Below are positions 1 through 64,000 of a stretch of DNA of 64,000 nt, one piece after another. The stretch lies in assembly GCA_963793425.1 (NCBI GenBank), contig CAWCAG010000009.1, forward strand, positions 1,007,037 through 1,071,036, read 5' to 3'. This DNA is from an uncultured cyanobacterium. Its GTDB lineage: Bacteria; Cyanobacteriota; Cyanobacteriia; Cyanobacteriales; CAWCAG01. Each line of letters starts with the position of its first letter. Position 1 is the stretch's first letter. Both the position numbers and the translations under genes were made by a program. Below the pieces are notes generated by a model. It made no database searches. It saw only the letters and a list, made by a program, of their open reading frames with translations, and was not told where the DNA came from.

Positions 1-366
1 TTTATAGGGTACAGCGGGTACAGGGCGAACTTCTGCCCCTAGCGTCCTCAAAGCGTCCATTTTTTCTTGGGATTGGGTTTCGGGTATAGCGATTAAACAT
101 TTATAACCCTTAGCATTACAAATATGCGCTAAACCAATACCTGTATTACCTGCCGTACCCTCAACTACAGTCCCTCCTGGTTTAAGTAAGCCCTTTTCTT
201 CAGCATCTTTGATAATATACAAAGCTGCCCTGTCTTTTACCGATCCTCCAGGATTAAGAAACTCTGCTTTACCTAAAATTTCGCAACCTGTTTCCTCACT
301 AAAACTATTTAAACGAATGAGGGGGGTATTACCGATAGTATCTATGAAGCCGTTTTTAATATCCAT
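1..366 (-). CDS. Cysteine synthase / CysK-CysM family PLP enzyme, N-terminal part (gene runs off window start)
   Basis: My translation of the minus strand from ATG at 364-366 gives [20 protein letters not shown]...[21 protein letters not shown]...[16 protein letters not shown]. It has the PLP-lysine motif SVKDR and the GNTG loop. It is absent from the ORF track because the window edge truncates it. Confidence 0.8.
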
Positions 367-570
367 ATTTTTATCTTTATAAATTACATAATTGGAAAAG
401 GGCGGACAATTAACTGCCCGCCCCTCTTAATTGAAGCAGGGCTTATCTTAATCTTAGATAAATTAAAGTTTCGAGAAGCTAGGAAAGTAGGATGATCAGG
501 ACTGACGCAGTGAAACGAAAAATCAATGGTTTCAGGCAGAGGATTACAGGCACTCTATCTCCCCATCTCC

Positions 571-1209
571 CTACTTATTAGGCTGAGGAGTCATGCGTAA
601 ATAAGGCTTCACTTCTTGATAACCTTTAGGGAATTTCTCTTTTAATACTTCAGGATCTTTCAAAGAAGGAACAATCACACAATCGCCCCCATCTTGCCAG
701 TTAACGGGAGTAGCGACTTGATGATGATCAGTGAGTTGTAAAGAATCTATGACCCGAAGAATCTCATCAAAGTTACGTCCTGTACTCGCAGGATAGGTAA
801 TAGTTAAGCGCAGCTTTTTGTTAGGATCTATGATGAAAACTGAACGTACAGTGAGAGTATTATCAGCCTGTGGGTGAATCATACCGTAGAGATCGGAAAC
901 TTTGCGGTCTGAATCTGCCAAAATTGGATAATTAACGCTGGTACTTTGAGTTTCGTCAATATCTTTGATCCAACCTAAATGAGATTTTGCATCATCTACA
1001 CTTAAAGCTATTACTTTAGTGTTGCGCTTCTCAAATTCTGGTTTGAGTTTAGCAACCATACCTAATTCGGTAGTACAAACGGGAGTATAGTCTGCTGGGT
1101 GAGAAAAAAGCACAACCCAGCTATCTCCAGCCCAATCATGAAAGGAGATTTCTCCTGCGCTAGAGTCTTGCTTAAAATCGGGTACTGTGTCGCCTAGTTG
1201 TAAAGCCAT
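571..1209 (-). CDS. 1-Cys peroxiredoxin (Prx6-type thiol peroxidase)
   Basis: Tracked ORF 571..1293. The conserved N-terminus MALQLGDTVPDF starts at ATG 1207-1209. The peroxidatic Cys motif HPADYTPVCTTELG is present. The 28 upstream codons of the tracked ORF look non-coding. Confidence 0.9.
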   Translation of the reverse strand: MALQLGDTVPDFKQDSSAGEISFHDWAGDSWVVLFSHPADYTPVCTTELGMVAKLKPEFEKRNTKVIALSVDDAKSHLGWIKDIDETQSTSVNYPILADSDRKVSDLYGMIHPQADNTLTVRSVFIIDPNKKLRLTITYPASTGRNFDEILRVIDSLQLTDHHQVATPVNWQDGGDCVIVPSLKDPEVLKEKFPKGYQEVKPYLRMTPQPNK

Positions 1210-1319
1210 AATACTTATTTCCTTGTCTATTGAGGAGCAGTTAAATTTTAAATAACGATTTTTAATCTTGCCATAAAACCATAGTATCCCCATAGGAATT
1301 TAGCTCTTTATTACAAAAG

Positions 1320-1615
1320 TTCGCACAAAGTCCATTGGTTTAGTATTGACATCCTCCCCGCTCTGTCCGCGCTTATGGTTGTAGTCTTACGCCTTCCTCC
1401 ACGTCCGTTTAAAACCTAGGGTGTCCCCCCGCGACCAGAATATTTACAGCAGCGTTAACATCTCTGTCATGAACTGCACCACAATTTAAGCAAGTCCATT
1501 CTCGAATGGAGAGTTCCTTCTTGCCACCTCTGAAACCGCAACAAGAGCATCTTTGTGATGTTGGTTCCCATCTATATCTGGCTTTCATGTTGGCTGCAAC
1601 AGTTGCTATTCGCAA
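1320..1615 (-). mobile_element. IS200/IS605-family TnpB (OrfB) 3' remnant plus adjacent right-end region
   Basis: The 68-aa ORF 1409..1615 is only the C-terminal Zn-finger/RuvC-III part of TnpB (CSCCGF...[18 protein letters not shown]). It begins at a non-ATG codon, the N-terminal ~300 aa are missing, and no tnpA is nearby. Confidence 0.75.
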
Positions 1616-1701
1616 ATTATGTTTATAATACCTAAAAAAATCAATTAATCGGCCCTAAATCGGCGGAGTTTTAAACCTTTTTTTGTTTTGATAAATGTTT
1701 A

Positions 1702-2082
1702 ATGATAAATGAAAAGATAATTCTTATTGGCCCAATCAGTGCTGGAAAGTCCACAATCGGAGAACTTTTAGCCGCAAAACTTGCCCTTCCTCAACATTCA
1801 ATGGATGAAAAACGTTGGGACTATTACCGAGAAATTGATTATGACGAAGAATTTGTTAAACAAAAGCAAGAAGCTGATGATTATTGGGGAGTACAACATT
1901 ATTGGAAATCCTTTGAAGCCCATGCTGTAGAAAGGCTACTCTCAGAATATAATCAAGGAATTGTTGATTTTGGGGCAGGACATTCAGTCTATGAAGATAA
2001 GGCACTTTTCCAGAAAGTACAACAGACTTTAAATCCCTATAAAAACGTCAAAAAGAAACAGATACATAAAACAAGCCTATAA
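1702..2082 (+). CDS. P-loop NTPase, shikimate-kinase-like AAA domain protein, probably 3'-truncated
   Basis: Walker A motif GPISAGKST lies near the N-terminus. At 126 aa it is shorter than usual for such kinases. It ends in a lysine-rich tail (KKKQIHKTSL) just before a heptamer-repeat tract. Confidence 0.5.
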   Translation: MINEKIILIGPISAGKSTIGELLAAKLALPQHSMDEKRWDYYREIDYDEEFVKQKQEADDYWGVQHYWKSFEAHAVERLLSEYNQGIVDFGAGHSVYEDKALFQKVQQTLNPYKNVKKKQIHKTSL

Positions 2083-2146
2083 AGCTAAGTAATACAAATC
2101 CGGGTACTTCAGTACCCTTACAAAATCCAGGAATGAAGTTCTCAAA

Positions 2147-2181
2147 CCCTACTCCCTACTCCCTGCTCCCTGCTCCCTCCC
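2147..2181. repeat. Heptamer tandem repeat (CCCTACT/CCCTGCT units), STRR-type
   Basis: Direct reading: ccctactccctactccctgctccctgctccctccc, in the intergenic DNA. Confidence 0.8.
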
Positions 2182-2240
2182 ATAACAGATAAGTCATGCC
2201 ACTCAACGGGATTTAGTATAACTATAAAATGCCCAACTAC

Positions 2241-3281
2241 TTAGGTATTTTTAACAAGAAGATAAACAAAATAAGGTGTACCGATTAAAGCAGTAATAAT
2301 GCCACAGGGAAGTTCTATAGGGGCAAATAAAATCCTCCCTAAAAAATCTGCCATAACCACAATTGTTGCTCCTATCATTGCGGCTATAGGAATTAAACTT
2401 TCATGGAGATTTCCTACTAATTGACGGGCAAGATGAGGGGCAATTAAACCTACAAAACCAATGGATCCTGCGGTAGCGACTGCTGCACCAGCGAGGGCAG
2501 CACTAATTAGCAATAAAAGACTGAATTCTAATTCTACTTTAGTTCCCAAACCTTTAGCTATTTCTTCTCCTAAATTCAAGGTATTTAATTGGGGTGCTTT
2601 AAATAAAGCTAAGGGAATAAAAACCAATAACCAAAGTGATAAGTAAAATACCTGTTCCCAACTACAACCATAAACACTTCCCGCCAACCAAACTAAAGCC
2701 TGACTAACATTATTAATTTCTCCAAATGTAACTATTAAGTTCGTCATGGCATTAACTACTGCGGCAATGCCCACACCAACTAAAATAAGTCGTACCGGAT
2801 GGGTTCCTTTTTCCCAAGCGAGGAAGTAAATTAATACTGAAGTTAGCAAAGCACCACCACCAGCAGCTAAAGGTAAGATGCCCACTGGAATATCAGGAAA
2901 AACCACAATTAAACTCACTGCTGCCAAACTTGCCCCAGCATTGACACCAATGATTCCTGGGGCAGCAAGGGCATTGCGAGTTATGCCTTGCAGGATTGTA
3001 CCAGAAATCCCTAAAGCGATACCAACTAGTGCTGCAGTTAAACTTCTGGGTAAGCGCAACGTCTTGATAACAAAAGCATAATCGCTATTTCCTGTTTCTA
3101 TACCGAAGATAGTTTGCACCACTGCCAGGGGAGGGATCGGATATTCCCCCCAGGAAGCATTGATTACTATTATTGTTAAAGTAATGAGACTTAAAGTTAG
3201 TAAGACAAAGACAAAATGCCGTTGAAAACGGAAAGATATAGGCAATATCTTGCCTCTAAAAATGATGGTACTGGTTTTCAT
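2241..3281 (-). CDS. FecCD-family ABC transporter permease (iron-siderophore/cobalamin type)
   Basis: 346 aa, polytopic and glycine/alanine-rich, with the typical FecCD C-terminal block (LPCGIITALIGTPYFVYLL). No cognate ATPase or binding-protein gene is adjacent. Confidence 0.8.
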   Translation of the reverse strand: MKTSTIIFRGKILPISFRFQRHFVFVLLTLSLITLTIIVINASWGEYPIPPLAVVQTIFGIETGNSDYAFVIKTLRLPRSLTAALVGIALGISGTILQGITRNALAAPGIIGVNAGASLAAVSLIVVFPDIPVGILPLAAGGGALLTSVLIYFLAWEKGTHPVRLILVGVGIAAVVNAMTNLIVTFGEINNVSQALVWLAGSVYGCSWEQVFYLSLWLLVFIPLALFKAPQLNTLNLGEEIAKGLGTKVELEFSLLLLISAALAGAAVATAGSIGFVGLIAPHLARQLVGNLHESLIPIAAMIGATIVVMADFLGRILFAPIELPCGIITALIGTPYFVYLLVKNT

Positions 3282-3367
3282 GCCAACTTAAGAATTACTA
3301 TGACAAATCTTTCTTCCCGTTAGTAGCTAAAAAATCTTTCATTTTTTGAATTATTCATCGTCTTAAA

Positions 3368-5299
3368 TTAAATCTTCAACATTCCTTGCGGGTTTACCGT
3401 TAATAATTCCTTTCTCTGCAAACCTTCTTGGTGCAAAATAGCATTAGCTGCTAACAAGCCGCTACTAACAGCCCTTTCCATTAAACCGCAAGGAAATGGC
3501 ATTTTCACCCAGTCTCCTGCAAAAGCTAAGTTAGGAACTTTGGTAGCAGTTTCAGGGCGATTATGGTAACTGTTGGGGGGATAACCAGAGAAGTTTTTCT
3601 GGTTAACTAATTCCCGATGTAACATCTGACTATTTTTTAATTCAGGTACAATTTGATATAACTCTTCTTCAAAAGTTGCTAACAAACTTTCCTGAGTAGG
3701 AAATTCCTTTTCTTTATAACAGTAAGCGTGTAATTCCACCACGCTTCCTCCGGTTTTTTTGCTCCAAGCAATAAACTGTTCTTGGATGCGATGGTAAAGA
3801 GTAATACTATCAGTTAAACTATAGCCAGAAAGGGAAGTAAACCAACTATGTTCCCAATCAAAATCTTCGTCAAACCAGAAACGTGCTACAGCAAAGGGAT
3901 CAGCAACAGCTAAACTATTAACTTGCGAAGCTACTTCTGCTTCTACATCTCCTGTCATGATTTGGAATAAATGTTTGGTTCCAGGAACATTGGTAGCCAT
4001 GACATAATAATCAGCACTAATTGTCTTTTTTCTGGTTTTTAATTCAGAATTTGCTGCTACTAATTGCACTTGCTCTTCTTGATATTCAGCAATCTGAAAA
4101 GAAGCTAAATCACGCTTAGCAGGGCCATTAATCACTTTGCCTTGTTGGTTATATAAAGCACCGTGACAAGGACAAAGAAACTCTCCATTAACTTGGGGTT
4201 GAACAGTACAACCTTGGTGAGTGCAAGTTAAGGAAATAGCTTTATCTTCCCCTCGCAGAAGATAAACATTATCCCCCGCACCATAATATTTTTTCCCTAA
4301 CAAAAGGTTACTCTTTACCCAAAAAGGAACCTCTGTTTGAGCATCACCTTCATAATAACTAAGGGAGTTAATTTTTCCCCCTTGCCAATTAATTTCACTT
4401 ACCGTAGCTTCCGGAACAATTTCCCCCCCTTTCTCTTTAATTGCCTTAGCCATAGGTTCCACTAAACTTGTTCCCATGTCCTGTTTAGTACCATTAAAAG
4501 CTAAACCTTCAGGATTACCAAAAAAGTAGAAGTGGAAAAATTGTAATAATTCTCCGGCACTAAGTACATCCGGTGCATTTAAACTAGATTTCGCAAAAGG
4601 TAAGAAATATAAATCGTAAAGTCCTTGAGGAAAACCTCTTTCTATCCAATCTGTGACAGAAATACTATCAAAGTTATTGAAAGTTTTAGGAATTCTAAAA
4701 CTAGTAATAGCCCGAAATACCTGAAGATGACTCATTTTAGTTAAATTAATGCCCCAATGCAAACGGTTAGGAGAGGAAATTGCTAAATCAACAATGTTCC
4801 AAGGAAAGGCCGAGTTACTAGGACGAAATACTTCAGGATCATACTTTTCTTTGTTGAAGACTAAAGAGTAGAATCCTAATGATTTGAAATTATCGGCGAT
4901 CGCCAGTTTTTCCACCAAGCCATTAAGATTATAATATTGAGGAAAAAAGCCATGGAAACCGTGTTCCATAATAAACTCTTCCTCCCCAACTTTAATAGGC
5001 CAACTGGCAATTTTCCCTCCTAAATTAGGAGATTTTTCTAACAAAGTTACAGCAAAACCACGCTGACTTAATTCATAAGCACAGGCTAAACCTGCTAACC
5101 CTGCGCCAACAACAACAACCTTTTTCGATTGAGTAATTGTATAGGGAAGGGTTAAGCTATCCTGCTTAAATACCGTCGGTTGAGGCTTAACAAAGCGAGA
5201 ATAACCTACTGCTCCGCCGATGGCTCCTATACCTAATAATTTTAAGGCTGTACGTCGAGAAACGGGCAACGAAGAGGAAAAATCTGACAATTGACTCAT
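3368..5299 (-). CDS. FAD-dependent oxidoreductase (phytoene-desaturase-like) with embedded Rieske 2Fe-2S domain and Tat-type signal
   Basis: Twin-arginine leader SRRTALKLLGIGAIGG; dinucleotide fold VVVVGAGLAGLACAYEL; Rieske ligand boxes CTHQGC and CPCHGA. The architecture recalls Sll0254-type carotenoid enzymes (from memory, unverified). Confidence 0.7.
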   Translation of the reverse strand: MSQLSDFSSSLPVSRRTALKLLGIGAIGGAVGYSRFVKPQPTVFKQDSLTLPYTITQSKKVVVVGAGLAGLACAYELSQRGFAVTLLEKSPNLGGKIASWPIKVGEEEFIMEHGFHGFFPQYYNLNGLVEKLAIADNFKSLGFYSLVFNKEKYDPEVFRPSNSAFPWNIVDLAISSPNRLHWGINLTKMSHLQVFRAITSFRIPKTFNNFDSISVTDWIERGFPQGLYDLYFLPFAKSSLNAPDVLSAGELLQFFHFYFFGNPEGLAFNGTKQDMGTSLVEPMAKAIKEKGGEIVPEATVSEINWQGGKINSLSYYEGDAQTEVPFWVKSNLLLGKKYYGAGDNVYLLRGEDKAISLTCTHQGCTVQPQVNGEFLCPCHGALYNQQGKVINGPAKRDLASFQIAEYQEEQVQLVAANSELKTRKKTISADYYVMATNVPGTKHLFQIMTGDVEAEVASQVNSLAVADPFAVARFWFDEDFDWEHSWFTSLSGYSLTDSITLYHRIQEQFIAWSKKTGGSVVELHAYCYKEKEFPTQESLLATFEEELYQIVPELKNSQMLHRELVNQKNFSGYPPNSYHNRPETATKVPNLAFAGDWVKMPFPCGLMERAVSSGLLAANAILHQEGLQRKELLTVNPQGMLKI

Positions 5300-5556
5300 T
5301 AGCAGTTATAAAATAGAAGTTATTGCTTATTGTTGAGTTGTTTTCTGGCAATAACTAATATTTTACTAAATTTTCAATTTTCTCGTCGGTATCGCTTGTT
5401 TTTTGCCAATAAGAGTTAGATATCCCAGGCGAAAATCGTGGTTTTTGCTAATAGCTAGTGGAAGCATAGAAATAGACCAAATGTACCTCATGAGTCTAAG
5501 AATTGCGATAAAACTACTTATTATTTGTTACTTATTACTTATTACTTAAACTAAAG

Positions 5557-5638
5557 TGGGCAAGGAGAGACTCGAACTCTCATGACCGGGGCCGCCACAT
5601 TTTGAGTGTGGTGCGTCTACCAATTCCGCCACTTGCCC
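5557..5638 (-). tRNA. tRNA-Leu(CAA): tRNA-Leu (anticodon CAA), class II with long variable arm; CCA not encoded
   Basis: The reverse complement folds by eye. Acceptor GGGCAAG/CTTGCCC; anticodon stem CCACA/TGTGG with loop CTCAAAA; T arm GAGAG-TTCGAGT-CTCTC; long variable arm. Confidence 0.9.
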
Positions 5639-6492
5639 TTAGCATTGTCTTTATCATTATAATCTTTTTCGCGCAATTGCATCAAAGTTTGATATTGATT
5701 AGAGCTAGCCCAGCGATCTATTTTCTCTGCCCGAATCACGGGGACTGGGTGGGTTAATTGGGCTGTCTGAGCAGTTTTGAGCATTTCCCCAAGCTGAGTT
5801 TCTCCCACCGCATCATAAGCCCTTGCTTGCTCAATAAAAGCGTCCAAATTCAATTGAGGAGCGAGTTTAGGGGAACCCCCGGCTAACTTCATTAATACCG
5901 ACATCACCACTTTGGGATCTTGAGTTGCTAAAAGTGCTGCGCGATCGCAACTAAATTCTGCACAACGTACCCATTCCTGCATTTGTTCTTGGATATTTTG
6001 AGCAATAACCGTTCCCCAAACAGGCAGGAAATTAGCAGCTAAGGCGAGAATGTTCGCTAACGTTAGGTATACTCCATGTTCACATTTGAGATGACCCAAC
6101 TCGTGAGCAATTACCGCCTGAATCTCTTCTGGAGTGAGCATATCTATCAAAGAAGTGTGCATCACCATAAAAGGCTGCCTCCCTCGCATCGCCAAGGTAT
6201 AAGCATTAGGGGCAGGATTTTGTTGTACATAAAGTTGAGGCGGTTCTAAATCGAGAACTTCGCAAGCTTCAATGAGTAGCTTATGGAGGTGAGGCAGTTG
6301 CTTTTCGCTAACTTGGACACTAGAAGCGATATTGTTCAAGAAAAAGAACTGTTCGGCCACCGAACCAATTATACTTCTAATCGCTACGTCCAAACCTGGT
6401 ATTTGCTTTAAGCTTCTGGTGGCTTGCAAATCCAAAGGATGGCGAAATTCGTCGGCTTTAAGACCAATTAGTAGAGTTTTAGTAAATTCCAT
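5617..6492 (-). CDS. M48-family zinc metallopeptidase (soluble, PGM48-like)
   Basis: HEXXH motif AHELGHLKCEH. The likely start is MEFTKTLL (ATG 6490-6492). The 33 further N-terminal codons of the tracked ORF are encoded by heptamer repeats. The stop codon (5617-5619) lies inside the tRNA-Leu gene. Confidence 0.8.
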   Translation of the reverse strand: MEFTKTLLIGLKADEFRHPLDLQATRSLKQIPGLDVAIRSIIGSVAEQFFFLNNIASSVQVSEKQLPHLHKLLIEACEVLDLEPPQLYVQQNPAPNAYTLAMRGRQPFMVMHTSLIDMLTPEEIQAVIAHELGHLKCEHGVYLTLANILALAANFLPVWGTVIAQNIQEQMQEWVRCAEFSCDRAALLATQDPKVVMSVLMKLAGGSPKLAPQLNLDAFIEQARAYDAVGETQLGEMLKTAQTAQLTHPVPVIRAEKIDRWASSNQYQTLMQLREKDYNDKDNAKGKWRNW

Positions 6493-6498
6493 TGTAGG

Positions 6499-6618
6499 GG
6501 GAGGCTGGGGAGATAGGGAGCTGGGGAGATAGGGAGCTGGGGAGCTAGGGTGATGGGGAGCTAGGGTGATGGGGAGAAAACTATTAGCCATTAGCCACTA
6601 GCCATTAGCAATTAGTAA
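6499..6618. repeat. Two adjacent heptamer-type repeat tracts (GGGGAGMTAGGGAGCT-like units, then GCCATTA/GCCACTA units)
   Basis: Direct reading: ggggagatagggagctggggagatagggagctggggagctagggtgatggggagctagggtgatggggag, followed by ctattagccattagccactagccattagcaattag. Confidence 0.8.
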
Positions 6619-6975
6619 TTAAACCCCAAAAGATTTACCGCAACCACAGGTTTGATTGGCATTGGGGTTAGTAAATTGGAAACCACCACCAATTAAGGCA
6701 TCACTATAATCAAGCATTAAGCCATAAAGGTAAAGAATACTTTTGGGATCACAAATGATTTTGAAGCCATTGTAATCAAAAACCTCATCATTATCGCGAA
6801 TCTTATTAGGCTCTTCAAAATCCATCATATAGGACATTCCGGAACAACCACCATTGCGTACACCTACCCGCAAACAGAGGTCTTTTCCTTGTTGGTTTCT
6901 CAGCATCATGACGTGCTTGAGAGCATTTTCTGATAATTGAATCCCTTTTTGAGGTAGCTTAGTTGCTTGTGTCAT
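6619..6975 (-). CDS. Iron-sulfur cluster insertion/assembly protein, IscA/SufA/HesB family
   Basis: 118 aa, with the C-terminal CGCGKSF motif and the upstream conserved Cys (GGCSG). Confidence 0.9.
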   Translation of the reverse strand: MTQATKLPQKGIQLSENALKHVMMLRNQQGKDLCLRVGVRNGGCSGMSYMMDFEEPNKIRDNDEVFDYNGFKIICDPKSILYLYGLMLDYSDALIGGGFQFTNPNANQTCGCGKSFGV

Positions 6976-7180
6976 CTGTATGAGTAACTCCTAAATTATT
7001 TTGATCTGCTGAGTTAAATTTTAGTATCCCGATAATCTTATACTTCTATTTTAACTGGGAATTTTGCCAAGGAATTTCTAGATGTCAAGGAAAAAGTTGG
7101 TTTGTTTCTTATACTAACTACATACCAATAGGAAACTGGCTTGATAGAAAACCTTTTTTCCATGCAACTGACGAGGTTCT

Positions 7181-8818
7181 ATGAGCGCTCTAAATCCCAC
7201 GACCAAGCGTCGTCTCAAGAAAATACCCCAAATCAATAGTGTTTGGGAAGGTGATTGTCGTCCCTTATCAATTTTAGCCAAAAAAATTGACCCAGATGCC
7301 CAAGGGAACGAACAATGTATTATTTGGGTAGATGGCTCAGAAGGTATTGTTAGAGCTATGGACTTGGTTTCCCCAGAAATGGGACAAGAAGCCATTGTAC
7401 GCACTTTGTTAAGGGCGATAGAAACCCCTCAAAGCCCAGCCTCACCAGCCCGCCCCCAAAAGATTATCTTGCGCGATCGCGAAATTCAATTTCTGCTGCG
7501 AGGAGTTTTACAAGGTTTAGATATCAGCGTTGATTATGTTCCTCAACTACCTGTTATAGAAGAGTTTTTCCATGGTATTGACTCCCTTAGCGACAACAGC
7601 CCTCCTACTATCCCTTCTCAGTATCAAGAATTGTTATGGAAAACTGCTGAGGAGATTTGGCAAGAAGCTCCTTGGGAAGTACTCGCAGATCACAATATCA
7701 TTGCCATCAAGCTGAATCGCTGGGATACTGATACCCTCTATGTTTCTGTCATGGGAATGTTGGGGAGGGAGTATGGAGTTCTCTTTTACCGTTCCTTAGA
7801 ATCTCTGCGCCGCTTTCGTGCTGCCGTTGTCGCGGAAGAATCTTTAGAGCGATTAGAAAGTGCTTTTTTAGCCCAAGATTGTTGGTTCGTTAACTTTGAG
7901 TTCCCTGAAGAAGAGCTAGAAACTGAAGATAATTTAGTTACTTTAAATTTAGCAGATGCTCATCCTCGCTTCGGCAGCATACATCCTTATGAGGGAATGC
8001 GACCTTTTTTGGATGAAGAAGAAGCTTTGGTGGTTTATGTCGCCCTCAAAGCCTTAGCAAGGTTCATGAATAAGCATTATGATCTTTTAGATAGCGATGA
8101 TTTTGAAGCTTTTAGCAAGAGTTACCGCATTCCTCTCCCTGAAGGTCAGTCACAAAAAACGGTGGCTATAGAAGTTTCTACTATGCCAGAGTTGTCTTCT
8201 GAGTTGTTTAGCTTGATGGAACAAGCTGAATTAGATGAGTTTGATTCAGAAGAAGAAGATTCCATACCTTTACAAAGTGACTTAATTCCTGAAGATGCTT
8301 GGCGCAGTTTGGGAATGGTTTCTCCTCAGTGGCTAGAGGCGGTACGTAAAAATAGCAAGAAGTATTACCAATCTCAAGAAGCACCCCAACTAGAAGAAGG
8401 AATGCCGGCGATTTTAGTGCAAACCTCTCTACCTAAAGCTAAAGCTATTATGGAGCAAATCAAAGCTGATGGAGGATTAAAAGCAATTTGTTTCAACCCA
8501 GGAGAAGATCCCTCAACGGAAACAAATTATGAGTTGGGAATGTTACAAGCTGCCAATGGCAATTTGTACTTATTTGGGGAGTTTGTGAGCGAAGATCCCG
8601 CTTTTAGTAAAGACCTGTGGCAATGGCAAAAAAACTGTCAAAGTAATAAAAACTATTGTAGTTTTATTCTCGCTAGAGGTTTAAGGGGGGCTTCTCGCGG
8701 TAACCCTCAAATTTCTGATCTGGTGGCTTTATTTGAAGTTAAAGTCATTTCTGCCCAGGAATTGGGTATAGGAATGTTGCAACTAACCCCTCAAATCAGT
8801 TTTGAATTAGATTGGTGA
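7181..8818 (+). CDS. Conserved hypothetical protein (545 aa)
   Basis: Long uninterrupted ORF with an ATG start and an acidic central region. I recognise no catalytic motif. Confidence 0.6.
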   Translation: MSALNPTTKRRLKKIPQINSVWEGDCRPLSILAKKIDPDAQGNEQCIIWVDGSEGIVRAMDLVSPEMGQEAIVRTLLRAIETPQSPASPARPQKIILRDREIQFLLRGVLQGLDISVDYVPQLPVIEEFFHGIDSLSDNSPPTIPSQYQELLWKTAEEIWQEAPWEVLADHNIIAIKLNRWDTDTLYVSVMGMLGREYGVLFYRSLESLRRFRAAVVAEESLERLESAFLAQDCWFVNFEFPEEELETEDNLVTLNLADAHPRFGSIHPYEGMRPFLDEEEALVVYVALKALARFMNKHYDLLDSDDFEAFSKSYRIPLPEGQSQKTVAIEVSTMPELSSELFSLMEQAELDEFDSEEEDSIPLQSDLIPEDAWRSLGMVSPQWLEAVRKNSKKYYQSQEAPQLEEGMPAILVQTSLPKAKAIMEQIKADGGLKAICFNPGEDPSTETNYELGMLQAANGNLYLFGEFVSEDPAFSKDLWQWQKNCQSNKNYCSFILARGLRGASRGNPQISDLVALFEVKVISAQELGIGMLQLTPQISFELDW

Positions 8819-8828
8819 TTATCAATGA

Positions 8829-9992
8829 TCAATGATCAGTTGAATCGACGATTTTGTCCTCGACTATGGCGTAGCCCCAGTGGGGATTTTGGTTTATTTG
8901 TTTGGTGACTAAACTTTTGCCGATGGGTGTGTGGTACATTCCTGCTAATGATTCGATGCTTGGGCGAGTTTGTGAGACTGTTTCCTCTTCCTTTGTTTGA
9001 GGCTTTTCTTCCTCTTGTGGTAAAGAAAATTGAGGGGCAATTTGTTCTAACTTAGCAATCACGCTTGCTTTGGTAACTTGATTTTTGGCAGTAAAAGAAG
9101 GGGGTAAATTAGGGGTTGTTACTCCCATTTCTTTGGCTTTAATTGCTTCGTCAGCTAGGCGATCGCACTTACGCAAAAATCCTGCCCAGAGATCCTTCGC
9201 TAAAACGGGGTTTCTTAAGTCTGCCCGCGCCCTAGCTACAGCACTTTCTAAGGGTTCTCCTTTTTGAAGATAATATTGGGTACGTTCTTCTTCTAGGGCA
9301 GGATAAGCAACCCCCGGTTCCACTTCCCACTCTTGTTGTACTTTTTGACTTGTGCCGAAAGGAATACCTTGATTAAATTCTTCCCAATAGGGAGAAATTA
9401 TCCCTTTACTGATGCTATCAATAATTTTAAATACCCAGCCAGAAGGATTGGAAAAACCAAGGTTTTTGGCATAGTTAAATAAAGCTTTTTGAAATGCCTC
9501 AAACTCTTGAGAAGTTTGCCAAGGGCCACTAAATTGGTAATGAGGGGTAACTTGAACAGAAATAGGTTGGCGACGTACAGGAAAGAAGGGATCGCTTTTA
9601 ACTTTTGCTACTAATTTTGTTGGGGTAAAAGCTACGGTATCAGAGTTAGTTAAAAGCCGCTCCAAAACTTGCCAATCAATGATCAACTCCCAAAGTTCAT
9701 CCTCTTGATTGATAAGTTGAAATTGTAGAAGCGATCGCCCCCGAAGTTGGTTTCTAGCCAAGTCTTGCTCAACACTACTCATACCAGTTATTGTCGTCAT
9801 TTCTTCAGTGGTAATTTGCACAGCATTTTGGCCCTTTGGTAGATTAAATTGACGTTGTATAATCTCTCCCAAAAAAACTGCTGTCACCACACCCCCTGTA
9901 GCTTTTGCTAATTGGGGATAATAAATTTGGGGAGCAGTCAAATATTGCCAAAATACCTCTAATTTCACTTTGCCTTGTACCTTAAATAACAA
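8829..9992 (-). CDS. Hypothetical protein (387 aa; start codon uncertain, tracked start is TTG)
   Basis: Long ORF convergent with 7181..8818. No motif recognised. Confidence 0.5.
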   Translation of the reverse strand: MLFKVQGKVKLEVFWQYLTAPQIYYPQLAKATGGVVTAVFLGEIIQRQFNLPKGQNAVQITTEEMTTITGMSSVEQDLARNQLRGRSLLQFQLINQEDELWELIIDWQVLERLLTNSDTVAFTPTKLVAKVKSDPFFPVRRQPISVQVTPHYQFSGPWQTSQEFEAFQKALFNYAKNLGFSNPSGWVFKIIDSISKGIISPYWEEFNQGIPFGTSQKVQQEWEVEPGVAYPALEEERTQYYLQKGEPLESAVARARADLRNPVLAKDLWAGFLRKCDRLADEAIKAKEMGVTTPNLPPSFTAKNQVTKASVIAKLEQIAPQFSLPQEEEKPQTKEEETVSQTRPSIESLAGMYHTPIGKSLVTKQINQNPHWGYAIVEDKIVDSTDH

Positions 9993-10110
9993 CTTTCGTG
10001 GAGAATTTAGCTATAAATCCGGTTGATTTATTTCTTTGGGTGTATACATCAATAATTCCATTAGCTTTATAATAATCAACTTATCAAAAGGATTGATTGA
10101 TCCTCCACCT

Positions 10111-11076
10111 ATGCCTAGTTATCCTGGAATATCTAGCGAAGCCTTCATACACCCCCTCGATAGAGAAGCAGAACAAACCCTGCGTCGCGTTCCTGGCTTT
10201 GAGATTCTCTCCCGCAGTTTTGTGGAGTTTCTTTATGAACGACCCCAACACGTTTATTTATTAGGTAATGCCATCCAAGCAAGCCCAAGGCAATATTCTA
10301 CTATTTATGGCATCGCTCGTGAATGTATTCGAGATTTAGATGTTGTTCCTGAGCCATTATTATTTGTTAGCCAAAATGCTCAAGCTAATAGTTATTCTTT
10401 AGGGAGAGAACAACCCCATATAATTCTCAATACAGGATTATTAGACTTACTTGAGGAGCAGGAAATTCGCACGATTATCGCCAGGGAATTAGGGCATATT
10501 AAGTGCGAACATACGACCTTAAGGCAAATGTCTCTTTGGGCTATGAATGCTGCTTCTATGTTAGGAGACATGACTTTAGGGTTAGGCAATCTCCTTAGTA
10601 GTGGTTTGCTTTACGCTTTTTATGAATGGCGTCATAAAGCCGAACTTTCAGCAGACAGGGCCGCTTTATTAGTTATTGATGATCTTCCCACCATTTTAAA
10701 AACCATGATGAAATTAGCTGGGGGATCTGCAAAATATGCTCAGGAAATCAGTTTAGCTGAATTTATCCGCCAAGGTAAAAACTATCAAGAATTAGACCGA
10801 GATAGTTTCAAAGAAATTTATAAATTTTTGCTTTACAATGGGGGCAATAATTCCTTTTTGACTCATCCTTTTCCCGTAGAACGCATTCATTACTTAGAGG
10901 AATGGTCAACCTCTCCAGAATACAATCGCCTTCGTCAGGGTAGTTATCAAAGTGGAAAATCCCCAGGAAGTGTAGAAGAGAACGACAAAGCCTCAGAAGA
11001 TGAAGTGAGTAGGTTACAAGAGCAAATTGAGAGACTGAAAGCGGAAATACATAAAGTGAAGTCTCAAGGAAGATAA
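10111..11076 (+). CDS. M48-family zinc metallopeptidase paralog with C-terminal coiled-coil tail
   Basis: HEXXH motif ARELGHIKCEH. The N-terminus MPSYPGISSEAFIHPLDREAEQTLRRVPGFE parallels the other M48 gene (EFRHPLDLQATRSLKQIPGLD). ATG at 10111; the tracked ORF starts upstream at a TTG. Confidence 0.8.
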   Translation: MPSYPGISSEAFIHPLDREAEQTLRRVPGFEILSRSFVEFLYERPQHVYLLGNAIQASPRQYSTIYGIARECIRDLDVVPEPLLFVSQNAQANSYSLGREQPHIILNTGLLDLLEEQEIRTIIARELGHIKCEHTTLRQMSLWAMNAASMLGDMTLGLGNLLSSGLLYAFYEWRHKAELSADRAALLVIDDLPTILKTMMKLAGGSAKYAQEISLAEFIRQGKNYQELDRDSFKEIYKFLLYNGGNNSFLTHPFPVERIHYLEEWSTSPEYNRLRQGSYQSGKSPGSVEENDKASEDEVSRLQEQIERLKAEIHKVKSQGR

Positions 11077-11397
11077 GAGTTTTTACGTAAGTAAGATACT
11101 TGGTTTTTGTCTATTTCTTATGAAGAAATGACTAGCTGTTTCGGAGTTGCCTCTTCAATAAGAAATAGTATATGTTTAAGCTAAGAAAAGGTGAAATTAA
11201 TTGGTATAAACCAGCAGCTTCTTCAATTTTTAGTCGCAACTACCAAACATTTTAAATAGTCAGCAAAAAAAATCTGCTCTTCGGATCAGAATTGATTTGT
11301 AGCCCCAACAAGCAATAAACACCAAAACCGCATCACTCAGCAGAATGAATAACTTTTAAGCGTCAACACTTAAGAAGAGAGTTGACATTTCTTTAGT

Positions 11398-12702
11398 ATG
11401 GTAAGCATGGATGAGCTAAAAAAAGAGAAAAGTTACAAGGCTAAATTACTTAAGCCAAAGATTGATCTTGCTCAAGCTTATATCTATAGCTTTTTCTTAA
11501 CTCTGGTCAACGAAAAAGAACCAGCTAAAGTCCTTAAAGAATTTCAACTCCTGTTTTTTGATTATTACGCTACTGAAGAAAATAGTGAAGCCGTTAGTGC
11601 CTTAGCAGAAATTCTCTTTGCTAACGATGAAGAAGCTTTTTTAAATACAATTAAACGCTGTTGCTACATCTTAATCAACAACTGGGAAAGAGACAGAGAA
11701 AAAGAAGCTATTCAGAAATTTGTTCAAGCTTTCTTAAATGAAGATTTTGACCAAGAACCAACTAATCAAGTAACAAGTCGCCTTGACGCTTGGTTAAAAC
11801 ATTTTGTTGAAAGTAAATACTTTGCTGAAATTAATATTTTCAAAACCAGCCAAGCTGAGCCAAAAACAGAACATTGGAGCAAAAGATATAATTCTTACTT
11901 ACTAGTTAATCAATATCTCAACACCAATAATTCCGCAGAACAAAGGGAAGCTGCTAAATTACTATCTCAAGAGTTAAGAAATAAGTTCAAATTCGATTTA
12001 GCTATGTATACTGCCCGTTCCGAGGCTAGCCATACCACGGAAGATAACGCTGAAAATCCCACTAATCTTGGTAAAGAAGCTCTACAACTAATTAAGAAAG
12101 TTTTAGCTAAACAAAAACATTTTGATTATGATAAATTAGCTAATATTTTCAACAAGCAAATACCAGGACTTCGTTACAGAAGTTTCAAGACTTATTTAGC
12201 TAACTACCTTTTATATACTTTAGAAGGAGAAAAAACCACTAAAGCGATCAGAAATCAGTTAAATAAAAAGCTTGATTTTCTCTATGAAGAGTACGATGAT
12301 TGTTTTCTTGATGATTCATTAATACTGCGTAGTTGCAATCGTGTTATCGATTATTTAACCTTAGAAAGTGAAAATAGTCCTGGGGAAATATTTATTCTTC
12401 TCATGTCCCAAGAAGATCGGCTATCTTTAGTGATTATTATGCTCAAGCTGATTTTATTTTGTCCTTATTCTCGTACTCACTTAGAAACTAGAGTTGGTGA
12501 ATTAATTGAATATTACAACGATTTTCCAGAAGCGGATTGTAAGTGGTTAGTACATTTTTTTGATATTTTTCAAATCATTTTCACGATTTTTGCTGATAGT
12601 GAGGTTGAATATAATCTGATCAAAGTCAAAGAAGATCCAGGATTTTCTTTAGATAGTTATCGTATTTTTTCTATGTATAGGAAGTCACCTAAAACTGTTT
12701 AG
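11398..12702 (+). CDS. Conserved hypothetical protein (434 aa)
   Basis: Long ORF with an ATG start. No motif recognised. Confidence 0.55.
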   Translation: MVSMDELKKEKSYKAKLLKPKIDLAQAYIYSFFLTLVNEKEPAKVLKEFQLLFFDYYATEENSEAVSALAEILFANDEEAFLNTIKRCCYILINNWERDREKEAIQKFVQAFLNEDFDQEPTNQVTSRLDAWLKHFVESKYFAEINIFKTSQAEPKTEHWSKRYNSYLLVNQYLNTNNSAEQREAAKLLSQELRNKFKFDLAMYTARSEASHTTEDNAENPTNLGKEALQLIKKVLAKQKHFDYDKLANIFNKQIPGLRYRSFKTYLANYLLYTLEGEKTTKAIRNQLNKKLDFLYEEYDDCFLDDSLILRSCNRVIDYLTLESENSPGEIFILLMSQEDRLSLVIIMLKLILFCPYSRTHLETRVGELIEYYNDFPEADCKWLVHFFDIFQIIFTIFADSEVEYNLIKVKEDPGFSLDSYRIFSMYRKSPKTV

Positions 12703-12815
12703 CCTGTTTTAATATTTCCTCCACAACAGGAATGACCATAAAACGCCAACCTCAACTATTAAGGGACGTTTTACGGGACTCATGCCAACTACGGTAAATC
12801 AAAGCAAAGCTGATT

Positions 12816-12989
12816 TTATTGAGAATCTCCCAAAGAAATATCTTCTCCTAAAGGATTTTCTAACTCGTCGCCTAAGAGTAAAGACATTTGTTCCAAGAGT
12901 TCTGTGTCTTCTTCATTTAAGTCGTCTTGTTGAGGATTGTGGGCAATGATGGGAAGATTCACTTCGTATAAGACTTTGGTCAATGACAT
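12816..12989 (-). CDS. Possible small acidic protein (57 aa), below the ORF-track cutoff
   Basis: My translation: MSLTKVLYEVNLPIIAHNPQQDDLNEEDTELLEQMSLLLGDELENPLGEDISLGDSQ*. ATG at 12987-12989, TAA at 12816-12818. No homology evidence available. Confidence 0.25.
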   Translation of the reverse strand: MSLTKVLYEVNLPIIAHNPQQDDLNEEDTELLEQMSLLLGDELENPLGEDISLGDSQ

Positions 12990-13317
12990 GGCTTTTTCTC
13001 GTACTTACTTAGGTTTTTATATTCTCAGAGATTTTTCTTCTTGATTCATTGACCTAAATCAGGAAAAAAGTGTGAATATCCTCAGTAAGAATGATGATGC
13101 AGGTAAAGTGGTTTTGGCGATCGCAATTCGACTTTTGTCGGATCTAAGTCACAAGATGCAGAGTCTAAAGCTTCTGTCCCCCAATCAGTAATCCTCCTTT
13201 AGGGGAGCTTTAGCTAAAGTTACTGCTCAAATGTTCCCAACCTTTTCTAGCATTTAGTTTTGGATGATATTTATGTTTTTTAAACAGAGACGCTGCAAGC
13301 AACGCCTCTTTTTTCAC

Positions 13318-14790
13318 CTATTCTTCCTTAATTGCAATATCTAAAGTTTCTACTTCCACATCCAATTCTTGTAAAGGTGGTTGAATCTCTTCTCCATTTC
13401 CTACAACAATGGTCACAATCTGCTCTGGTTGCAGATATTTTTGAGCTACCCTTTGAATATCGGCAATGGTAGTTGCTTTAACTTGACGCTGATACTCAAA
13501 AATAAAATCAGCCGGATAACCGTAATATTCATAACGCATCAACCGAGATAGGGTTTGACTAGGATCGGCGAAGTTGAAGACAAAAGAATTAAGGATTGAT
13601 TCTTTGGCATTGGCTAATTCCTGGGCCGTTATTGGTTCTGTACGTAGCTTAGCAATTTCCGCTTTAATCGATTTAATAAAAGGAACCGTTGCCTCTGAAC
13701 GAGTTTGTCCCCCAGCAATAAAAATGCCAGGATAGTCATAGCGGGGACTCCAAAAACCATAGACAGAATAAGCTAAACCTTGACGTGATCGCACTTCGTT
13801 AAATAAACGCCCTCCAAAGCCGTTGAGGACTTCATTCATGACGTTAAGTTCAGGATAGTCAGGGTTATCAAATTGACCCCCAAGATGCCCTAGGAGGATG
13901 TTACTTTGGGTTAATTGAGGTTGGTTGACAAAAAATATGCCGTTACTATTTTTCTGGGTTGCTTGGGGAACTGTGAGTTTGTTTTCCCCGGAGGCAGGTT
14001 GCCAATCACCAAACTTAGCCTCGATTAACTCTTTGACTTCCTGGGCATTAAAGTCCCCAACAATGCCCAAAATGACATCTTCGGGGTGGAAGTATTGGTT
14101 GTAATAATCCACTAAGTCCTGGCGTTCAATATTACCTAAAGTGGCATACTCTGTAGTACGAGCGTAGGGACTTTCTTGCCCATAAACCAGTTTTCTAAAC
14201 TCCCTGCTGGCAATAGCCCCAGGATCATCATTGCGACGGGCAATGTTACCCTGTTCTTGGGTTTTAGCTAGTTCTATTTTAGCTTCACTGAAAGCGGGGG
14301 AACGCAACACCTCTGCAAAGAGAGCAAATACTGTAGGAAAATCTTCGCTTAAGGCACTGAAACTACCACCGCCAGAACTATCACCGATAAAAGTTTCTAC
14401 CGAAGCTGCCCTTTGTTCGAGCATTTCGTTTAACTGATCAGGAGGATGTTTCATGGTTCCCCCGGTACGCATAACTGTCCCCGTTATTTGGGCTAAACCA
14501 GTTTCATTGCCATCTTCCCAACGCGAACCTGTACGAATGATCGCACTACCGCCAACTAAAGGCAGTTCTTTATCTTCGATTAGATAAATTACCATACCAT
14601 TATTAAGTTCGTAGCGTTCGTACTCCGGTAACTTAACCTCTGGTAAGGGGGGAAATTCTAATTGATCGTGGTATTTGGCTGTAGCTGCTAGGGAAAAGTT
14701 GGTTTCCCCCCCACCAATAACTACCAAAAATACTGTGAGGATAACTATTCCCAGCCAACTGAAGCGCTTCATTTGTTTCTTTGTAACCAT
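13318..14790 (-). CDS. M16-family peptidase, non-catalytic-type subunit (lacks HXXEH)
   Basis: 490 aa with an N-terminal signal/anchor. The pitrilysin-like fold is inferred from similarity to its upstream paralog. GLAQITGTVMRTGG occupies the zinc-motif position. Confidence 0.75.
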   Translation of the reverse strand: MVTKKQMKRFSWLGIVILTVFLVVIGGGETNFSLAATAKYHDQLEFPPLPEVKLPEYERYELNNGMVIYLIEDKELPLVGGSAIIRTGSRWEDGNETGLAQITGTVMRTGGTMKHPPDQLNEMLEQRAASVETFIGDSSGGGSFSALSEDFPTVFALFAEVLRSPAFSEAKIELAKTQEQGNIARRNDDPGAIASREFRKLVYGQESPYARTTEYATLGNIERQDLVDYYNQYFHPEDVILGIVGDFNAQEVKELIEAKFGDWQPASGENKLTVPQATQKNSNGIFFVNQPQLTQSNILLGHLGGQFDNPDYPELNVMNEVLNGFGGRLFNEVRSRQGLAYSVYGFWSPRYDYPGIFIAGGQTRSEATVPFIKSIKAEIAKLRTEPITAQELANAKESILNSFVFNFADPSQTLSRLMRYEYYGYPADFIFEYQRQVKATTIADIQRVAQKYLQPEQIVTIVVGNGEEIQPPLQELDVEVETLDIAIKEE

Positions 14791-14826
14791 TTCTTGCTTA
14801 ATAGTTAGTAAATCTTCTTGTGTTGC

Positions 14827-16404
14827 TTATTCCCCATTGCCTTCTTGAGAAAGCAATCGACCAATGGTACGATTTTCTGGGGTAAAGGTTGCTTGAGAAA
14901 CTCTTTGCACATCTGCTGCATTTACTGTTGCGATCGCCTCTAATTGTTTAAAAAGGTTGCGCCAGTCTCCGGTGAGGACTTCATACTTAACTAATAACTG
15001 CCCCATACCAATATTAGAATCGAGGGAACGCAATAATTCTGCCCTGGCTTGGGTTTTTACCCGATTTAACTCTTGGAGGGAAACTGGTTCTGTTTTCAGC
15101 CGTTTAATTTCTACTTCCAAAGCTTTAGCCACATCTTCAACGCTACTGTTCGGAGCAGTGAGGGCATAAAAAAGCATGAGGTTAGGATATTTTTCTCCAG
15201 GAAAACCACTCAATCCTTGGGCGGTTAAAGCGACTTGCTTTTCTTCTACTAAAGATTTGTAGAGGCGAGAAGTTCTACCATCACTAAGTAAGCGAGAAAT
15301 TATTTCATAGACAGCATGATCGGGGTGGTTAATGGAAGGGCGATGATAGCCTTCAAGATACCAAGGTTGAGAATTTAACTCTAGGGTAACTTCCTTAGTT
15401 TGGGTTTGAGATGGCTCTACCTTTGTCACTTCCGGAGGTTGGGCTTTAGCGGGGTAACGCCCAAAATAAACCTCGCTTAACTCCTTAACTTCTTGAGGAT
15501 CTATATCACCAACAATAGCTACGGTTAAGTTATTAGGGGCGTAATGGGTGGTAAAAAACTCTTCAACATTACCCCGTTCTAAATTGCGAATATCTTCGTC
15601 GTAGCCGATTACAGGACGCTTGTAGGGATGAACTTCGTAGGCGGTATCGAGAAACTCTTCAATCATTTTACCCACCGGAGAGTTATCTGTTCGTAACCGA
15701 CGCTCTTCTAATATGACTTCTTTTTCTTTATAAAATTCCCTAAATACCGGATCAAGGAAGCGTTCCGACTCCAAAGCCATCCATAATTCTATTTTATTGG
15801 CAGGTAAGCTATAAAAATAAATTGTATAATCCGCTGAAGTAGCCGCATTTAAGCCTTCTCCTCCAGATGTTTCGACAATTTGGCCAAATTCATTTTGTTT
15901 GGCATATTTAGTAGCTTCGGTTTCAACTTCAGCAAACTTTGCTTGTAGTTGGGCTACTTTAGCTTCATCCCCCGCCTCTTTTGCTGCTTTGATTTCCTCA
16001 AATAAGCGATCTAATTCTTCTAAAAGAGGCTTTTCCGCTTCGTAATTATTTGTACCAATGCGCCTTGTACCTTTGAAAGCTAAGTGTTCCAGGAAATGAG
16101 CTACCCCTGTTTTACCATCAGGTTCATTAGCCCCCCCCACATCAGCATAGGTAACAAAAGAAACAATCGGGGCTTTGTCCCTCTTTAAGAGTATGAACTT
16201 CATACCATTATCTAGTTCATATTCTGTAACTTGTTCTACAACCCGATCTAAATAAGGCTGAATTGAACTTGGAGTTTCTGTGGGGGTTTGCGCCAAAGCA
16301 ACGTTGGGTAAAAAGCTCCCCACTAACATAATTGAAGAGCAAAAACTGATTAACTTATAATTCCAGCTATTGCGTCGAAAACAATCTTTCAATATTTTCT
16401 GCAT
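14827..16404 (-). CDS. M16-family (pitrilysin/insulinase) zinc peptidase, catalytic-type subunit
   Basis: Inverted zinc motif HFLEHLAFKG (HXXEH). 525 aa with a signal-like N-terminus. It sits 36 nt upstream of the second M16 gene. Confidence 0.85.
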   Translation of the reverse strand: MQKILKDCFRRNSWNYKLISFCSSIMLVGSFLPNVALAQTPTETPSSIQPYLDRVVEQVTEYELDNGMKFILLKRDKAPIVSFVTYADVGGANEPDGKTGVAHFLEHLAFKGTRRIGTNNYEAEKPLLEELDRLFEEIKAAKEAGDEAKVAQLQAKFAEVETEATKYAKQNEFGQIVETSGGEGLNAATSADYTIYFYSLPANKIELWMALESERFLDPVFREFYKEKEVILEERRLRTDNSPVGKMIEEFLDTAYEVHPYKRPVIGYDEDIRNLERGNVEEFFTTHYAPNNLTVAIVGDIDPQEVKELSEVYFGRYPAKAQPPEVTKVEPSQTQTKEVTLELNSQPWYLEGYHRPSINHPDHAVYEIISRLLSDGRTSRLYKSLVEEKQVALTAQGLSGFPGEKYPNLMLFYALTAPNSSVEDVAKALEVEIKRLKTEPVSLQELNRVKTQARAELLRSLDSNIGMGQLLVKYEVLTGDWRNLFKQLEAIATVNAADVQRVSQATFTPENRTIGRLLSQEGNGE

Positions 16405-16607
16405 ACTTTTAGGCTCTAGTACCGATTTATTTTAGCAAGGTGATTAGAATAAAATCCTTGCTTTAAGCTAAAAAGGGTAAGACCTTATGACACAAAATAG
16501 GCTATAACTGTTTCTCTTAACGATCTGTGAAGCTTTGATCTTGATTAGGGCTTCTTGTTAGAAAATAACTCTACGGTTTTCAAGCCAATTTAATAAGTAA
16601 AAATGCT

Positions 16608-17240
16608 ATGCGAGTTTTTAGTCAGCGTTCCGTTGGAAAAGTAACCAGTAACTCAGAAGAAGATACCCGTAGTCGTATCTTAAAAGCTGCCTTACCTTTA
16701 TTTGCCCGTCAAGGTTACGACGGCACAACTACTAAAGATTTAGCTACGGGTGCAAAGGTGGCAGAAGGGACGCTGTTTCGTCATTTTGCTAACAAAAAAG
16801 CTATCTTAATTGAAGTGGCAACCCAGGGTTGGATAGAAATTCTCACTGACTTACTGACAGAATTAAGTGAAATGGGTAGTTACAAAGCTGTTGCCCAAGT
16901 TATGCGTCGGCGTATGTTTCGCATGAAGGAAAATAGCGATATGATGCGCGTTTGCTTCACCGAAGCGCAGTTTCACCCGGAATTGCAAGAAAAGATTCAA
17001 TCAGAGGTGATTGAAAAGATGACGGATGTAGCGGAAGCATTTTTCCAAACTGCTATGGATCGGGGCATCTATCGCCGTACCAATCCTAAAATTGTTGCCC
17101 AAGTGTTTTTAGGTATGTTTGCGATCGCCGGTTTTTCAGAAAATACAATTATTAACCCTGATGCTTCCCCTCAAGCGATGCAAGAAATGGCCGAAGGTAT
17201 TGCAGATATTTTTCTCCATGGAGTTTTAGTGAAAGAATAG
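16608..17240 (+). CDS. TetR/AcrR-family transcriptional regulator
   Basis: N-terminal HTH signature RSRILKAALPLFARQGYDGTTTKDLATGAKVAEGTLFRHF. Divergent from the M16 peptidase pair. Confidence 0.85.
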   Translation: MRVFSQRSVGKVTSNSEEDTRSRILKAALPLFARQGYDGTTTKDLATGAKVAEGTLFRHFANKKAILIEVATQGWIEILTDLLTELSEMGSYKAVAQVMRRRMFRMKENSDMMRVCFTEAQFHPELQEKIQSEVIEKMTDVAEAFFQTAMDRGIYRRTNPKIVAQVFLGMFAIAGFSENTIINPDASPQAMQEMAEGIADIFLHGVLVKE

Positions 17241-17353
17241 GTATCTTTAAGTGATAGATAATAGGCTATATTTAGTTTGAATGATTGGCTATGGCACTTT
17301 TAGATAGCAGCGTTTAATAAATTAGACATCTGTAAAACTGGAAAGTATTTTAG

Positions 17354-18679
17354 TTATGAACCTTCATTTAAACGCCTCTGCCACTCCGCATCAATTTTGT
17401 CGGCTTGTTCTAAATCTTGCTCTAATAAATCCTTTTCGGTAGAATAGGCAAGATCGTTTTGGGTGATAGCTTTGTTGGCAGCAAATTTACGAGCAAAGGC
17501 TAGTTTCTTTTGCAATTGAGGAGTTGCTTCATTTAAGGCGATCGCCAGTTCTTGGCGTTGGAGAGAACGCTTTTCAATGCGGCTATTTTTCCTTTGCAGC
17601 AAGAAGTAGCGAATTAAGGGTATGCCCAAGAAGGCGATTCCATAGCCGAGTAGGAACCAATAAATTGAGTTAACGAAGGCGATTAAACCAATAGATTGAA
17701 TGGCTAAATCAGGACTACGCAACATTGAACCCAAAACTAAAGCGAGGATGAAATTAGCTGATCCCAAAATCACTGCAAACATAGTTTGGCCGCTGGTTGC
17801 CTTGCTGAAACGCCAAGGTAATTCTTTTAAGTAAGAGGAGACAGATTTTTGTTTTTGCTTAGAGGCACTCACCTGTAATTCTGGGAAGTGGTAGATGATG
17901 CCACCTTGGGGAGATACTTCCGGATAGCCATTGAAACGGGCTAACACTGGAAGCAGATATTCTTCGTATTCGTAGGCGTTGCTATTTTTGTCTAAATCGT
18001 CCATGTAAGGGGCAATTTGTTCAGCAATTACTGCACCCCCGTTATTACGAATAGTTACCCCAATATCATGCCAGCGTCTTTCTTCTAGATTCCAATTAGG
18101 ATCACCATCCCCAAACAGAAAAGAAAAGATTGCTTCTAAGAAAGACATCTTCGGTTTTTCTGAGGAACCTTTGTGGCGAGGCTGCCTCTGGTAATAGGAA
18201 TTGTAACCCGGATTAAACCACCAGAAAATATCTGGCCCAAACCAAAAACGAGGTAGATAGAAAAAGTTAAAACTACCGCCGCTAGAACGATTATCCCCAT
18301 CATCGCCATCGCGGGAACTGTTCATGGCAATAAAAATAACGACAATTGCCGCTAACATCAGAATAATAGAAAGAATGAGGACAATACCAAAAGAAATGCG
18401 GAGTAAGTAAAATAAGGTTTTGCTAACCTTTTGCCACCATTGCTTAAACCGCAACTGCCAATATTTGTTATTGAGAATAGAACGAAAGTTTTTCGGAAAT
18501 TCGTAGGCAATATCTCCTGACTCTGCTACTTGTAAATGTCCCCCAGCATCGGAGGCTAAAGCAAGTAATCCTTGCTGAGTTTCATTAAGTTCTAAACCAA
18601 TATTCGCAGCCACATCACCGACAGTTACTCGGTAATTTAACTGTTCAATTGCTTGCATTATGGCAGGATTATGGGCCAT
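17354..18679 (-). CDS. Conserved hypothetical membrane protein (441 aa)
   Basis: Long ORF with several hydrophobic helices (e.g. FGIVLILSIILMLAAIVVIFIAM). No catalytic motif recognised. Confidence 0.55.
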   Translation of the reverse strand: MAHNPAIMQAIEQLNYRVTVGDVAANIGLELNETQQGLLALASDAGGHLQVAESGDIAYEFPKNFRSILNNKYWQLRFKQWWQKVSKTLFYLLRISFGIVLILSIILMLAAIVVIFIAMNSSRDGDDGDNRSSGGSFNFFYLPRFWFGPDIFWWFNPGYNSYYQRQPRHKGSSEKPKMSFLEAIFSFLFGDGDPNWNLEERRWHDIGVTIRNNGGAVIAEQIAPYMDDLDKNSNAYEYEEYLLPVLARFNGYPEVSPQGGIIYHFPELQVSASKQKQKSVSSYLKELPWRFSKATSGQTMFAVILGSANFILALVLGSMLRSPDLAIQSIGLIAFVNSIYWFLLGYGIAFLGIPLIRYFLLQRKNSRIEKRSLQRQELAIALNEATPQLQKKLAFARKFAANKAITQNDLAYSTEKDLLEQDLEQADKIDAEWQRRLNEGS

Positions 18680-18938
18680 ATCCTTACCTCTATTTATTAA
18701 GTTCTTGTTTACTATTATAAAAGCTCAGAGATTTACGGGATTTCCACAAAAGGGTTGGTAATGTTATCCTAAATAATCATCTTTCAAACACTATAAGTGT
18801 GTTTGTTTAACATCCTGGTCAAGACTTAATTCAAAATCATCTCTAAATAGCTACAGTTCTTTATTAAAAGTAGAATGATGCAAGTTGCCAGAAAAAGTCT
18901 TGGTTTCCTATTGTGGTGGATGGATATAGTGAGGAATT

Positions 18939-19226
18939 ATGTTCCTCACTATATCTTCATTCTACTACACTTCTCCAGCCCTAGCCCAACCCATAACCCC
19001 AGCCAGTGATGGTACAGGAACATTAGTTGATATTAATGGCAATCAATTTAATATTACTGGCGGTTCTTTTTCTGGTGACGGGAGAAATTTATTTCATAGT
19101 TTTCAACAATTTGGCTTAAATGCTAATCAAGTTGCTAACTTTCTTACTAATCCCCAGGTTGCCAATGTTTTAGGTAGGGTGGTGGGGGGAGATGCTTCGG
19201 TTATTAATGGTTTAATCCAGCAGGAC
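18939..19226 (+). pseudogene. N-terminal fragment of a two-partner-secretion (filamentous-hemagglutinin-type TPS domain) exoprotein
   Basis: Contains [10 protein letters not shown]...NQFNITGG...[13 protein letters not shown]...[17 protein letters not shown], a typical TPS domain start. Homology stops at about 19224, where an IS transposase fragment abuts. The upstream ATGs (18875/18878) are in another frame. Confidence 0.7.
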
Positions 19227-19562
19227 TTACGCAAAAGACATAGAAATAGAGGGTGACTTTAATTGAGCAATAAGATGGCCAGAAAGTAATTCATGCTTAA
19301 TCTGGTAAACAGTTTTACCTGTATCATAGGCAACTTGTTTGAGTCTGAGCCAAACTAAAATAGCGCAGTTAATGTGGTTTCTTTGAATCCTTGCTTGGCG
19401 ACACTGACAAGATTCAATACCTGTGAGTTGCTTCACTTCTCGATGAAACTCCTCAATCTTCCAACGGATGCCGCACTCGAAAAGCACCGCATCAGTGGAG
19501 TTTTGAGCTATGTTGTTAGTCACCACATAGTCCGTCCTATTGGTAGAAATAGGTACTCGCAT
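19227..19562 (-). mobile_element. IS4/IS701-like DDE transposase C-terminal remnant
   Basis: Only the 111 C-terminal residues are present. They include the IS4-type block RWKIEEFHREVKQLTG (Y-x2-R-x3-E-like region). The N-terminal two thirds are missing and no inverted repeats were identified. Confidence 0.65.
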
Positions 19563-19677
19563 GGGGTTTCAGGCAAATAAAAGTATAAATTGTTTAGTGC
19601 TTACTTTTTAGTATTGTTTTATACTTTTGCTTTGACAACAAGGTGATATAAAATGTAGCTAAAGTAATTTTAACAAT

Positions 19678-19792
19678 AGCTTCTAGGGTTCCGATTTTCG
19701 AGAAAGTCTCTCTTAAATGCCTGGTCCAAGAGAAGCAGGTTATTAACTAAATATAGTTAGTAATCCCACGGAGGGAGAAAAGCCCGGGAGAT
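19678..19792 (+). promoter_or_regulatory. Guanidine-I riboswitch aptamer (ykkC-yxkD class)
   Basis: The conserved blocks appear in the correct order: CTAGGGTTCCG (19683-), CTGGTCCAAGAG (consensus GGUCCGAGAG, one difference), and CCACGGAGGGAGAAAAGCCCGGGAGA (ending ~19791). The consensus is recalled from memory. Confidence 0.8.
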
Positions 19793-19842
19793 TTGGCGAA
19801 AGTAGAAAATCGTCAACTCTGGGGCTTTTTCCCATTTTTATT
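19774..19842 (+). terminator. Riboswitch expression platform: intrinsic terminator overlapping the aptamer 3' end
   Basis: GGGGCTTTTTCCC (19821-19833) can pair with GGGAGAAAAGCCC of the aptamer 3' block and is followed by ATTTTTATT. This fits a ligand-induced anti-termination (ON) switch. Confidence 0.6.
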
Positions 19843-19872
19843 AACAACATCTAGGGTTATTTGAGTAAATTA

Positions 19873-21045
19873 ATGAGTGAACAGTTACCGTTTGAACCGC
19901 CTAATAGTGAAGCCCAAAGGGCGTTAAACAAAGAACAACAGATTCCCTTAACAGGTTGGCAACAAGAAGTTGATCAGGGCTTGGAATATGGCTTAGAAGC
20001 CGCAGAGAGTATCCGCGATCGCACCATTCCCACCTTTTCGCGGGGAGAACTACCCCATTATGCCGGAATTAACACTTTCCTCAAAGCCCCTTATTTAGAA
20101 GATATACGCAAAGTGGGAGAATATGATGTAGCTATTATCGGTGTTCCCCACGACTCTGGAACCACCTACCGTCCCGGTACTCGCTTCGGCCCCCAAGGTA
20201 TCCGCCGCATCAGCGCCCTCTACACTACCTACAACTTCGAGTTGGGGGTTGATTTGCGGGAACAAATTACCCTTTGCGATGTAGGGGATATTTTCACCAT
20301 CCCCGCCAACAACGAAAAGTCTTTTGACCAAATCAGCAAAGGGGTTGCCCATGTTTTCAACTCCGGTGCTTTTCCGATCATTTTAGGGGGGGATCATTCG
20401 ATTGGTTTCCCTACAGTTAGGGCAGTTTGCCGTCATTTAGGAGATAAAAAAGTGGGTATCATCCACTTTGATCGTCATGCTGACACCCAAGAAACGGATC
20501 TTGATGAACGGATGCACACCTGTCCTTGGTTTCATGCCACTAATATGGAAAATGCACCTGCTAAAAATCTTGTACAAATGGGCATCGGTGGTTGGCAAGT
20601 TCCTCGCCAAGGGGTTAAAGTTTGCCGGGAAAGGACGACAAACATTCTCACGGTAACAGACATTACCGAAATGGGCTTAGATGCAGCAGCAGACTGGGCT
20701 ATAGAAAGGGCAACAGACGGAACTGATTGCGTTTGGATTAGCTTTGATATTGATTGCATTGATGCAGGCTTTGTTCCTGGTACAGGCTGGCCTGAACCAG
20801 GGGGCTTGCTACCTCGCGAAGTCTTGCATTTACTAAAAAGAATTGTGCAAAATACCACAGTCTGCGGTTTAGAAGTGGTAGAAGTTTCTCCTCCCTACGA
20901 TGTTAGTGATATGACTGCATTGATGGCAACCCGCGTTATCTGCGACACCATGGCTCATTTAGTAATATCAGGACAATTACCCCGTATAGAAAAGCCTGCT
21001 TACATTCATCCAGCCTCAGAACCTAAAATGGTTCAGTGGGAGTAG
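19873..21045 (+). CDS. Arginase/ureohydrolase-family hydrolase (agmatinase-like; candidate guanidine hydrolase)
   Basis: Metal-binding blocks HFDRHADT, GGDHSIGFP and SFDIDCIDAGFVPGTG. It lies directly downstream of the guanidine riboswitch. The likely start is ATG 19873; the tracked ORF begins at TTG 19861. Confidence 0.85.
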   Translation: MSEQLPFEPPNSEAQRALNKEQQIPLTGWQQEVDQGLEYGLEAAESIRDRTIPTFSRGELPHYAGINTFLKAPYLEDIRKVGEYDVAIIGVPHDSGTTYRPGTRFGPQGIRRISALYTTYNFELGVDLREQITLCDVGDIFTIPANNEKSFDQISKGVAHVFNSGAFPIILGGDHSIGFPTVRAVCRHLGDKKVGIIHFDRHADTQETDLDERMHTCPWFHATNMENAPAKNLVQMGIGGWQVPRQGVKVCRERTTNILTVTDITEMGLDAAADWAIERATDGTDCVWISFDIDCIDAGFVPGTGWPEPGGLLPREVLHLLKRIVQNTTVCGLEVVEVSPPYDVSDMTALMATRVICDTMAHLVISGQLPRIEKPAYIHPASEPKMVQWE

Positions 21046-21058
21046 GTAATGGGTAATG

Positions 21059-21459
21059 GAATATTTTGTTGATTCTGGTTATAAAACCCAAGCTTTGGAT
21101 ACTATTATCGAAGCTGAACTAATTCAGTTTGAATTGCGGCGAAGAATGCCTTTAAGCAAGAGAGTTTCCTTTCTCCTTACCATCTTTTGTTAGTCAACCA
21201 GGCTATTAACTGTAGAGTGATTTATCCTAATGATAGTCGGGATCTTTATTTTTCAATTTGTTCTGCTGAAGATATAGTATTGCAAAAATTGATTTGGTAT
21301 ACAATTGCTGGCAATAAATCTTATAAACTAATGACGGGATATTTTAGGGGTGTTAAAACTTCAGGGAGAACAACTAGATTTTGATTATCTTTAGCGGTGG
21401 GGAGATAGATTAAAACTATTAAAGGAATTAAATAGAGGGTTTACTGAAGCAGGATTATA
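21059..21459 (+). pseudogene. Decayed gene of unknown family (fragments in several frames)
   Basis: Tracked ORF 21187..21384 reads ...SAEDIVLQKLIWYTIAGNKS... The downstream out-of-frame continuation reads LDFDYL*RWGDRLKLLKELNRGFTEAGL*. Stops and frameshifts interrupt what looks like one former gene. Confidence 0.35.
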
Positions 21460-21501
21460 AAGAGCTAAAAGTTATGATAAATGTTCAATGTTGAATGATA
21501 A

Positions 21502-22362
21502 ATGAAATTACTGCCACCATTTTTACTACTAGATAGATTATTACAAGAATGGTTATTAGAGGATATTGGTAGAGGCGATCGCACTACCCAAAGTTTAATT
21601 GCTAGTTCTCAAACTGTTAAAGCCCAATGGATTGCTAAAGAAGCTGGAGTGATTGCCGGGTTGCCCGTGGCAGCCAGGGTTTTTCAATTACTTAACAACA
21701 AGGTAAACTTTACTGCTACAGTGGCAGAGGGTGAGTATTGCGATTTATCTAGCCAAGATAAACCAGTTATTGCTACCATTGAGGGGCCTTTTGATGCACT
21801 TTTAATGGGAGAAAGAGTTGCTATAAATTTAGCGATGCGATTAAGCGGTATTGCAACCATGACTCAGAAATATGTAGCTGAAATTGCTGATTTACCAACT
21901 CAATTTGTTGATACTCGCAAGACAACACCAGGATTAAGATTGCTAGAAAAGTATGCTACTCAGGTAGGGGGTGGTGTTAACCAACGTTTAGGGTTAGATG
22001 ATAGTGTCATTATTAAAGACAATCATATTGCTGTGGCAGGGGGAGTTGGTAAGGCAATAACTCAAGTTCGTTCTCATCTTCCTTATCCTCTTACTATTGA
22101 AGTTGAAACAGAGAATTTGGAGCAGGTGAAAGAAGTTTTAGAATATGAAATAGAGGCAATCATGTTAGATAATATGCCTGTGGAGATGATGAAACAAGCA
22201 GTGGCAATAATCAGAGATAAAAGCCCAAGAATTAAAATAGAAGCATCCGGTAACGTGACCCTAAAAACTATCCGCACCATAGCAAAAACGGGAATAGATT
22301 ATATTTCTAGTAGTGCGCCCATTACTCGTTCAACTTGGTTAGATTTGAGTATGAGAATGTAA
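21502..22362 (+). CDS. nadC: Nicotinate-nucleotide pyrophosphorylase (quinolinate phosphoribosyltransferase)
   Basis: 286 aa with typical NadC blocks (DIGRGDRTT, VDTRKTTPGLR, IMLDNM). Confidence 0.9.
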   Translation: MKLLPPFLLLDRLLQEWLLEDIGRGDRTTQSLIASSQTVKAQWIAKEAGVIAGLPVAARVFQLLNNKVNFTATVAEGEYCDLSSQDKPVIATIEGPFDALLMGERVAINLAMRLSGIATMTQKYVAEIADLPTQFVDTRKTTPGLRLLEKYATQVGGGVNQRLGLDDSVIIKDNHIAVAGGVGKAITQVRSHLPYPLTIEVETENLEQVKEVLEYEIEAIMLDNMPVEMMKQAVAIIRDKSPRIKIEASGNVTLKTIRTIAKTGIDYISSSAPITRSTWLDLSMRM

Positions 22363-22472
22363 TCATTTGCTAATGGCTAATCCAATTGAAATGTTTAATG
22401 TTTAATGTTTAATGTAGCCTACGGCAACGCATAGTCTAACGACAACGTTTACACGAACGCGAAGCGCCAACA

Positions 22473-23477
22473 ATGATCAATGAAAAGAGAAATCTTTATT
22501 TTCTTCTGCCTGGAACAACTAAAAAATTTGGTGGCGGTGGGCTTTGGGCAGAGATGAAAACCATCAACTTAGCTAGGCAAATTTGTCAGGTACAAATTGT
22601 TACTTATCGGCAACGAGAAGATGATTACCCTTTTTTAACCGATGTTCTTGAAAAACCTAATTTAGAAGATAGTATTTTTGTGATTAGTTGGGGTTTTGAT
22701 GTTCCTAATTTAGTAGCTAAACTTAAAAATTACAAGGTAGTTTATCATGCCCATAGCGCCAATTATGGGTTCAATTTACCTGCTAATGTTCCCATCATTA
22801 CCGTAAGCCGCAATACTATGGGTTATTGGGGACAAAAATCTCCTAATAGTTTAATTTACTATTTACCTAATCAAATTGGAGATGAGTTTTCTAACCTCAA
22901 CAAACCGAGAGATATTGATATTTTAGTACAAGTTCGTAAGTCTTCTGAGTATTTATTAACCCAGCTAGTTCCTGCTTTGCAATCCCGTTGCCATGTTCAC
23001 CTTCTTGAAGGATTTGTAGAAGATTTAGCAGGATTATTTAATCGTAGTAAAGTTTATATTTATGACTCCGCAGAATATTGGGCAACAAACGGAGTGACAG
23101 AGGGTTTTGGTTTGCCCCCATTAGAAGCCCTTGCTTGTGGTTGTCAGGTATTTTCTAGTGTGAATAGTGCTTTAGCGGATTATCTTGATCCCGGCTTTAA
23201 TTGCCACAAAATTGCTGGTTATTCTTTGGAATATGATCTGCAACGCATTCTTGCTGTAATTAATTCCCTTCAACCCCAAGAATTACCAGAATCCTTTTGG
23301 TCTACATATCGTCGTGAAACTCTATTACAAAGGTTAGAAGTGATCCTCACAGAAATAAATCACTTTTTTGATCATAATCAAACTAAGCAAACAAAAATTC
23401 AAGGGCTAAGTAAGAGGCGTTTGCAAAAGTTGTGGTTACAACAAAAATTGGCTAAGTTACGTAAAAAGCTTAATTAG
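22473..23477 (+). CDS. Glycosyltransferase, GT-B fold (GT4-like)
   Basis: C-terminal donor-binding block EGFGLPPLEALACGCQVF. 334 aa. Confidence 0.7.
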   Translation: MINEKRNLYFLLPGTTKKFGGGGLWAEMKTINLARQICQVQIVTYRQREDDYPFLTDVLEKPNLEDSIFVISWGFDVPNLVAKLKNYKVVYHAHSANYGFNLPANVPIITVSRNTMGYWGQKSPNSLIYYLPNQIGDEFSNLNKPRDIDILVQVRKSSEYLLTQLVPALQSRCHVHLLEGFVEDLAGLFNRSKVYIYDSAEYWATNGVTEGFGLPPLEALACGCQVFSSVNSALADYLDPGFNCHKIAGYSLEYDLQRILAVINSLQPQELPESFWSTYRRETLLQRLEVILTEINHFFDHNQTKQTKIQGLSKRRLQKLWLQQKLAKLRKKLN

Positions 23478-23479
23478 TT

Positions 23480-23683
23480 TTAAATATCCTTTTGCTTAGG
23501 CTTAAAACGCCAATAATAAACTACATAAGCCAACGCTAAAAGTTGTACGGGAACAATAGTGAGATAGTTCCTGATAATAGGATTGATTTCTAAGCTAGAG
23601 AAGGTTAAAAAATAGCCCATACCTAGCAAAGCAAAAAAGAATAGTAATAGTTTCCCATTCCTATTAAAACTATTACTATTCAA
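23480..23683 (-). CDS. Small membrane protein (67 aa), translationally coupled to the upstream permease
   Basis: Two hydrophobic helices. Its start overlaps the stop of 23680..24462 by 4 nt. Confidence 0.45.
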   Translation of the reverse strand: MNSNSFNRNGKLLLFFFALLGMGYFLTFSSLEINPIIRNYLTIVPVQLLALAYVVYYWRFKPKQKDI

Positions 23684-24462
23684 CTAGAAGCGCTTGTATA
23701 GAAACGCAAAGCAAATCCCCAAAAAAGCTTAGAAACTGTCAATAAAATCAACGCCAAAATCCCAGCTCCCAAAAACCAAATTATTTCCCCTTTTCCTAAC
23801 ATAGCTTGGGCAGGAACAGTAGTTAAGAAAGCGACAGGAACCACAAAAGTAAAGAAGAGGCGATATATAGCAGGATAGGCTACTAAGGGATAACGTCCTG
23901 CTTCTAAGAAACCGCGCAATACTTCTGTTACATTATAAATTTTTACAAACCAAACACTAGTCGTTCCTAGCATAAACCAAAGACTATAAAGAATCATCAA
24001 GCCAAAAAGTAAAGGCACTAAACTCAATAAATAATCACCCCAAGATAAACCTAAACGTATCCCTGCATAAATAATAATTGCCCAACCAAACAATAAATCT
24101 GGTATGCCCCAAGGAGAAACCATTCTGGTTGAAAGCCAAAATTGACTGCTAATTGGCTTAAGGAGAATAAAGTCTAAAGTACCTTTTTCAACTTGCTTGA
24201 CAATACGGTTAAGATTAGGTACTAAAAACGTGGTTGAAAAACCTTGTAAAATAGTAAAAACGCCCAAGACAATTAGGGACTCTTCCCAACTCCAACCTTC
24301 AAATTCATAACCAGTACGATAAAACAGAAAAAGACTAAATAAGTTCCCCGCCAAACTACCTAAACTACTCAAAGCAGCAATCAAGAAATTGAGCCGATAT
24401 TCTAACTCTGCTGCGGTCGCAGTTGCCCAAAACAACATCAGTACTTTAATATACCTGCCCAT
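23680..24462 (-). CDS. ABC-2-type transporter permease (uncharacterised exporter family)
   Basis: 260 aa with six predicted helices. The N-terminal ELEYRLNF block is typical of ABC-2 permeases. No ATPase gene is adjacent. Confidence 0.6.
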   Translation of the reverse strand: MGRYIKVLMLFWATATAAELEYRLNFLIAALSSLGSLAGNLFSLFLFYRTGYEFEGWSWEESLIVLGVFTILQGFSTTFLVPNLNRIVKQVEKGTLDFILLKPISSQFWLSTRMVSPWGIPDLLFGWAIIIYAGIRLGLSWGDYLLSLVPLLFGLMILYSLWFMLGTTSVWFVKIYNVTEVLRGFLEAGRYPLVAYPAIYRLFFTFVVPVAFLTTVPAQAMLGKGEIIWFLGAGILALILLTVSKLFWGFALRFYTSASS

Positions 24463-24631
24463 TTACCACCCCAACCATAGACTCGTATCTTAATTTTCAC
24501 TATTTTCAGCGCAATTGTGTACCCGGTGCTGATATAAGATGGGACTATATGGAAACAAAATTAAACTCATAGAGAAACTATATCTGTTTTCTCTCAAGTT
24601 TCGAGCAAAATTGTTAGGAGGAATAAATTTG

Positions 24632-25066
24632 ATGAAAAAATTGTTTAGTTTGCTAGCTGCACTCATTCTTACAGTTAGCTCTTTTTGCCTATCAACTCAA
24701 CAACCAGCCCAAGCCGTTGATTTAAGCGCTTTAACCCTGCAATCATCTTCGATTTTAGCAATGGATCTAGACATCGAGCGTCGCAATCCTGCGGATGCCA
24801 AACTAGATAGTGATTATGGTCAAAAAATTGACCTAAACAATGCTAATGTACGTTCTTTTCGCGATTTAAGGGGATTTTATCCTACTTTAGCTGCCAAAAT
24901 CGCTCGCAATAGTCCCTATGATAAAGTAGAAGATGTTCTCAATATCCCTGGATTAAGTGAACGTTTAAAATCTCGTCTCCAAGCGAATTTAGATAAGTTC
25001 ACTGTAACTAAGCCTTCTGATGCTTTTAATCAAGAAGCAAATCGCTTTAATAATGGGGAATATTAA
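24632..25066 (+). CDS. psbU: Photosystem II 12 kDa extrinsic protein PsbU
   Basis: Signal peptide MKKLFSLLAALILT..., then DLNNANVRSFRDLRGFYPTLAAKIARNSPYDKVEDVLNIPGL. ATG at 24632 is preceded by AGGAGG; the tracked ORF starts further upstream. Confidence 0.9.
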   Translation: MKKLFSLLAALILTVSSFCLSTQQPAQAVDLSALTLQSSSILAMDLDIERRNPADAKLDSDYGQKIDLNNANVRSFRDLRGFYPTLAAKIARNSPYDKVEDVLNIPGLSERLKSRLQANLDKFTVTKPSDAFNQEANRFNNGEY

Positions 25067-25145
25067 TCTTAAAGTTTAATTACCACAAATGTAATGAACT
25101 ATTACAAAAATCTTTGGTGCTACTAAATTAATTAGCATTCAACAC

Positions 25146-25181
25146 TAACCCATCCCCATATGAGGATGGGTTATTTAGTTT
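25146..25181 (+). terminator. Intrinsic terminator after psbU
   Basis: Stem TAACCCATCC / GGATGGGTTA with an 8-nt loop, followed by TTTAGTTT. Confidence 0.6.
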
Positions 25182-25208
25182 AATTGAAGTGTAATTGTAA
25201 TACAATAA

Positions 25209-25562
<354 letters not shown>

Positions 25563-25695
25563 TTCATCGAGAAAAGTGATTATGTAACCACATTATGAGA
25601 ATAAGTTTTCAAAGTTTATTATTCGCCCAACTCCTTGCCCAGAAAGGGTTTTCTTCTAACTATTGATAGATATAAGGAAAAAAAAGTACTATTTA

Positions 25696-25724
25696 CTTTA
25701 CAAACAGTAACAAAGTTGTTAGTA
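25696..25724 (+). promoter_or_regulatory. Candidate sigma70-type psbA promoter
   Basis: TTTACA (25696-25701), a 17-nt spacer, then TAGTAT (25719-25724), about 100 nt upstream of the psbA ATG. Confidence 0.4.
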
Positions 25725-25823
25725 TTAGTTCATAAGCAAGTTAAACAAACTTAAAAGTCTAAACAACTGGAAAGTTAAATAAACTTCGCTTACATACATT
25801 TTTTTACGCAATTATACTGAACC

Positions 25824-26906
25824 ATGACAACTACATTACAACGTAGCCAAAGCGCAAGCTCTTGGGAACGGTTTTGCAGTTGGATCACCAGCACCGAAAA
25901 CCGCCTCTATGTAGGTTGGTTTGGAGTCTTAATGATCCCAACTCTGTTAGCCGCCACCACTTGCTTTTTAATCGCCTTCGTCGCAGCACCTCCTGTAGAC
26001 ATAGACGGAATCCGCGAACCAGTAGCAGGTTCATTACTTTATGGAAACAACATCATCTCTGGTGCAGTTGTTCCATCATCTAATGCCATCGGCTTACACT
26101 TCTACCCAATTTGGGAAGCAGCTTCTCTTGATGAGTGGTTGTATAACGGTGGTCCTTACCAGCTAGTGATTTTCCACTTCCTCATTGGCATATTTGCTTA
26201 CATGGGAAGAGAGTGGGAACTATCCTACCGCTTAGGAATGCGTCCTTGGATCTGTGTAGCTTACTCTGCTCCAGTAGCAGCAGCAAGTGCAGTATTCCTA
26301 ATCTACCCATTAGGACAAGGAAGCTTCTCAGATGGAATGCCTTTAGGTATATCCGGAACCTTCAACTTCATGTTTGTCTTCCAAGCAGAACACAACATCT
26401 TAATGCACCCCTTCCACATGTTGGGAGTAGCGGGTGTATTTGGTGGAGCATTATTCAGTGCCATGCACGGAAGCTTGGTCACCTCTAGCTTAGTAAGAGA
26501 AACCACCGAAACCGAATCACAGAACTACGGTTACAAATTCGGACAAGAAGAAGAAACCTACAACATTGTTGCAGCACACGGTTATTTTGGTCGTCTAATC
26601 TTCCAATATGCCTCCTTCAACAACAGTCGTAGCCTTCACTTTTTCTTAGGAGCATGGCCAGTAGTAGGAATCTGGTTCACCGCATTAGGAATCTCGACAA
26701 TGGCGTTTAACCTCAACGGATTCAACTTCAACCAGTCGATACTAGATTCACAAGGTCATGTAGTCAACACCTGGGCTGATGTATTAAACCGCGCTAACTT
26801 AGGCTTTGAAGTAATGCACGAGCGCAATGCTCACAACTTCCCCTTAGATTTAGCAGCAGGCGAGTCTACACCAGTAGCACTAACTGCCCCAGCTATCAAC
26901 GGTTAA
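25824..26906 (+). CDS. psbA: Photosystem II reaction-centre protein D1
   Basis: The 360-aa translation is unmistakably D1 (MTTTLQRS...[26 protein letters not shown]...[13 protein letters not shown]), including the C-terminal extension. Confidence 0.99.
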
Positions 26907-26946
26907 GTTGCAATGCTTACAATTAAATAATACCTAAATAACAAAA

Positions 26947-26977
26947 AGCGTCCTCCCAATACGGAGGGCGCTTTTTT
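26947..26977 (+). terminator. Intrinsic terminator after psbA
   Basis: Stem AGCGTCCTCC / GGAGGGCGCT (one G-U pair) with loop CAATAC, followed by a T6 run. Confidence 0.8.
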
Positions 26978-27153
26978 GCTTGTTTTTAACTTTTATTTCT
27001 TAAGACGTAGCAATTACCAGAAACAAAGTTGAATATTGCCACAAGTGGTATCTTTTTAACTCTTTTACTCTTGTTCAAGACAGAAGTTCCAATAGGAATT
27101 TTCTGACACAATTTAAAGGGTATTAAGCTATAAAACAGACATTCAAGCTACTC

Positions 27154-27699
27154 ATGAAAACTAAAACATTACTTAAATTTATTCCAGCCACATTAGCTTG
27201 TTGCCTTGTCTTATCACCTCAAACTCTCAAAGCTCAACCCCAAATAGAAATTCCTGCACCACTTCCAGACTCTTCTATTCCAGGAGAATCAGCTTATGCT
27301 CAGTATATGAGATTAGGCTACGCCGCTTCTCAAAGAGGTGACTTCACAGTTGCTGCTAGTTATTTTCGTAGCGCCCTTTACGAACGCCCTCAAGACAGAG
27401 AAGCAACCATTGCTTATTGGAACGCTAAAGATGCTCTGCAAGAGACTCCGAATGAGGGTGAAACTGCCTATGATCGCTACATGGAAATTGCTTATGATGC
27501 AACGGAACAAGAAGATTATCAAACTGCTTTAATTAACTTTCAAAGAGCTTTAGAAGAAAGACCAGGAGATTACTACGCTACTCAAGCGATTCGGAATGTT
27601 AAAACTTACATTGAGCGTGGTCAAGACCCTTCTCTCCAGGAGGTGTTGTTTCTGAACCCACAGTTTATCCAGGAGAGTTACCTTACGACCGCTATATGA
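27154..27699 (+). CDS. Secreted TPR-like repeat protein, first part of a probably frameshifted gene
   Basis: Signal peptide, then two ~55-aa modules (YAQYMRLGYAASQRGDF...; YDRYMEIAYDATEQEDYQTALINFQRALEERPGDYYATQAIRNVKTYIERG). Confidence 0.6.
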   Translation: MKTKTLLKFIPATLACCLVLSPQTLKAQPQIEIPAPLPDSSIPGESAYAQYMRLGYAASQRGDFTVAASYFRSALYERPQDREATIAYWNAKDALQETPNEGETAYDRYMEIAYDATEQEDYQTALINFQRALEERPGDYYATQAIRNVKTYIERGQDPSLQEVLFLNPQFIQESYLTTAI

Positions 27700-28028
27700 G
27701 ACTGGGGTATGCAGCTGAACAGAGGGAAGATTATCAAGCTGCTATTAGACATTTCCGCAGTGCTTTATACGAACGTCCTAAAGACCGGCAGGCAACTACT
27801 GCTTACTGGAATGCAAAAGATGCTTTTAAAAACAAGGGTAGTAATAGTACAGAAGTAGAAAGTGATTATGACCGTTATATGCGTATTGGTTATGATGCAA
27901 CAGAACGAGGAAACTATCAAACCGCGTTGATTAATTTCCGAAGAGCGTTAGAAGTGCGGCCAGGAGATACCTATGCAGCCCAAGCTATTCGTAATGTCAC
28001 AACTTATATTAATCGTGGCGATGGCTAA
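27696..28028 (+). CDS. TPR-like repeat protein, second part (same module pair repeated)
   Basis: YMRLGYAAEQREDYQAAIRHFRSALYERPKDRQATTAYWNAKDA... and YDRYMRIGYDATERGNYQTALINFRRALEVRPGDTYAAQAIRNVTTYINRG. Its frame is open upstream to 27615 and there encodes module-like sequence (PGELPYDRY). Confidence 0.55.
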   Translation: MRLGYAAEQREDYQAAIRHFRSALYERPKDRQATTAYWNAKDAFKNKGSNSTEVESDYDRYMRIGYDATERGNYQTALINFRRALEVRPGDTYAAQAIRNVTTYINRGDG

Positions 28029-28104
28029 CTGGCTAATTAAGTCTGTTTCCCTTTCTCCTCATCACTGTATCTCCAACGAAACAAAGAAAAAAAGAAAAAC
28101 GGCA

Positions 28105-28752
28105 TTAGTACTTGTCGTTTTTCTGCCCCAAAATTGTGTAAATACCCGCTTTAGAGACTAAAATACCTAATGCAGCTAGACCTAAAAATGTGGAAGGTTC
28201 TGGAACTTCTTGAGGTTTTGGTGGCTTATCTACAGGAGTTGGCTGCTCAAAAGCTACAGTGCCGCCAGCAAAAAAGTTAAAATTTTCATCAAAGTAGGTA
28301 AAGTCTCTTTTGCCATCAAAAGGATTGACGAAAATGTCAAAGCCTAGTATTTGAGGAGGAAGAGGATTGTTGGGAAGCATACCAAAGGTTGTATCTACAA
28401 CATATTGCAACCCAATTAATTCTCCATCTAAAAAGTCCAAGCGAAGACCGTTATCTTCTCCTGTTGCTCCTCCATTGTTGTCAAATTCATCAAAATCATA
28501 ACCCAGACCAAAATTAAAATTGACCTGAATTTTGCCGGAACCATTGAGTGTTTCAGAACCTACTCCAGTCAAAAGACTATCATCAAAGGTGAAATCTCCA
28601 AGGAAAGTTTGATTAGCAAAGGGGCCCTGTTCAGCCGTAACTTTGAAATCAAATGATTTAGTGAGGGCTGATACTGGCTCAACTTCTATAGTTGTACTGA
28701 GTAAAAGAGCAGCACCAATGAGGACAAACTTTTGTGGGAGGGTATTCAGCAT
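28105..28752 (-). CDS. PEP-CTERM sorting-signal protein
   Basis: N-terminal signal peptide. The C-terminal VPEPSTFLGLAALGIL motif is followed by a hydrophobic stretch and a short basic tail. Confidence 0.7.
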   Translation of the reverse strand: MLNTLPQKFVLIGAALLLSTTIEVEPVSALTKSFDFKVTAEQGPFANQTFLGDFTFDDSLLTGVGSETLNGSGKIQVNFNFGLGYDFDEFDNNGGATGEDNGLRLDFLDGELIGLQYVVDTTFGMLPNNPLPPQILGFDIFVNPFDGKRDFTYFDENFNFFAGGTVAFEQPTPVDKPPKPQEVPEPSTFLGLAALGILVSKAGIYTILGQKNDKY

Positions 28753-29323
28753 TTAGTATTACCTTGAGTTGATCATTTTCAAAATTCTCAATGTTATTTG
28801 TGCATAAGCGGAGCTATGAGGCTTGTCATATTTCTAATTGATTTCTAGTTAAGACTACTTTAGCTATTGCTATAGTTAAGTTGCCATAGGTTTTCTACAT
28901 CTTCATTGAATCTTTATTCGTTCTAATTGTTTCTTTAAGATGAGTAATAAATTTGCTTTTGTTTCTAACGTTTATAAGTGTTAATGCCATAGCATAGCTT
29001 ATTTACTAGCAAAAACAGAAAGTTTTTAAGAATATTTACGTAGTATCCTGTTTGGTTAAAACAAGCTATCTGGTTGATAAGAAGTAGGACTTTACTTTAT
29101 CAATACATCTAGATTGAGATTTTTAAGTATAAAAATTGAGTGTAAATGACAAATAAACCATGAAATTCAAATTTTTTCTTGATATAAAAGGCAATCATTT
29201 TTTCCTTGGTAAAATAAAATTTAGATTTGTTAAATCTAACTCAGTTACTACTCATTGCTGCTTTTAGTAATTATCATTGTTCGTAGTTTATTCAAAAGTA
29301 ACTTCTGGAGGAAACTACCAACT

Positions 29324-29863
29324 ATGTCTGAACCATTTCTAGGTGAAATTAAAATGATTGCCTTTGACTTTGCACCTAAAGGATTTGCTTTTTGTTACGG
29401 TCAGGTACTAAGTATTAGTCAGAATCAATCCCTCTTCAACCTCATAGGAGATACTTATGGTGGAAATGGCACTAGTACTTTTGCTTTGCCTGATTTGAGG
29501 GGTAGAGTCCCTATTAATGCAGGACAAGGGCCTGGTTTAAGCAATAGAACTTTAGGTCAATCAGGAGGTAGTGAGACTGTTACTTTAACTGAGAGTCAGC
29601 TTCCTGCCCATAATCATGATCTGAATGCTGATCTGAACGCTACTAGTAGTAATGCCAATACTTGTGACCCCGCAGGCAAATTACTAGCAAAATCTAACCG
29701 ACCGACTTATCTTTCCGGAACTGCTAATATTAAACTCGATTCTGATTCTATTAGCGGTTCGACAAGTAGTGTAGGAGGTGGTCAGACCCATAATAATGTG
29801 CAACCTTTTCTTAGTATTAACTTTGTTATTGCTTTAACCGGTATATTTCCTTCAGAGAATTAA
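29324..29863 (+). CDS. Phage-tail-collar domain protein (MdpB-like)
   Basis: MSEPFLGEIKMIAFDFAPKGFAFCYGQ...FALPDLRGRVPI is the typical tail-collar N-terminus. ATG at 29324. Confidence 0.8.
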   Translation: MSEPFLGEIKMIAFDFAPKGFAFCYGQVLSISQNQSLFNLIGDTYGGNGTSTFALPDLRGRVPINAGQGPGLSNRTLGQSGGSETVTLTESQLPAHNHDLNADLNATSSNANTCDPAGKLLAKSNRPTYLSGTANIKLDSDSISGSTSSVGGGQTHNNVQPFLSINFVIALTGIFPSEN

Positions 29864-29956
29864 TAGTTGTTGAGAAAAAGGGCAATGGGTTGATAGAGAC
29901 GAGAAACTTGATATGATTTTTTTCAGCTAGGAGGAGTCCAAGGCTTTCAACATCTC

Positions 29957-32521
29957 TTGAAACCAGCAACCCCTTTATCTGGGAGGAAGAAGGAAATTAG
30001 CACCGATAAGACTACCAAAGGGCAATTTATTACCACCGAACCTCTGGGTAAAAGCGGTGAAGCAGCAGAAAAACAAGTTTGGGAAGCAATCCAAGTTGCT
30101 TTTAAGGAAAGAGAATGTTTGGGCTATTGGCGCTATCCTATTTTCTCCCAGGTAGGGCAGTATCGTCGGGAACCAGATATTCTCATCGCTGATCGTCAGT
30201 TGGGATTGATTATTATTGAAGTTAAAGCCCTGAATATTGAACAAATTGTCCGAATTTCTGGGCATTGTTGGGAATACCAGAACTTTTATACAACCAAAGG
30301 TAATCCTTATCAACAGGCGGAACAGCAACTATATACTCTTTTGGAATATAGCGATCGCGAACCTAGCTTAAACGGGCAGGTAACGGGGCGGGCTTTGGTT
30401 GCGTTGCCTTTAATTAGGGAAAGTCAGTGGCAAGAAAGAGGTTTTCAGCAACTACCCTCTTCTCCTCCTATTTTGCATCAAGATTTGCTTCAACCGGAAA
30501 CTAGGCAGCTACTTCATCAACTCATTGCCAAAATTCCTCCCCTCACTCCTAGCAATCATCTCTCTACTGAACAGTGGCAATTACTTTTAGCAACCTTAGC
30601 TGGCACTCCTCTTTATGGCCAACCTACCCACCGTGTCCTCACCGCTGAGACTTCTAAGGGCAGCATCTTACAACAGATACGCACCAGCAAAGGTATCCTC
30701 GACTGGGAACAGGAACGTATTGCTAAACAAATTCCTCCGGGGCCACAGCGTCTTAGAGGGGTTGCCGGTTCAGGAAAGTCGGTTCTCCTTTGTCAAAAAG
30801 CGGCCCACTTCCATCTAAAATATCCCCACTGGCAAATTGCTTTAGTCTTTTTCTCCCGCAGTCTTTACTACCCAATTGTCGCTCAGGTAGATCGCTGGCT
30901 GCGGTATTTTAGCTGCAACCAAGTGAGTTATGACCCACAAAACTACAACCTGCGAGTTCTCCATGCTTGGGGTAGCCGTCAGCAACCGGGTTTGTATAGT
31001 GTTCTCTGCCGTCAAACTGGCATCCCTCCCCTCGCTGTAACTGATACCCGAAGTCGGCAACCCCAGGAAGCATTAGCGGAAGCTTGCACAGACTTGCTGC
31101 AACAGGCTGCTATTCCCCAACTCTTTGATGCTATCCTCATTGATGAAGGGCAAGATTTACTAGTAGAGCCAGAGTATAAGTATCAGCATAAACAACCTTT
31201 CTATTGGTTAGCTTATCAGGCATTGCACCCAGCAAACCCTGCTCAACCAGAACAGAAAAGATTGATCTGGGCTGATGATGAGGCCCAGAGTTTAACCAGT
31301 CTCCGGGTAGCTAATGCTCAAGAACTGTTTGGGGAAGAATTAGCCCATTTAGTCGCTGGTGAGTATAGTGGTGGTATGGCCAAAACTGCTCTGTTGCGCC
31401 GTTCCTACCGTACACCAGAAAGCATTTTAACCGTAGCCCAGGCCCTGAGTATGGGTTTCCTGAAACCAGGGGGTATGGTGACAGGCATGAGTAGTTTGGC
31501 AGACTGGCAAGCTTTAGGTTATCGCTCTCAGGTGACGAATAGTTCTCTAGGCAGGGGGAAAGTTCTCACCATTGAACGTTTAGAGGATAACTCCCCTCAC
31601 CCTTTGCCTCAACTTTGGACTGGAGAAATTATTGAGTTTCAGATTCACCGCGATCGCAACTCTGAGTTAGCCGCTCTAAGTCAGAATCTATTCTACAATC
31701 TTCGTTATGATGGTTTGCGCCCTAGTCGAGAACTATTGGTAATTATCCTTGGTAGTGGTTTAGAAGCTATAAAGTTAGAAAAAACAGTAGCCCAATTTTT
31801 GATCGCTCAGGGTTTAGATATTTATATTCCCAGCACTAGTACTCATAACCAGCTTCGCTCCGACAAAAGCAACTCTCAACCCAACCAATTTTGGTATGAA
31901 GGGGCAATTACTATCAGCCGCATTCACCGAGCGAAGGGTCAGGAAGCAGATTTAGTTTATCTGGTTGGTTTAGAGCAAATCGCTAAAGAAGAGCATAATC
32001 TTTCCCTACGTAACCAACTATTGGTAGCCTTAACTAGAACCAGAGGTTGGGTTCACCTCAGCGGAATTGGTGACTACCCCTTATACGAAGAGTTGCACAG
32101 TATTATTCACAAAGGTACTAGCTTCAGCTTTCGCCAAGATCGTCCCCCTCAAAGACAAATTAGCCTTACCCCTGCCGGAGAAGTGCTGCAAAGCTATGGC
32201 CAAGGCAGTAGAAACTTTCAGAATGCTCATCTTTTGGGGGCGCAACTACCAGGAGTTAATCTCAGTAAAGCTAATCTAATCGGGGCTAATCTTAAAGGTG
32301 CTAACTTAGAAGGCGCAACATTGGATGGAGCCAAATTAGCGATCGCCAATTTGGCAGAAGCTAATCTCTCTGGGGCTAGTCTACGTAAAGCTCAGTTAAT
32401 GGGGGCTAATCTACAGGAAGCTAAGCTGAGAGATGCTGATTTGCAGTTTGCAGATGTAACAGATGCTTTCCTGGAAGGAGCAGATTTAAAGGGGACGTTG
32501 CTAGAGCAAAATGAGATTTAA
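29957..32521 (+). CDS. NERD nuclease domain + SF1 (UvrD-like) helicase/ATPase + C-terminal pentapeptide-repeat domain fusion protein
   Basis: NERD/PD-(D/E)XK block EPDILIADRQLGLIIIEVK. Walker A GVAGSGKSVLL, Walker B ILIDEGQDL, RRSYRTPE, RIHRAKGQEADLVYL, LTRTRG. The C-terminal ~110 aa are A(N/D)LxG-type pentapeptides (ANLIGANLKGANLEGATLDGAKLAIANLAEANLSGASL). There is no in-frame ATG near the 5' end, so a TTG start is assumed. Confidence 0.8.
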   Translation: MKPATPLSGRKKEISTDKTTKGQFITTEPLGKSGEAAEKQVWEAIQVAFKERECLGYWRYPIFSQVGQYRREPDILIADRQLGLIIIEVKALNIEQIVRISGHCWEYQNFYTTKGNPYQQAEQQLYTLLEYSDREPSLNGQVTGRALVALPLIRESQWQERGFQQLPSSPPILHQDLLQPETRQLLHQLIAKIPPLTPSNHLSTEQWQLLLATLAGTPLYGQPTHRVLTAETSKGSILQQIRTSKGILDWEQERIAKQIPPGPQRLRGVAGSGKSVLLCQKAAHFHLKYPHWQIALVFFSRSLYYPIVAQVDRWLRYFSCNQVSYDPQNYNLRVLHAWGSRQQPGLYSVLCRQTGIPPLAVTDTRSRQPQEALAEACTDLLQQAAIPQLFDAILIDEGQDLLVEPEYKYQHKQPFYWLAYQALHPANPAQPEQKRLIWADDEAQSLTSLRVANAQELFGEELAHLVAGEYSGGMAKTALLRRSYRTPESILTVAQALSMGFLKPGGMVTGMSSLADWQALGYRSQVTNSSLGRGKVLTIERLEDNSPHPLPQLWTGEIIEFQIHRDRNSELAALSQNLFYNLRYDGLRPSRELLVIILGSGLEAIKLEKTVAQFLIAQGLDIYIPSTSTHNQLRSDKSNSQPNQFWYEGAITISRIHRAKGQEADLVYLVGLEQIAKEEHNLSLRNQLLVALTRTRGWVHLSGIGDYPLYEELHSIIHKGTSFSFRQDRPPQRQISLTPAGEVLQSYGQGSRNFQNAHLLGAQLPGVNLSKANLIGANLKGANLEGATLDGAKLAIANLAEANLSGASLRKAQLMGANLQEAKLRDADLQFADVTDAFLEGADLKGTLLEQNEI

Positions 32522-32537
32522 ACAAGAGTAGATTTAT

Positions 32538-32831
32538 TTAATTAAATACAGCTTGGTAAAGTTGCCCTTTTCCATCAGAACCAATTGGTACTACAAATAG
32601 CTCTAGTTTGCCAAGCTGGTCTTGTTTAAAAGTGTAGGTTTCTTGGGGGAGAACAAAACCTTTTGGTAGACGGAAGACTAAATCAAAGGGTCGTCCTGTA
32701 TCTAAGTTTTGCTCAGGATAGTCTGATACTTCGATTAATTCAACTTCCAGAAAGTCATTTTCATCTAAAAAGACATAAAACTTTTGCTGGAGATAAGGAC
32801 GAAAGTCACTACTTTTAAGTTTTGCTAGCAT
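32538..32831 (-). CDS. Small conserved hypothetical protein (97 aa)
   Basis: ORF with an ATG start, 33 nt downstream of the adaptor gene on the same strand. No motif assigned. Confidence 0.5.
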   Translation of the reverse strand: MLAKLKSSDFRPYLQQKFYVFLDENDFLEVELIEVSDYPEQNLDTGRPFDLVFRLPKGFVLPQETYTFKQDQLGKLELFVVPIGSDGKGQLYQAVFN

Positions 32832-32864
32832 AAAATTATGTCGTTTAAATGGGTAAAAGCTTAC

Positions 32865-34304
32865 CTACTCCCCAACTTCCTGCTTCCTATCTTCGGGTTG
32901 ATCAATATAAACCCTTACTCCTTTTTTTATACCAGATAGAATTTGAGTTTGGTCATTTATAGTTATGCCCGCAGTTACAGGTTTAAATGCTGATTTTTTA
33001 TTACCAGTAGGAACATAAACCCCAGTTTTTCCTTCCTCTGTCACAATTGCTACTGTGGGAACTACTAATGCTGCCTCAATTTCTTCCCCCAAAAAGGTTA
33101 CATCTACATTCATTCCTGATTTAAGTTCATCTTGCCCCTCTAACAAATTCACCTTAACTTGAAAAGAAGTAACATTTTGCTCTTCAATTGCTTCAGGGGC
33201 AACTAACTTAACTCTGCCCTCAAATACCTGATCAGGATAGGCATCGGCAACAACTTCTACCGGTTGCCCTGGTTTCAACTGCCCTACATCCACTTCAGGA
33301 ACCTTAGCCGTCACTTCCAAACCTTTAGCTAAAGCAATAACAGAAGTAGAAGTTGCTGAAGCTGTACTAGAAGCAGAAGTGGTGGGGGTAACAAAAGAGC
33401 CTTCAGTGGCGTATTTTTGGGTCACGATGCCATCAAAAGGAGCTTTGAGGAGTGTATCATCCAAATTCACCTTAGCTGCCTGTACTTGGGCTAGGGCAGC
33501 TTCAGTCGCAGCTTGGAGTTGAGCAACTTCTTCGGCACGACTTCCTTTTTCCAACTCTTCTAAAGCTGCCCTAGCTTCTGCTACTTGTGCTTCTAACTGG
33601 CTAATCCCTGGCGCTTGCGTTCTTTTTTCTTGCTGGAGTCGTCTTTCAGCTTCATCCAAAGATGCCCTAGCATTGCGATATTCCGTTAAAGTTTCTTGAT
33701 ATTGGTCTTCTGATATAGCCCCTTGTTGCTGTAAACTTTGGTAGCGTCTGGTGCGAGCTTCAGCCAAATCCAACCTTGCATTAGCTGCTTCAACCTGAGA
33801 CTCTCCTTGAGCAATTTGTTCTGGATTAGAAAGTTTAGCTTCTTGCAAACGAGACTCTGCCTGCTCTAAACGCGCCCTTCCTTGGAGAATATCCCCTTTG
33901 CGATTCCCTGCGAGGGCTTCATCCAACCTTGCTTTAGCTTGTTGATAATCAGCCTGTGCCTTGGCGTACTGAGCTTGTAAGTCTTTATTTTCCATAATGG
34001 CCAGGACTTGCCCTTGCCGAACCTTCTGCCCCTGTTCCACAAGAAGTTCACCTAACCGCCCAGGATTCTTGGGGCTAACATTAACACTTTGAATTGGCTC
34101 TACTTTACCACTAGCCGGGATGCGTAAAGTGAGGTCTTTTGCTTCTACAGGTACGGTTAATTCCTCAAGGTCTTGTTTTGGTTGAGCGTTATTAATAACC
34201 AAATAGCCCAGACTACCAATAATCAAAATACTTGTAGCCCCTAGTCCTATAGCCCAACGTAAAGGTTGTTTAACTTTACCAAAAAACGGAATTTCCATAT
34301 TCAA
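32865..34304 (-). CDS. HlyD/membrane-fusion-protein family periplasmic adaptor (DevB-like)
   Basis: N-terminal anchor, long alanine/glutamine-rich coiled-coil hairpin, then barrel-sandwich and beta-barrel C-terminal blocks. No partner pump genes are adjacent. Confidence 0.8.
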   Translation of the reverse strand: MNMEIPFFGKVKQPLRWAIGLGATSILIIGSLGYLVINNAQPKQDLEELTVPVEAKDLTLRIPASGKVEPIQSVNVSPKNPGRLGELLVEQGQKVRQGQVLAIMENKDLQAQYAKAQADYQQAKARLDEALAGNRKGDILQGRARLEQAESRLQEAKLSNPEQIAQGESQVEAANARLDLAEARTRRYQSLQQQGAISEDQYQETLTEYRNARASLDEAERRLQQEKRTQAPGISQLEAQVAEARAALEELEKGSRAEEVAQLQAATEAALAQVQAAKVNLDDTLLKAPFDGIVTQKYATEGSFVTPTTSASSTASATSTSVIALAKGLEVTAKVPEVDVGQLKPGQPVEVVADAYPDQVFEGRVKLVAPEAIEEQNVTSFQVKVNLLEGQDELKSGMNVDVTFLGEEIEAALVVPTVAIVTEEGKTGVYVPTGNKKSAFKPVTAGITINDQTQILSGIKKGVRVYIDQPEDRKQEVGE

Positions 34305-34497
34305 GAGCGATTGTCACATATAAGTATCGCTTTTCAAATCATCCTACTTTCCCTACCATAACGAAAACGAGGTTGGAGAAACCTTCATACTTAGGTACAA
34401 AATGGGGAACAAAAGAGCAGGAAATTAACCCTTGATTATCAATGATCATTGATCGCTGACTGTACTAGGATATTGTTAATGATTATGAGGCGGCACC

Positions 34498-35376
34498 GTG
34501 CCTAAAAGTAATTGGTTATTTTCTTTTTTTGCTGGCGTAACTTCTTTGGGAAGCTTAGCGTTACCAGCTTCTGGACAGGCTCTTTTACCTTACACCCTAG
34601 AACTTGATTCAGAACAGCTTGAACAACAAGGTTTAAATTTGGTACAGGATGCGGTGCAATTGGTAAGGTTTCAACAGTATGAACTAGCCTTACCAAGAGC
34701 AAAGTTAGCTACTCAAGTGGCTCCTGATAATTTTCAAACTTGGTTTGTTCTGGGCAGTTTATACTTACAAAATGAAGAAGCAGATAAAGCCATTGAAAGC
34801 TTACAAATAGCTCGCTCTTTGTCTCCGGAAGACGAGTCTGGTATTCTTTTTACTCTTGGTTCGGCTTATTTTCAAAAGGAAAATTATCAAGCTGCTATAG
34901 AGAATATAGAGAAAGGTTTGGCAATAGAGCCAAATGCTGTGGAAGCTTTATTTGATTTGGGTAACTCTTACTTGATGCTTAAGAATTACTCTAAAGCTTT
35001 GAGTAGTTATGAGCAGGCATACAATAAAGAACAAAAATTCTGGCCGGCGATTAATAATATCGGTTTGGTTAAATATGAACAAGGGGACATAACCGGAGCT
35101 ATTAAACAATGGGAAAAAGCCCTAGAAATAGACTCTGAGGCCGCAGAACCCCAGTTGGCGATCGCTGTTGCTTGGTATACCCATCAAGCAGACAAGAAAG
35201 CTAGTGGTTTAGCTTTAGGTAAAGCTGCTTTAAACCAAGATAATCGCTATGGAGATTTAGAATTTCTCAAGCAAAATCTTTGGGGTGATCAGCTTTTAGC
35301 CGATACAGCTAGATTTTTGTCCGATCCTCAAGTTGAAGCACTTGTACCTCTAACTCCTGAGCTTAACTCAAGATAA
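34498..35376 (+). CDS. TPR-repeat protein with signal peptide
   Basis: Several canonical 34-aa TPR units (e.g. LGSAYFQKENYQAAIENIEKGLAIEPNAVEALFDLGNSY). GTG start. Confidence 0.7.
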   Translation: MPKSNWLFSFFAGVTSLGSLALPASGQALLPYTLELDSEQLEQQGLNLVQDAVQLVRFQQYELALPRAKLATQVAPDNFQTWFVLGSLYLQNEEADKAIESLQIARSLSPEDESGILFTLGSAYFQKENYQAAIENIEKGLAIEPNAVEALFDLGNSYLMLKNYSKALSSYEQAYNKEQKFWPAINNIGLVKYEQGDITGAIKQWEKALEIDSEAAEPQLAIAVAWYTHQADKKASGLALGKAALNQDNRYGDLEFLKQNLWGDQLLADTARFLSDPQVEALVPLTPELNSR

Positions 35377-35463
35377 GTATTGGTTTAGAGATCACGATTT
35401 TCCCTCCTCTCCCTTGCCAAAATTGGCAATTAACAGTACATATGTATTGAGAGGGGGTAATAG

Positions 35464-35495
35464 GAAATACCTTAGCTTTTAAACTAAGGTATTTC
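35464..35495. terminator. Perfect 12-bp hairpin between convergent genes (terminator-like, no clear U tract)
   Basis: GAAATACCTTAG (35464-75) / CTAAGGTATTTC (35484-95) with an 8-nt loop. Confidence 0.4.
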
Positions 35496-35564
35496 TTAAA
35501 GGTAAAGAGTGACAAAAAGGAGGTCAGAAGTCTTAATCACCTTCCTTCCTCTAACTCAACCAAA

Positions 35565-35962
35565 TTATTCTTTAGGCAACAGTTGGCGAATCTGTTCAAC
35601 AAATTGTTGATGATCTACCACTGGTTTAGAGATGTAGCTATTAGCACCACTTTGTTTGAGGAAACTTTCTTTGTCTCCTTCCATAGCATGGGCTGTGACC
35701 AAGATAATTGGTATTTCAGAGGTTTGAGGGTCTGCTTTTAACATTTGGGTAATTTTAATGCCATCTACAGCCTTACCTCGGTAAACGCTGTGGGCAAGAG
35801 AAACATCCATCAAAATAATATCGGCCCCCCTGCTTGGGCAATTTCCATCACCTCTTCTACATCTTCAGTATGTTTAACATCCAAACCCGCGCGTTTGGTA
35901 AGAATCTTAGAAAAAACGCGAGCATTAATAGGATCGTCTTCTACAATCAAAACGGTTGTCAT
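35565..35962 (-). pseudogene. CheY-like response-regulator receiver domain with a 1-nt frameshift
   Basis: From ATG 35960-62 the N-terminal half reads MTTVLIVEDDPINARVFSKILTKRAGLDVKHTEDVEEVMEIAQAGG. It then stops after the run of six C (plus strand 35825-35830). The remainder (DIILMDVSLAHS...KPV...) continues in another frame as tracked ORF 35565..35813. Confidence 0.75.
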
Positions 35963-36109
35963 AGGCGTAGCCTCAAGGGAGTCGCTGTAAATAAGGGCGA
36001 ATTTTAAGATAAAACTGACAAGGACTTTTGTAATGTTGCCATCAACAGCAGCAATAAGTCATTAATTAATTCATTATCTTTGTTTTAAGGAAAGTAGGAT
36101 AAATAACTC

Positions 36110-38623
36110 ATGGCAAAACAGCTAAACCTGTTAGAAAGTGGTCAGATAGTTCCCACCGCGATACATACAGAAATGGAACGGTCTTATCTTGAATATGCCA
36201 TGAGTGTCATAGTTGGTAGGGCCTTACCTGATGTTCGAGACGGGCTAAAACCTGTCCATCGACGAATTTTGTATGCCATGCACGAACTAGGTTTGACCCC
36301 AGACCGACCTTATCGTAAATGTGCCAGAGTAGTTGGAGATGTTTTAGGTAAATATCATCCCCACGGAGATCAGTCCGTTTATGACGCATTGGTACGGATG
36401 GTACAAGATTTCTCCAGTCGTCATCCCCTGTTATCCGGACATGGGAACTTTGGTTCGGTGGATAATGACCCTCCCGCTGCGATGCGCTATACAGAAACAC
36501 GACTGGCAGAAATTGCTCATCAAGCTCTGTTGAGGGAAATTGGCGAAGCAACTGTTGATTTTACAAGCAACTTTGACAATTCTCAGCAAGAACCAGTAGT
36601 ACTACCAGCTCAGTTACCTATATTATTGCTTAATGGTTGTTCCGGAATAGCAGTAGGTATGGCCACCAATGTACCTCCTCATAACTTGGGAGAGGTGGTA
36701 GATGGCTTAATTGCCTTGATTGATAAGCCTAATTTACCTGATGAAAAACTTTGGCAATTAATTAGGGGACCAGATTTTCCCACTGGGGGAGAGATTATTG
36801 AAACCGCAGTCATTAAGGAAGTTTATCGCCAAGGGAGAGGAAGTATCCCTCTGCGGGGGGTTGCTGCCATTGAAAAGTTGCGTACCGAAGGTAAGCGACG
36901 CAGAATTAAGACAGCGATTGTGGTGACAGAATTACCTTTCCAGGTTAATAAAGCAGGTTGGATTGAAAAAGTTGCTGATTTGGTTAATCAAGGGCGTTTA
37001 GAAGGCATCTCTGATATTCGCGATGAGAGCGATCGCGATGGTATGCGGGTGGTGATTGAATTAAAACGTGATACTAATGCTCAACAAATTCTCCGTCAAC
37101 TCTACAAACAAACAGCCCTACAAAATAACTTTGGGGCCATTATGCTGGCGTTGGTGGATAACAAGCCCTGTCAGCTCTCTTTGAGGGAATTATTAGAAAA
37201 GTTCCTTAGCTTCCGAGAACAAACCCTTACTCGGCTTTATAGATACGAATTAGAGCAGAATCAAAGAAGAATTCATCTGGTTGAAGGGTTGTTAGCGGCA
37301 CTCAAAAACTTAGATCGAGTTATTGAGATTTTACGCAATGCCCCCGATGGCAGCACAGCTAAAGTGACATTACAAGAAGAATTAGCAATTAGTGAACCCC
37401 AAGCCGATTCTATTTTAGCTATGCCGATGCGCCGCTTGACGGGGTTAGAAAGGCAGAAGTTACAGACAGAGTATGAGGAATTACAAGAAAAGATTGCTGA
37501 GTTAAACAAATTATTAGGCGATCGCGGGGAGTTCTTAAAAGCCCTGAAAAAAGAGTTACGTTCTTTGAAGCGTAAATATGGTAATCCTCGCCGTACTAAA
37601 ATTCTTTCAGCGGAGGAGGTACGAAAAGCTGCCGCTACAGCGAAGAAAGGGCAAAAAAGCAAAAAGTCCCCTCAGAAATCTAGTGTTGCACCAGTTTTGT
37701 CAGCAACAGAAGCTTTACCCCCCAAAGATGCAGTAATTGAGGTTACTCGCCAAGGATATGTTCATTGGCAAACCCCCTCCGGAGGGAGAAAAGCTTCAAC
37801 TAGCAATCGGGATTTTGTTGTCAATACTTTAGCTGTTAAGCAACAAGAGCAATTGGTGGTACTAACAGCGAGTGGCAAGGCATATCCGGTTGCCCTCACA
37901 GAAATTCCCCAAGTAGGAAATATTAAAAAAACTCGTCTTTTAAGCTTATTACCAAAATCTGTCCAGAAGCCGGAAGAAAGGGTTGTAGGGCAATTTTTCT
38001 TGCCCCAGGACAAAAAACAAAAACCTCAAGATTTAGTCTTACTTACCAAAGAAGGGCGCATTAAACGCTTGGCAATCTCAGAGTTGAAAGATTTAAGTAA
38101 CCGAGGACTACAAGTAATTAAACTCAAAGACAAAGACAGCTTGGATTATGCTTGTTTGGCACAAGAAGGGCAACAAATGGCGATCGCCACTACAGGAGGG
38201 CGCATTTTACGTTTTGAGGTGAATGATGAACAATTGGCAATTATGGGACGTAATGCCCAAGGCAATCAGGCTTTAAGGTTACGTTACAACGAGAATTTGG
38301 TTAGTGGCGTTGTTGTTAATGAAAATGATAGTCTTTTGCTAGTGTCAGGATTTGGTTATGCTAAGCGATTGGCAGTTAAATCTTTACGTTTGGCTAATCG
38401 AGGGGATATTGGTACTCAAGCTTTACAGTTTGCTGAGTCAGACGATTCCTTAGTAGGATTAATTTTAGCTCCGAAGCAAGCTAGTTTTACTCTTTTAACA
38501 GCGACGGATAAAGTAATTAGTTTACCGATTAAGCCTATTAAAAATTTGGGCAAGGATGGTACGGGGAATCATCTCTCAAAACTAAAAGCTAGAGAAAGAG
38601 TGAAAGAGATTTGGTTACAGTAA
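36110..38623 (+). CDS. Type IIA topoisomerase subunit A (GyrA/ParC family; GyrA-box not evident)
   Basis: Catalytic-tyrosine block [10 protein letters not shown]; N-terminal winged-helix and tower regions; C-terminal beta-pinwheel-like repeats. The expected QRRGGKG GyrA-box position reads [11 protein letters not shown] lysine-rich insert [20 protein letters not shown] is present. Confidence 0.85.
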
Positions 38624-38728
38624 AATAAAAGGACTGGTTTACTTAGTTACCAGCTTATAACTCATATAGCTAAATACACGGGATTGAGTGAAAATGAAGT
38701 TGAACAACTGTAGTTTTATTACCAACAA

Positions 38729-41725
38729 TTAGGGTTCTGGTCCTAAAAGGGTAGGATTTTCAACTTCGCGAATAATTGTTTCTGGAGAAGCATTCTCTGC
38801 TTGTTCGGGGTTGAAAAGTACTTCAAGGGCTTTCTCTAAAGTTTCTGCCATAGCAATGCGGTTTTCATAAACAACAATTACCCTAGCTAAAATCGGTAAA
38901 CTATTCTCTTCTGCTTCTAAATAAAGAGGCTCTACATAAATTAAAGATTGTTCAATGGGAATCATCAATAAGTTTCCCTGAATAGCGTTAGAGCCTTGGT
39001 TATCCCAAAGGGAAATTTGTTGAGAAATAACTGGATCTTGGTTAATTAGGGCTTCAATTTGTTCTGGTCCGTAGATCAGTCTTTGTTTAGGAAATTCATA
39101 GAGTAGGAGTTTACCATAATTATCACCATCAGAACGTGCCGCTAGCCAAGCAACTAAGTTATTACGACTAGTGGGAGTGTAGGGGTGGAGGAGAATAAAT
39201 TCTTCTGAGGCTAACTCTGGTAGTTTAACAATTAAGTAGTAAGGTTCTACTGGTTGAGATTCTGCCCCGTAAATCTCTTTGGGAATTTGCCATTGATCTT
39301 CCCGGTTATAAAAGACTTGGAAGTCTGTCATGTGGTAGGTTAGCAACTGTTCCGATTGGGTGCTAAATAAGTCTAGGGGATAGCGAATATGGCTGAAGAG
39401 AGTTTCTGGCATCTCTTCTAAGGGTTTGAAGAGTTGAGGGAAAATTTTAGCCCAGGTTTGGATGATGGGATCATCCTTATCGACAACATAAAAATCGACA
39501 TCGCCGTTGTAGGCATCCACAACAATTTTGACTGAGTTACGGATGTAATTAAATTTGTTCTTGCCTGGGTCAGAATAAGGATAACGATTGCTGGTGGTGT
39601 AGGCATCAATGATCCAATAGAGGTAGTTTTCTTGGTCAGTTTCCCCAATTTCTGGCACATTGGCATTAACTAAATAGGGGTCATGATCAAAACGTAAAAA
39701 AGGGGCGATCGCTTGGCAACGAGTTTTGATATCCCGGCGTAGGAGAAGTTTGGTTTCTGGTGTGAAGTTTTCTGTGAAAAGCATTTGCCAATCTTTAAGA
39801 TAGGCTGCAAAAAAGATACGCTGCCAGTAGTTGCCAATGTCAATACCCCCTCTACCGTCGTAGGTGTTGTAGACGTTATCATCCCCGCTGGGATAGTCTA
39901 ATTCCTCAATTCTGGTGGAGGTGAGGACGTAGTTATCTGTGAGTTGCCCGTAGTAAATGCGGGGTTTGCCAATGGGGATACTATCTCTGATATAAGGATC
40001 GGAGGTACGTAATGTCCCTTGTTCACTTTCCTCTGATCCTGTACCAATGTCCTTAACAAAATAAAAAGGTAGTCCCCCTTCTCCGACTTTGTTAACAGGA
40101 GAGAGAGTAAAACCATAACCGTGGGTATAAACTAGATGTTTGTTGACCCAAGTTTGGGCTTCTTGGGGTACAGACTTATAGTCTAGTTCCCTGGGGGCAA
40201 TGATTACTTGCTGTCTGAGAGTATCAGGGATTGTACTATCTTCTTCTTCGCCAACTTTAAGGGTATAACGGTCAATATCAGCATCAGGAAAGCGGTAGTA
40301 GAGGCGAATTTGCTGTAGTTGGCGATTCGTTTGTAATAGAGGGCGAGTGTCCCAAAGACGAATATCCCTAACGGTTAAACTGTTTTCTGTAATATCTTTA
40401 GCATTAAGCCCTGCTTGGGGGTTAAATTGTATTGCTTCAATTGTGTCTAAACCAAAGGCTTTTCTGGTATTAGTAATACTTCTTTGAATATAAAGTTCTT
40501 CCCTAGCTAATTCGTTAGGTAATACTTCCAAATTCTGTACTATTGCTGGTAATAATTTGGCGAAAAGAACAAAAGCAATTAAGTATGAAGCAAGGACACC
40601 CATAGCCGGGTAAAGTGAAGGAGAAAGAGAATATTTAGCTAAACTCCGCCACAAAAGCCAAAAGGCAATTCCACCTGCCACTACAGCGAGGCCTGTTTCT
40701 ACAGGTAACTGTATTTTAACATCGGTATAGCTAGCTCCATAAGCTACTCCCCGTAAAGAGTACAGCAATTCATAGCGCTTAAGCCAATGGTTAAAGGCTT
40801 CGGTAAACATCATCAAACTTCCTAGCCCCTGAAGATGATGCAATTGAGGTGAGGAAAAGCCGGGGAATTTACCTTGAGAAAGGCTATTTCCAGATACTAA
40901 ATAGAGTAAACAACAAGCAATAAAGGTATAGCCAAATAGACCGCTTAGCCAAAAATCCAATAATTTCCAGATCGGAAATTTAAAGATATAGAAACTCAGA
41001 TCATTTTGGAAGAGAGGATCTAGTTCATTAAAATTCGTGGCCGCGAAGTATTGGAGAAACCTTGTCCAGTTGCCAGCAATGATGGTACTAAAAGTTAAAC
41101 TTAGTCCCACGGCGATCGCCATGAGAATAAATTCAGTATTAATGAATAAAATAGTTGCTATGGCAATCAATATCGCAATTTGCCAGATAATCGCATTTTT
41201 AGCTAAGATTGCATTTGCTAATTCAAGTATTTCTAACCTCAAGGAAAAAGGCAGAGGTGGAGCAACATTTAAGACACTCAAGCCAGGTTGCCAAAACTTG
41301 GCAACTATTTGGCTATAGTGCAGAACAATCAATCCAACCAGTAAGTTTAAGCTAATTAGAAGTGGTAGTAATATTTTCAGGTTAAAGGCAGTTTTAGTCG
41401 CCGCTTTTTCAGTTGCCTCCCTAGGCAAAGAGTTAATTGTTAAATATTTTCTTTCTTGTTCTTCTGGCTGAGGATAGCGAAATTTTCTAGCTAGAAAGAT
41501 ATTAAGAAAGAGAAACACTCCTGAAACCAAGAAAGTAAGGAGCCAAAGTTGTAATTTATTAGTTAATCCTTTGACAAAAACTTCTAGATAACCAATTTCT
41601 TGAAACCAAAAGGATTCTGCTTTCAAAGTAGCAATAATATCCAAAGCAAAGCCTAGTCCGATTAGAAGAACTAGCAAGGTTAATATCTTGTGGTGACGAG
41701 GAAAGTTGGCTAAGCTTTTTAGCAT
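38729..41725 (-). CDS. UPF0182-family large membrane protein
   Basis: 998 aa, with an N-terminal polytopic region followed by a large soluble domain. Blocks such as YYRFPDADIDRY and VYTHGYG fit my memory of the family. Confidence 0.65.
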   Translation of the reverse strand: MLKSLANFPRHHKILTLLVLLIGLGFALDIIATLKAESFWFQEIGYLEVFVKGLTNKLQLWLLTFLVSGVFLFLNIFLARKFRYPQPEEQERKYLTINSLPREATEKAATKTAFNLKILLPLLISLNLLVGLIVLHYSQIVAKFWQPGLSVLNVAPPLPFSLRLEILELANAILAKNAIIWQIAILIAIATILFINTEFILMAIAVGLSLTFSTIIAGNWTRFLQYFAATNFNELDPLFQNDLSFYIFKFPIWKLLDFWLSGLFGYTFIACCLLYLVSGNSLSQGKFPGFSSPQLHHLQGLGSLMMFTEAFNHWLKRYELLYSLRGVAYGASYTDVKIQLPVETGLAVVAGGIAFWLLWRSLAKYSLSPSLYPAMGVLASYLIAFVLFAKLLPAIVQNLEVLPNELAREELYIQRSITNTRKAFGLDTIEAIQFNPQAGLNAKDITENSLTVRDIRLWDTRPLLQTNRQLQQIRLYYRFPDADIDRYTLKVGEEEDSTIPDTLRQQVIIAPRELDYKSVPQEAQTWVNKHLVYTHGYGFTLSPVNKVGEGGLPFYFVKDIGTGSEESEQGTLRTSDPYIRDSIPIGKPRIYYGQLTDNYVLTSTRIEELDYPSGDDNVYNTYDGRGGIDIGNYWQRIFFAAYLKDWQMLFTENFTPETKLLLRRDIKTRCQAIAPFLRFDHDPYLVNANVPEIGETDQENYLYWIIDAYTTSNRYPYSDPGKNKFNYIRNSVKIVVDAYNGDVDFYVVDKDDPIIQTWAKIFPQLFKPLEEMPETLFSHIRYPLDLFSTQSEQLLTYHMTDFQVFYNREDQWQIPKEIYGAESQPVEPYYLIVKLPELASEEFILLHPYTPTSRNNLVAWLAARSDGDNYGKLLLYEFPKQRLIYGPEQIEALINQDPVISQQISLWDNQGSNAIQGNLLMIPIEQSLIYVEPLYLEAEENSLPILARVIVVYENRIAMAETLEKALEVLFNPEQAENASPETIIREVENPTLLGPEP

Positions 41726-41769
41726 TTAGAATAAGTAATTAGGTGGTCAGTAAACATCTACACTGCTCC

Positions 41770-42141
41770 CTACTCCCCACTCTCTTCTCCCTTATGCTTG
41801 GGGCGATTATTTTTATCGACGAAAACCACTGTTGGTTGATGATTTTTTGCTTCTTCTGAATTTAACTGACCGTAGGTCATAATAATTAAGCGATCGCCTC
41901 CTACTCCTAAACGGGCAGCAGCACCATTTAGTTCAATGATGCCAGAGTTAGCTGTTGCTTCAATAGCGTAGGTAATTAACCTCTCTCCGTTGGAAATATT
42001 AACCACTTGCACTTGTTCATAAACAGAAATTCCTGATTTATCTAACAAGGTTTTATCAACACTAATACTACCAACATAATTGAGATTAGTAGACGTTAAA
42101 GTACAGTTATGAATTTTAGCCAATAAAAATATACGTTGCAT
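41770..42141 (-). CDS. panD: Aspartate 1-decarboxylase (pyruvoyl-dependent)
   Basis: [21 protein letters not shown], with the Gly-Ser self-cleavage site. Confidence 0.9.
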
Positions 42142-42256
42142 AGATTAGTTATTAGTTGAGCTTTTTAGCAAGAGCTAAATAATACATTTTTTCAGAAAAA
42201 AATACAGTAAAGTAGTATCAATTTTATTTTATCTTACTCAGCTCCCCAACTCTCCA

Positions 42257-45200
42257 TCACTCCGCTTCACCAAGCAACATAAACCCCGCCCAATTAAGAG
42301 GATTGGGGTCAACTTCTTTTCTGGTTAACATTGCTTGTCGTAATGCCTGGGCTTTGTCGGGATTAGTTTCCAGGTTCTTATAAAACTCTGTCATCAAGGG
42401 GGCTGTGGGATTGTCTGGTAAACTCCACAGGGAAACTACGAGGCTGGGAACTCCGGCGTTAAAGAAAGCGCGGGATAAACCAATAACCCCGTCGCTAGTG
42501 ATGTCTCCTAAGCCTGTATTGCAAGCGCTGAGAACAACGAGATCCGCTTGTAACTTCATGTTGTAAATATCAACAGCGCTGAGTAAACCATCATTCTTTT
42601 CATCTGGGGCGAGGGCAATTACTCCAGGCATCAGGTTTTCGGAGTAGTTGAGTAAACCGTGGGTGGCGAAGTGGATTAACTTCGCTTGGGGCATCTTCTC
42701 CACTACAGCGGTTTCTGTTGCTTCTGTACCAATGAGGGGTTGCACTCCTTGCCTTTGAGCAATTGTTTTTGCTTCTGCTTCTGTTCCTGGCAAGGAGTCT
42801 AGTTTATCCTCTGGTGGTTCCCCTGGTACTACGGTAATGGGAGGCATCTTCGGATTACCAATGATTAAGGCTTCTCCTGTTGTTCCGGTTAAGCTGGTTT
42901 TTCTTTTATGGGTTAAATCTAAAACTTGGATGGAAGGAGAAGAGACAATAGTGTGTTTGTCGATTAAATATTGCCCCTCTTCATCTTGCAAGGCGGCAAA
43001 GGGAACAAAGAACAGTTCTTGATCCGGAATAAATACTACCCTGGCTTCAGGATCTTGGGGCAGTAAGTCAGCGATGGGGGCGATGAGGAGTTGGTGGAGT
43101 TTCTTTAACTTCTGTTCCGTATACTGTTCTTTTCCTGGTTGTACTAATTCTCCTAAGCCGCGACTATCGATACCAGGAGATTCACCAGTGTTGGCGATGA
43201 GTTGGGCAAAGGCGGATTCGGAGGTGTTGTCTGTGGCTAACTGTTGGTTTGAGGTGACGAGGAAGATGAGGCTACCTGTGCTGGCGAGGCAGATAACTCC
43301 TAGTAGCGAGGGGACAAAGATTTTAGTTTTTGATGTTTTTCGGTAGAAGTAAATTAAGGCAAGGAGGCTAAGTAGGGAAAGTAGGGAGGTGGTGATGGTG
43401 AGGGGGAAGCCCCAGGCTGGTTTCTTTTGTTCCCAGAAGAAGTCTAGGAATGAGAGTAGAGGGGTTGTTCCAAATTCCTTTTCTTTCCAGAGGGGAGTGA
43501 GATCCACGGATTGAAATTCAACTTTACCGGAAGGTTGGATTACCCAAATATAGAGTGCTGATTCTTTAGGAATTTGTTTACCTTCGATGTGAACAGTCTC
43601 ATAAACAACGGCATATTCTACGAGAGCGGCTTTTTGTTTTTGAGCAATTTTCTTAATTTCTGACAATAAAGGAGGTTGAATGGGAGTTATCTAAATCCTT
43701 AGCTAATAATTCTACTAAGGTTCTTGTGCGACTCCGTTCAGAAACTTCTAGAGCTGCTTCCGTTTTCTGTTGGGCGATGAGAACTTCTTGTAAGAGGCGA
43801 TAGGTGCGGGCTTGCTGTTCAAAAATTGAGAGTTTATTTGCAGTATTTAATTCTTCTCGGATTGTTTCCCATACATTAATTCCTGCCTGAAGAACCTTTT
43901 CTGCTTCGGCAAACTTACTTGCTTTATGCAAAGCCATTGCCAAGATTATTTAAAGAACTAGCTTCCCCTTGTCTGTCCCCTATTTCCCTAGCTATATCAA
44001 GGGACTGCTGATAGAATTCAATCGCTTTTTGGTATTGCCCTAGGTAATGGTAAGCAACTCCCAAATTACTCAAGGACTTAGCTTCTCCTTCGTCTGTCTC
44101 CTATTTCCCTAGCTATATCAAGAGACTGCTGATGTAATTTAATCGCTTTTTGGTATTGCCCTAGAGAATGGTAAGCATTACCCAAATTACTAAAGGAATT
44201 AGCTTCCCCTTGTCTATTCCCTATTTCCCTCGCTATATCAAGAGACTGCTGATTGTAGTTTAATCTGCTTTTTGATATTGTCCTAGGGAATGATAAGCAC
44301 TCCCAAATTACCTAAAGGAATTAGCTTCCCCTTGTCTATTACCTATTTCCCTGTCTATATCAAGGGACTGTTAGTAGAAATGTAATCGCTTTTTCGTATT
44401 GCCCTAGGGAATGGTAAGCAAGTCCCAAATTACCCAAGGAATTAGCTTCCCCTTGTCTATCCCCTATTTCCCTCGCTATATCTCGATGCTGCTGATGGAA
44501 TTTAATCGCTTTTTCGTATTGCCCTAGGGAATGGTAAGCAATGTCCTAAATTACCTAAAGGAATTAGCTTCCCCTTGTCTATCCCCTATTTTCCTCGCTA
44601 TATCTCGATGACTGCAGATGGTATCGTAATTGCTTTTTGATATTGCCCTAACGAATAGTAAGCAATGCCCAGATTACCCAAGGAATTAGCTTCCCATTGA
44701 AGATCTCCTAATTTCCCTAGCTATATCCAGAGACTGTCGGTGAAATTGTAATCGCTTTTTCGTATTGCCCTAGAGAATCGTAAGCGAGTCCTAAATTACC
44801 CAAGGAAGCAGCTTCCCATTGAAGATCACTAATCTCCCTAGCTATATCCAGGGACTGTTGGTGGAATTGTAATTGCTTTTTGATATTGTCCTAAGGAATA
44901 GTAAGCCATTCCCAAATTACCCAATGAATTAGCTTCCCCTTGTCTGTCCCCTATTTTCCTGGCTATATCTAAGATGCTTGCTGGATGGAAATGTAATCGC
45001 TTTTTGATATTGTCCTAAGGATATAGTAAGCTATTCCCAAATTACCCAGGGAATTAGCTTCCTTTGTCTGATCTACCTATTTCACGATAAATCTTCAATG
45101 CTTGTTCCCAAGACTGAATTGCAGCACTAAATTGACTATTATTGAACTGCTGCTTTCCCTGCTCAAATAGTTGATCTGCTTCTGCTTCACGGTTAGTTTG

Positions 45201-45293
45201 TGCCAGTATCTGCCTGGACTGAGTGGGAACAGACTGTGCTTGAGGAAGAGGGAGAAAGAGAAGGAAAATTAGTGTTAGGAGAAACTTTTTCAT
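42257..45293 (-). pseudogene. Large secreted TPR-repeat / CHAT-domain (caspase-like) protein gene, multiply frameshifted
   Basis: Signal peptide MKKFLLTLIFLLFLPLPQAQS (ATG 45291-93). The ~1.1 kb TPR array has no ORF of 60 aa or more. The linker ORF 43653..43943 is frame-shifted relative to CHAT ORF 42257..43666, which carries the catalytic-type motifs IHFATHG and LSACNTG. Confidence 0.7.
43944..45060. repeat. Array of about ten ~121-bp units (degenerate 40-aa TPR coding repeats)
   Basis: The marker GCTTCC recurs at 43961, 44081, 44202, 44324, 44445, 44567, 44689, 44811, 44932 and 45057. The minus strand reads ...DIAREIGDRQGEANSLGNLG.AYHSLGQYEKAI... Confidence 0.85.
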
Positions 45294-45438
45294 ACAAGTC
45301 ATTTTCGTAGGGTGGGCAAAATGCAACAGAATCGGCAATCATTCATCATCCCCCTTTGCCCACCACAATCATCATGGTGGGCAAAGCTAACTGTACTGTC
45401 ACAATCACGAATTAACAACAACTTGCCTACCCTAGGTT

Positions 45439-46092
45439 TTATGACCTCTCCAAAATCCCCAAACTCTCAATCAACTGGGGTTTCTCCTCTAAAGCAATCC
45501 TAGCGATCGCCACAAAATCACTCAACCAAACATTAAGCTCCTCAATCACCCCGTCCCTCACCTTCGTTGCATCCTGTGCCTCTCCCATCTCCTTCTTCTG
45601 GGCCAAATTAGCAGCCTCCACAGCCTCTACTTCAGCTTGTGCCGCCTCTAACTTCGCGGGAGTAATGCCATACTCAGCAACAGCATCCAGAAAACCTTGA
45701 TTACTAAGGATATTTTCATAAAACTGCTTCGCCTCCAACAACCAAGCAGAAAGAGCGCGTTTGCGGATACCATTGAGGGCTAACTCTGCTGCTGCACCCG
45801 GATTATCTTTAAAAGTGATGCGGGCAATTTTCAGGTGACGATTGTAACTTGCTTTAGCTGCTTCCCAAGTTTCGTTAAGGGCTGCTGTAGCGCTGTATTG
45901 TTCCCCGTACTCCTTGGTTTGCTTTTGTTGTGCTGCTAAAGCTTTGTCATAGAGGGTTTTACCTTGTTGGAGTTTTTCTGGAGTGTAACCATATTCTGTT
46001 AAATAAGCTTGAATTTGAGGTTGAGCGAGGGCGTTATCAATAGCAACGCGAGCATCATTGAGAAAACTGTCCAGAGTTTGATTAATTGCCAC
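45439..46092 (-). CDS. Hypothetical helical protein with internal duplication (217 aa)
   Basis: Two related segments (TEYGYTPEKLQQGKTLYDKALAAQQKQTKEYGEQ / AEYGITPAKLEAAQAEVEAVEAANLAQKKEMGEA). GTG start. It lies directly upstream of the TPR-CHAT gene on the same strand. Confidence 0.55.
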   Translation of the reverse strand: MAINQTLDSFLNDARVAIDNALAQPQIQAYLTEYGYTPEKLQQGKTLYDKALAAQQKQTKEYGEQYSATAALNETWEAAKASYNRHLKIARITFKDNPGAAAELALNGIRKRALSAWLLEAKQFYENILSNQGFLDAVAEYGITPAKLEAAQAEVEAVEAANLAQKKEMGEAQDATKVRDGVIEELNVWLSDFVAIARIALEEKPQLIESLGILERS

Positions 46093-46220
46093 GGCGATTA
46101 ATTTAGTAAGTTATTGTTGTTTGGCTATACATAGCTACGAAGGAATCACCAATTATTAAAGAAAAATGAGGAAAAATGTCATAAAAATTAAAGAGTTAGT
46201 CCGAGAAATAGCAAAGTAAG

Positions 46221-46364
46221 CTTACGGAACGACTTATTCGGCTTACGGAACAATTTATTTAGCTTGCTCAACGACTTATTCGGCTTACGGAACCATTCAT
46301 TTAACTTACTCAACGACTTATTCGACTTACGGAACCATTCATTTAACTTACTCAACGACTTATT
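46221..46364. repeat. 42-bp tandem repeat, about 3.5 copies
   Basis: The unit CTTACGGAACCATTCATTTAACTTACTCAACGACTTATTCGR starts at 46242, 46284 and 46326. A shortened 21-nt copy lies at 46221. Confidence 0.85.
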
Positions 46365-46420
46365 ACTTATTACTTATTACTTATTACTTATTACTTATTA
46401 CTTATTACTTATTACTTATT
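46358..46420. repeat. Heptamer tandem repeat (ACTTATT) x 9
   Basis: Counted directly: 63 nt of perfect ACTTATT units. The last unit contributes to the stop codon of the minus-strand gene 46419..47177. The same heptamer occurs 2.7 times at 5531-5549. Confidence 0.9.
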
Positions 46421-47177
46421 ACTTCCCCATCTCCCCAACTTCCTCAATAGACAAACTCAAAGCCGCAGCTACTTGCTCCACACTTAAACCCAAAGCTAAT
46501 AAGCGGGGTACAGCTTGTCGCCTAGCTTGAGCTTCAGCTAAACGACCCTGTTCAGCCTCTTGTCTTGCTTCCTCAGTTTCTTGATAACTCAACAACTTCT
46601 TATTAGTTTGAGAGTCATAGAAACGTAATTCTTTCCCAATTAATCTTAAATCTAACCCCAATGTCTCAGAATACATCGACATCACTCCCCCACTCGCCAC
46701 ATTCTTAGCTATGGGTTGGTAAACCCCCTCTACTAGTCTCACCCCCTTGATTTGCTGCTTGAGATAATCTCCTGTGGGGTCATATTGAAAATACTCTTCT
46801 ACCCCCAGGTTTTGGTAGGTAATCGGCTTTTGTTCTTCATCTACCTTTTTGGTTGTGTTTGAAGTGATTTCTAGGATAAAACTAGGAACTTTTCCCCCTT
46901 CTTCCCACACTTTGTAAGTCTTCCGTTTCTTCTTCTCTACACCGAAGACCACAAAGACATCTGGGGCCACTACTGACTTTGGTACACCTTGTTGATAATA
47001 AATAAATAAGTTACCGGAAATATAAACATCTTCCCGGTTTTGAAAGTAGATGCTGAGGGCTTCTACGCCATAAATTAAATAATCCCTAGTCGGATCACTT
47101 TCTGCCATTGGTTCACCATCACAATAGGGATAGAGATCATCTTCTGTTTCGATGAGTTGTTCTGATGAAAGAGTCAT
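46419..47177 (-). CDS. Uma2-family (DUF820) putative endonuclease
   Basis: Blocks APDVFVVFGVEKKKR...WEEGGKVPSFILEITSNTT...YQNLGVEEYFQYDP are typical of Uma2. A cyanobacterial-type C-terminal extension is present. Confidence 0.8.
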   Translation of the reverse strand: MTLSSEQLIETEDDLYPYCDGEPMAESDPTRDYLIYGVEALSIYFQNREDVYISGNLFIYYQQGVPKSVVAPDVFVVFGVEKKKRKTYKVWEEGGKVPSFILEITSNTTKKVDEEQKPITYQNLGVEEYFQYDPTGDYLKQQIKGVRLVEGVYQPIAKNVASGGVMSMYSETLGLDLRLIGKELRFYDSQTNKKLLSYQETEEARQEAEQGRLAEAQARRQAVPRLLALGLSVEQVAAALSLSIEEVGEMGK

Positions 47178-47246
47178 GATTTAGTAGACCTCTTACTCAA
47201 TGGCTGTTGATTTTAGGATAACACTGCCCTTGTGTCTAGGAGTTAA

Positions 47247-47777
47247 TCAACCTTGCTTGGGGATGACTGTTAATCTCGTGATTTCTGAGGAATCAAGTCT
47301 AAATTCTATTTCCTCAATCAAATAGTGATCTGCTTCACCTTCCGAAGGATTAAAAAGTTTTTTCACTGCTTCTCGCTTTAACTTTGCCCCCTCTCCTATC
47401 GCATTAAGGGGTAACTCAGTAATTGGTTTAACTGCCCAAGTTTCTTTCCCATCGCGAATAGTTCCTGTGTCACTTTCAGGAATATTTTCCTCTGTAAAAG
47501 TTAACTTCTCAATATTAGCCATAGCCACCACTTCAGAAATACCATTGGATTCTAGGGTGATATTTTCTTGTCCTTCATTAATGTTGCTTAATTGCCCAGC
47601 TTTCCTATTACCATCTTTGAGTTCCACTGTAGCAACAGGGGGTAAAGTAATACAGACTATTTCCTCAGTTGCCTGACACTGGGATTGAGGGTTTTCTTGG
47701 GTTTCGCTACTACAACCGCTTAAGCTAATCAAGGTAAGCAATAAGGTGGCTATCCATCCTGAGTAAACAGTTTTCAT
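47247..47777 (-). CDS. Putative lipoprotein (176 aa)
   Basis: Signal peptide with lipobox LISLSGCSS. Confidence 0.55.
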   Translation of the reverse strand: MKTVYSGWIATLLLTLISLSGCSSETQENPQSQCQATEEIVCITLPPVATVELKDGNRKAGQLSNINEGQENITLESNGISEVVAMANIEKLTFTEENIPESDTGTIRDGKETWAVKPITELPLNAIGEGAKLKREAVKKLFNPSEGEADHYLIEEIEFRLDSSEITRLTVIPKQG

Positions 47778-48199
47778 CTTACTTAATCTCTAAAATTCAA
47801 GTATAAATAAAAACTTAATACAGGCTTAGTAATGGTTTCAGGTTAATTTATGAATATGTTTAGCAATCAATAGTGAATCTTTCTTTTAGTTAATCTGTAG
47901 GTAGAATTAGTTTTATTGGGGGACTAAGCCCCCCAAACCCCCCAGCAGGGAAACAACTGTTTCCCCACACCCCTTCCTAACCGCTTCGCTCTTTCGTTGG
48001 TTATATTTAACTGACTAATTTTGAGTTGGCCTATCGTCGGAAATAGACCTCGTGGTAGGGCGTATCTATATTTGGGATCGTTGTTTAAGAAGTTACTTGC
48101 CACTGGCACAGAGGAAATAGCTTGATTCAATAGACTCAGAATTAGCAATGATAAAATATTATTCAGTTCTAACCCTTTTGAGTAAATAATTTCTGAGTT

Positions 48200-49096
48200 G
48201 TGTCAAACTCCAACCAAAACACTATCCTGGGTAAATTTGCAAGCGTTGTTGCTCTTTTAGGTAGCGCTCTTTATTTTACAGGCTGGATTTATCGTTGGTC
48301 TTACTTTGGCTTTTTTCAACTGGAAGTTACTACCCTCAACTTTCCCTTTGAGTCGTTTCTCTTTGTTCCTCTCCAGGTATTTTTAGGTAGCTTTGCACCA
48401 AATAACCTGGGTAAAGCGATTCTGCAAACTCTCTTTACTATTGCAGTTACTTTAATTATTATTCAAATCACCGTCAGTCTTTTGCAACTAATCAGCTTAA
48501 CTATCACTGCCACCCTCAATTGGTTAACTCAAAAGTTAAGAAAAAGGCTGCAAACTTGGCGAAATCAAAAACCTTTTACCTACAAAACTCGTTCTCTAAT
48601 TAACTCAGTTTTAATCCAACTCAATCGCCACCGCTTCACTCCCCTAAAAATCCGCCACACTCTCTTTTATGAACTAATCATCGTCCTCCATATCATCATC
48701 GCCCTCTTTTTCCTCGCCAGACACCAAGGCATCGTAGATGCTAGACAAGATGCGGGGATAAACTCTAGCCTCTCTGCTGTTACCCTAGTTATCCCGGAAA
48801 ACAAACTAGGTTTTGGCCAAAAACAAAGTAGTTTAGATCAGCCCACAGGGTTGCAAATAATCGGCGATCGCCAACGTTATGAGGACATAGTTAAAAGCCC
48901 AACCAATGACCCCAACAATCAAAGAGTGTGGCGCATTGTTATTGATCAAGGAGGTTACTTTTACATCTTCCGCACCTTACCCCCCAATGCTTCCCCCGAA
49001 GCACGGCCAGTGATTTTAGCTGTGCAAGGTAGTCTCAATGGTGATCAACTATGGATTTTTAGCCCTGAACCAATTCCTAATCAGGTTAAAGATTAA
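48200..49096 (+). CDS. Hypothetical membrane protein (298 aa)
   Basis: Long ORF with a GTG start and three to four hydrophobic helices. Confidence 0.5.
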   Translation: MSNSNQNTILGKFASVVALLGSALYFTGWIYRWSYFGFFQLEVTTLNFPFESFLFVPLQVFLGSFAPNNLGKAILQTLFTIAVTLIIIQITVSLLQLISLTITATLNWLTQKLRKRLQTWRNQKPFTYKTRSLINSVLIQLNRHRFTPLKIRHTLFYELIIVLHIIIALFFLARHQGIVDARQDAGINSSLSAVTLVIPENKLGFGQKQSSLDQPTGLQIIGDRQRYEDIVKSPTNDPNNQRVWRIVIDQGGYFYIFRTLPPNASPEARPVILAVQGSLNGDQLWIFSPEPIPNQVKD

Positions 49097-49878
49097 ACTA
49101 ATTCTCCCCGCAAAACCGTCACAGCTTGCCCTGCTAAGAAAACGCGATTCCCGCCGTCGTAATTTACTTTAACTGTGCCGCCTCGCCTTGATGCTTGGTA
49201 AGCTAAAAACTCATCTTTTCCTAGGCGATCGCGCCAAAAAGGAGCCAAACAACAATGGGCGGCTCCCGTTACAGGATCTTCATTTATACCTAATTCTGGG
49301 GCAAAGAAGCGGGAAACAAAGTCATATTCTGAACCAGCACTAGTGACAATTACTTTTCCGAAAGAGAGCTTTTTTAATAAGCCAAAATTTGGTTGCATTT
49401 GTTTGACTAATGCTGCTGATTCTACTTCTACTAAATAACCTAAAGAATTTTGCCAAACTGATTGACAAGGGACTCCTAAAGCTTGAGATAATTCTGGTGG
49501 TGTAGGAATACTTTGAGAAGGATTTGCAGGAAAGTTTAATTCAATCCAATCACCCTGCCGGCGCGCAGTTAAGTCCCCACTCTTAGTATAAAAATAAGCT
49601 ACTTCTTCTAGGGGTAAATGTCCTTCACTCCAAAGGACATGGGCGCTAGCCAAAGTAGCATGACCACACAAAGGAACTTCCACCGTTGGGGTAAACCAAC
49701 GTAGATGATAACCTTTATTTTGGGGTAGTAAAAATGCTGTTTCTGATAAGTTCATTTCCGCTGCGACTTGTTGCATCCATTCCTCATCCCTGGCCCTGTC
49801 TAAAACACATACAGCCGCAGGATTGCCAGCAAAGACTTGGCTAGTAAACGCATCTACTTGAATGATAGTTTGTTTCAA
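49093..49878 (-). CDS. PhzF-family isomerase-like protein
   Basis: IIQVDAFTSQVFAGNPAAV...SETAFL...RWFTP..EV.LCGHATLA are typical PhzF blocks. A TTG start is assumed. Confidence 0.8.
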   Translation of the reverse strand: MKQTIIQVDAFTSQVFAGNPAAVCVLDRARDEEWMQQVAAEMNLSETAFLLPQNKGYHLRWFTPTVEVPLCGHATLASAHVLWSEGHLPLEEVAYFYTKSGDLTARRQGDWIELNFPANPSQSIPTPPELSQALGVPCQSVWQNSLGYLVEVESAALVKQMQPNFGLLKKLSFGKVIVTSAGSEYDFVSRFFAPELGINEDPVTGAAHCCLAPFWRDRLGKDEFLAYQASRRGGTVKVNYDGGNRVFLAGQAVTVLRGELV

Positions 49879-50103
49879 AATGTTTCCCCTGATTTAAGCA
49901 AAGTTTAGGCTATCAATATAGCAATTCTCTTACTTGTGAGATACAGCCTGGTTTTCGCTAACGGCTAATGGCTAATGGCTAGTAGCTAGGCAAGGAACAG
50001 AGTTAATAAATCCTTGGGCTTATAAGTATTGTTAAACCAACCAGAAACGACCTTATGCTTAATTGTATAAAGAAAATAGACTTGACAAAATTGAGGTAAT
50101 GGG

Positions 50104-52482
50104 TTGAAAAAAATTTTTGCTCGTATCATTCTTTTCTTCTATACAGTAGGCTTAGGGATTTTATTTACTTTCAATGCCTTACGTAAAAAAGCCCGCGCTA
50201 CCCATAAATATGGCGTAGGAGGAGCAGGAATTGCCAAAATTATTGATCATCCTCAATTCCCGGAACACGAATTTTTTCAGGCAGGCAGGGTTTTTCCTCT
50301 ACGCCTGCGTCATGCCACAGTAACTTATCCTGATGAGGCAGCTAAGGATATTCGTAGCGTTTCGCTTAAGTTTTCTGATCATGAGAAGGAAAGTCCTTTA
50401 GATATTGTCATGAATACTGCCCCCCAAACTTTCCGACATATTGTCGGTTTTTGGCGATTTGCTCTTAGTTCTATTCTGAAAAAGAAGCCTGATGAACCGG
50501 TTAGTTCTTTAGGATTAAAGGAATACTGTAATTATGACTCTCATCAGCGGCTAATTTTTACAACCGCTTTACGTCGCGCCCCTGAGAGCTTTACCCAAGT
50601 TTATTATCATTCTCAACTTGTCAACTATTTTAAGGCTGAAGATGGCAAAATCCGTTATGTAAAATATCGCTTAATACCAGAAAATCGGGGGAAAGAGTCT
50701 GGTTTGCAAAGTGAAGAAGATGCCCAAACTCCTTGGTTACAAAAACGTTATCCTCAAGAAAAGAAGCGCCAAGATTATTTAAGTTTAGAATATATTGAAA
50801 GGGCCTCTAAAGAACCGATTATCTACCACCTACAACTACGTCTCCATGAAGATACAGGGGATGTAAAAGAGATTTGTCGCCAGGATCGGCCATGGAGTGA
50901 GGAGACTTCCCCTTGGTTAGACTTAGCCACCGTTACTATTCAGCGTCCGCTTACTTTCCAAGAAACAGAAAAACTCACCTTTAATATTGGGACTCAACCT
51001 CCATCTTTGGGTATAGTAGATGGCAAGTCTATCTATGACCCTAACTCCATTAATTATGCGCGTACTCGCGTTTATGGATTTTCTCAAGCAGTTCGCTACA
51101 TTATCTACAAAATGAGTAAGTTCAAAAATCCTAAAGAAGAGTTTGTTTATCATGGGCAACCGGGTAAAGATTTACCCCGTTTTGACTTTAATAAAAAGTT
51201 GCCTAAACGAGTAGATGTCACCAAGAAATATAAGGCACAGGTAGGTTTAAATCTTCTCCCTGCTGTTAAAATTCTTAAATTTATTCCTATATTAGGTATT
51301 GTTGGTAGCGAGAAAATGATGGGGGCAAAAGCACCTAAATGGATGCCCACAAATTTAACTCGCTGTCGTTTAGATCGAGATAGTGATGAATTTTTTGTTG
51401 AACGCCGCCTTAATGGTTTCAATCCCGGCAAAATTAATCTTGAAAAGGATGCCAGTAAGGAGTGGCAATATTACGTTAGATACGATTGTAGTAAGTATGA
51501 AGTTGAGCCGGCAGGAATTTTACCCCAGGTAACAGAGGCACGCTTTCAGTTAATAGATGAAGAATTAAAAGTTCACTCTATTGAATATACTTTGCAAAAG
51601 GAAACAAAAACCGTTTTCCCTAGCGAAAAAGATTGGAGTTTTGCTAAACGCCTTTTCCGCAGTGCCGAGTTTGTTTTCCAAGAAATTCAATCCCATTTAG
51701 GGCGTACCCATATGAATATGGATCAGTACGCTATGGCTTTTTATCGCAATATTGTTGATAATCCGATCAAGTCTCTTTTAGAACCCCATTTTGAAGGTTT
51801 AATTAGTATTGATAAAAATGGTGCAACTTCAATTCTCGGTTACGAAGGATTCATCCCTCAAGCTTCTGTCCTCACCAGCGATGACGTACATCGCCTTTTA
51901 ATTGAAGAGGTGAGTCAGCTAAGTTACAAATGGACACCAGAGGTTATTAAACTCCCAGATTATATCAAGAATAACTATTTCGACCCTGCCGCTAGTGCCA
52001 TGTGGGGAATTATTGAAGAATATGTGGGAGAGTTTTTCGCTCAAAACGAAAATGCTATCAAACATTATTGGTCAGAAGTTGTCGGAATGTCTGAGGATTT
52101 GGTTAAACATTCTATCCTCGAATCCACTTCAAAAACCTTAGCAGTTAATAATATAAATGAGCTTAAACAATTATGCGTTTATGTTATTTACCACAACACT
52201 TTTGTCCATTCCTGGGTTAATAATAAACAATACGATGATGGTGGCGATGTAGAGTATACACCTTTCGGTTTATGGGATGAGAATCATCCTAGTTATGATG
52301 TTAAAACTGAAGCGAAAAGACAGGCGAAACAAACGATTTTGATGTGGACTCTTTCTAATGTCCGTTACAACCCCATAATGGATGTAGGACCAGGAAATTT
52401 AAAAGAGTTACTTTGGCAGCACCGTCAAGAAATTGAACCAGGTATTGCCCTTGCTGATTTGATGATGAGTATTCATATTTAA
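50104..52482 (+). CDS. Catalase-related hemoprotein (allene-oxide-synthase-like) fused to a mini-lipoxygenase
   Basis: The N-terminal half has catalase-type distal RATHKYGVGGAG, FPLRLRHATV, and proximal-Tyr block RTRVYGFSQAVR. The C-terminal half has lipoxygenase iron ligands SHLGRTH (H-x4-H), VHSWVN (H-x3-N) and a C-terminal Ile (..MMSIHI*). TTG start; the N-terminus is hydrophobic. Confidence 0.8.
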   Translation: MKKIFARIILFFYTVGLGILFTFNALRKKARATHKYGVGGAGIAKIIDHPQFPEHEFFQAGRVFPLRLRHATVTYPDEAAKDIRSVSLKFSDHEKESPLDIVMNTAPQTFRHIVGFWRFALSSILKKKPDEPVSSLGLKEYCNYDSHQRLIFTTALRRAPESFTQVYYHSQLVNYFKAEDGKIRYVKYRLIPENRGKESGLQSEEDAQTPWLQKRYPQEKKRQDYLSLEYIERASKEPIIYHLQLRLHEDTGDVKEICRQDRPWSEETSPWLDLATVTIQRPLTFQETEKLTFNIGTQPPSLGIVDGKSIYDPNSINYARTRVYGFSQAVRYIIYKMSKFKNPKEEFVYHGQPGKDLPRFDFNKKLPKRVDVTKKYKAQVGLNLLPAVKILKFIPILGIVGSEKMMGAKAPKWMPTNLTRCRLDRDSDEFFVERRLNGFNPGKINLEKDASKEWQYYVRYDCSKYEVEPAGILPQVTEARFQLIDEELKVHSIEYTLQKETKTVFPSEKDWSFAKRLFRSAEFVFQEIQSHLGRTHMNMDQYAMAFYRNIVDNPIKSLLEPHFEGLISIDKNGATSILGYEGFIPQASVLTSDDVHRLLIEEVSQLSYKWTPEVIKLPDYIKNNYFDPAASAMWGIIEEYVGEFFAQNENAIKHYWSEVVGMSEDLVKHSILESTSKTLAVNNINELKQLCVYVIYHNTFVHSWVNNKQYDDGGDVEYTPFGLWDENHPSYDVKTEAKRQAKQTILMWTLSNVRYNPIMDVGPGNLKELLWQHRQEIEPGIALADLMMSIHI

Positions 52483-52593
52483 ACTACACTTCACAGGAAA
52501 AATTCGTGATTAAGCTTAGACGAACAGAAACGCACTGTTAAAAAAAATAAGCAGGAGGGAATCGCCTTTCCCGTAATTTCTCGCAAAACGGAA

Positions 52594-52627
52594 TAAAAAA
52601 ATCTCCCTAGTTTAGAACTGGGAGATT
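52594..52627 (-). terminator. Intrinsic terminator downstream of the RNA-binding protein gene
   Basis: The minus strand reads ATCTCCCAG-loop-CTAGGGAGAT followed by TTTTTTTATT. Confidence 0.6.
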
Positions 52628-52724
52628 TATAAGGGTTGAGGTTAGAGAAGTCAGTTGAACTTCTCTAAAAGTAGTTAGCTACTTGGTTCCTCGAAGAGTT
52701 GATTTTAAAATTCAACAAGCATTT

Positions 52725-53009
52725 CTAGAAACGGTTGTTTCGACGACCGCCGCCACCTCTATTTTCTTCACGAGGTTTAGCTTTATTAACTTTTAGGACA
52801 CGATCCATCCACTCTGCGCCATCTAGAGCGCTAATGGCTTCATCTTCGTTGGCTTCGGATTCCATCTCGACGAAAGCAAACCCGCGCATACGACCTGTTT
52901 CGCGATCGCTAGGAATATGAACCCGCTTAACGGTTCCATACTCGGCAAAGACTTCATTTAAGTCTTCTTGCTTAACTTCGTAAGATAAATTGCCTACATA
53001 AATCGACAT
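52725..53009 (-). CDS. RRM-type RNA-binding protein with glycine/arginine tail
   Basis: RNP2 IYVGNL and RNP1 RGFAFVEM. C-terminal tail RGGGGRRNNRF. Confidence 0.95.
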   Translation of the reverse strand: MSIYVGNLSYEVKQEDLNEVFAEYGTVKRVHIPSDRETGRMRGFAFVEMESEANEDEAISALDGAEWMDRVLKVNKAKPREENRGGGGRRNNRF

Positions 53010-53376
53010 ATTTTGTTTGTCTTCTCAGTGAGTGTTGTGTTTAGAGAGACAGAATTATTCAGAAAGCAATAGCTCAATACTTTACGGAAAAAACCTTTAG
53101 ATACTGGATGCAAACTTAATCGTCAATAATTATGATTCTCAGTCTAAATAGTAACACTTTTATCGATGAAAACACACCATTCTATTTTTTCTAATGATTT
53201 GTTTAGATTTTGAGTGCTGAAAAAAAAATATAGTTCTCTGTTTTCGCTATCCAAAACTACAGCGACGTAAAGGTTTCGCTGTGGCGTGATCGGAGCAAAT
53301 AGCGATCGCGAGATGAACCATAACGATCCCCCGTGAACCGAAACTATAATCGTAAGAAAGCTTTGGAGAGAAATTG

Positions 53377-53601
53377 ATGACATTGCAGGAGTTGCAAAAG
53401 CAAGCATTACAGTTGTCAATTGGCAATCGCTGGCGTTTAGTTCAATCCTTGCTTGGCTCAATTAAACAAGAAACCTTACTATTTGGTTCTCCAAACCTAA
53501 ATATGAATTTGGTTACTGGGCTTGTTCCCTGGACTCAAGGCTTAATCGGCACTATTTGGCTAAGCCCAGAAGAACTAACAAAATCCTATATAGCAAAGTA
53601 G
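53377..53601 (+). CDS. Antitoxin-like addiction-module component, copy A (C-terminally divergent/truncated)
   Basis: MTLQELQKQALQLSIGNRWRLVQSLLGSIKQETL... is near-identical to the first ~35 aa of ORF 55883. It lacks the C-terminal domain of copy B and has no toxin partner. Confidence 0.55.
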   Translation: MTLQELQKQALQLSIGNRWRLVQSLLGSIKQETLLFGSPNLNMNLVTGLVPWTQGLIGTIWLSPEELTKSYIAK

Positions 53602-53613
53602 CCCTAGACAAAG

Positions 53614-54267
53614 ATGAAGCCAATTTTGAACATTGAAGGCTTGTGTAGTGAGGCTGCCAAGCTTGCTGAAATAGAATCTTTATACAACGAGCCTACAATT
53701 TACGGTGTAACAGATGGAAAAGCTGTTGGAACTTATTTTGAACATAAGTTTAAAGCTTATTTATCTGAAAACTACAGTTATCAACCAGGTAATTCAGCTT
53801 CAGGCATTGATATTCCTAGTCTTGAAGTTGATATAAAAGTAACAAGTATTAAACAGCCGCAATCATCTTGTCCTTTCAAGTCAGCAACTCAAAAAGTATT
53901 TGGACTAGGACATCATCTTTTAGTTTTTGTTTATGAGAAATATGATGATCATGCCAATAAAACTGGAAGGTTAAATATGCAGCACACAATTTTCATAGAT
54001 AAAAGTAGAACAGCAGATTTTCAGACAACTAAAGGCATCATAGACATTCTCAATCGAGATGGTAATAAAGATGACATAATTGCTTTTATAATGGAGAGAA
54101 ATTTGCCTGTTGATGACATTGGTGCAAATCAGTTAGGTGAAAGAATATTAGAATCGCCTCCAAATCTGGGCTACTTAACAATTTCCAATGCTCTTCAATG
54201 GAGATTGCAATACAGTCGAGTTATTCAGCAAGCTGGTAGTATTTCAGGCATAATTAGAGTTCGATAA
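53614..54267 (+). CDS. Putative type II restriction endonuclease (PD-(D/E)XK)
   Basis: Candidate catalytic core SGIDIPSLEVDIKVTS (D...D/E-x-K). It ends 3 nt before the methyltransferase gene on the same strand. Confidence 0.55.
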   Translation: MKPILNIEGLCSEAAKLAEIESLYNEPTIYGVTDGKAVGTYFEHKFKAYLSENYSYQPGNSASGIDIPSLEVDIKVTSIKQPQSSCPFKSATQKVFGLGHHLLVFVYEKYDDHANKTGRLNMQHTIFIDKSRTADFQTTKGIIDILNRDGNKDDIIAFIMERNLPVDDIGANQLGERILESPPNLGYLTISNALQWRLQYSRVIQQAGSISGIIRVR

Positions 54268-54270
54268 ATA

Positions 54271-55788
54271 ATGGTGAAAAAAATATCAGATAAGTGGCAG
54301 TTTGGCGACTTTCAAACTCCTAATAATCTTGCTAACAAAGTAGTAAAAATTCTCAGGTTAAATCATAAAATAGCACCACAAGTTATTATTGAGCCATGCT
54401 GCGGTCAAGGAGTATTTGTTAAAGTAGCTCTCAAAGAGTTTAAAAAAGCAAAAATAATTGGCTTAGATATTAATGAAAAGTATGTTGAAGAAGCAATAAA
54501 TTCTATATCTAAATACCCGAATTCAGAAAATGCTATTGTAGAAAAGTCTGACTTTTTTAACACTGATTGGCAGGATCTAATTTCTCAACAATTGGGTTAT
54601 ATTTTAATAATTGGTAATCCTCCTTGGGTTACAAGCAGTGAACTAAGTGTTCTTAATAGTCAAAATCTTCCGGCTAAATCGAACTTTCATAATAGGCGAG
54701 GTATTGAAGCTATAACAGGTTCAGGAAACTTTGATATTTCTGAGTGGATGCTTCTACAACAGGTCGAATGGTTATCAAAAAGAGAAGGTACTATAGCTAC
54801 TTTATGCAAGTTCTCTGTGGCTAGAAAGGTCATGCTTAAAGTGAGAAAAAAGTTAGGAAGTAGATTTTCTACTTGTGTTTATTTAATAGATGCAAAAGCC
54901 TATTTCGGAGTATCAGTAGAAGCTTGCTTATTTGTTTTATCAACTAATAAAAATGAGGTTGATTGCGAAGTTTATGGAAATTTAGAAGCGGAGAAGCCAT
55001 CTTATACAATTGGACAAAGAGATGGGCTAATGCTCAAGGATACAGTTAAATATGAGAAGTGGAGACATTTATTAGGTCAAAATTTGAGATATGTATGGCG
55101 TTCTGGAGTTAAACACGACTGTTCTAAAATAATGGAACTAGAACGAGTTAATGATACTTTATTCCAAAATGGATTAGGAGAAAAATATATTTTAGAAGAA
55201 GACTACTTATATCCTCTTTTGAAAAGCTCAGATATTGGCAATGGTAGAACTGATTATTACCGGAAACTTGTTTTAATTACCCAGCAGGCAGTCGGAGAAG
55301 ATACAAGCCTTATTCAACATAAAGCACCTCAAACCTGGCAATATTTACTTGAACATAAAAAGTTCTTTGAAAATAGAAAAAGTTCAATTTATAAAAATAA
55401 GCCATCATATTCTATTTTTGGCGTTGGCCCTTATTCTTTCAAAAGCTGGAAAGTGGCAATTTCAGGATTTTATAAAAGATTAAATTTTTGTCTTATTCAT
55501 CCTTTAGATGGAAAACCAGTTATATTTGATGATACTGTTAATTTTTTATCTTTTGATACTGAAGAAGAAGCAAAGTTTATATTTAACCTGGTTACATCGC
55601 CTCCTTCGTTAGAGTTTCTCGATTATATGATTTTTTGGGATGAAAAAAGACCAATAACTATAGATATTCTAAAGCGATTATCCCTTAAAGCTGTTGCTAA
55701 AGAATTGGGTGTTTTGGAAGAATATCTACATTGGGCTAAGGCTATTCAGATTAATGCTACAGGTCAGTTAGAGTTGGGGTTAGCATGA
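54271..55788 (+). CDS. N6-adenine DNA methyltransferase, gamma-type motif order
   Basis: AdoMet motif I IIEPCCGQGVFV precedes catalytic motif IV IIGNPPWVTS. A large C-terminal region probably acts as the target-recognition domain. Confidence 0.8.
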   Translation: MVKKISDKWQFGDFQTPNNLANKVVKILRLNHKIAPQVIIEPCCGQGVFVKVALKEFKKAKIIGLDINEKYVEEAINSISKYPNSENAIVEKSDFFNTDWQDLISQQLGYILIIGNPPWVTSSELSVLNSQNLPAKSNFHNRRGIEAITGSGNFDISEWMLLQQVEWLSKREGTIATLCKFSVARKVMLKVRKKLGSRFSTCVYLIDAKAYFGVSVEACLFVLSTNKNEVDCEVYGNLEAEKPSYTIGQRDGLMLKDTVKYEKWRHLLGQNLRYVWRSGVKHDCSKIMELERVNDTLFQNGLGEKYILEEDYLYPLLKSSDIGNGRTDYYRKLVLITQQAVGEDTSLIQHKAPQTWQYLLEHKKFFENRKSSIYKNKPSYSIFGVGPYSFKSWKVAISGFYKRLNFCLIHPLDGKPVIFDDTVNFLSFDTEEEAKFIFNLVTSPPSLEFLDYMIFWDEKRPITIDILKRLSLKAVAKELGVLEEYLHWAKAIQINATGQLELGLA

Positions 55789-55882
55789 TTAGTGAATAGG
55801 AGACTAAATGCAAGTGTTCGTAACTATCGTGCCTTGAGAAGAAACCGTTTACAATAATCCCAAAAGCTGTGGAGAGGAACTG

Positions 55883-56383
55883 ATGACATTACAGGAATTA
55901 CAAAATCAGGTATTACAATTGTCAGTTGGAGATCGCTGGCATTTAGTTCAATCCTTGCTTGGCTCAATTAAACAAGAAACCCTATCATTGAATTCCTCAG
56001 ACTCAAGTGGCAATGAAATTTCAGGACTTAATCCTTGGAGGCAAAGCTTAATAGGCTTAATTCAGCCAAGCCCAGAAAACCAGACCACTCCCTATGACCT
56101 AACTTTAGAACTAAGTGATCAGGTTTTTGCTGCTATTATGCAACAAGCCCAAGCAGTTGGTGTTTCTCCGGAAAGATTAGCAACAACTTTACTTGAGAAG
56201 GAATTTAGTCAAGCTTTTAAGTTATTTAAAAGTGAGGCTGAAAAAGGTGCAGCACGAGCAAGATTTGAGGCTCATTTTGGTACATTAGAATCAAGTGATT
56301 TAATGAGTTTAGATAATGAGAGTATCGATGCTGATTTAGCTAGAGAATATGCCAGTAAGCATGAAGAAGAGTATGCTTCTTGA
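55883..56383 (+). CDS. Antitoxin-like addiction-module component, copy B (full length, partner of PIN toxin)
   Basis: N-terminus MTLQELQNQVLQLSVGDRWHLVQSLLGSIKQETL, with an acidic C-terminus. Its 3' end overlaps the PIN gene start. Confidence 0.65.
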   Translation: MTLQELQNQVLQLSVGDRWHLVQSLLGSIKQETLSLNSSDSSGNEISGLNPWRQSLIGLIQPSPENQTTPYDLTLELSDQVFAAIMQQAQAVGVSPERLATTLLEKEFSQAFKLFKSEAEKGAARARFEAHFGTLESSDLMSLDNESIDADLAREYASKHEEEYAS

Positions 56384-56774
56384 TACATCTGGACTTCTCT
56401 GTCTGCAATTTTTAACTGAACCATTTCATACCCAAGCTTGTACCGAGTATCAGAAGGCAACTAATAGATTAACTCATAATTACATCATTGCTGAGTATGT
56501 AGCACTTGCTAATGCGAGACGCTTTTCGCGATCTTCTGTTCTTAATTTTATTGTTGATTTGTTAAGTAATCCAGACATAGAAACTGTGTGGATTGATGAA
56601 TCTTTAAATAGAGAAGCAGTTGAGCTATTGATTGCACGACCAGACAAATCTTATTCTCTGTGTGATGCTGTTAGCTTCGTTTTGATGCGTCAACGTGGAA
56701 TTACTAAGGCACTGACAACTGACCGTCATTTTGAGCAAGAAGGTTTTGTTAGACTCTTGCAGTTATCTATTTGA
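56361..56774 (+). CDS. vapC: PIN-domain ribonuclease toxin (VapC-like)
   Basis: Acidic quartet context: LLDTSGL, IIAEYVAL, SLCDAVSF, TTDRHFEQ. The start is ATG 56361 or 56373, overlapping the antitoxin stop. Confidence 0.75.
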   Translation: MKKSMLLDTSGLLCLQFLTEPFHTQACTEYQKATNRLTHNYIIAEYVALANARRFSRSSVLNFIVDLLSNPDIETVWIDESLNREAVELLIARPDKSYSLCDAVSFVLMRQRGITKALTTDRHFEQEGFVRLLQLSI

Positions 56775-56854
56775 GCAATTCTCTTTCCTATCGATTTATA
56801 CAAACTCCATAAAGCTATACTCATAGATGAAATAGCTGATCATAAACGCTTCCC

Positions 56855-58093
56855 ATGGAAAATGAGGCTCGAAGTATTCCTTCTTGGCTAGAAGAAAGTC
56901 CAGGCTCAAAAGTTAAGCCTCCCGTTCAAACAAAAATTCAAGAACTACCATTTGATAAATTAACCTGGGAGAATTTTGAAAGACTATGCTTACGTTTAGT
57001 CAGGAAAGAAGCAAACGTAGAGCATTGTCAACTGTATGGTCAACGAGGCGATAATCAAGAGGGCATTGATATCTATGCGAGATTGCTGGATAGAGACAAA
57101 TATACTGTCTATCAGTGTAAACGAGAGAAGAACTTTGGCCCTGCAAAAATCAAATCAGCAGTCGATAAATTCCTAAAGGGTAAATGGGCTAAACGAACAA
57201 ACTGTTTCGTATTATGCACTCAAGAAAGCTTAAGACACAAAAACCGTGCTGATGAATTTAAAAGCCAAAGTGAAAAGCTCAGAAATGAAGGAATTTCTTT
57301 CATTGCCTGGGATGAGGATTATCTATCTAACACGCTCAAAAATTATCCTGATATTGTAGAAGACTTCTTTGGTAAGCCTTGGGTAAATGCTTTCTGTAGT
57401 AAGACACAAGTAGATAATGTCAGCAACGAATCAGAAAAAGATATTTGTGTTGAGGAATATCAATTATGGCTTGCGAAGAAAACATCTTCCTTTGTGATTC
57501 CGACGTTAGGTAAAACATTTTCTATAGCTACTGATTGGTTGCCGAGAAAAGCACTTTGCATTCAAGCAGATAAAGAAAGTTTTGATGTAGAACTAATTAC
57601 AGAACTATATAAACGTTGCCTTATAATAGGCAATTCTGCTAGTGGTAAAAGTACGCTTGTCCGAAGATTGGCAAACTGTTTGACTCAGAAAAGAAAGAAA
57701 GTTTTGCTAGTACGTCTGCCAGATGTACTTCGTTTATATCAGCAAGGAAAGACCTTTACTGATGCTATTTTAGATTGCTCTATTGATGGTTCAAATATTG
57801 ACCATTCTTTATTACGATTAGCGCTTAATAATCCTGACTACTTGTTAGCAGATGGTTTAGATGAATGTAATACAGATAGAGCAGACATTGCTAGAAAATT
57901 GATGTCTTGGGCGGATGGTCATTCAACAACTAGAGTTATAGTAGCCAGTCGAAAAAATTGTATACCGGAATCGTTATCGAATTGGCCACAATTGGAATTA
58001 CAGCAACTCAATAAAGAGGAGATTCAGAAATTCTTTTCAAAGATTTTGAGTGCTGCTTCAGAAGAAAAATCGAAGCTTGAGGAAAAGTTATAG
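56855..58093 (+). CDS. Mrr-type restriction-nuclease domain + NACHT/STAND P-loop NTPase, N-terminal part of a split NLR-like gene
   Basis: Nuclease block WENFERLCLRLV...GDNQEGIDIYA...YTVYQCK. Walker A IIGNSASGKSTLV, Walker B DYLLADGLDECN, and RVIVASRK. It ends at TAG 58091-93. Confidence 0.75.
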   Translation: MENEARSIPSWLEESPGSKVKPPVQTKIQELPFDKLTWENFERLCLRLVRKEANVEHCQLYGQRGDNQEGIDIYARLLDRDKYTVYQCKREKNFGPAKIKSAVDKFLKGKWAKRTNCFVLCTQESLRHKNRADEFKSQSEKLRNEGISFIAWDEDYLSNTLKNYPDIVEDFFGKPWVNAFCSKTQVDNVSNESEKDICVEEYQLWLAKKTSSFVIPTLGKTFSIATDWLPRKALCIQADKESFDVELITELYKRCLIIGNSASGKSTLVRRLANCLTQKRKKVLLVRLPDVLRLYQQGKTFTDAILDCSIDGSNIDHSLLRLALNNPDYLLADGLDECNTDRADIARKLMSWADGHSTTRVIVASRKNCIPESLSNWPQLELQQLNKEEIQKFFSKILSAASEEKSKLEEKL

Positions 58094-58267
58094 CCTTTCT
58101 CGGACTGATGAGGTACATTTCCACTAGCCACTAGCCAAAGCGCAAAAACCAGGCTGTACCTCACTAGCCTAAGAATCGCTATAGCACTAATTGAAACAAT
58201 TTTCCAAAACGAAAAAACATTATCTCTAGCACAGGAAAGTCCTCTCCTAGCTGGTTTTATTATTAGA

Positions 58268-60115
58268 TTGGTTTTATCAGACGTAGATATCACTCAGAAG
58301 AATCGAACTGAACTTTATGAGGCGATAGTTAATCTCGCTTATGGTCATTCACCGGAGTTTAGGAAGTCTATTGAGCTTAGCAAGCGCAGTGCAAAGAGGT
58401 TTTTTTGTGTAGCTGGTTGGAAGCTAATGCAGAAACCTTCAATAACTGAAGATGAACTTGTAGAAGAATTAGTTCAAGAGCTTCAAACAATGGGTTACAC
58501 TCTACAAGAAGCTGAAAATGAGACTGAGAAAGGCATTCAATTTTGGGAAGATAAACGTATTTTTTGTCGCTCCACTTTTGGACATAAAGATAGGGTCAGT
58601 TTTGTGCATTTATCTTTGTGCGAATATGCAGCAGGTAAATATGTTTCTCAACTAAACGACACGGCTTTGCAAAATTGGCTTAAGGAAGCTAAGAGAGATA
58701 CTAGATGGAAAGAAACAATATGTTTTGCATCCAGCTTAGGTATGGGAGAAAAGGTTGTCAGATGCTTACTTGATTTAAACGATTCAAGAGATTTAGATTT
58801 CCCTGAAATAATACTAGCTTTAGCAGTCACTATAGAGAACAAAAACATTCCAGCAGAGTTGTTAGAGACTTTAATATCTCGAATCCAACCTCAACTAGAG
58901 TCATCTGAGCCTGACAATATCTTTGAAATTACAGTAGGACTATTATCTATATTGCCAAAAGCCTCTAACTTGATTGGTGATTTAGCTAAAACTTTACTTG
59001 AAAATGACAATTTTCATACTCGTATAGCTGCTACAAGGCTTATTTTAGCTTGTAAAGAGGAAAACATTTGTCTAGATAAATTAACTCAGTTAATCAAAGA
59101 GATTTTATCAAATCCTATACCTAATATGAGATTATCATTTATGATTGGAGACAAAGGAAGCAAAAAATATGAGTGGGATATTAGAAATGAGATTATATTT
59201 TCTGGTTGTCAATTACTTCTGAAAAAGCGGCAAAATATTGAGACTCATAACCAGATATTGTTATTAATTTCTGAATGTTCTTTCATCGGTGCAGGTATAG
59301 TAGACTCAGTGAAGGAATTGTTGTCAAACAGCGCATCAACAAAGTTGCAGACAGAAGACGCAAAAGAATGGATTTCTTTTCTGCAAAAGCTCACACCTTC
59401 TGATAGTTTTCCTAAAAAACTAAAACTAGAATCTCCCAAAGACATCTTGAGGAAACTTAAAATCTCAGAGAGAGCTAGATTGGCTGATAAGACATTTCTA
59501 GAATCAATTTTTCGCATAGTTGGAGTACCCCAAGAACACGAAAAGCTTAAATATTCTTCTGTTGGAATAGAATTAGTTGCTTTAGGAACTCTTTTTAAGG
59601 GAATGGGGTTGTGGCACATACCAATAACTGCATGGAATATTTTGAGTAATTGTGATGACCCTGAAGCTGTTGATACTGTTCTTAAGGGTATGATTATTGC
59701 TTTAGACATTGATCAAGAGAGGCTTATGGCTGAAGCATCAAAGGTTCTAAATGATATAGAACGTTTCTTTTCGTTTGACTTAAATTCGGTTAAATCTGTA
59801 CTACAAAAGGACGAATATTCAGAAAGATTTTTTGAAACACTGGATTACTTATCCAGAGAGATTTATCAAGACAAAAAAGCCTCACTTGCTATGTACCGCC
59901 ATCTACCAAAAGTGCCTGTTATATACAAGTGGCATCTTGTTACTAATATTAGACTCTCTTCAAAAGTTTTAGTACGCGCCTTTGAGCATCCGTCAGCAGC
60001 AATTTCCCAAAACGCAGCTCTATTAGTAAAGTATGGAGCGGGAGGTGAAGAGGCAGTGAGATTGGCAAGAAAACTTGTAGGAGAGGAGGAATGGGAATCT
60101 TTTGAAAAAATGTAA
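58268..60115 (+). CDS. C-terminal part of the split NLR-like gene: NACHT helical/winged-helix region + helical-repeat sensor
   Basis: Same frame as 56855..58093. The frame is open from 58112 (..LRIAIALIETIFQNEKTLSLAQESPLLAGFIIRL..). FVHLSLCEYAAGKY is a typical NACHT winged-helix motif. It is followed by ~450 aa of leucine-rich helical repeats. Confidence 0.65.
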   Translation: MVLSDVDITQKNRTELYEAIVNLAYGHSPEFRKSIELSKRSAKRFFCVAGWKLMQKPSITEDELVEELVQELQTMGYTLQEAENETEKGIQFWEDKRIFCRSTFGHKDRVSFVHLSLCEYAAGKYVSQLNDTALQNWLKEAKRDTRWKETICFASSLGMGEKVVRCLLDLNDSRDLDFPEIILALAVTIENKNIPAELLETLISRIQPQLESSEPDNIFEITVGLLSILPKASNLIGDLAKTLLENDNFHTRIAATRLILACKEENICLDKLTQLIKEILSNPIPNMRLSFMIGDKGSKKYEWDIRNEIIFSGCQLLLKKRQNIETHNQILLLISECSFIGAGIVDSVKELLSNSASTKLQTEDAKEWISFLQKLTPSDSFPKKLKLESPKDILRKLKISERARLADKTFLESIFRIVGVPQEHEKLKYSSVGIELVALGTLFKGMGLWHIPITAWNILSNCDDPEAVDTVLKGMIIALDIDQERLMAEASKVLNDIERFFSFDLNSVKSVLQKDEYSERFFETLDYLSREIYQDKKASLAMYRHLPKVPVIYKWHLVTNIRLSSKVLVRAFEHPSAAISQNAALLVKYGAGGEEAVRLARKLVGEEEWESFEKM

Positions 60116-60197
60116 AAAAGAATAATTCCTTTATAAAAAATGTAGAGGCATAAAAAACACCTCTACACTCAACTTCCAAATAATTAAACTACTGAAA

Positions 60198-60483
60198 TTA
60201 GGTCAAAGCCATCGCGGGTTCTTCCCAACGTTCCACTGCCTTACCAATCACAGCTAACTCTTTAACCAAACGCTCAAAACGCTCTGGAGTTAGAGATTGT
60301 GGCCCATCAGACATCGCCTTAGCAGGGTTGGGATGCACCTCAATCATTAATGAATCTGTCCCTGCTGCGATACCTACGGTGGGCTTTGCCTACGCAGCTT
60401 TAGCCATCGGAGGAACATACTCCCATTTCCCTGTACCGTGGCTAGGATCGATCATAATTGGTAGGTGAGAAGCACGATCGCAA
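60198..60483 (-). pseudogene. Diverged duplicate of the 3' end of the DAHP synthase gene
   Basis: Collinear with 61205-61468. It encodes ...[10 protein letters not shown] with its own stop (60198-60200). It carries a ~25-nt replacement where the genuine gene has GCGATCGC, and it ends at CGATCGC (60475-81). A copy of the terminator hairpin lies beside it at 60141-60167. Confidence 0.8.
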
Positions 60484-60556
60484 AGCATCTCAACTCAGAA
60501 AAATCGCATTCTTGGCAGATAAGAAACCAAAATAAAAGAATCGCACCTTAAGCGAG

Positions 60557-60658
60557 GATGAAATTACCGGACTTGGTCTTTGGACGCAAAGCTTAATTGG
60601 TGTACTTAAGCCAAACTCAGAAAATTAAACTGCCCCCTATGATGTAACTTTAGAACTA
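60557..60658 (+). pseudogene. Fragment of the antitoxin-like gene, copy C
   Basis: Reads ..DEITGLGLWTQSLIGVLKPNSEN*TAPYDVTLELI, matching the middle of copy B (NEISGLNPWRQSLIGLIQPSPENQTTPYDLTLELS) but with an internal stop and no 5' part. Confidence 0.6.
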
Positions 60659-60723
60659 ATAAGATTTAAGTAATCTTAAAACATATAGAATACAGTCAAC
60701 TCTCCTATGCGGAGTTTTTATTT

Positions 60724-60933
60724 ATGACCTTAACTGAAATGCTTCCTGTAATCCGGCAGCTTTCTATAGTAGAAAAGCTTAAATTGATTCGGATTCTTGC
60801 AGAAGACCTAGAAGCGGCAGAGGATATTTCTCCTCTAGAACCGTTTAAGACCTATGACCTGCCAACTCCTTACAATAGCTTTGGATCTGGTGCTGTATTG
60901 ATGCAGGCAGTAGAGTCAGTAAACCAACCTTAA
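60724..60933 (+). CDS. Small hypothetical protein (69 aa), possibly antitoxin-like
   Basis: MTLTEMLPVIRQLSIVEKLKLIRILAEDLEAAED... ATG start, followed 5 nt later by the protease-like ORF. Confidence 0.4.
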   Translation: MTLTEMLPVIRQLSIVEKLKLIRILAEDLEAAEDISPLEPFKTYDLPTPYNSFGSGAVLMQAVESVNQP

Positions 60934-60938
60934 TTGTA

Positions 60939-61106
60939 ATGCGTTTTCGCTACTCTACTACCGATTCTTCCCAAAACGAGTTCGATAGCCTGCCACGAGT
61001 TTCAATCATTCTTCGTCGAGAAGGACACACTGTAGAAGCTCTCGGACTTGTTGATAGTGGTGCAACCATTAATGTTTTGCCCTATGAAATTGGTCTTCAA
61101 TTCTAA
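60939..61106 (+). pseudogene. Truncated retropepsin-like aspartyl protease ORF (55 codons)
   Basis: My translation: MRFRYSTTDSSQNEFDSLPRVSIILRREGHTVEALGLVDSGATINVLPYEIGLQF*. The DSGA active-site motif is present. The ORF is cut off where the mini copy of the aroF 3' end begins (61103). Confidence 0.5.
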
Positions 61107-61145
61107 GTTAAAGCCATCAGATGAGAAGCGCGATCGCAATATAAG

Positions 61146-61183
61146 ACAAAAAATGTAGAGGCATCAAAAAACACCTCTACACT
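61146..61183 (-). terminator. Intrinsic terminator of the DAHP synthase gene (duplicated at 60133-60168)
   Basis: Stem TGTAGAGG (61154-61) / CCTCTACA (61174-81), with a T6 run following on the minus strand. Confidence 0.7.
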
Positions 61184-61204
61184 TAAATTTTAAACTATCC
61201 AAGC

Positions 61205-62263
61205 CTAAGTTAAAGCCATCGCTGGCTCTTCCCAACGTTCTACTGCCTTACCAATCACAGCTAACTCCTTCACCAAACGGTCAAAACGTTCTGGAGTGAG
61301 AGATTGTGGCCCATCAGACATGGCTTTGGCGGGGTTGGGGTGAACTTCGAGCATTAATGAATCTGTTCCGGCTGCGATCGCCGCTTTAGCCATCGGGGGA
61401 ACATATTCCCATTTCCCAGTACCATGACTGGGATCAATCATGATGGGGAGGTGAGTTAGCGATCGCAACACAGGAATTGCGGCTAAATCTAAGGTATTGC
61501 GGGCATATTTACGGTCGAAGGTACGAATACCCCGTTCACAAAGAATTACATTAGGATTACCTGCTGCTAGGATATATTCTGCTGCCATTAATAAATCATC
61601 AATAGTTGCTGCCATACCCCTTTTGAGGAGGACTGGCTTATCTTGCGCCCCTACCTTCTTTAGCAAGGCGAAGTTTTGCATATTCCGCGCCCCAATTTGC
61701 ACCACATCGGCAACAGCGGAGATTTTTTCTACATCCGCAGTATCCATCACTTCTGTGATGATGCCTAAGCCTGTTGCTTCCCTCGCTGCTGCCAAGAAAT
61801 GTAAAGCACTTTCCCCATGACCTTGGAAAGCATAGGGAGAAGTGCGAGGCTTGTAAGCGCCACCCCGCAAGAATTTTGCCCCCGCAGCTTTAACTCGCTT
61901 AGCTGTTTCAACAATCATCTCCTCATTCTCCACAGAACAAGGGCCAGCCACTAAAACAATGGGATGATTTTCACTGAAGCTAACCTTACCATTCGGGGTA
62001 GAAACCACCACTTCACTAGGTTGCCCGTGGCGAAACTCCCGGCTAGCACGTTTGTAGGGGCGTTCTACTCGTAAAACCCTTTCAATCCAAGGGCTAACTT
62101 CCTGTAGTTGTAAAGGGTCTAAAGAAGCAGTATCTCCTACTAAACCAATCACAACTTTATGTTGACCAACAATTTTTTCTGGGGTTAAGCCCCAATCTGT
62201 AAATTCGGTGCTAACACGACTAATTTCCTCTTCTGGGGAACCAACTTTCATGACAACGATCAT
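61205..62263 (-). CDS. aroF: 3-deoxy-7-phosphoheptulonate (DAHP) synthase, type I-beta with N-terminal regulatory domain
   Basis: GAYKPRTSPYAFQG and the IDPSHG block. The N-terminal ~70-aa ferredoxin-like extension begins MIVVMKVGS. Confidence 0.9.
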   Translation of the reverse strand: MIVVMKVGSPEEEISRVSTEFTDWGLTPEKIVGQHKVVIGLVGDTASLDPLQLQEVSPWIERVLRVERPYKRASREFRHGQPSEVVVSTPNGKVSFSENHPIVLVAGPCSVENEEMIVETAKRVKAAGAKFLRGGAYKPRTSPYAFQGHGESALHFLAAAREATGLGIITEVMDTADVEKISAVADVVQIGARNMQNFALLKKVGAQDKPVLLKRGMAATIDDLLMAAEYILAAGNPNVILCERGIRTFDRKYARNTLDLAAIPVLRSLTHLPIMIDPSHGTGKWEYVPPMAKAAIAAGTDSLMLEVHPNPAKAMSDGPQSLTPERFDRLVKELAVIGKAVERWEEPAMALT

Positions 62264-62504
62264 CTATACAATCTCCGTATGCCCAGCAGTTTTAACCCTG
62301 GGAACAATAAATTAAGAATCGACAATTGAGAAAAATATTTTTAGTAACCTGCTTATGAGGTTCGCTTAACTATTTAGATATTTAATCAAACCGAGCATAA
62401 AGTTGCGATAAAAAACACAAAACTTTGATTGTCTTATTGATTTGGGTAACTTCCCTAAAATATTTTTAACCTAATTTTGGTTAATTTTCTTCCCTTGACT
62501 TGGC

Positions 62505-62954
62505 TTATTTTCTTCCGTCCCGCCAAGCGCTGGTAGTCCTCCTGAAGTTGGGGCCAACTTCTGCTAAACCTAGCCAACTACCTTGTCTGTTTTCATCCCA
62601 GGAACTAGAGAATAAACCATAGCTTAAGCCCAAAACACCTAGGCCAAAAAAGCCCATACTTACTAGCAAGACAGCAGAGGTGGGCAGTTTAAATAAATTG
62701 TGGGAGACAATCCAGTAGCTGACAAAGAAGCTAAGAATACCAAAGCTGGTGGGAATGCCAGAAAATAGTGCCATACGACGCACCATACGCTTACTTACAG
62801 CATCTGGTATGGCAGCAAGACTTGCCTCAGTTTTGCGAGGGGTTTTCTCCACAACTTTACTAGGAGAAGAAGAGGGAGGGGCTTTTTTTGGGGTTTTCTT
62901 CTTTTTGTTTTTGGGTTCAAAAGGCAGATGTTCCCCTTGAGATTCAGAAGACAT
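62505..62954 (-). CDS. PAM68-like photosystem II assembly factor (DUF3464 family)
   Basis: Lysine/proline-rich N-terminus, then IPDAVSKRMVRRMALFSGIPT and two transmembrane helices. Confidence 0.8.
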   Translation of the reverse strand: MSSESQGEHLPFEPKNKKKKTPKKAPPSSSPSKVVEKTPRKTEASLAAIPDAVSKRMVRRMALFSGIPTSFGILSFFVSYWIVSHNLFKLPTSAVLLVSMGFFGLGVLGLSYGLFSSSWDENRQGSWLGLAEVGPNFRRTTSAWRDGRK

Positions 62955-63061
62955 ATACAGCAGTTTTAATCAAAATGATTTATTCTAGACTTTGGTTTTG
63001 GCTAATCGCTAATTGCTTTACAAGGAGCGAGATTGCTTGTGGGTTAGGCTGTATAGTTTTG

Positions 63062-63331
63062 TTAGCGACGAATGCCTAAGCGCTTGATTAATTGGAGATA
63101 GCGTTCACGACTTTCGCTTTGAATGAAAGATAAGAGGCGACGGCGACGACCAATCATTTTTAGTAGCCCTCGGCGAGAAGCATAATCTTTTTTGTTCTTT
63201 TTAAGATGCTCAGTTAGTTGGTTAATGCGTTCAGTTAGCATTGCTACTTGTAGATCAGCAGAACCTGTATCGGTTTCATGCTTCTGATATTCAGACATTA
63301 ATTCTTGTTTGCGCTGTTGAGTGAGAGTCAT
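63062..63331 (-). CDS. rpsO: 30S ribosomal protein S15
   Basis: 89 aa: ...DTGSADLQVAMLTERINQLTEHLKKNKKDYASRRGLLKMIGRRRRLL.. Confidence 0.97.
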   Translation of the reverse strand: MTLTQQRKQELMSEYQKHETDTGSADLQVAMLTERINQLTEHLKKNKKDYASRRGLLKMIGRRRRLLSFIQSESRERYLQLIKRLGIRR

Positions 63332-63455
63332 AGTTGTTAGATTAAATTAATAAAACGCAGCAATTTACCATATTATCACTCCTCATAAGCTGTTTGGGCT
63401 TAAGAGGAGTGATTTTGGTGAGGGAGACTAGTTGAGATCAAGTCGCTCTGGGAAT

Positions 63456-64000
63456 TTATTGATTTTCCAAAGTTAAAGAATCTAGCAAAATTAAAGGTAA
63501 AGCTTCTTTGCTAATGCTTAGAGCATAACTGGAAGTTAAATAATCTTGGTACTCAGGCAATTGACCAATGTAAGTGCTGAAGAAAGCTAAGCTCAGGGCC
63601 TTAACATATTCTTGGGCTATTTTGGGATCAGGACCGACGGCTTCAGGGGGAAGGGGAATACTACCTTCGTCTTCGGCGATCGCAGAAAAATGTGTACCTC
63701 CTTTTAAAAGGGCTAGATATTTTGGGGGAGAGGTTAACCAAGTGAAGGGCATGATTTGCTCAACTAAAACTGGGGTAACGGTGTCGTCACTGCTACCAAA
63801 AATCATAATTGGTTGCTCAATTTTGCCGATTTCAGTTTCTCCAAAAATTGTACTATCTAGAGGATTGATCGCTATTACTGCGGCGATGCGGTCATCTTTT
63901 AACTCATAATTAGCGTCCTCTAAGTAAATAGCTTGACACTGAAGCAACAAAGAGATGTTAAGAAAATCGACATTACTATCAGATTGACAATCTGCTCGTA
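63456..64000 (-). CDS. Alpha/beta-hydrolase-like protein, C-terminal part (gene continues beyond window end)
   Basis: The frame stays open upstream of the tracked TTG (63950) to position 64000 (..RADCQSDSNVDFLNISLLLQCQ..). The C-terminal block GGTHFSAI is typical of dienelactone/PAF-acetylhydrolase-like hydrolases. Confidence 0.55.
   Translation of the reverse strand, partial: RADCQSDSNVDFLNISLLLQCQAIYLEDANYELKDDRIAAVIAINPLDSTIFGETEIGKIEQPIMIFGSSDDTVTPVLVEQIMPFTWLTSPPKYLALLKGGTHFSAIAEDEGSIPLPPEAVGPDPKIAQEYVKALSLAFFSTYIGQLPEYQDYLTSSYALSISKEALPLILLDSLTLENQ

Follow-up and report, generated by a model that had tools for sequence, protein, structure and literature searches.

Nucleases that share a single polypeptide chain with an SF1 or SF2 motor are found in Nhi, Dna2, DdmD and SLFN11, none of which has a pentapeptide-repeat domain. 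A further point of reference is Helicase+DUF2290, a validated anti-T7 system (Rousset et al. 2022, PMC9122126), whose helicase (Rst_HelicaseDUF2290) has an SF1 motor core homologous to that of the protein described here.

Other conflict proteins also contain pentapeptide repeats, including a Hailong-like channel and Orc/Cdc6 fusions, as do the Qnr/MfpA/AlbG/McbG proteins that act in trans on gyrase. Cyanobacteria have dozens of pentapeptide-repeat proteins, with functions that have been obscure since 1998, and few pentapeptide proteins have known partners, among them Qnr and MfpA that target gyrase and HetL that acts in the HetR/PatS pathway. In the published structures of MfpA and Qnr a C-terminal dimerisation helix builds a rod of DNA length.

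Here we analyse a gene from the window, a 64,000-nucleotide stretch of DNA from an uncultured cyanobacterium, whose product joins a nuclease and a motor in one chain, as in the enzymes above, and in addition carries pentapeptide repeats in cis. A preliminary description of this DNA had proposed that a single ORF combines a NERD nuclease, an SF1 helicase and pentapeptide repeats, a fusion for which it knew of no earlier account. All three parts score above the Pfam curated cut-offs, and each of the motifs that it quoted can be located in the translation. In the literature searched on NERD domains together with pentapeptide repeats we found no such protein, the only paper to mention both dealing with something else, nor did we find this architecture in the literature searched on pentapeptide proteins in anti-phage defence or on NERD-helicase defence; the Synechococcus 2-nonanone-resistance genes that appear there were rejected as encoding unrelated proteins.

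Architecture of the Nuclease-Helicase

The features discussed below are listed with coordinates in the window and with residues numbered from the TTG codon of the ORF.

29890-29917, plus strand: promoter-like TTGATA-16 nt-TATGAT with TG before the -10 element, 10/12 consensus matches
29957-32521, plus strand: whole ORF, uninterrupted, 854 aa from TTG, stop included
29981-29986, plus strand: Shine-Dalgarno-like GGGAGG, conserved in the 86%-identical locus L004
29996-29998, plus strand: probable ATT start, codon 14 of the listed ORF, conserved in L004
30023-30436, plus strand: NERD / PD-(D/E)xK nuclease, residues 23-160, from Pfam NERD and the AF2 fold
30176-30178, 30218-30220 and 30224-30226, plus strand: predicted catalytic residues D74, E88 and K90, invariant in 64 orthologs
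30437-30721, plus strand: helical linker from nuclease to motor, residues 161-255, helices in the AF2 model
30722-32161, plus strand: SF1 helicase/ATPase core, residues 256-735, from UvrD_C_2, PADLOC and Foldseek
30758-30781, plus strand: Walker A, GVAGSGKS 268-275, with GxAGSGK 268-274 invariant or nearly so
31142-31156, plus strand: motif II, DEGQD, residues 396-400, within ILIDEGQDL 393-401
31265-31291, plus strand: motif III, with DEAQS 441-445
31400-31420, plus strand: motif IV, RSYRTPE 482-488, with YRxP 484-487
31919-31963, plus strand: motif V, RIHRAKGQEADLVYL 655-669, with RIHRAKGxEA 655-664
32030-32047, plus strand: motif VI, LTRTRG 692-697, with TR 693-694
32162-32518, plus strand: linker, N-cap helix and ∼20 pentapeptide repeats, from Pfam, PDB matches and AF2

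The N-terminal part matches Pfam NERD (PF08378) over residues 33-132 with 29.1 bits against a cut-off of 22.1 and contains the motifs EPDILI (72-77) and IIIEVK (85-90). In the AlphaFold2 model of the whole protein (pLDDT 86.3, pTM 0.86) it has a helix-strands-helix-strand order like that of the restriction-endonuclease fold, with D74, E88 and K90 placed at the strands expected for a PD-(D/E)xK enzyme. Profile, catalytic residues and model thus assign this domain to the PD-(D/E)xK superfamily, and nuclease activity is predicted. The linker that follows is less conserved than any other part of the body, with a mean column conservation of 0.59 compared with 0.73-0.81 for the catalytic domains.

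The motor is recognised by Pfam UvrD_C_2 (34.4 bits against a cut-off of 27.4, residues 652-701) and, over residues 225-726, by the PADLOC profile PDLC03002 'Helicase' (232 bits, E=3.6e-69). Foldseek relates the model with probability 1.00 to RecD, Upf1, Dna2, Rep, UvrD and PcrA; the best E-values, to RecD, SLFN11, Dna2 and Upf1, go to SF1B members, and the best target-normalised TM-scores (0.41-0.46) to the SF1A enzymes UvrD, Rep and PcrA. Two of the leading fold matches, Dna2 and SLFN11, have TM-scores of at most 0.38, a similarity that is generic for SF1. The Walker A (G268-K274), DEGQD, V/VI and other helicase motifs are invariant or nearly so in 64 orthologs and, taken with the DExx box, motifs III-VI and the two RecA-like domains of the model, place the protein in helicase superfamily 1. 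Of the 'UvrD-like ATPase core' in the preliminary description, an SF1 motor with a UvrD_C_2-type C-terminal RecA domain therefore stands and the UvrD label seems too specific, UvrD_C reaching only 18.2 bits (cut-off 25.6) and the UvrD-helicase N-terminal profile PF00580 giving no match in the protein. That profile searches might fail to support the NERD or helicase assignments had been named as grounds for abandoning the proposal; they back both. Searches of the PDB with the single sequence and with a family profile found no helicase or nuclease chain, the tail alone being matched.

The ORF follows the end of a Collar-domain gene (29863) by the 93 nt that had been reported, and there is indeed no in-frame ATG near its 5' end, none occurring ahead of codon 474. 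In L004 in-frame stops upstream rule out ATG, GTG and TTG starts before the conserved N-terminus, so that the aligned ATT is the sole candidate ahead of the conserved FI(T/A)TEP. Since these stops remove any TTG, the true start is probably the ATT, which lies 9 nt downstream of GGGAGG and would give a protein of ∼841 aa, and at least two genomes seem to have the start codon annotated wrongly. The promoter-like site falls inside the 93-nt gap and is only suggestive, because the region overall has no more such sites than shuffled sequences. The NCBI protein P0001, from a Spirulinaceae MAG, is 100% identical to the window protein.

The Pentapeptide-Repeat Tail

The motor core closes with a strand-helix-strand element, at the end of which tail-less relatives terminate, and a short, conserved and confidently modelled linker, with R733 invariant at the junction, leads into the tail. 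The latter comprises an N-cap helix, AGEVLQSYGQGSRNF (740-754), and repeats 755-854, ∼115 aa together, that form roughly 5 coils. Pfam Pentapeptide (PF00805) gives 80.5 bits against a cut-off of 20.2, the central L of the repeats is invariant in orthologs, and the AF2 model, at pLDDT 86-97 in the tail and 82-86 in the linker, shows one strand per 5 residues. Sequence and model both identify the tail as a pentapeptide-repeat domain of quadrilateral beta-helix type.

At the level of sequence conservation the tail is under purifying selection. Its proximal part scores 0.76, on par with the enzyme, and its distal part 0.59, while exposed positions, averaged per face from the conservation table assuming four repeats per coil, give 0.75-0.79 for one pair of neighbouring faces and 0.53-0.56 for the remaining pair. 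Residues around I775/G776, D790/K793 and R810/K811/Q813 lie on the conserved faces. Orthologs have tails of 98 to 160 aa. The tail of the window protein carries a net charge of -4, and across 116 orthologs the charge has a median of -2 and a range of -8 to +7; proximal coils are slightly basic (median +1) and distal coils acidic (median -4 over ∼50 aa).

These properties bear on the suggestion in the preliminary description that the tail mimics B-DNA in the manner of Qnr and MfpA. The repeat fold is shared with Qnr, MfpA, AlbG and McbG; the profile similarity, however, is weak, with 29.9 bits for MfpA (cut-off 360), 23.5 for Qnr (240) and 26.4 for QnrA (450), that is 24-30 bits against equivalog cut-offs spanning 240-460. 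The tail scores better against Alr5209 (92 bits, cut-off 125) and HetL (61 bits), and by family profile the PDB entries for Np275/276 and All3740 reach 113-149 bits versus 38-52 for MfpA and QnrB1. Unlike Qnr and MfpA, the tail is a short monomeric solenoid that is near-neutral in net charge, with no C-terminal helix in the AF2 model that could serve in dimerisation, and its proximal coils are slightly basic; these data do not support a Qnr/MfpA-type mimic. A near-neutral charge and two conserved faces make a docking or regulatory function more probable for the tail than DNA mimicry.

By sequence the tail is closest to Alr5209, Np275/Np276, All3740 and HetL, which share even the 'ELLxxYxxGxRNF' N-cap; its matches in the PDB are Np275/276-based designs, All3740 and Alr5209. 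In contrast to the tail, which is not an Alr5209 equivalog, these are free-standing proteins, and it is from such small cyanobacterial pentapeptide-repeat proteins that the domain was probably captured.

Distribution and Origin of the Tailed Proteins

Searches with tailed queries return 1171 proteins at E<=1e-5 and 862 at E<=1e-20. The 120 matches listed per search all have PF13538 and PF00805, are full length or nearly so with a few fragments, and, where tailed orthologs among them are named, are cyanobacterial; a single-sequence scan of GTDB genomes gives at least two true orthologs among the matches listed. The fusion is thus no rarity, with hundreds of orthologs of the same architecture in cyanobacteria. 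No tailed ortholog from Synechocystis, Microcystis, Nostocales or picocyanobacteria is seen among the 120 matches listed per search. Orthologs are annotated as 'pentapeptide repeat-containing protein' or 'superfamily I DNA and RNA helicase'. The first of these names, like 'rfrA family', hides the enzymatic nature of the protein, and tail-less plasmid copies have wrongly received such pentapeptide and 'rfrA family' names as well.

The tail is present in only ∼7 of the best 150 representatives at 50% identity and begins exactly where the others end. The latter belong to a family of ∼725-aa proteins, named 'nuclease-related domain-containing DEAD/DEAH box helicase' by PGAP, with the same NERD and SF1 body end to end (40-47% identity to the window protein), that lack the pentapeptide tail and stop just after a GIGxYPxYxE...TFxFxF element. 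Members occur in cyanobacteria, Bacillus, Deinococcus and haloarchaea, Bacillus sequences being nested among cyanobacterial tail-less proteins at 48-60% identity, and some have other modules at an end (Peptidase_S24, MIT_C/PLD, DUF4145 or an additional NERD). In our tree the tailed proteins are monophyletic; judged from sequence, the tail was gained once, on this much larger tail-less family. Tailed orthologs coexist with tail-less paralogs, to which they are 61-62% identical within one genome. Microcoleus FACHB-53 has paralogs of both kinds.

The tailed clade amounts to ∼4 full-length clusters at 50% identity and therefore evolves slowly, one 90%-identity cluster holding at least 7 named Cyanobacterium strains, mostly C. 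aponinum. Crocosphaera subtropica ATCC 51142 and Gloeothece PCC 7822 also have the tailed gene. Its tree follows taxonomy, as does that of the tail-less cyanobacterial subfamily, and because both track taxonomy vertical descent fails to separate tailed from tail-less proteins; for the same reason we give less weight to the argument that the gene was domesticated when the tail was gained. No homolog was found in 50,697 phage genomes, and matches in IMG/VR are at 20-22% identity only.

Gene Neighbourhoods and Relation to Defence Systems

The 12 tailed loci that we sampled are chromosomal, with mostly housekeeping neighbours and no defence-island pattern, a defence-type pair lying within 10 kb in only 2-3 of them (L011 and L025; L009 has TA or IS genes). 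An enrichment in defence islands, which the preliminary description had thought worth looking for, is accordingly not seen in this small sample. The order ahcY-(exoD)-dedA-helicase is kept across three orders, and the helicase diverges at the pace of its neighbours (86/72/64% versus 84/74/69% for dedA). In the window the next gene downstream is convergent (DUF6916) and gyrA lies 3.6 kb downstream of the nuclease-helicase gene, a linkage rejected as a Qnr-like clue since it is missing from L004, L005 and L009-L011.

Tail-less relatives are often plasmid-borne and found beside hsdR, Cas3, WYL, IS and NB-ARC genes, and some copies are split by IS elements. One assembly has both kinds: its tail-less paralog lies beside a transposase, a WCX-domain gene and a type I R-M system, and its tailed paralog adjoins ahcY-exoD-dedA. 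Universal conservation in core-genome contexts unrelated to defence had been put forward as the observation that would speak against a defence role; such contexts are largely what the 12 tailed loci present, and not what is seen for the tail-less relatives.

Among known defence proteins the Helicase+DUF2290 helicase is the closest validated relative, and the only one found, by a sequence match limited to the motor core (residues 225-726). The window protein covers profile positions 168-643 of the 707 in PDLC03002 and has no match to the N-terminal 167, with NERD there instead and the tail in addition, whereas a true Helicase+DUF2290 helicase reaches 988 bits across positions 2-704 and has a DUF2290 gene after it. 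No DUF2290 gene is present in the nine tailed loci with Pfam calls (L018 extends to no downstream flank, and L004 and L005 were compared only with the window's genes). Given the partial match and the missing neighbour we rejected membership in this system. Gabija GajB was likewise set aside, with at most 23 bits on a ∼55-residue motif V/VI region and no OLD/TOPRIM neighbour in the window. The comparison with Nhi-like enzymes in the preliminary description did not hold up, there being no Nhi model match in PADLOC at E<=1; the PADLOC candidate 'NERD+UvrD' matches at 1e-14.

Proposed Mechanism and Alternatives

The best explanation as a whole, to which we tentatively assign a probability of roughly 0.4, is a nuclease-helicase with a docking tail that serves in an immunity-like surveillance of DNA. 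The gene product would be a stand-alone, catalytically competent nuclease-helicase. By analogy with Dna2, Nhi and DdmD we infer that its SF1 ATPase motor translocates on DNA and feeds it to the N-terminal NERD nuclease, and that the enzyme would therefore process or degrade DNA ends, gaps or branched intermediates. Its ancestry lies in the large ∼725-aa NERD-SF1 family with its hallmarks of biological-conflict genes, one cyanobacterial paralog having captured, once, a complete small pentapeptide-repeat protein (cap helix and coils) at its C-terminus. The tail may then act as a rigid docking platform whose two conserved faces bind a partner that is itself conserved, be it the motor of the same enzyme (gating) or a protein of the cell, with the variable, acidic distal coils tuning the interaction, so that the tail would decide when or where the nuclease-helicase acts with no need for Qnr-type DNA mimicry. 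Surveillance of foreign or aberrant DNA, immunity-like and chromosomally fixed, seems to us the most likely physiological job.

Several observations count against this explanation. The conserved tail surface is unlike an arms-race sensor, and the housekeeping neighbours, ahcY-dedA synteny, dedA-like divergence, taxonomy-tracking tree and lack of homologs in the phage genomes searched all weigh in the same direction. Together with the slow evolution of the tailed clade, the Cyanobacterium cluster and, in the window, the nearby gyrA, most of these observations would fit a genome-maintenance enzyme, active in repair, recombination or replication restart (end resection, for example), whose tail docks it to a conserved DNA enzyme of the cell, perhaps gyrase, a topoisomerase, SSB or RecA. 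We regard this as a serious though rather unlikely alternative: the gene is not universal, the groups named above being missing among the listed orthologs; the nearest validated relative of the family is a defence helicase; tail-less paralogs track taxonomy too, yet adjoin R-M and IS genes; and the proximity to gyrA is not kept in the other loci compared.

A tail that imitates B-DNA, occupying the enzyme's own DNA groove in autoinhibition or recruiting or decoying a DNA-binding enzyme, we consider improbable. The tail shares its right-handed quadrilateral beta-helix with MfpA and Qnr, its distal coils are acidic, and the modelled linker is short enough that it could press the solenoid on the motor; the profile scores, the whole-tail charge and the conserved, slightly basic proximal coils, the mere ∼5 coils lacking a dimerisation helix in the model, and the variable length all argue the other way. 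Still more doubtful is a cis-acting gate or decoy, in which a DNA-sized solenoid, pressed to the motor by the two conserved faces, would keep the enzyme off the host chromosome until a DNA-binding protein, either of phage origin or damage-induced, grips the acidic distal coils and releases it. Finally, the tail keeps a complete N-cap, as do free-standing pentapeptide-repeat proteins, and so was once a separate gene, as would be expected had adjacent helicase and small pentapeptide genes been merged by annotation or assembly. An artefact of this kind, or an inactive relic, is nevertheless refuted by the ortholog set and has a negligible probability: all listed orthologs have the same continuous ORF and come from genomes and assemblies that are independent of one another and include complete genomes, the junction is conserved, and all catalytic motifs are invariant.

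Concluding Remarks

Whatever the role of the tailed nuclease-helicase, a pentapeptide domain is here joined to a DNA enzyme whose predicted activity can be assayed, and comparison of the protein with and without its tail offers a direct test of whether pentapeptide solenoids regulate DNA enzymes. Where one genome has both a tailed and a tail-less paralog, in contrasting neighbourhoods, it provides a natural evolutionary comparison, which, with the varied C-terminal modules of the family (S24 peptidase, PLD-like, DUF4145), could reveal how nuclease-helicases of the conflict type acquire new targets. If the tail does act as a gate in cis, it would provide the first demonstrated case of a pentapeptide-repeat domain that controls a DNA motor in this manner, and with it an entry point to the functions of the dozens of orphan proteins of this kind in cyanobacteria.

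Architecture and Start of the Gene

The gene at 29957-32521 (+) of the window is one open reading frame of 854 codons with a TTG start, in which all of the motifs quoted in the preliminary description are found, in the same order and at the same positions. The three-part architecture proposed there is borne out, as each of its domains lies above the Pfam curated cut-off:

residues 33-132, NERD, 29.1 bits (cut-off 22.1)
residues 652-701, UvrD_C_2, 34.4 bits (cut-off 27.4)
residues 753-854, Pentapeptide, 80.5 bits (cut-off 20.2)

Across 64 aligned orthologs no change is seen in the nuclease triad D74/E88/K90, in Walker A (G268-K274) or in motif II (D396-D400), and SF1 motifs III-VI vary little or not at all. 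An AlphaFold2 model computed from this alignment (mean pLDDT 86.3, pTM 0.86) has an N-terminal domain of helix-strands-helix-strand order, a body-tail junction with pLDDT values of 82-86 and a tail with a short strand for every five residues (pLDDT 86-97). Foldseek matches in the PDB are SF1 helicases only, with the best E-values for RecD, SLFN11, Dna2 and Upf1 and the best target-normalised TM-scores (0.41-0.46) for UvrD, Rep and PcrA; by sequence, no solved helicase in the PDB was detected with either a single sequence or the family profile.

As previously described, 93 nt separate the upstream Collar-domain gene from the start of the reading frame, which has no in-frame ATG ahead of codon 474; the next gene downstream, encoding DUF6916, is convergent. 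In L004, a locus with an 86%-identical relative, the region matching the TTG of the window contains in-frame TAA and TAG, and ATT is the sole start-like codon ahead of the conserved 'GQFI(T/A)TEP'. The following sites bear on the start:

window 29890-29917, promoter-like TTGATA-16-TATGAT with TG (sequence match)
window 29981-29998 and L004 about 9985-10010, Shine-Dalgarno-like GGGAGG plus ATT, with GGGAGG ~9 nt before ATT in both
window 29996-29998 (+), ATT start candidate, aligned with the ATT of L004

Gene callers chose the TTG in the window (854 aa) and a far-downstream ATG in L004 (792 aa, P0002), truncating the NERD domain of the latter. The simplest reading, and a probable one, is a conserved AUU start with a product of ~841 aa, and the promoter-like site agrees with separate transcription of the helicase gene.

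Several neighbors in the window deserve mention. At 27154-28028 (+), a pair of neighboring TPR-like ORFs (181 and 110 aa) are mutual paralogs and, because they cross-match at 62-69% identity in tblastn against the relative's locus, look like a local tandem duplication. A 215-aa protein encoded at 28105-28752 (-) gave no Pfam match, and its C-terminus (...VPEPSTFLGLAALGILV...) resembles a PEP-CTERM sorting signal. The gyrA gene (DNA_topoisoIV and DNA_gyraseA_C, 837 aa; 36110-38623, +) follows the tailed helicase gene at a distance of 3.6 kb, a linkage that is tempting given Qnr/MfpA biology but absent from the other loci compared (L004, L005, L009-L011). A UPF0182 membrane-protein gene, 6-8 kb downstream in both the window (38729-41725, -) and Lusitaniella (L010 20868-22505; 48% identity), is possibly left over from an older shared gene order.

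Distribution and Origin of the Tail

The exact window protein is present in NCBI as P0001, from a Spirulinaceae MAG. Ortholog searches with the window protein (E<=1e-5) and with a divergent member from Cyanobacterium aponinum (E<=1e-20) found 1171 and 862 proteins, respectively, and the architecture is identical in 120 of the 120 matches listed for each, at full length or nearly so apart from a few fragments. Named carriers are Spirulina, Lusitaniella, Gloeothece, Hydrococcus, Xenococcaceae, Pleurocapsa PCC 7319, Crocosphaera subtropica ATCC 51142, Rippkaea PCC 8801, Gloeocapsa PCC 73106, Geminocystis, Coleofasciculus, Symploca, Microcoleus, Argonema and others; Synechocystis, Microcystis, Nostocales and picocyanobacteria are absent from the matches listed in either search. 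The tailed protein is widespread and already in databases, under uninformative names assigned by automatic annotation ('pentapeptide repeat-containing protein', 'rfrA family', 'superfamily I DNA and RNA helicase'). Literature searches found no paper on the architecture, in keeping with the preliminary description, which knew of no described system with the three parts fused.

An exhaustive search with residues 1-735 returned 1454 representatives at E<=0.001 (382 at E<=1e-30), and pentapeptide repeats occur in only ~7 of the best 150 of these 1454. The others among the best 150 are 700-750 aa long and stop just past a conserved 'GIGxYPxYxE...TFxFxF' element, at the exact start of the tail of the window protein. 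In a tree with the Helicase+DUF2290 helicase of E. coli as root, the 13 tailed proteins sampled fall into a single clade that contains no tail-less protein; as no outgroup has a tail, the parsimonious reading is that the tail was added to a larger family a single time. That the tail keeps a complete N-cap and finds its best matches in small cyanobacterial repeat proteins that stand alone (Alr5209, Np275/276, All3740 and HetL) suggests that a small gene was captured whole. Other end modules in NERD-SF1 proteins are a C-terminal Peptidase_S24, a C-terminal MIT_C/PLD-like domain, an N-terminal DUF4145 and a second NERD; the representatives P0151, P0182, P0127, P0174 and P0229 have varied terminal modules, including a second, fused UvrD-type helicase.

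Genomic Context and Inheritance

The tailed loci sampled in 12 genomes show no defence-island pattern and lie mostly beside metabolic or housekeeping genes, and no conserved operon partner of the helicase was found across these genomes. Features of the compared loci (L numbers) include:

L011 8739-9359, L018 7389-7994, L019 7331-7945 and L020 6657-8011, DedA/VTT-family membrane-protein gene directly upstream of the tailed helicase, co-directional
L011 12774-16520, GmrSD_N; AAA_15 + DUF4276 (PARIS-like), defence-type, <=10 kb from the tailed ortholog
L025 2548-4344 (Crocosphaera subtropica ATCC 51142), AAA_15/21 + DUF3226, defence-type, <=10 kb from the tailed ortholog

TA and IS genes are found near the tailed ortholog in L009. 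The order ahcY-(exoD)-dedA/VTT-helicase is kept in four loci from three orders, ahcY and exoD often preceding the DedA/VTT gene, which is separated from the helicase by a 6-nt gap in Hydrococcus, overlaps it in Argonema and is absent from the window. Identities across loci are 86/72/64% for the helicase vs 84/74/69% for its dedA neighbor, the same rate of divergence. A comparison of the window with L004 shows synteny of five upstream genes (78-97.5% identity), and the helicase is 86% identical. In the ortholog tree the sequences from Coleofasciculus, Symploca, Argonema, Hydrococcus and Spirulina cluster by genus, and one 90%-identity cluster contains at least 7 named Cyanobacterium strains, mostly C. 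aponinum. Judged from housekeeping synteny, neighbor-like divergence and the genus-wise tree taken together, the tailed gene is a chromosomal resident, vertically inherited over the long term.

Tail-less genes on plasmids lie near hsdR, Cas3, a WYL-domain gene and an XPB/Bax1-like pair (Deinococcus), near IS21, IS4, NB-ARC and PD-(D/E)XK nuclease genes (Leptolyngbya boryana) or adjoin a large helicase gene (Nostoc HK-01), and copies interrupted by IS4 or IS5 occur. Since a database of plasmids has a built-in bias, a second search used a chromosomal tail-less member as query, and it showed that ~725-aa tail-less proteins abound in Nostocales, Oscillatoriales and Coleofasciculales. Sequences from Bacillus are nested among the cyanobacterial tail-less proteins (48-60% identity), which indicates cross-phylum transfer. 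Microcoleus sp. FACHB-53 (GCA_014695895.1) has both forms in one assembly, as paralogs with 62% core identity, the tailed copy (L019) near ahcY-exoD-dedA and the tail-less copy (L029) near a DDE transposase gene, a WCX-domain gene and type I R-M hsdS/M/R. Both forms are also present in Cyanobacterium UBA8803 (P0076, P0402). The Nostoc sp. HK-01 plasmid protein (L012 7995-10196; 733 aa, zero repeats) and the plasmid matches H9, H14 and H15 are tail-less, yet named 'pentapeptide repeat protein' or 'rfrA', names apparently transferred from tailed relatives. The tail-less copy on a Chondrocystis plasmid (L028 5971-8375) is divided between two CDSs.

Relation to Defence Systems and Possible Function of the Tail

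PADLOC gave no match to Nhi, to which the protein had been likened; its strongest match is instead PDLC03002, a model named 'Helicase' (3.6e-69, residues 225-726). An E. coli IncI plasmid protein matches PDLC03002 over the whole model length (988 bits) and is followed by a DUF2290 gene matching PADLOC's DUF2290 models, so that PDLC03002 corresponds to the helicase of the Helicase+DUF2290 system; the same gene pair is found on a Lactococcus plasmid. This system was shown to block T7 (Rousset et al. 2022, PMC9122126). The window protein has only the motor core in common with the system helicase and is without a DUF2290 neighbor, and is therefore a homolog, not a member. The PADLOC candidate 'NERD+UvrD' matches it at 1e-14. 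GajB was rejected, the match being confined to ~55 residues around motifs V/VI.

Among 116 orthologs the tail is 98-160 aa long and near neutral (median net charge -2, range -8 to +7). The cap and the proximal three coils are as well conserved (0.76) as the catalytic domains (0.73-0.81), and the distal coils are variable (0.59). Face averages, obtained by arithmetic on the conservation table assuming the standard four repeats per coil, are 0.75 and 0.79 for exposed positions on two adjacent faces of the first three coils vs 0.53 and 0.56 on the other two, pointing to a specific conserved surface that would include I775/G776, D790/K793 and R810/K811/Q813. Charge differs along the solenoid, which is slightly basic in its proximal coils (median +1) and acidic in its distal ones (median -4 over 22-84 aa).

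The most likely reading, to which we assign a probability of roughly 0.4, is that the window protein is a predicted-active, stand-alone nuclease-helicase of a conflict-type family, which a captured solenoid would serve as a docking or regulatory platform; pentapeptide repeats also occur elsewhere among conflict proteins, for example in a Hailong-like channel and in Orc/Cdc6 fusions. The main rival, a purely housekeeping role in repair, is in accord with the neighbors in the 12 genomes and with vertical inheritance, but the cyanobacterial tail-less subfamily tracks taxonomy too, so that vertical descent alone cannot separate housekeeping from defence. We judge this role somewhat less probable than the first reading. 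As for the tail, MfpA and Qnr dimerise in published structures via a C-terminal helix to form a DNA-length rod, whereas the modeled tail has no such helix; together with near-neutral charge and scores of 24-30 bits against MfpA/Qnr equivalog models (cut-offs 240-460), this leaves the Qnr/MfpA-type DNA mimic of the preliminary description unsupported. The same scores weigh against a DNA mimic acting in cis, a minority reading that the acidic distal coils favor and that we judge quite improbable, although these coils could conceivably serve as 'bait'.

What is new here is the lineage-specific tail, which is uncharacterised; the NERD-SF1 nuclease-helicases, relatives of a validated defence helicase, are already known, and the tailed protein is not categorically new. 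It offers a direct test of how a pentapeptide-repeat domain acts when joined to a DNA enzyme.

Follow-up and report, generated by a model that had tools for sequence, protein, structure and literature searches.

A small defence island 3′ of aroF in a Spirulinaceae cyanobacterium, with scars that hint at piecing together without an integrase

What is the ~7.8-kb block that lies just 3′ of aroF in this Spirulinaceae cyanobacterium, and how did it come to be assembled? The window that we analysed is a stretch of 64,000 nucleotides that contains the block. The block is a patch of anti-phage and toxin-antitoxin genes gained by horizontal transfer, in agreement with a sequence-only reading that had called it a conflict-system island: the gene order between its flanks is not conserved in relatives and its composition differs from that of the flanks. 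The two genes proposed as housekeeping brackets are confirmed by profile matches, and a HIP1 site (GCGATCGC) provides a possible left boundary.

52725–53009, minus strand: rbp, an RRM RNA-binding protein gene and the left flanking housekeeping gene (Pfam RRM_1, 1.4e-21)
53302–53309, no strand: last HIP1 site ahead of the block without HIP1, where the left boundary may lie (HIP1/CGATCG positions in the sequence)
61205–62263, minus strand: aroF (DAHP synthase), the right flanking gene (NF009933, 1.9e-212)

The block is accessory. It is absent from the two closest lineages by aroF identity, where a convergent housekeeping gene follows aroF after 125 nt (L094, aroF 98% identical at the amino acid level) or 64 nt (L095, 93% identical), and neither rbp nor any island gene was found 3′ of aroF at any of 20 more distant cyanobacterial loci. 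The rpsO-DUF3464-aroF synteny is conserved. In no relative examined does rbp adjoin aroF, and the LOX-rbp adjacency is likewise not conserved, so that no relative offers a clean empty site defined on both sides; the polarity of the 'insertion' and its left boundary are therefore deduced, with the rbp side of the block placed by composition and HIP1 only. At 0.356, the GC content of the block is lower than that of every other 6.8-kb stretch in the window (mean 0.398, sd 0.016), and the 30 HIP1 sites of the window all lie outside the block, where 3.2 would be expected. GC3 of the restriction-modification (R-M) and toxin-antitoxin (TA) genes is 0.22–0.25, under the entire background range (0.257–0.446), and the composition of a NACHT gene is just mildly atypical (GC3 z about −1.2). 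The parts of the block are also found elsewhere, on plasmids or in mobile settings. Because the source is a MAG and some contigs break within a 91-nt element described below, one might suspect that unrelated contigs were joined into a chimera during assembly or binning. However, the gene order running from LOX past aroF recurs at 99.3–100% identity in at least five independent assemblies (NCBI MAGs and Logan, from different samples), and the breaks are accounted for by presence/absence polymorphism of that element, which leaves an artefact scarcely credible. A single content variant of the island was seen among the available strains.

The first cassette had been read as a PD-(D/E)XK nuclease with an NPPW adenine methyltransferase at 53614–55788, and the identification as restriction nuclease and methyltransferase holds.

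53614–54267, plus strand: Type II restriction endonuclease, NspV family (PADLOC REase_II, 1.4e-96; NF052465, 3.4e-104; PF27258 NspV)
54271–55788, plus strand: cognate N6-adenine DNA methyltransferase (PADLOC MTase_II, 5.2e-163; Pfam N6_Mtase, 2e-08, above cutoff)

The endonuclease passes the curated equivalog cutoff of NCBIfam NF052465 (346.6 bits, cutoff 290), and the NPPW motif is present in the methyltransferase translation. The PD-(D/E)XK fold of the endonuclease stays putative, with an AF2 model of low confidence (pLDDT 33) and no PDB match for the protein. As in other NspV/AsuII-type Type IIP systems (PF27258, NF052465), an endonuclease scoring above cutoff adjoins a co-oriented N6-adenine methyltransferase, in the same R-then-M order as NspV-type cassettes on plasmids, and Nostoc, Aeromonas, Klebsiella and lactobacilli carry homologs of the cassette on plasmids. 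Unlike those systems, the predicted pair here sits between diverged antitoxin-gene repeats of 233 nt. The prototype of the NspV family cuts TTCGAA, and this is probably also the target here, a site purged from the host genome; its avoidance is clade-wide, however, and thus uninformative on the activity of the cassette. The methyltransferase would protect host DNA, leaving the endonuclease to cut unmodified incoming DNA.

The bracketing repeats belong to a family of antitoxin modules, one of which overlaps a toxin gene.

53377–53601, plus strand: AT1, short antitoxin-type module equivalent to the N-terminal two-fifths of AT2 (repeat D1; weak TIGR02574 match)
55883–56383, plus strand: AT2, antitoxin of 166 aa, its gene overlapping the PIN toxin gene (weak TIGR02574 match, 0.0031)
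56349–56774, plus strand: PIN-domain VapC toxin, likely start ATG 56373 (PDB VapC20 5wzf)
60547–60659, plus strand: AT3, pseudogene fragment from the middle part of an AT2-like antitoxin, with an in-frame TAA (repeat D3)

All three copies of the module that had been claimed are recovered by alignment: D1 pairs 53357–53589 with 55863–56095 (76% overall, 87.7% over the first 122 nt) and D3 pairs 56002–56114 with 60547–60659 (77%). AT1, with a host-like GC3 of 0.387, differs from AT2 at 8 synonymous and 10 non-synonymous codons. The antitoxin and PIN toxin assigned to 55883–56774 are borne out by the overlapping upstream antitoxin gene and by a toxin match to VapC20 (PDB 5wzf, E = 7.1e-9, residues 11–136), with no toxin match in Pfam, PADLOC or NCBIfam. 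In a VapBC-type pair, the antitoxin would restrain the PIN RNase toxin. The resemblance to VapBC20 of Mycobacterium tuberculosis, whose toxin is named a 23S rRNA-specific endonuclease by the depositors of 5wzf, lies in the similar toxin length, the aligned acidic motifs and the upstream antitoxin gene that overlaps that of the toxin. It differs in that the toxin escapes the Pfam PIN model and the antitoxin is, as far as tested, unrelated to VapB20 (just the weak TIGR02574 match).

Downstream lies an Mrr-nuclease/NACHT STAND gene in two parts.

56855–58090, plus strand: 5′ part of the Mrr-nuclease/NACHT STAND gene (Pfam Mrr_cat, aa 34–123; NACHT, aa 254–400)
58091–58181, no strand: MITE-like insertion of 91 nt with three in-frame stops (absent from L081/L082, present in L085)
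58184–60115, plus strand: 3′ part of the NACHT gene, encoding winged-helix/helical domains and HEAT-like sensor repeats (AF2, Foldseek)

The Mrr and NACHT assignments stand (both Pfam matches fall within 56855–58093), but 56855–60115 is not the intact ORF that had been supposed. Stops occur within the insertion at 58091 (TAG) and 58106–58111 (TGA TGA), a TA duplication flanks it (58089–90 and 58182–83), its imperfect inverted ends of ~27 nt match at 20 of 27 positions, and the sister contigs L081 and L082, which do not have it, differ by 93 nt at this site. Removing it in silico restores a 1055-aa ORF identical to the sister protein P0001 but for T585S. The gene is thus knocked out here by a MITE-like insertion and intact in sister strains. 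The insertion resembles TA-duplicating MITEs derived from IS630/Tc1-mariner elements: like them it is non-coding, ~90 nt long and polymorphic in its presence, has imperfect inverted repeats at its termini and has duplicated its TA target site. It differs in that one further, partial copy was seen (49919–49978) and no partner transposase was identified.

By analogy, we infer that the uninterrupted gene encodes a single-gene NLR-like STAND sensor, which may act like bNACHT25 or Avs. D72 and Q87-C-K89 are invariant in 25 homologs, and the 3′ part (AF2 pLDDT 83) gives Foldseek matches to NLRC4, NOD2, Avs4 and PP2A-A. bNACHT25 comprises an Mrr-like REase effector, a NACHT domain and a C-terminal sensor (Kibby et al., bioRxiv 10.1101/2022.07.19.500537; PMC12169576), and the protein shares this tripartite layout, including an N-terminal Mrr-type nuclease with the conserved D...QxK signature and the NACHT NTPase. 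It differs in matching none of the curated Avs or bNACHT defence models, in its HEAT-like C-terminal sensor and in the interruption of its gene. The repeats would sense an infection cue, upon which the NTPase would oligomerise and unleash the nuclease. Homologs adjoin TrbI, relaxase, ParE/RelB and further STAND genes.

PADLOC, run on the region, matched a further pair in addition to REase_II and MTase_II.

60724–60933, plus strand: PDC-M52A-like small antitoxin-type gene (PADLOC PDC-M52A, 2.6e-4; weak VapB15 and Unstab_antitox matches)
60939–61106, plus strand: PDC-M52B-like gene, cut short after ~55 of 139 residues where it meets A3, an aroF fragment (PADLOC PDC-M52B, 1.2e-10)

As in the PADLOC PDC-M52 system (a small antitoxin-like A and a B of 139 aa), the two genes are adjoining and co-oriented and both match their models; they differ in that B is cut off, aligning to positions 6–58 of 139, which confirms the truncation noted earlier. 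The pair is decayed. To our knowledge, the PDC-M52 candidate system is itself unvalidated. A DSGA motif in the truncated ORF was the sole basis for an earlier 'retropepsin' label.

The 3′ end of aroF is itself repeated beside the gene.

Within 61205–62263, minus strand: A1, the 252 nt of the aroF 3′ end that form the repeated segment, beginning at HIP1 61459
61148–61204, minus strand: T1, predicted functional aroF terminator (terminator scan 61184–61151; conserved in L094/L095)
60135–60197, minus strand: T2, copy of the aroF terminator hairpin and leader (alignment to T1 and L094/L095)
60198–60483, minus strand: A2, displaced aroF 3′-end copy of 84 codons (alignment; J motif)
60372–60392, minus strand: SDR5-like insert of 21 nt, placed between the third and fourth bases of a HIP1 site (alignment; unique in the window)
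61103–61137, minus strand: A3, internally deleted third copy of 35 nt, comprising the J motif, TCT and the last 16 nt of aroF (sequence)

Two extra aroF 3′ ends with terminator had been described. The first is as reported (60135–60483 is 86–88% identical to 61148–61456, and the hairpin is identical in T1 and T2), but the second, at 61103–61139, is a 35-nt deletion remnant without its own terminator; this and the supposedly intact NACHT gene aside, the features of the sequence-only reading are real and lie where it placed them. The 5′ boundary of A2 is a junction, J (60466–60481), in the form of a degenerate HIP1 site, and the J motif occurs just at A2 and A3 (0.01 expected). The 21-nt insert is like SDR5 by position; SDR5 inserts between HIP1 bases 3 and 4 and has been reported from heterocystous cyanobacteria only (Elhai 2015, PMC4390886; bioRxiv 10.64898/2026.06.24.733823).

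With copies ~1 kb apart in direct orientation and an identical hairpin in both, the arrangement might have arisen on the spot, slippage or unequal crossing-over having duplicated the aroF 3′ region in tandem and drift having then separated the copies, with the conflict genes as long-standing residents. However, the 13.5% divergence between A1 and A2 comprises 30 synonymous and 3 non-synonymous codon differences (32 of 34 nucleotide differences are at position 3), unlike the decay of a non-functional duplicate, and long residence is at odds with the absence of the island from L094 and L095, its low GC and GC3 and its zero HIP1 sites. This origin is very improbable. Since the differences are nearly all synonymous, the codon pattern indicates that one copy, either A1 or A2, derives from a foreign functional aroF allele. 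A2 is nearest to L094/L095 (88–90% identity, against ~74% to Nostocales); A1 and A2 show no mosaic of the kind that a reciprocal crossover would leave, and either could be native.

Islands of the tRNA/tmRNA type insert into the 3′ ends of genes and duplicate att in doing so. The block is similar in that the target gene's 3′ end is directly duplicated while a replacement end keeps the live gene whole, and one or more integrase-mediated elements targeting this site could have carried that end and its terminator as attP and left A2 and A3, the integrase and most cargo being deleted later. Such a history would suit direct repeats made of a conserved gene end plus terminator, the foreign origin of one copy, the three copies hinting at repeated use of the site, and the identical non-aroF junction motif of A2 and A3, as expected from one element arm. 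We nevertheless consider it unlikely. Neither the window region nor any near-identical contig yielded an integrase, excisionase or transposase, and profile searches of the tested ORFs detected no domain of an integrase or transposase, consistent with the earlier claim that the block holds no integrase, recombinase or transposase. Moreover, the aroF repeats bracket just ~680 bp (the M52 remnant), with the R-M, TA and NACHT genes outside, and their ~350-bp homology, which begins at a HIP1 site, far exceeds the usual length of an att core. At an independent locus in Microcoleus, a 95-nt aroF fragment bounded on both sides by HIP1, as GGGCGATCGC, brackets a Uma2 nuclease gene, with MazF next, and no integrase is present among the ORFs examined.

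We infer that no dedicated recombinase took part in assembling the block, which would have come about through homologous and HIP1-microhomology recombination. In favour of this are the HIP1 start of the aroF homology, the return of the J motif at A3, the third-position pattern of the A1–A2 differences, the closeness of A2 to L094/L095, the Microcoleus locus and the negative searches for recombinase domains. Host recombination could have acted on the ~350-bp aroF-3′/terminator homology and on short GCGATCGC microhomologies, possibly with the shared antitoxin modules as a further substrate, and deletions would have followed. The chance of both 5′ boundaries falling at CGATCG is about 0.015 × 0.038, a post hoc figure from two lineages only. 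In the literature, HIP1 is reported to give Chi-like stimulation of recombination, and a deletion at the smt locus is flanked by HIP1 (Gupta 1993, as cited in bioRxiv 10.64898/2026.06.24.733823). Breakpoints likewise coincide with HIP1 here, but the joins duplicate and capture DNA, with no deletion as at smt. The main low-GC cargo (53.4–60.1 kb) lies beyond the segment bracketed by the aroF repeats, which therefore give no direct account of its arrival. As an answer to the question of assembly left by the sequence-only reading, this route is plausible but unproven.

Defence islands gather unrelated defence and TA modules between core genes, often without a recombinase. The block is like those of the Makarova type and the core defence hotspots of Pseudomonas aeruginosa in this clustering, in content that varies between relatives and in atypical composition; it differs in its very small size, its one content variant and its explicit scars, namely the aroF 3′ copies, HIP1-bounded joins and antitoxin-module repeats. 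We think it probable that this is a small chromosomal defence island at the aroF 3′ flank in one Spirulinaceae lineage, a mosaic of independently mobile modules. The evidence suggests an ordinary bacterial defence island, noteworthy chiefly for scars that hint at its having been pieced together without an integrase.

The segment between the RRM protein gene rbp and the DAHP synthase gene aroF is a genuine, compact, horizontally acquired island of defence and addiction genes belonging to known module types. ORF listing and family scans bore out both housekeeping genes as its flanks, and a PADLOC run over the region matched the two restriction-modification (R-M) genes and, in part, a candidate PDC-M52 pair (M52). 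Several independent assemblies contain the same arrangement at 99.3-100% identity, and it is therefore not an artefact.

Features of the island and its flanks, by window position
52725-53009, minus strand: rbp, RRM protein (Pfam 1.4e-21)
53357-53589, 55863-56095 and 60547-60659: antitoxin-module repeats (sequence comparison)
53614-54267: Type II restriction endonuclease (PADLOC REase_II 1.4e-96; NCBIfam NF052465; PF27258)
54271-55788: N6-adenine methyltransferase with NPPW motif (PADLOC MTase_II 5.2e-163; Pfam N6_Mtase)
55883-56383: AT2 antitoxin, 166 aa, overlapping the PIN ORF (weak TIGR02574 match)
56349-56774: PIN ORF, VapC-like (match to PDB 5wzf)
56855-58093: Mrr_cat and NACHT domains (both above Pfam cutoffs)
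60135-60483: copy of the aroF 3' end and terminator (sequence alignment)
60724-60933 and 60939-61106: PDC-M52A/B-like candidate pair (PADLOC)
61205-62263, minus strand: aroF, DAHP synthase (NF009933, 1.9e-212)

The three antitoxin-module copies noticed in the sequence-only reading (AT1, AT2 and AT3) are real repeats. Two antisense ORFs, at 53144-53461 (minus) and 55824-55967 (minus), have the N-terminus MSQARIELNASD in common solely because they lie opposite this repeated module, and they are probably not genes. The M52A match (2.6e-4) extends across 29 residues and the M52B match (1.2e-10) is confined to profile positions 6-58 of 139, short of a full-length A and B pair; it is the M52B-like ORF that accounts for the truncated reading frame seen earlier near aroF. 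Searches of PDB sequences with the M52B-like ORF and with AT2 returned nothing informative.

The proposal that some 8 kb between rbp and aroF is accessory was upheld on the aroF side. The order rpsO-DUF3464-aroF is conserved across cyanobacteria and the region downstream of aroF is not. In the sister lineage L094 (aroF 98% identical in amino acids) a convergent aldo-keto reductase gene lies 125 nt downstream of aroF, and in L095 (93%) a convergent RNase PH gene lies 64 nt downstream; both retain the aroF terminator hairpin and neither carries the island there. In these closest relatives rbp is not found downstream of aroF. On the other flank, the sister-lineage ortholog of the lipoxygenase-like neighbour does not adjoin rbp, so that only the aroF side can be compared cleanly. 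The window also encodes, at 50104-52482 (plus strand), a 792-aa protein whose homologs contain catalase-related and lipoxygenase domains, its distant matches including coral allene-oxide-synthase/lipoxygenase fusion proteins.

Composition agrees with an acquired origin, as the earlier reading had anticipated. Positions 53357-60134 have a GC content of 0.356, the lowest of any 6.8-kb stretch in the window (mean 0.398, sd 0.016), and contain none of its 30 sites for HIP1, the cyanobacterial palindromic repeat with the core CGATCG, where 3.2 would be expected. The GC3 values of the R-M genes (0.22) and toxin-antitoxin genes (0.24-0.25) are lower than any background value (0.257-0.446); those of the NACHT ORFs are 0.27-0.28, and AT1 (0.387) and the M52 genes (0.30-0.34) are host-like. 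Cyanobacteria are rich in R-M systems, toxin-antitoxin pairs and NACHT proteins, and the island taken alone is a routine case of defence-gene clustering.

The nuclease and NPPW adenine methyltransferase read from 53614-55788 were confirmed by matches to the family models REase_II, NF052465 and MTase_II. The endonuclease scores 346.6 bits against NF052465, above the curated cutoff of 290, and is assigned to Pfam NspV (PF27258) in the public annotation; it has no match among PDB sequences, and its single-sequence AlphaFold2 model, with a pLDDT of 33, is too poor to bear on the putative PD-(D/E)XK catalytic fold. The adjoining methyltransferase matches Pfam N6_Mtase (34.4 bits, cutoff 20.4) and its translation contains NPPW. 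Plasmids from Nostoc, Aeromonas, Klebsiella and lactobacilli carry cassettes in the same R-then-M order at 49-60% identity. None of these plasmid homologs has an antitoxin gene upstream, on which ground we rejected AT1 as a regulator of the cassette. The predicted recognition site, TTCGAA, does not occur in the 64 kb, against 4.7 occurrences expected from a Markov model and 20.8 from base composition. It is nearly absent from the Nostocales, Microcoleus and L094 loci too, and other palindromes are also missing, so its avoidance is uninformative on whether the cassette is active and was discarded as evidence of activity. No fewer than 12 six-base palindromes are missing from the 64 kb (expected counts, for example: GGTACC 8.8, ATGCAT 5.9, TTCGAA 4.7, CTCGAG 4.6), a pattern that suggests pressure from many restriction systems. 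The counts also imply that the predicted TTCGAA enzyme would find few or no targets on the host chromosome.

The adjacent antitoxin and PIN toxin genes were likewise substantiated, toxicity being predicted. No Pfam, PADLOC or NCBIfam model matched the PIN ORF with the threshold relaxed to E<=10. A phmmer search of the PDB aligned its residues 11-136 with Mycobacterium tuberculosis VapC20 (5wzf, E=7.1e-9), with the acidic motifs lDTS, aE, cDA and tDrhF in register. AT2 lies upstream and overlaps the putative toxin ORF by 11-35 nt; its match to TIGR02574, 'addiction module component', is weak (0.0031) and below cutoff. The VapC-like ORF is not among the called genes in the public annotations of three near-identical sister contigs (L081, L082 and L085), which looks like an annotation gap.

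The third system had been described as an intact gene for a STAND NTPase with an Mrr nuclease domain at 56855-60115. Its domains were recovered above the Pfam cutoffs (NACHT, 37.1 bits against 26.7; Mrr_cat, 23.1 against 21), and the Mrr-type residues D72 and Q87-x-K89 do not vary among the 25 sequences compared, but the gene is interrupted by three in-frame stops. With 24 homologs as input, AlphaFold2 gave a confident model of the intact 1055-aa allele (P0001; pLDDT 83, pTM 0.69), in which the N-terminal domain is alpha/beta, the middle part a P-loop NTPase with winged-helix region, and the C-terminus all-helical. The best solved structures found by Foldseek were NLRC4 (2.8e-10), NOD2, NLRP3, NLRP7, NLRP14 and the bacterial Avs4 (1.5e-6), and the C-terminus resembles HEAT-repeat scaffolds. 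The protein has the tripartite layout of N-terminal effector, NTPase and C-terminal repeat sensor, the effector and sensor roles being predicted. The validated comparator bNACHT25 carries a predicted Mrr-like REase effector that is needed for toxicity (D48A) and senses infection via DnaJ (bioRxiv 10.1101/2022.07.19.500537; PMC12169576). The protein described here also has an Mrr-type domain, but none of the curated Avs or bNACHT models in PADLOC recognises its intact allele, and the curated defence models of PADLOC and NCBIfam gave marginal matches only (mad8, 0.0017; DS8, 19.5 bits where the cutoff is 790). Its homologs, up to 56% identical and mostly cyanobacterial, adjoin TrbI, relaxase, ParE/RelB, RelB-PIN and other STAND genes; none was found beside aroF. 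Sister-lineage contigs carry a separate gene pair encoding NACHT (344 aa) and NCH2 (296 aa) proteins (L095, 16698-18700; L096, 8669-10671), located about 5.6-7.6 kb downstream of aroF amid housekeeping genes.

All three in-frame stops derive from a 91-nt insertion. The two NACHT ORFs lie in the same frame and are split by TAG and TGA TGA within 21 nt, with the first start codon after the stops at 58268. Window bases 58091-58183 are absent from two of the sister contigs (L081 and L082), each of which encodes a single intact 1055-aa protein; the third, L085, carries the same insert as the window, and two Logan contigs stop inside it. When 58091-58183 was removed in silico, the resulting ORF was identical to the intact allele except for T585S. 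The insert terminates in imperfect inverted repeats about 27 nt long (20 of 27 positions matching) and is flanked on both sides by TA (58089-58183), of which the empty allele has a single copy; a diverged partial second copy of the element lies at 49919-49978. A metagenome scan with the core of the element gave two matches, each to a 20-mer alone, as expected by chance. The string CTGATGAG within the insert was considered as a hammerhead ribozyme and rejected, since Rfam gave no match over 52400-62400 at E<=1. The 91-nt element is thus a MITE-like insertion, polymorphic in the population, which has knocked out one of the three main systems of the island in this strain. Sister assemblies hold intact alleles alongside broken ones, and the locus records the inactivation of a defence gene by a very small transposon in one population.

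The boundary with aroF carries copies of the 3' end of that gene. Of the two extra copies in the sequence-only reading, the larger (A2, 60135-60483) stands, while the one at 61103-61139, described as including the terminator, is a 35-nt remnant (A3, 61103-61137) composed of the motif GCGATCGCGCTTCTCA, TCT and the final 16 nt of aroF. Placed directly past the real aroF terminator, it abuts the point at which the M52B-like ORF is truncated. Its motif occurs at two places, in A3 and at the 5' boundary of A2 (junction motif GCGATCGYGCTTCTCA), with 0.01 occurrences expected by chance, which identifies A3 as a deletion derivative of an A2-type copy. The homology between A2 and the live gene begins at a HIP1 site in aroF (61459), stops right after the terminator and amounts to 86-88% identity over about 330 nt. 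Within the 252-nt 3' end of the live gene (A1), 34 positions differ from A2, 32 of them at the third codon position, and the codon changes comprise 30 synonymous and 3 non-synonymous cases. Both copies therefore evolved inside functional genes, and one of them derives from a different aroF allele. A2 shares 88-90% identity with the sister lineages as against about 74% with Nostocales, and the Nostocales origin hinted at by an insert within it was rejected accordingly. In a reciprocal-crossover mosaic test the informative sites interleave, showing neither a switch point nor a crossover mosaic, and do not tell the native copy from the other; the reading of A1 as native has no statistical support.

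The insert in A2 is a 21-mer, TAGGCAAAGCCCACCGTAGGT, at 60372-60392, which separates base 3 from base 4 in a HIP1 site (GCG|21 nt|ATCGC), with no second copy in the 1.6 Mb of sequence compared. SDR5, a 21-nt small dispersed repeat that inserts between HIP1 bases 3 and 4, has been reported from heterocystous cyanobacteria only (PMC4390886; bioRxiv 10.64898/2026.06.24.733823). Our 21-mer resembles SDR5 in length and insertion position, and the present host lies outside the heterocystous clade.

A comparable arrangement was found in Microcoleus sp. S13_C3 (L012, 10883-12191), where a 95-nt aroF fragment with GGGCGATCGC at both ends lies 1.18 kb downstream of aroF, after a Uma2 putative restriction endonuclease gene (PADLOC PDC-S03), and is followed by a MazF/DUF2281 pair and then a DUF790 gene. 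The probability of a CGATCG at the 5' boundary in both lineages by chance is about 0.015 x 0.038, a post hoc figure for two lineages. Published work connects HIP1 with site-specific recombination in plasmids and with a Chi-like stimulation of homologous recombination (PMC4390886; bioRxiv 10.64898/2026.06.24.733823), and also with an illegitimate deletion at the smt locus, as cited in the latter source.

The direct repeats derived from the aroF 3' end (A1 and A2, plus the A3 remnant) are what an integrase-borne island inserted at this end of the gene, with later loss of the integrase, might leave behind. We consider that origin unlikely: as first noted by eye, no integrase, recombinase or transposase lies inside the island, none having been found in Pfam, PADLOC and NCBIfam scans of all substantial ORFs or, for integrases and recombinases, among the called genes of the sister contigs, and the att-like repeats enclose 60484-61102 (the M52 remnant) only, with the R-M, toxin-antitoxin and NACHT genes beyond A2. 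Taken together, the synonymous divergence of A1 and A2, the HIP1 boundaries, the Microcoleus parallel and the lack of a recombinase favour assembly without a dedicated recombinase, in which host-mediated homologous recombination and joins at HIP1 microhomologies would have been followed by deletions. The weak point of a repeat-based route is that the low-GC cargo sits outside the repeat-bracketed segment.

The HIP1-bounded aroF fragments beside nuclease and toxin genes in this Spirulinaceae and in Microcoleus, together with the SDR5-like 21-mer that interrupts a HIP1 site in a host not belonging to the heterocystous clade, raise the speculative and rather improbable prospect that filamentous cyanobacteria repeatedly capture conflict genes at the aroF 3' flank without a recombinase, with HIP1 as the joining point. 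Incoming cyanobacterial DNA bearing an aroF 3' end would then recombine through homology to the gene, and its far end would be sealed at HIP1 microhomologies. The foreign but functional-looking aroF 3' end, the HIP1 breakpoints and the repeated antitoxin modules are scars that point to island growth without an integrase. The function of HIP1 is a question of 30 years' standing, and a part in recombination and DNA uptake has lately been suggested. Of the leads found here, only the HIP1-bounded aroF fragments merit systematic follow-up, and a capture site of this kind, if real, would give HIP1 a concrete role in the building of genomic islands.

Follow-up and report, generated by a model that had tools for sequence, protein, structure and literature searches.

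Nuclease-bearing NACHT proteins are known from the antiphage bNACHT group, in which an effector, a central NACHT module and a sensor form a tripartite architecture (Kibby et al. 2023). In bNACHT25/32, composed of a PD-(D/E)XK nuclease, NACHT and a helical C-terminus, the nuclease was required for defence and DNA was degraded on activation (PMC12169576), and clade 6, represented by these E. coli proteins, is experimentally antiphage (Kibby et al.). REase/Mrr_cat+NACHT(+HEAT) architectures were already catalogued in clades 2, 3 and 6 of Kibby et al., one example being WP_019488190.1 of Calothrix sp. PCC 7103, tabulated with REase at 5-156 and NACHT at 218-694 (Kibby et al. Table S1). Among the Table S1 entries listed, many of the clade 3 NACHT proteins are cyanobacterial and have HEAT-type sensors, and none in clade 3 bears a bNACHT name.

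A locus with the same tripartite architecture was identified in the window (the whole stretch of DNA analysed, 64,000 nucleotides), whose host is a Spirulinaceae cyanobacterium. It probably encodes a single-polypeptide NLR-like protein with an Mrr-like nuclease, a central NACHT (NBD, helical domain and winged helix) and a solenoid of ~485 aa, inactivated here by a MITE. The initial annotation had read the region as an Mrr-type nuclease, NACHT and a helical-repeat C-terminus in an NLR-like layout, and Pfam, invariant residues and AF2/Foldseek agreed with this; all motifs it quoted were located in the window sequence and its translation in a single frame. Searches with the fused frame gave 282 homologues; ~35 were full length, with identities of 36-56%, and the 1055-aa protein P0001 (MGB3693088.1) differed from the window product solely by lacking the 31-codon insert and by one Ser/Thr substitution. 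Since the fused frame finds full-length homologues and a near-identical intact protein, the two ORFs are no chance pair. The features of the region are given in Table 1, and residue conservation was taken from 27 full-length homologues (P0001 and 26 others).

Table 1. Features of the nuclease-NACHT locus and its upstream neighbours, in window positions; residue numbers refer to the intact protein.
Feature	Position	Strand	Evidence or remark
Type II restriction endonuclease	53614-54267	+	PADLOC REase_II 1.4e-96
N6-adenine methyltransferase	54271-55788	+	PADLOC MTase_II 5e-163
Overlapping pair of small ORFs, 166 aa and 141 aa, toxin-antitoxin-like	55883..56774	+	Overlapping gene pair
Whole disrupted gene (pseudogene)	56855..60115	+	1086 codons in one frame: 1055-codon intact allele plus 31-codon insertion
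N-terminal Mrr-like PD-(D/E)XK nuclease module, aa 34-180 (predicted)	56954..57394	+	Pfam Mrr_cat, invariant residues, model
Putative catalytic residues D72; Q87; K89	57068-57070; 57113-57115; 57119-57121	+	
NACHT nucleotide-binding domain, aa 254-400	57614..58054	+	Pfam NACHT, invariant columns, Foldseek
Walker A GNSASGKS	57629-57652	+	
Walker B YLLADGLDEC	57839-57868	+	
Left TA target-site duplication	58089..58090	.	Empty/filled site comparison
91-bp MITE	58091..58181	.	Not in intact allele; inverted ends, hairpin, repeat family
MITE left inverted repeat	58091-58117		
MITE loop	58118-58154		
ACTAGCC, two copies in MITE loop	58123-58136		
MITE right inverted repeat	58155-58181		
Right TA target-site duplication	58182..58183	.	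Empty/filled site comparison
Rest of NACHT module: helical domain 1 and winged-helix domain, aa 413-566 (predicted)	58184..58645	+	AF2, Foldseek
C-terminal sensor candidate, aa 571-1055, HEAT/ARM-like alpha-solenoid (predicted)	58658..60112	+	AF2, Foldseek

The N-terminal module could be assigned to the Mrr-like PD-(D/E)XK nucleases by profile, marginally, with Mrr_cat (PF04471) scoring 23.1 bits on aa 34-123, just above the Pfam cut-off of 21; the homologues P0052 and P0033 gave higher scores of 32.7 and 28.1 bits. D72 and Q87-C88-K89 were invariant in the alignment, and the model places them on two strands, 70-77 and 83-89, of an alpha-beta-beta-beta-alpha-beta core, which points to a putative catalytic D ... 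(E/Q)xK arrangement. Mrr itself reportedly uses QxK. The nuclease module first proposed for the start of the 56855-58093 ORF was borne out, with its putative catalytic residues found on alignment. PDB sequence searches with the N-terminal 200 aa and with the family profile returned P-loop or spurious matches only. In unrelated NACHT proteins of 1650 aa, the N-terminus shares 62% identity with this module.

For the central module, NACHT (PF05729) was the top-scoring Pfam family with 37.1 bits on aa 254-400 (cut-off 26.7), so that both profiles named for checking by the initial annotation, NACHT and Mrr_cat, exceeded their Pfam cut-offs. The Walker A motif GNSASGKST follows GxxxxGK[ST], with G259, G264 and K265 invariant across the 27 homologues, and the Walker B residues D333-G334-L335-D336-E337 fit D[GAS]hDE, the form that sets NACHT apart from the remaining STANDs (Kibby et al.). 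G334, D336 and C338 were invariant and D333 was kept in at least 90% of the 27, which upholds the NACHT call first made from GNSASGKST and YLLADGLDEC. The AF2 model (pLDDT 83.8) was closest to NLRC4 (4kxf, E=1.8e-10), NOD2, NLRP3 and NAIP5 in Foldseek, with alignments to NLRC4, NOD2 and NLRP3 covering 530-640 columns. The modelled order is NBD, helical domain and then winged-helix domain, as expected of a NACHT module. The stretch 58184..58645, comprising helical domain 1 and the winged-helix domain, is predicted to consist of helices and a beta-hairpin at 539-552; FVHLSLCEYAAGKY is part of this stretch.

The C-terminal domain was modelled with 27 helices (AF2 pLDDT 83.3). Against the PDB, Foldseek returned generic solenoids only (best E=0.049), with CAND1, PP2A-A, karyopherin-beta2 and beta-catenin at the top, and gave neither a specific solved counterpart nor a match to any solved Avs sensor. 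The sensor candidate is therefore best described as a predicted generic alpha-solenoid of the HEAT/ARM type. Structure prediction, which had been proposed for the 3' ORF product, agreed with the repeat character claimed for ~450 aa, since the domain is modelled as all-helical, whereas the leucine-rich part of that description gave way to the HEAT/ARM-type solenoid. As the initial annotation had held, the sensor fits no family, none being matched in Pfam, NCBIfam or PADLOC; no Pfam repeat family, HEAT/ARM included, was detected in this protein, and in longer relatives such as P0020 HEAT_2 was found in an additional C-terminal extension. The sensor sequence family comprised 138 clusters at E<=1e-3 among 1.84e9 representatives, in each case following this NACHT on its C-terminal side.

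The protein shares with bNACHT25/32 the order of an N-terminal PD-(D/E)XK nuclease, NACHT with D[GAS]hDE and an all-helical C-terminus, and by analogy it would share nuclease-dependent DNA degradation as its output. Comparison with the first 399 aa of bNACHT25 gave a marginal likeness, with NBD identity of 26% over 125 aa (BLASTP E=0.007) and an hhalign probability of 34%. D48 of bNACHT25 aligned with D72 in a BLASTP segment of low score (15.4 bits, E=9.6), and the 'ICK' following D48 resembles 'QCK' (Q87-C88-K89). bNACHT25 has ~750 aa with an NCH1 of ~170 aa, whereas the protein described here has 1055 aa with a solenoid of ~485 aa in place of NCH1. The close NACHT-module relationship that marks bNACHT clade 6 was not found against those first 399 aa. 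In the order and spacing of its domains the protein agrees with clades 2/3 of Kibby et al., for example WP_019488190.1, as compared by tabulated domains; among the Table S1 entries listed, the clade 2 proteins with bNACHT names have architectures unlike that of the protein here.

With Avs proteins such as Avs4 (8dgf) the locus has in common the nuclease-STAND-helical sensor logic, and the NTPase region matched Avs4 at E=1.3e-6 (Foldseek), but the NTPase here is of the NACHT type and nearer to NLRC4, NOD2 and NLRP3 than to Avs. PADLOC-DB v2.0.0 includes STAND, NLR-like and AVAST models, and none was matched by P0001 at E<=10 or by the window ORFs at E<=0.01. The Avs-type reading of the initial annotation was not sustained, as there was no PADLOC STAND/AVAST match and no solved Avs sensor resembled the sensor. 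Its suggestion of an undescribed clade was overstated as well, because the full-length orthologues on deposit, annotated as 'NACHT domain-containing protein', already number in the dozens and REase/Mrr_cat+NACHT architectures stand in the catalogue of Kibby et al.; the accessions of the homologues are absent from Table S1 of that work. The intact gene is a further member of an already known REase+NACHT(+HEAT) class, fairly ordinary and inactivated in this genome.

The locus is in a defence-type neighbourhood, with a type II restriction-modification region (53614..55788; NCBIfam NF052465, 346.6 bits, cut-off 290) and a toxin-antitoxin-like pair directly upstream of the nuclease-NACHT gene. The toxin-antitoxin assignment is tentative and comes from the overlapping gene arrangement: the 166-aa ORF had a weak match to the addiction-module model TIGR02574 (E=0.003, below cut-off) and the 141-aa ORF had none in Pfam, PADLOC or NCBIfam. 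At homologous loci, restriction-modification genes flank P0015 and P0016 and toxin-antitoxin genes flank P0006 and P0015, while three of the seven contexts examined are no clear defence islands (L005, L127 and, largely, L002). Such neighbours combined with an effector and a sensor form the pattern by which STAND clades are called defence-associated (PMC13581612). In Lee et al. 2026, 589 STAND clades and 684 sensor clusters are distinguished.

By analogy with bNACHT25/32 and Avs, the intact allele may function against phages. The solenoid would keep the protein autoinhibited until a phage-derived or infection-induced ligand is bound by it; the NACHT module would then bind nucleotide (NTP) and oligomerise, and the clustered nuclease domains could cut DNA indiscriminately, so that the infection would be aborted. 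The ligand and the oligomeric state in this scheme are purely conjectural for the intact protein and borrowed from those systems. Rather unlikely, the intact protein might instead be a NACHT regulator of other conflicts or of cell death, serving kin discrimination, control of plasmids or mobile elements, or programmed cell death of the filament. NACHT proteins occur in 58% of cyanobacteria, often as many paralogues and with a link to multicellularity (Kibby preprint), and the roles of many of them may not be antiphage; some homologues adjoin conjugation/relaxase genes and transposases, and no PADLOC or NCBIfam defence model was matched by the nuclease-NACHT protein. Against such a role stand the pairing of a nuclease effector with a sensor solenoid, the restriction-modification or toxin-antitoxin genes adjoining at several loci, and the fact that the tested REase-NACHT proteins are antiphage. 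If the antiphage function holds for the intact allele, the growing catalogue of bacterial NLR-like receptors would gain a REase-NACHT family from cyanobacteria whose sensor is uncharacterised. Triggers from cyanophages are almost unexplored.

A bolder proposal, which we consider improbable, is that the intact allele founds a largely cyanobacterial REase-NACHT-solenoid family whose sensor sees a cyanophage-specific protein, with the MITE polymorphism acting as natural on/off immunity. If true, a ~485-aa sensor of a very small family reading such a protein would mean a new pattern-recognition specificity. The on/off polymorphism could be reversible, as the frame would be regained if the element were excised precisely at the TA duplication. 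No relatives were found on viral contigs (IMG/VR).

The gene is inactive in this genome. The intact allele lies in a near-identical Spirulinaceae MAG, without exactly 93 bp and with an empty site, and 15.7 kb around the locus were 99.95% identical between the filled-site and empty-site genomes. The 93 bp, consisting of the 91-bp element and a duplicated TA, interrupt codon 413: the empty site (L001) reads AAAAGT-TA-GCACT and the filled site AAAAGT-TA-[91 bp]-TA-GCACT. The filled allele recurs in GCA_049683835.1 and in one more MAG with a contig beginning within the element, and is thus carried by at least three assemblies. Given the empty site in the near-identical MAG and the same insertion in two other assemblies, the window gene is a recent, population-polymorphic pseudogene. 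The MITE entered a TA in codon 413, where the helical domain has its first helix, duplicated the TA and added three in-frame stops, leaving a 412-aa nuclease and NBD fragment with an unlinked 3' ORF. All three in-frame stops were located within the insertion (TAG at 58091-93; TGA TGA at 58109-14). A frameshift or simple nonsense mutation was rejected, as three-frame translation offered no alternative frame and the break is an insertion. The initial view of a gene split into two same-frame ORFs was right about the single frame, but the gene is not merely split, being MITE-inactivated with three stops rather than one. In annotation, 56855-60115 is best treated as one MITE-disrupted pseudogene and not as two genes, and the filled and intact alleles in 99.95% identical genomes offer a natural comparison of the cost and benefit of the gene in a wild population.

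It is very unlikely that the two ORFs work together as a split system, with a 412-aa nuclease and NBD chain and a 562-615-aa WHD and sensor chain assembling non-covalently. Both halves are otherwise without damage, the filled allele occurs in several assemblies, and gene callers give a 562- or 615-aa product for the 3' part, but none of the 26 full-length homologues in the alignment besides P0001 has an insertion at this site and the break falls within a helix of helical domain 1 in the model. No promoter-like site was found within or after the element, and the closest candidate starts lie downstream, a TTG at 85 bp and an ATG at 244 bp. The insertion is recent, as near-identity with the intact allele shows, and not an evolved arrangement. 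There is a negligible probability that sequencing or assembly produced the interruption as an artefact, or that the element is removable (intron-like or recoded) and the gene effectively intact: the insert of exactly 31 codons preserves the reading frame and forms a stable hairpin, but it is identical in independent assemblies, has a TA duplication, inverted ends and a dispersed repeat family, contains the three stop codons, and matched no intron or ribozyme in Rfam.

A pseudogene disrupted by a MITE thus remains the preferred reading, and the element has 27-nt inverted ends, a TA duplication demonstrated by the empty site and no coding capacity, together with dispersed copies and recent movement. 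Its hairpin, strong because of the inverted ends, had a folding energy of -28.8 kcal/mol as RNA (z=-3.6). A hammerhead ribozyme or structured RNA was considered, as CTGATGAGG and the strong hairpin are present in the insert, but there was no Rfam match at E<=10. The family was found at >=117 loci in cyanobacterial genomes, 113 of 121 copies beginning with TA, and its members are 82-106 bp long, with strongly conserved ends of 27-29 nt and a hypervariable loop. The TA duplication suggests an IS630/Tc1-mariner-type transposase. In the ~0.9 Mb of loci examined neither a transposase nor an autonomous element sharing these ends was found, the sole 2.3-kb pair of MITE-type arms there bracketing an FtsH gene, and no named family was matched by the 91-bp element. 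The element was not found to create a promoter or terminator signal. Elsewhere in the window the family was represented just by a degraded arm (5482-5510) and a degraded right half (49917-49978).

Cyanobacterial MITEs described before (those of Anabaena sp. 90, the mcy-gene MITEs and Nezha) are likewise short non-coding elements that have terminal inverted repeats, duplicate their target and form a stable hairpin; they are also polymorphic as filled and empty sites between close relatives, and their insertion into ORFs produced pseudogenes. The element here is shorter than the about 130-170 bp of Nezha, and unlike those MITEs it combines its strongly conserved ends with a hypervariable loop.

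The reading frame of the NACHT gene contained 1086 codons and was interrupted by three in-frame stops, and translation of the alternative frames revealed no continuation of the protein. A search with the fused-frame protein gave 282 homologues, about 35 of which were full length (1040-1090 aa, 36-56% identity) and mostly from cyanobacteria. One hit (P0001, 1055 aa, annotated as "NACHT domain-containing protein" in a Spirulinaceae cyanobacterium MAG) differed from the window product only by one Ser/Thr substitution and by lacking 31 codons. Its contig (L001, GCA_049650125.1) shared 99.95% identity with window 48223-64000, and the sole large difference was a 93-bp gap. The empty site was AAAAGT-TA-GCACT and the filled site in the window was AAAAGT-TA-[91 bp]-TA-GCACT; the difference is a 91-bp element, a MITE, within a TA target-site duplication. 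It was located between residues 412 and 413, within the first helix past the NBD (helix 405-418, AlphaFold2 model). A second MAG (GCA_049683835.1) also carried the filled allele, with an exact match to the element and with ORFs called at 412 aa and 562 aa, as did a third (P0121), whose contig starts within the element; the intact allele was carried by two MAGs. At this position, all 26 remaining full-length homologues of the alignment lacked an insertion, which makes the one in the window derived, recent and polymorphic. The gene in this genome is a MITE-inactivated pseudogene, predicted to be null and to yield at most a 412-aa nuclease plus NBD fragment.

The MITE was bounded by imperfect 27-nt terminal inverted repeats (left TAGCCTTTCTCGGACTGATGAGGTACA; right, as reverse complement, TAGCGATTCTTAGGCTAGTGAGGTACA), and its 37-nt loop contained ACTAGCC twice. 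It could form a long hairpin (-28.8 kcal/mol as RNA, z=-3.6), and no Rfam family was matched. Scanning of the genome collection with a pattern made from the inner arms gave a family of at least 117 loci. Among the matches listed, nearly all were cyanobacterial (Crocosphaera, Symploca, Moorena, Caldora, Nostoc, Prochloron, Trichodesmium, Pleurocapsa and others), the element length was 82-106 bp, and the conserved ends were TA followed by TAGCGTTTCTCGGACTCATGAGGTACA on the left and TGTACCTCA...GCTA followed by TA on the right. In these same matches the inverted ends (27-29 nt) were almost base-for-base constant across cyanobacterial orders (loci L007-L123), the loops were hypervariable, many of them built from heptamers in tandem (CTGCCTC, GGGAATA, ACTAGCC and others), and TA was present at the start of 113 of 121 elements and at both ends of 88. 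Neither a transposase in the fetched loci nor a match to a named MITE family was found. That MITEs give rise to pseudogenes in cyanobacteria is well documented (PMC3542288, PMC3184786). One match (L056) was in a MAG labelled Sulfitobacter, probably through mis-binning.

The domain composition was established with Pfam, which identified a Mrr_cat restriction-endonuclease domain at aa 34-123 (PF04471, 23.1 bits, cut-off 21) and a NACHT domain at aa 254-400 (PF05729, 37.1 bits, cut-off 26.7). Catalytic and nucleotide-binding residues were conserved. Among 27 full-length homologues, D72 and Q87-C88-K89 of the nuclease module were invariant, which we take to be the D...QxK motif of a putative Mrr-type PD-(D/E)XK site, and so were G259, G264 and K265 of Walker A and G334, D336 and C338 of Walker B. 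The initial annotation, in which two ORFs in one frame were read as a bNACHT/Avs-type antiphage protein, was right in its architecture, with both domains above cut-off, the catalytic residues aligned and all its quoted motifs present in the frame, but what it described is a pseudogene here. Walker B (D-G-L-D-E) fits the D[GAS]hDE signature, by which Kibby et al. set NACHT apart from other STAND NTPases. The AlphaFold2 model of P0001 (pLDDT 83.8, pTM 0.69) had four regions, namely a nuclease core (alpha-beta-beta-beta-alpha-beta), a P-loop domain, a helical domain plus winged helix with beta-hairpin, and a long helical region. The predicted fold was NLR-like, with NLRC4 (4kxf, E=1.8e-10) as top Foldseek match in the PDB, followed by NOD2, NLRP3 and NAIP5; Avs4 was matched at E=1.3e-6.

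The 666 residues past the stops had no match in Pfam, PADLOC or NCBIfam, in agreement with the earlier statement that the C-terminal sensor belonged to no assignable family. A comparison with 1.84 billion representative proteins gave only 138 relatives at E<=1e-3, of which 23 passed E<=1e-30. In full-length hits the domain lay at a constant position, about 570-1060, and the proteins carrying it had a length of either about 1040-1090 aa or about 1300-1350 aa. Because relatives are few and the position is constant, the sensor is a narrow family linked to this NACHT.

In Table S1 of Kibby et al., REase/Mrr_cat+NACHT architectures appear in clades 2 and 3 (e.g. Calothrix WP_019488190.1), and clade 6 includes bNACHT32 (REase+NACHT+NCH1) and bNACHT25 (REase+nSTAND4+NCH1). 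The latter two defend E. coli from both DNA and RNA phages in a nuclease-dependent way, D48A abolishing defence and DNA being degraded upon activation (PMC12169576). Similarity to the first 399 aa of bNACHT25 (PMC12169576 Table S3) was marginal (BLASTP E=0.007, 26% identity over the NBD; hhalign probability 34%), so the family is not a member of clade 6. The PADLOC models of defence STANDs gave no match. Lee et al. 2026 described 589 STAND clades and classed 198 as defence-associated; of their 684 sensor clusters, most were helical repeats (PMC13581612). An undescribed clade, as once suggested, was not upheld, since members of the family are already in the databases and the class is known; the protein is a new member of that class, with an antiphage role that is putative and rests on analogy. 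We infer from bNACHT25/32 and Avs that the solenoid would autoinhibit the protein and bind the trigger, the NACHT module would oligomerise upon NTP binding, and the clustered Mrr-like domains would cleave DNA, whereby infection would be aborted.

The first 184 aa of the protein, with the nuclease module and its N-terminal extension SIPSWLE..PPV.T..QELPF, shared 62% identity with the N-terminal part of a Cylindrospermum stagnale NACHT protein of 1653 aa, yet the NACHT domains of the two were barely alignable. Further partial matches (55-62% identity over about 17% of the query) were to ~1650-aa NACHT proteins labelled Bacillus, ANME-1 archaea and Deltaproteobacteria, and presumably cover the same module. 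These similarities imply that the effector is a shuffled cassette, with recent horizontal exchange between NACHT scaffolds.

The neighbourhood of the NACHT gene was of defence type, and the overlapping small ORF pair hints at a toxin-antitoxin-like arrangement. Both 119-bp repeat copies formed the start of a small ORF (N-terminus MTLQELQ.Q.LQLS.G.RW.LVQSLLGSIKQETL), of 74 aa upstream of the REase and 166 aa downstream of the MTase; since each copy begins a related ORF, the RM genes lie between two paralogous antitoxin-like genes. Homologues were found after a BanI-type RM system plus HicAB and PemK genes (P0015), amid DNA methylases, an HNH gene and a Uma2 gene (P0016), near RelB-PIN and ParE pairs and a relaxase (P0006), and near a toxin-deaminase and a second NACHT protein (P0005), with mainly housekeeping genes at two further loci. 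No neighbour was conserved across the examined homologue loci, so the NACHT gene looks like a single-gene system. No relatives were found on IMG/VR viral contigs. A TPR-repeat protein (714-776 aa), a possible accessory partner, was encoded next downstream of P0005 (L002 10898-13042) and also upstream of P0006 at a distance of about 2.3 kb, with several small genes in between (L004 3384-5714); it was absent from the window.

Features of the NACHT gene and its surroundings (window positions)
Feature	Position	Strand	Details
MITE remnant, degraded	5482-5510	-	single left arm, 5 mismatches to consensus
Heptamer run	6583-6603		ATTAGCC ATTAGCC ACTAGCC
MITE remnant, degraded	49917-49978	-	right half, preceded by (A/G)TTAGCC heptamer repeats
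119-bp direct repeat	53357-53475 and 55863-55981		88% identity; flanks restriction-modification cassette
Type II restriction endonuclease	upstream of NACHT gene		PADLOC 1.4e-96; NCBIfam 346.6 bits, cut-off 290
Partner methyltransferase	upstream of NACHT gene		PADLOC 5e-163
Two small overlapping ORFs	directly upstream of NACHT gene		
NACHT gene frame	56855-60115	+	
Nuclease module	56855-57424	+	aa 1-190
In-frame stop TAG	58091-93	+	
In-frame stops TGA TGA	58109-14	+	
MITE	58091-58181		
DAHP synthase 3' duplicate	60199-60483		vs 61206-61468, 80% identity, 286-bp alignment
Two small ORFs	60724-60933 and 60939-61106		
DAHP synthase gene	61205-62263	-	

Just downstream of the NACHT gene, part of the DAHP synthase gene, its 3' end, was present as a second, degenerate copy. 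The roughly 720 bp separating the two copies held two small ORFs, and the duplication resembles a scar left by an insertion into this end of the synthase gene.
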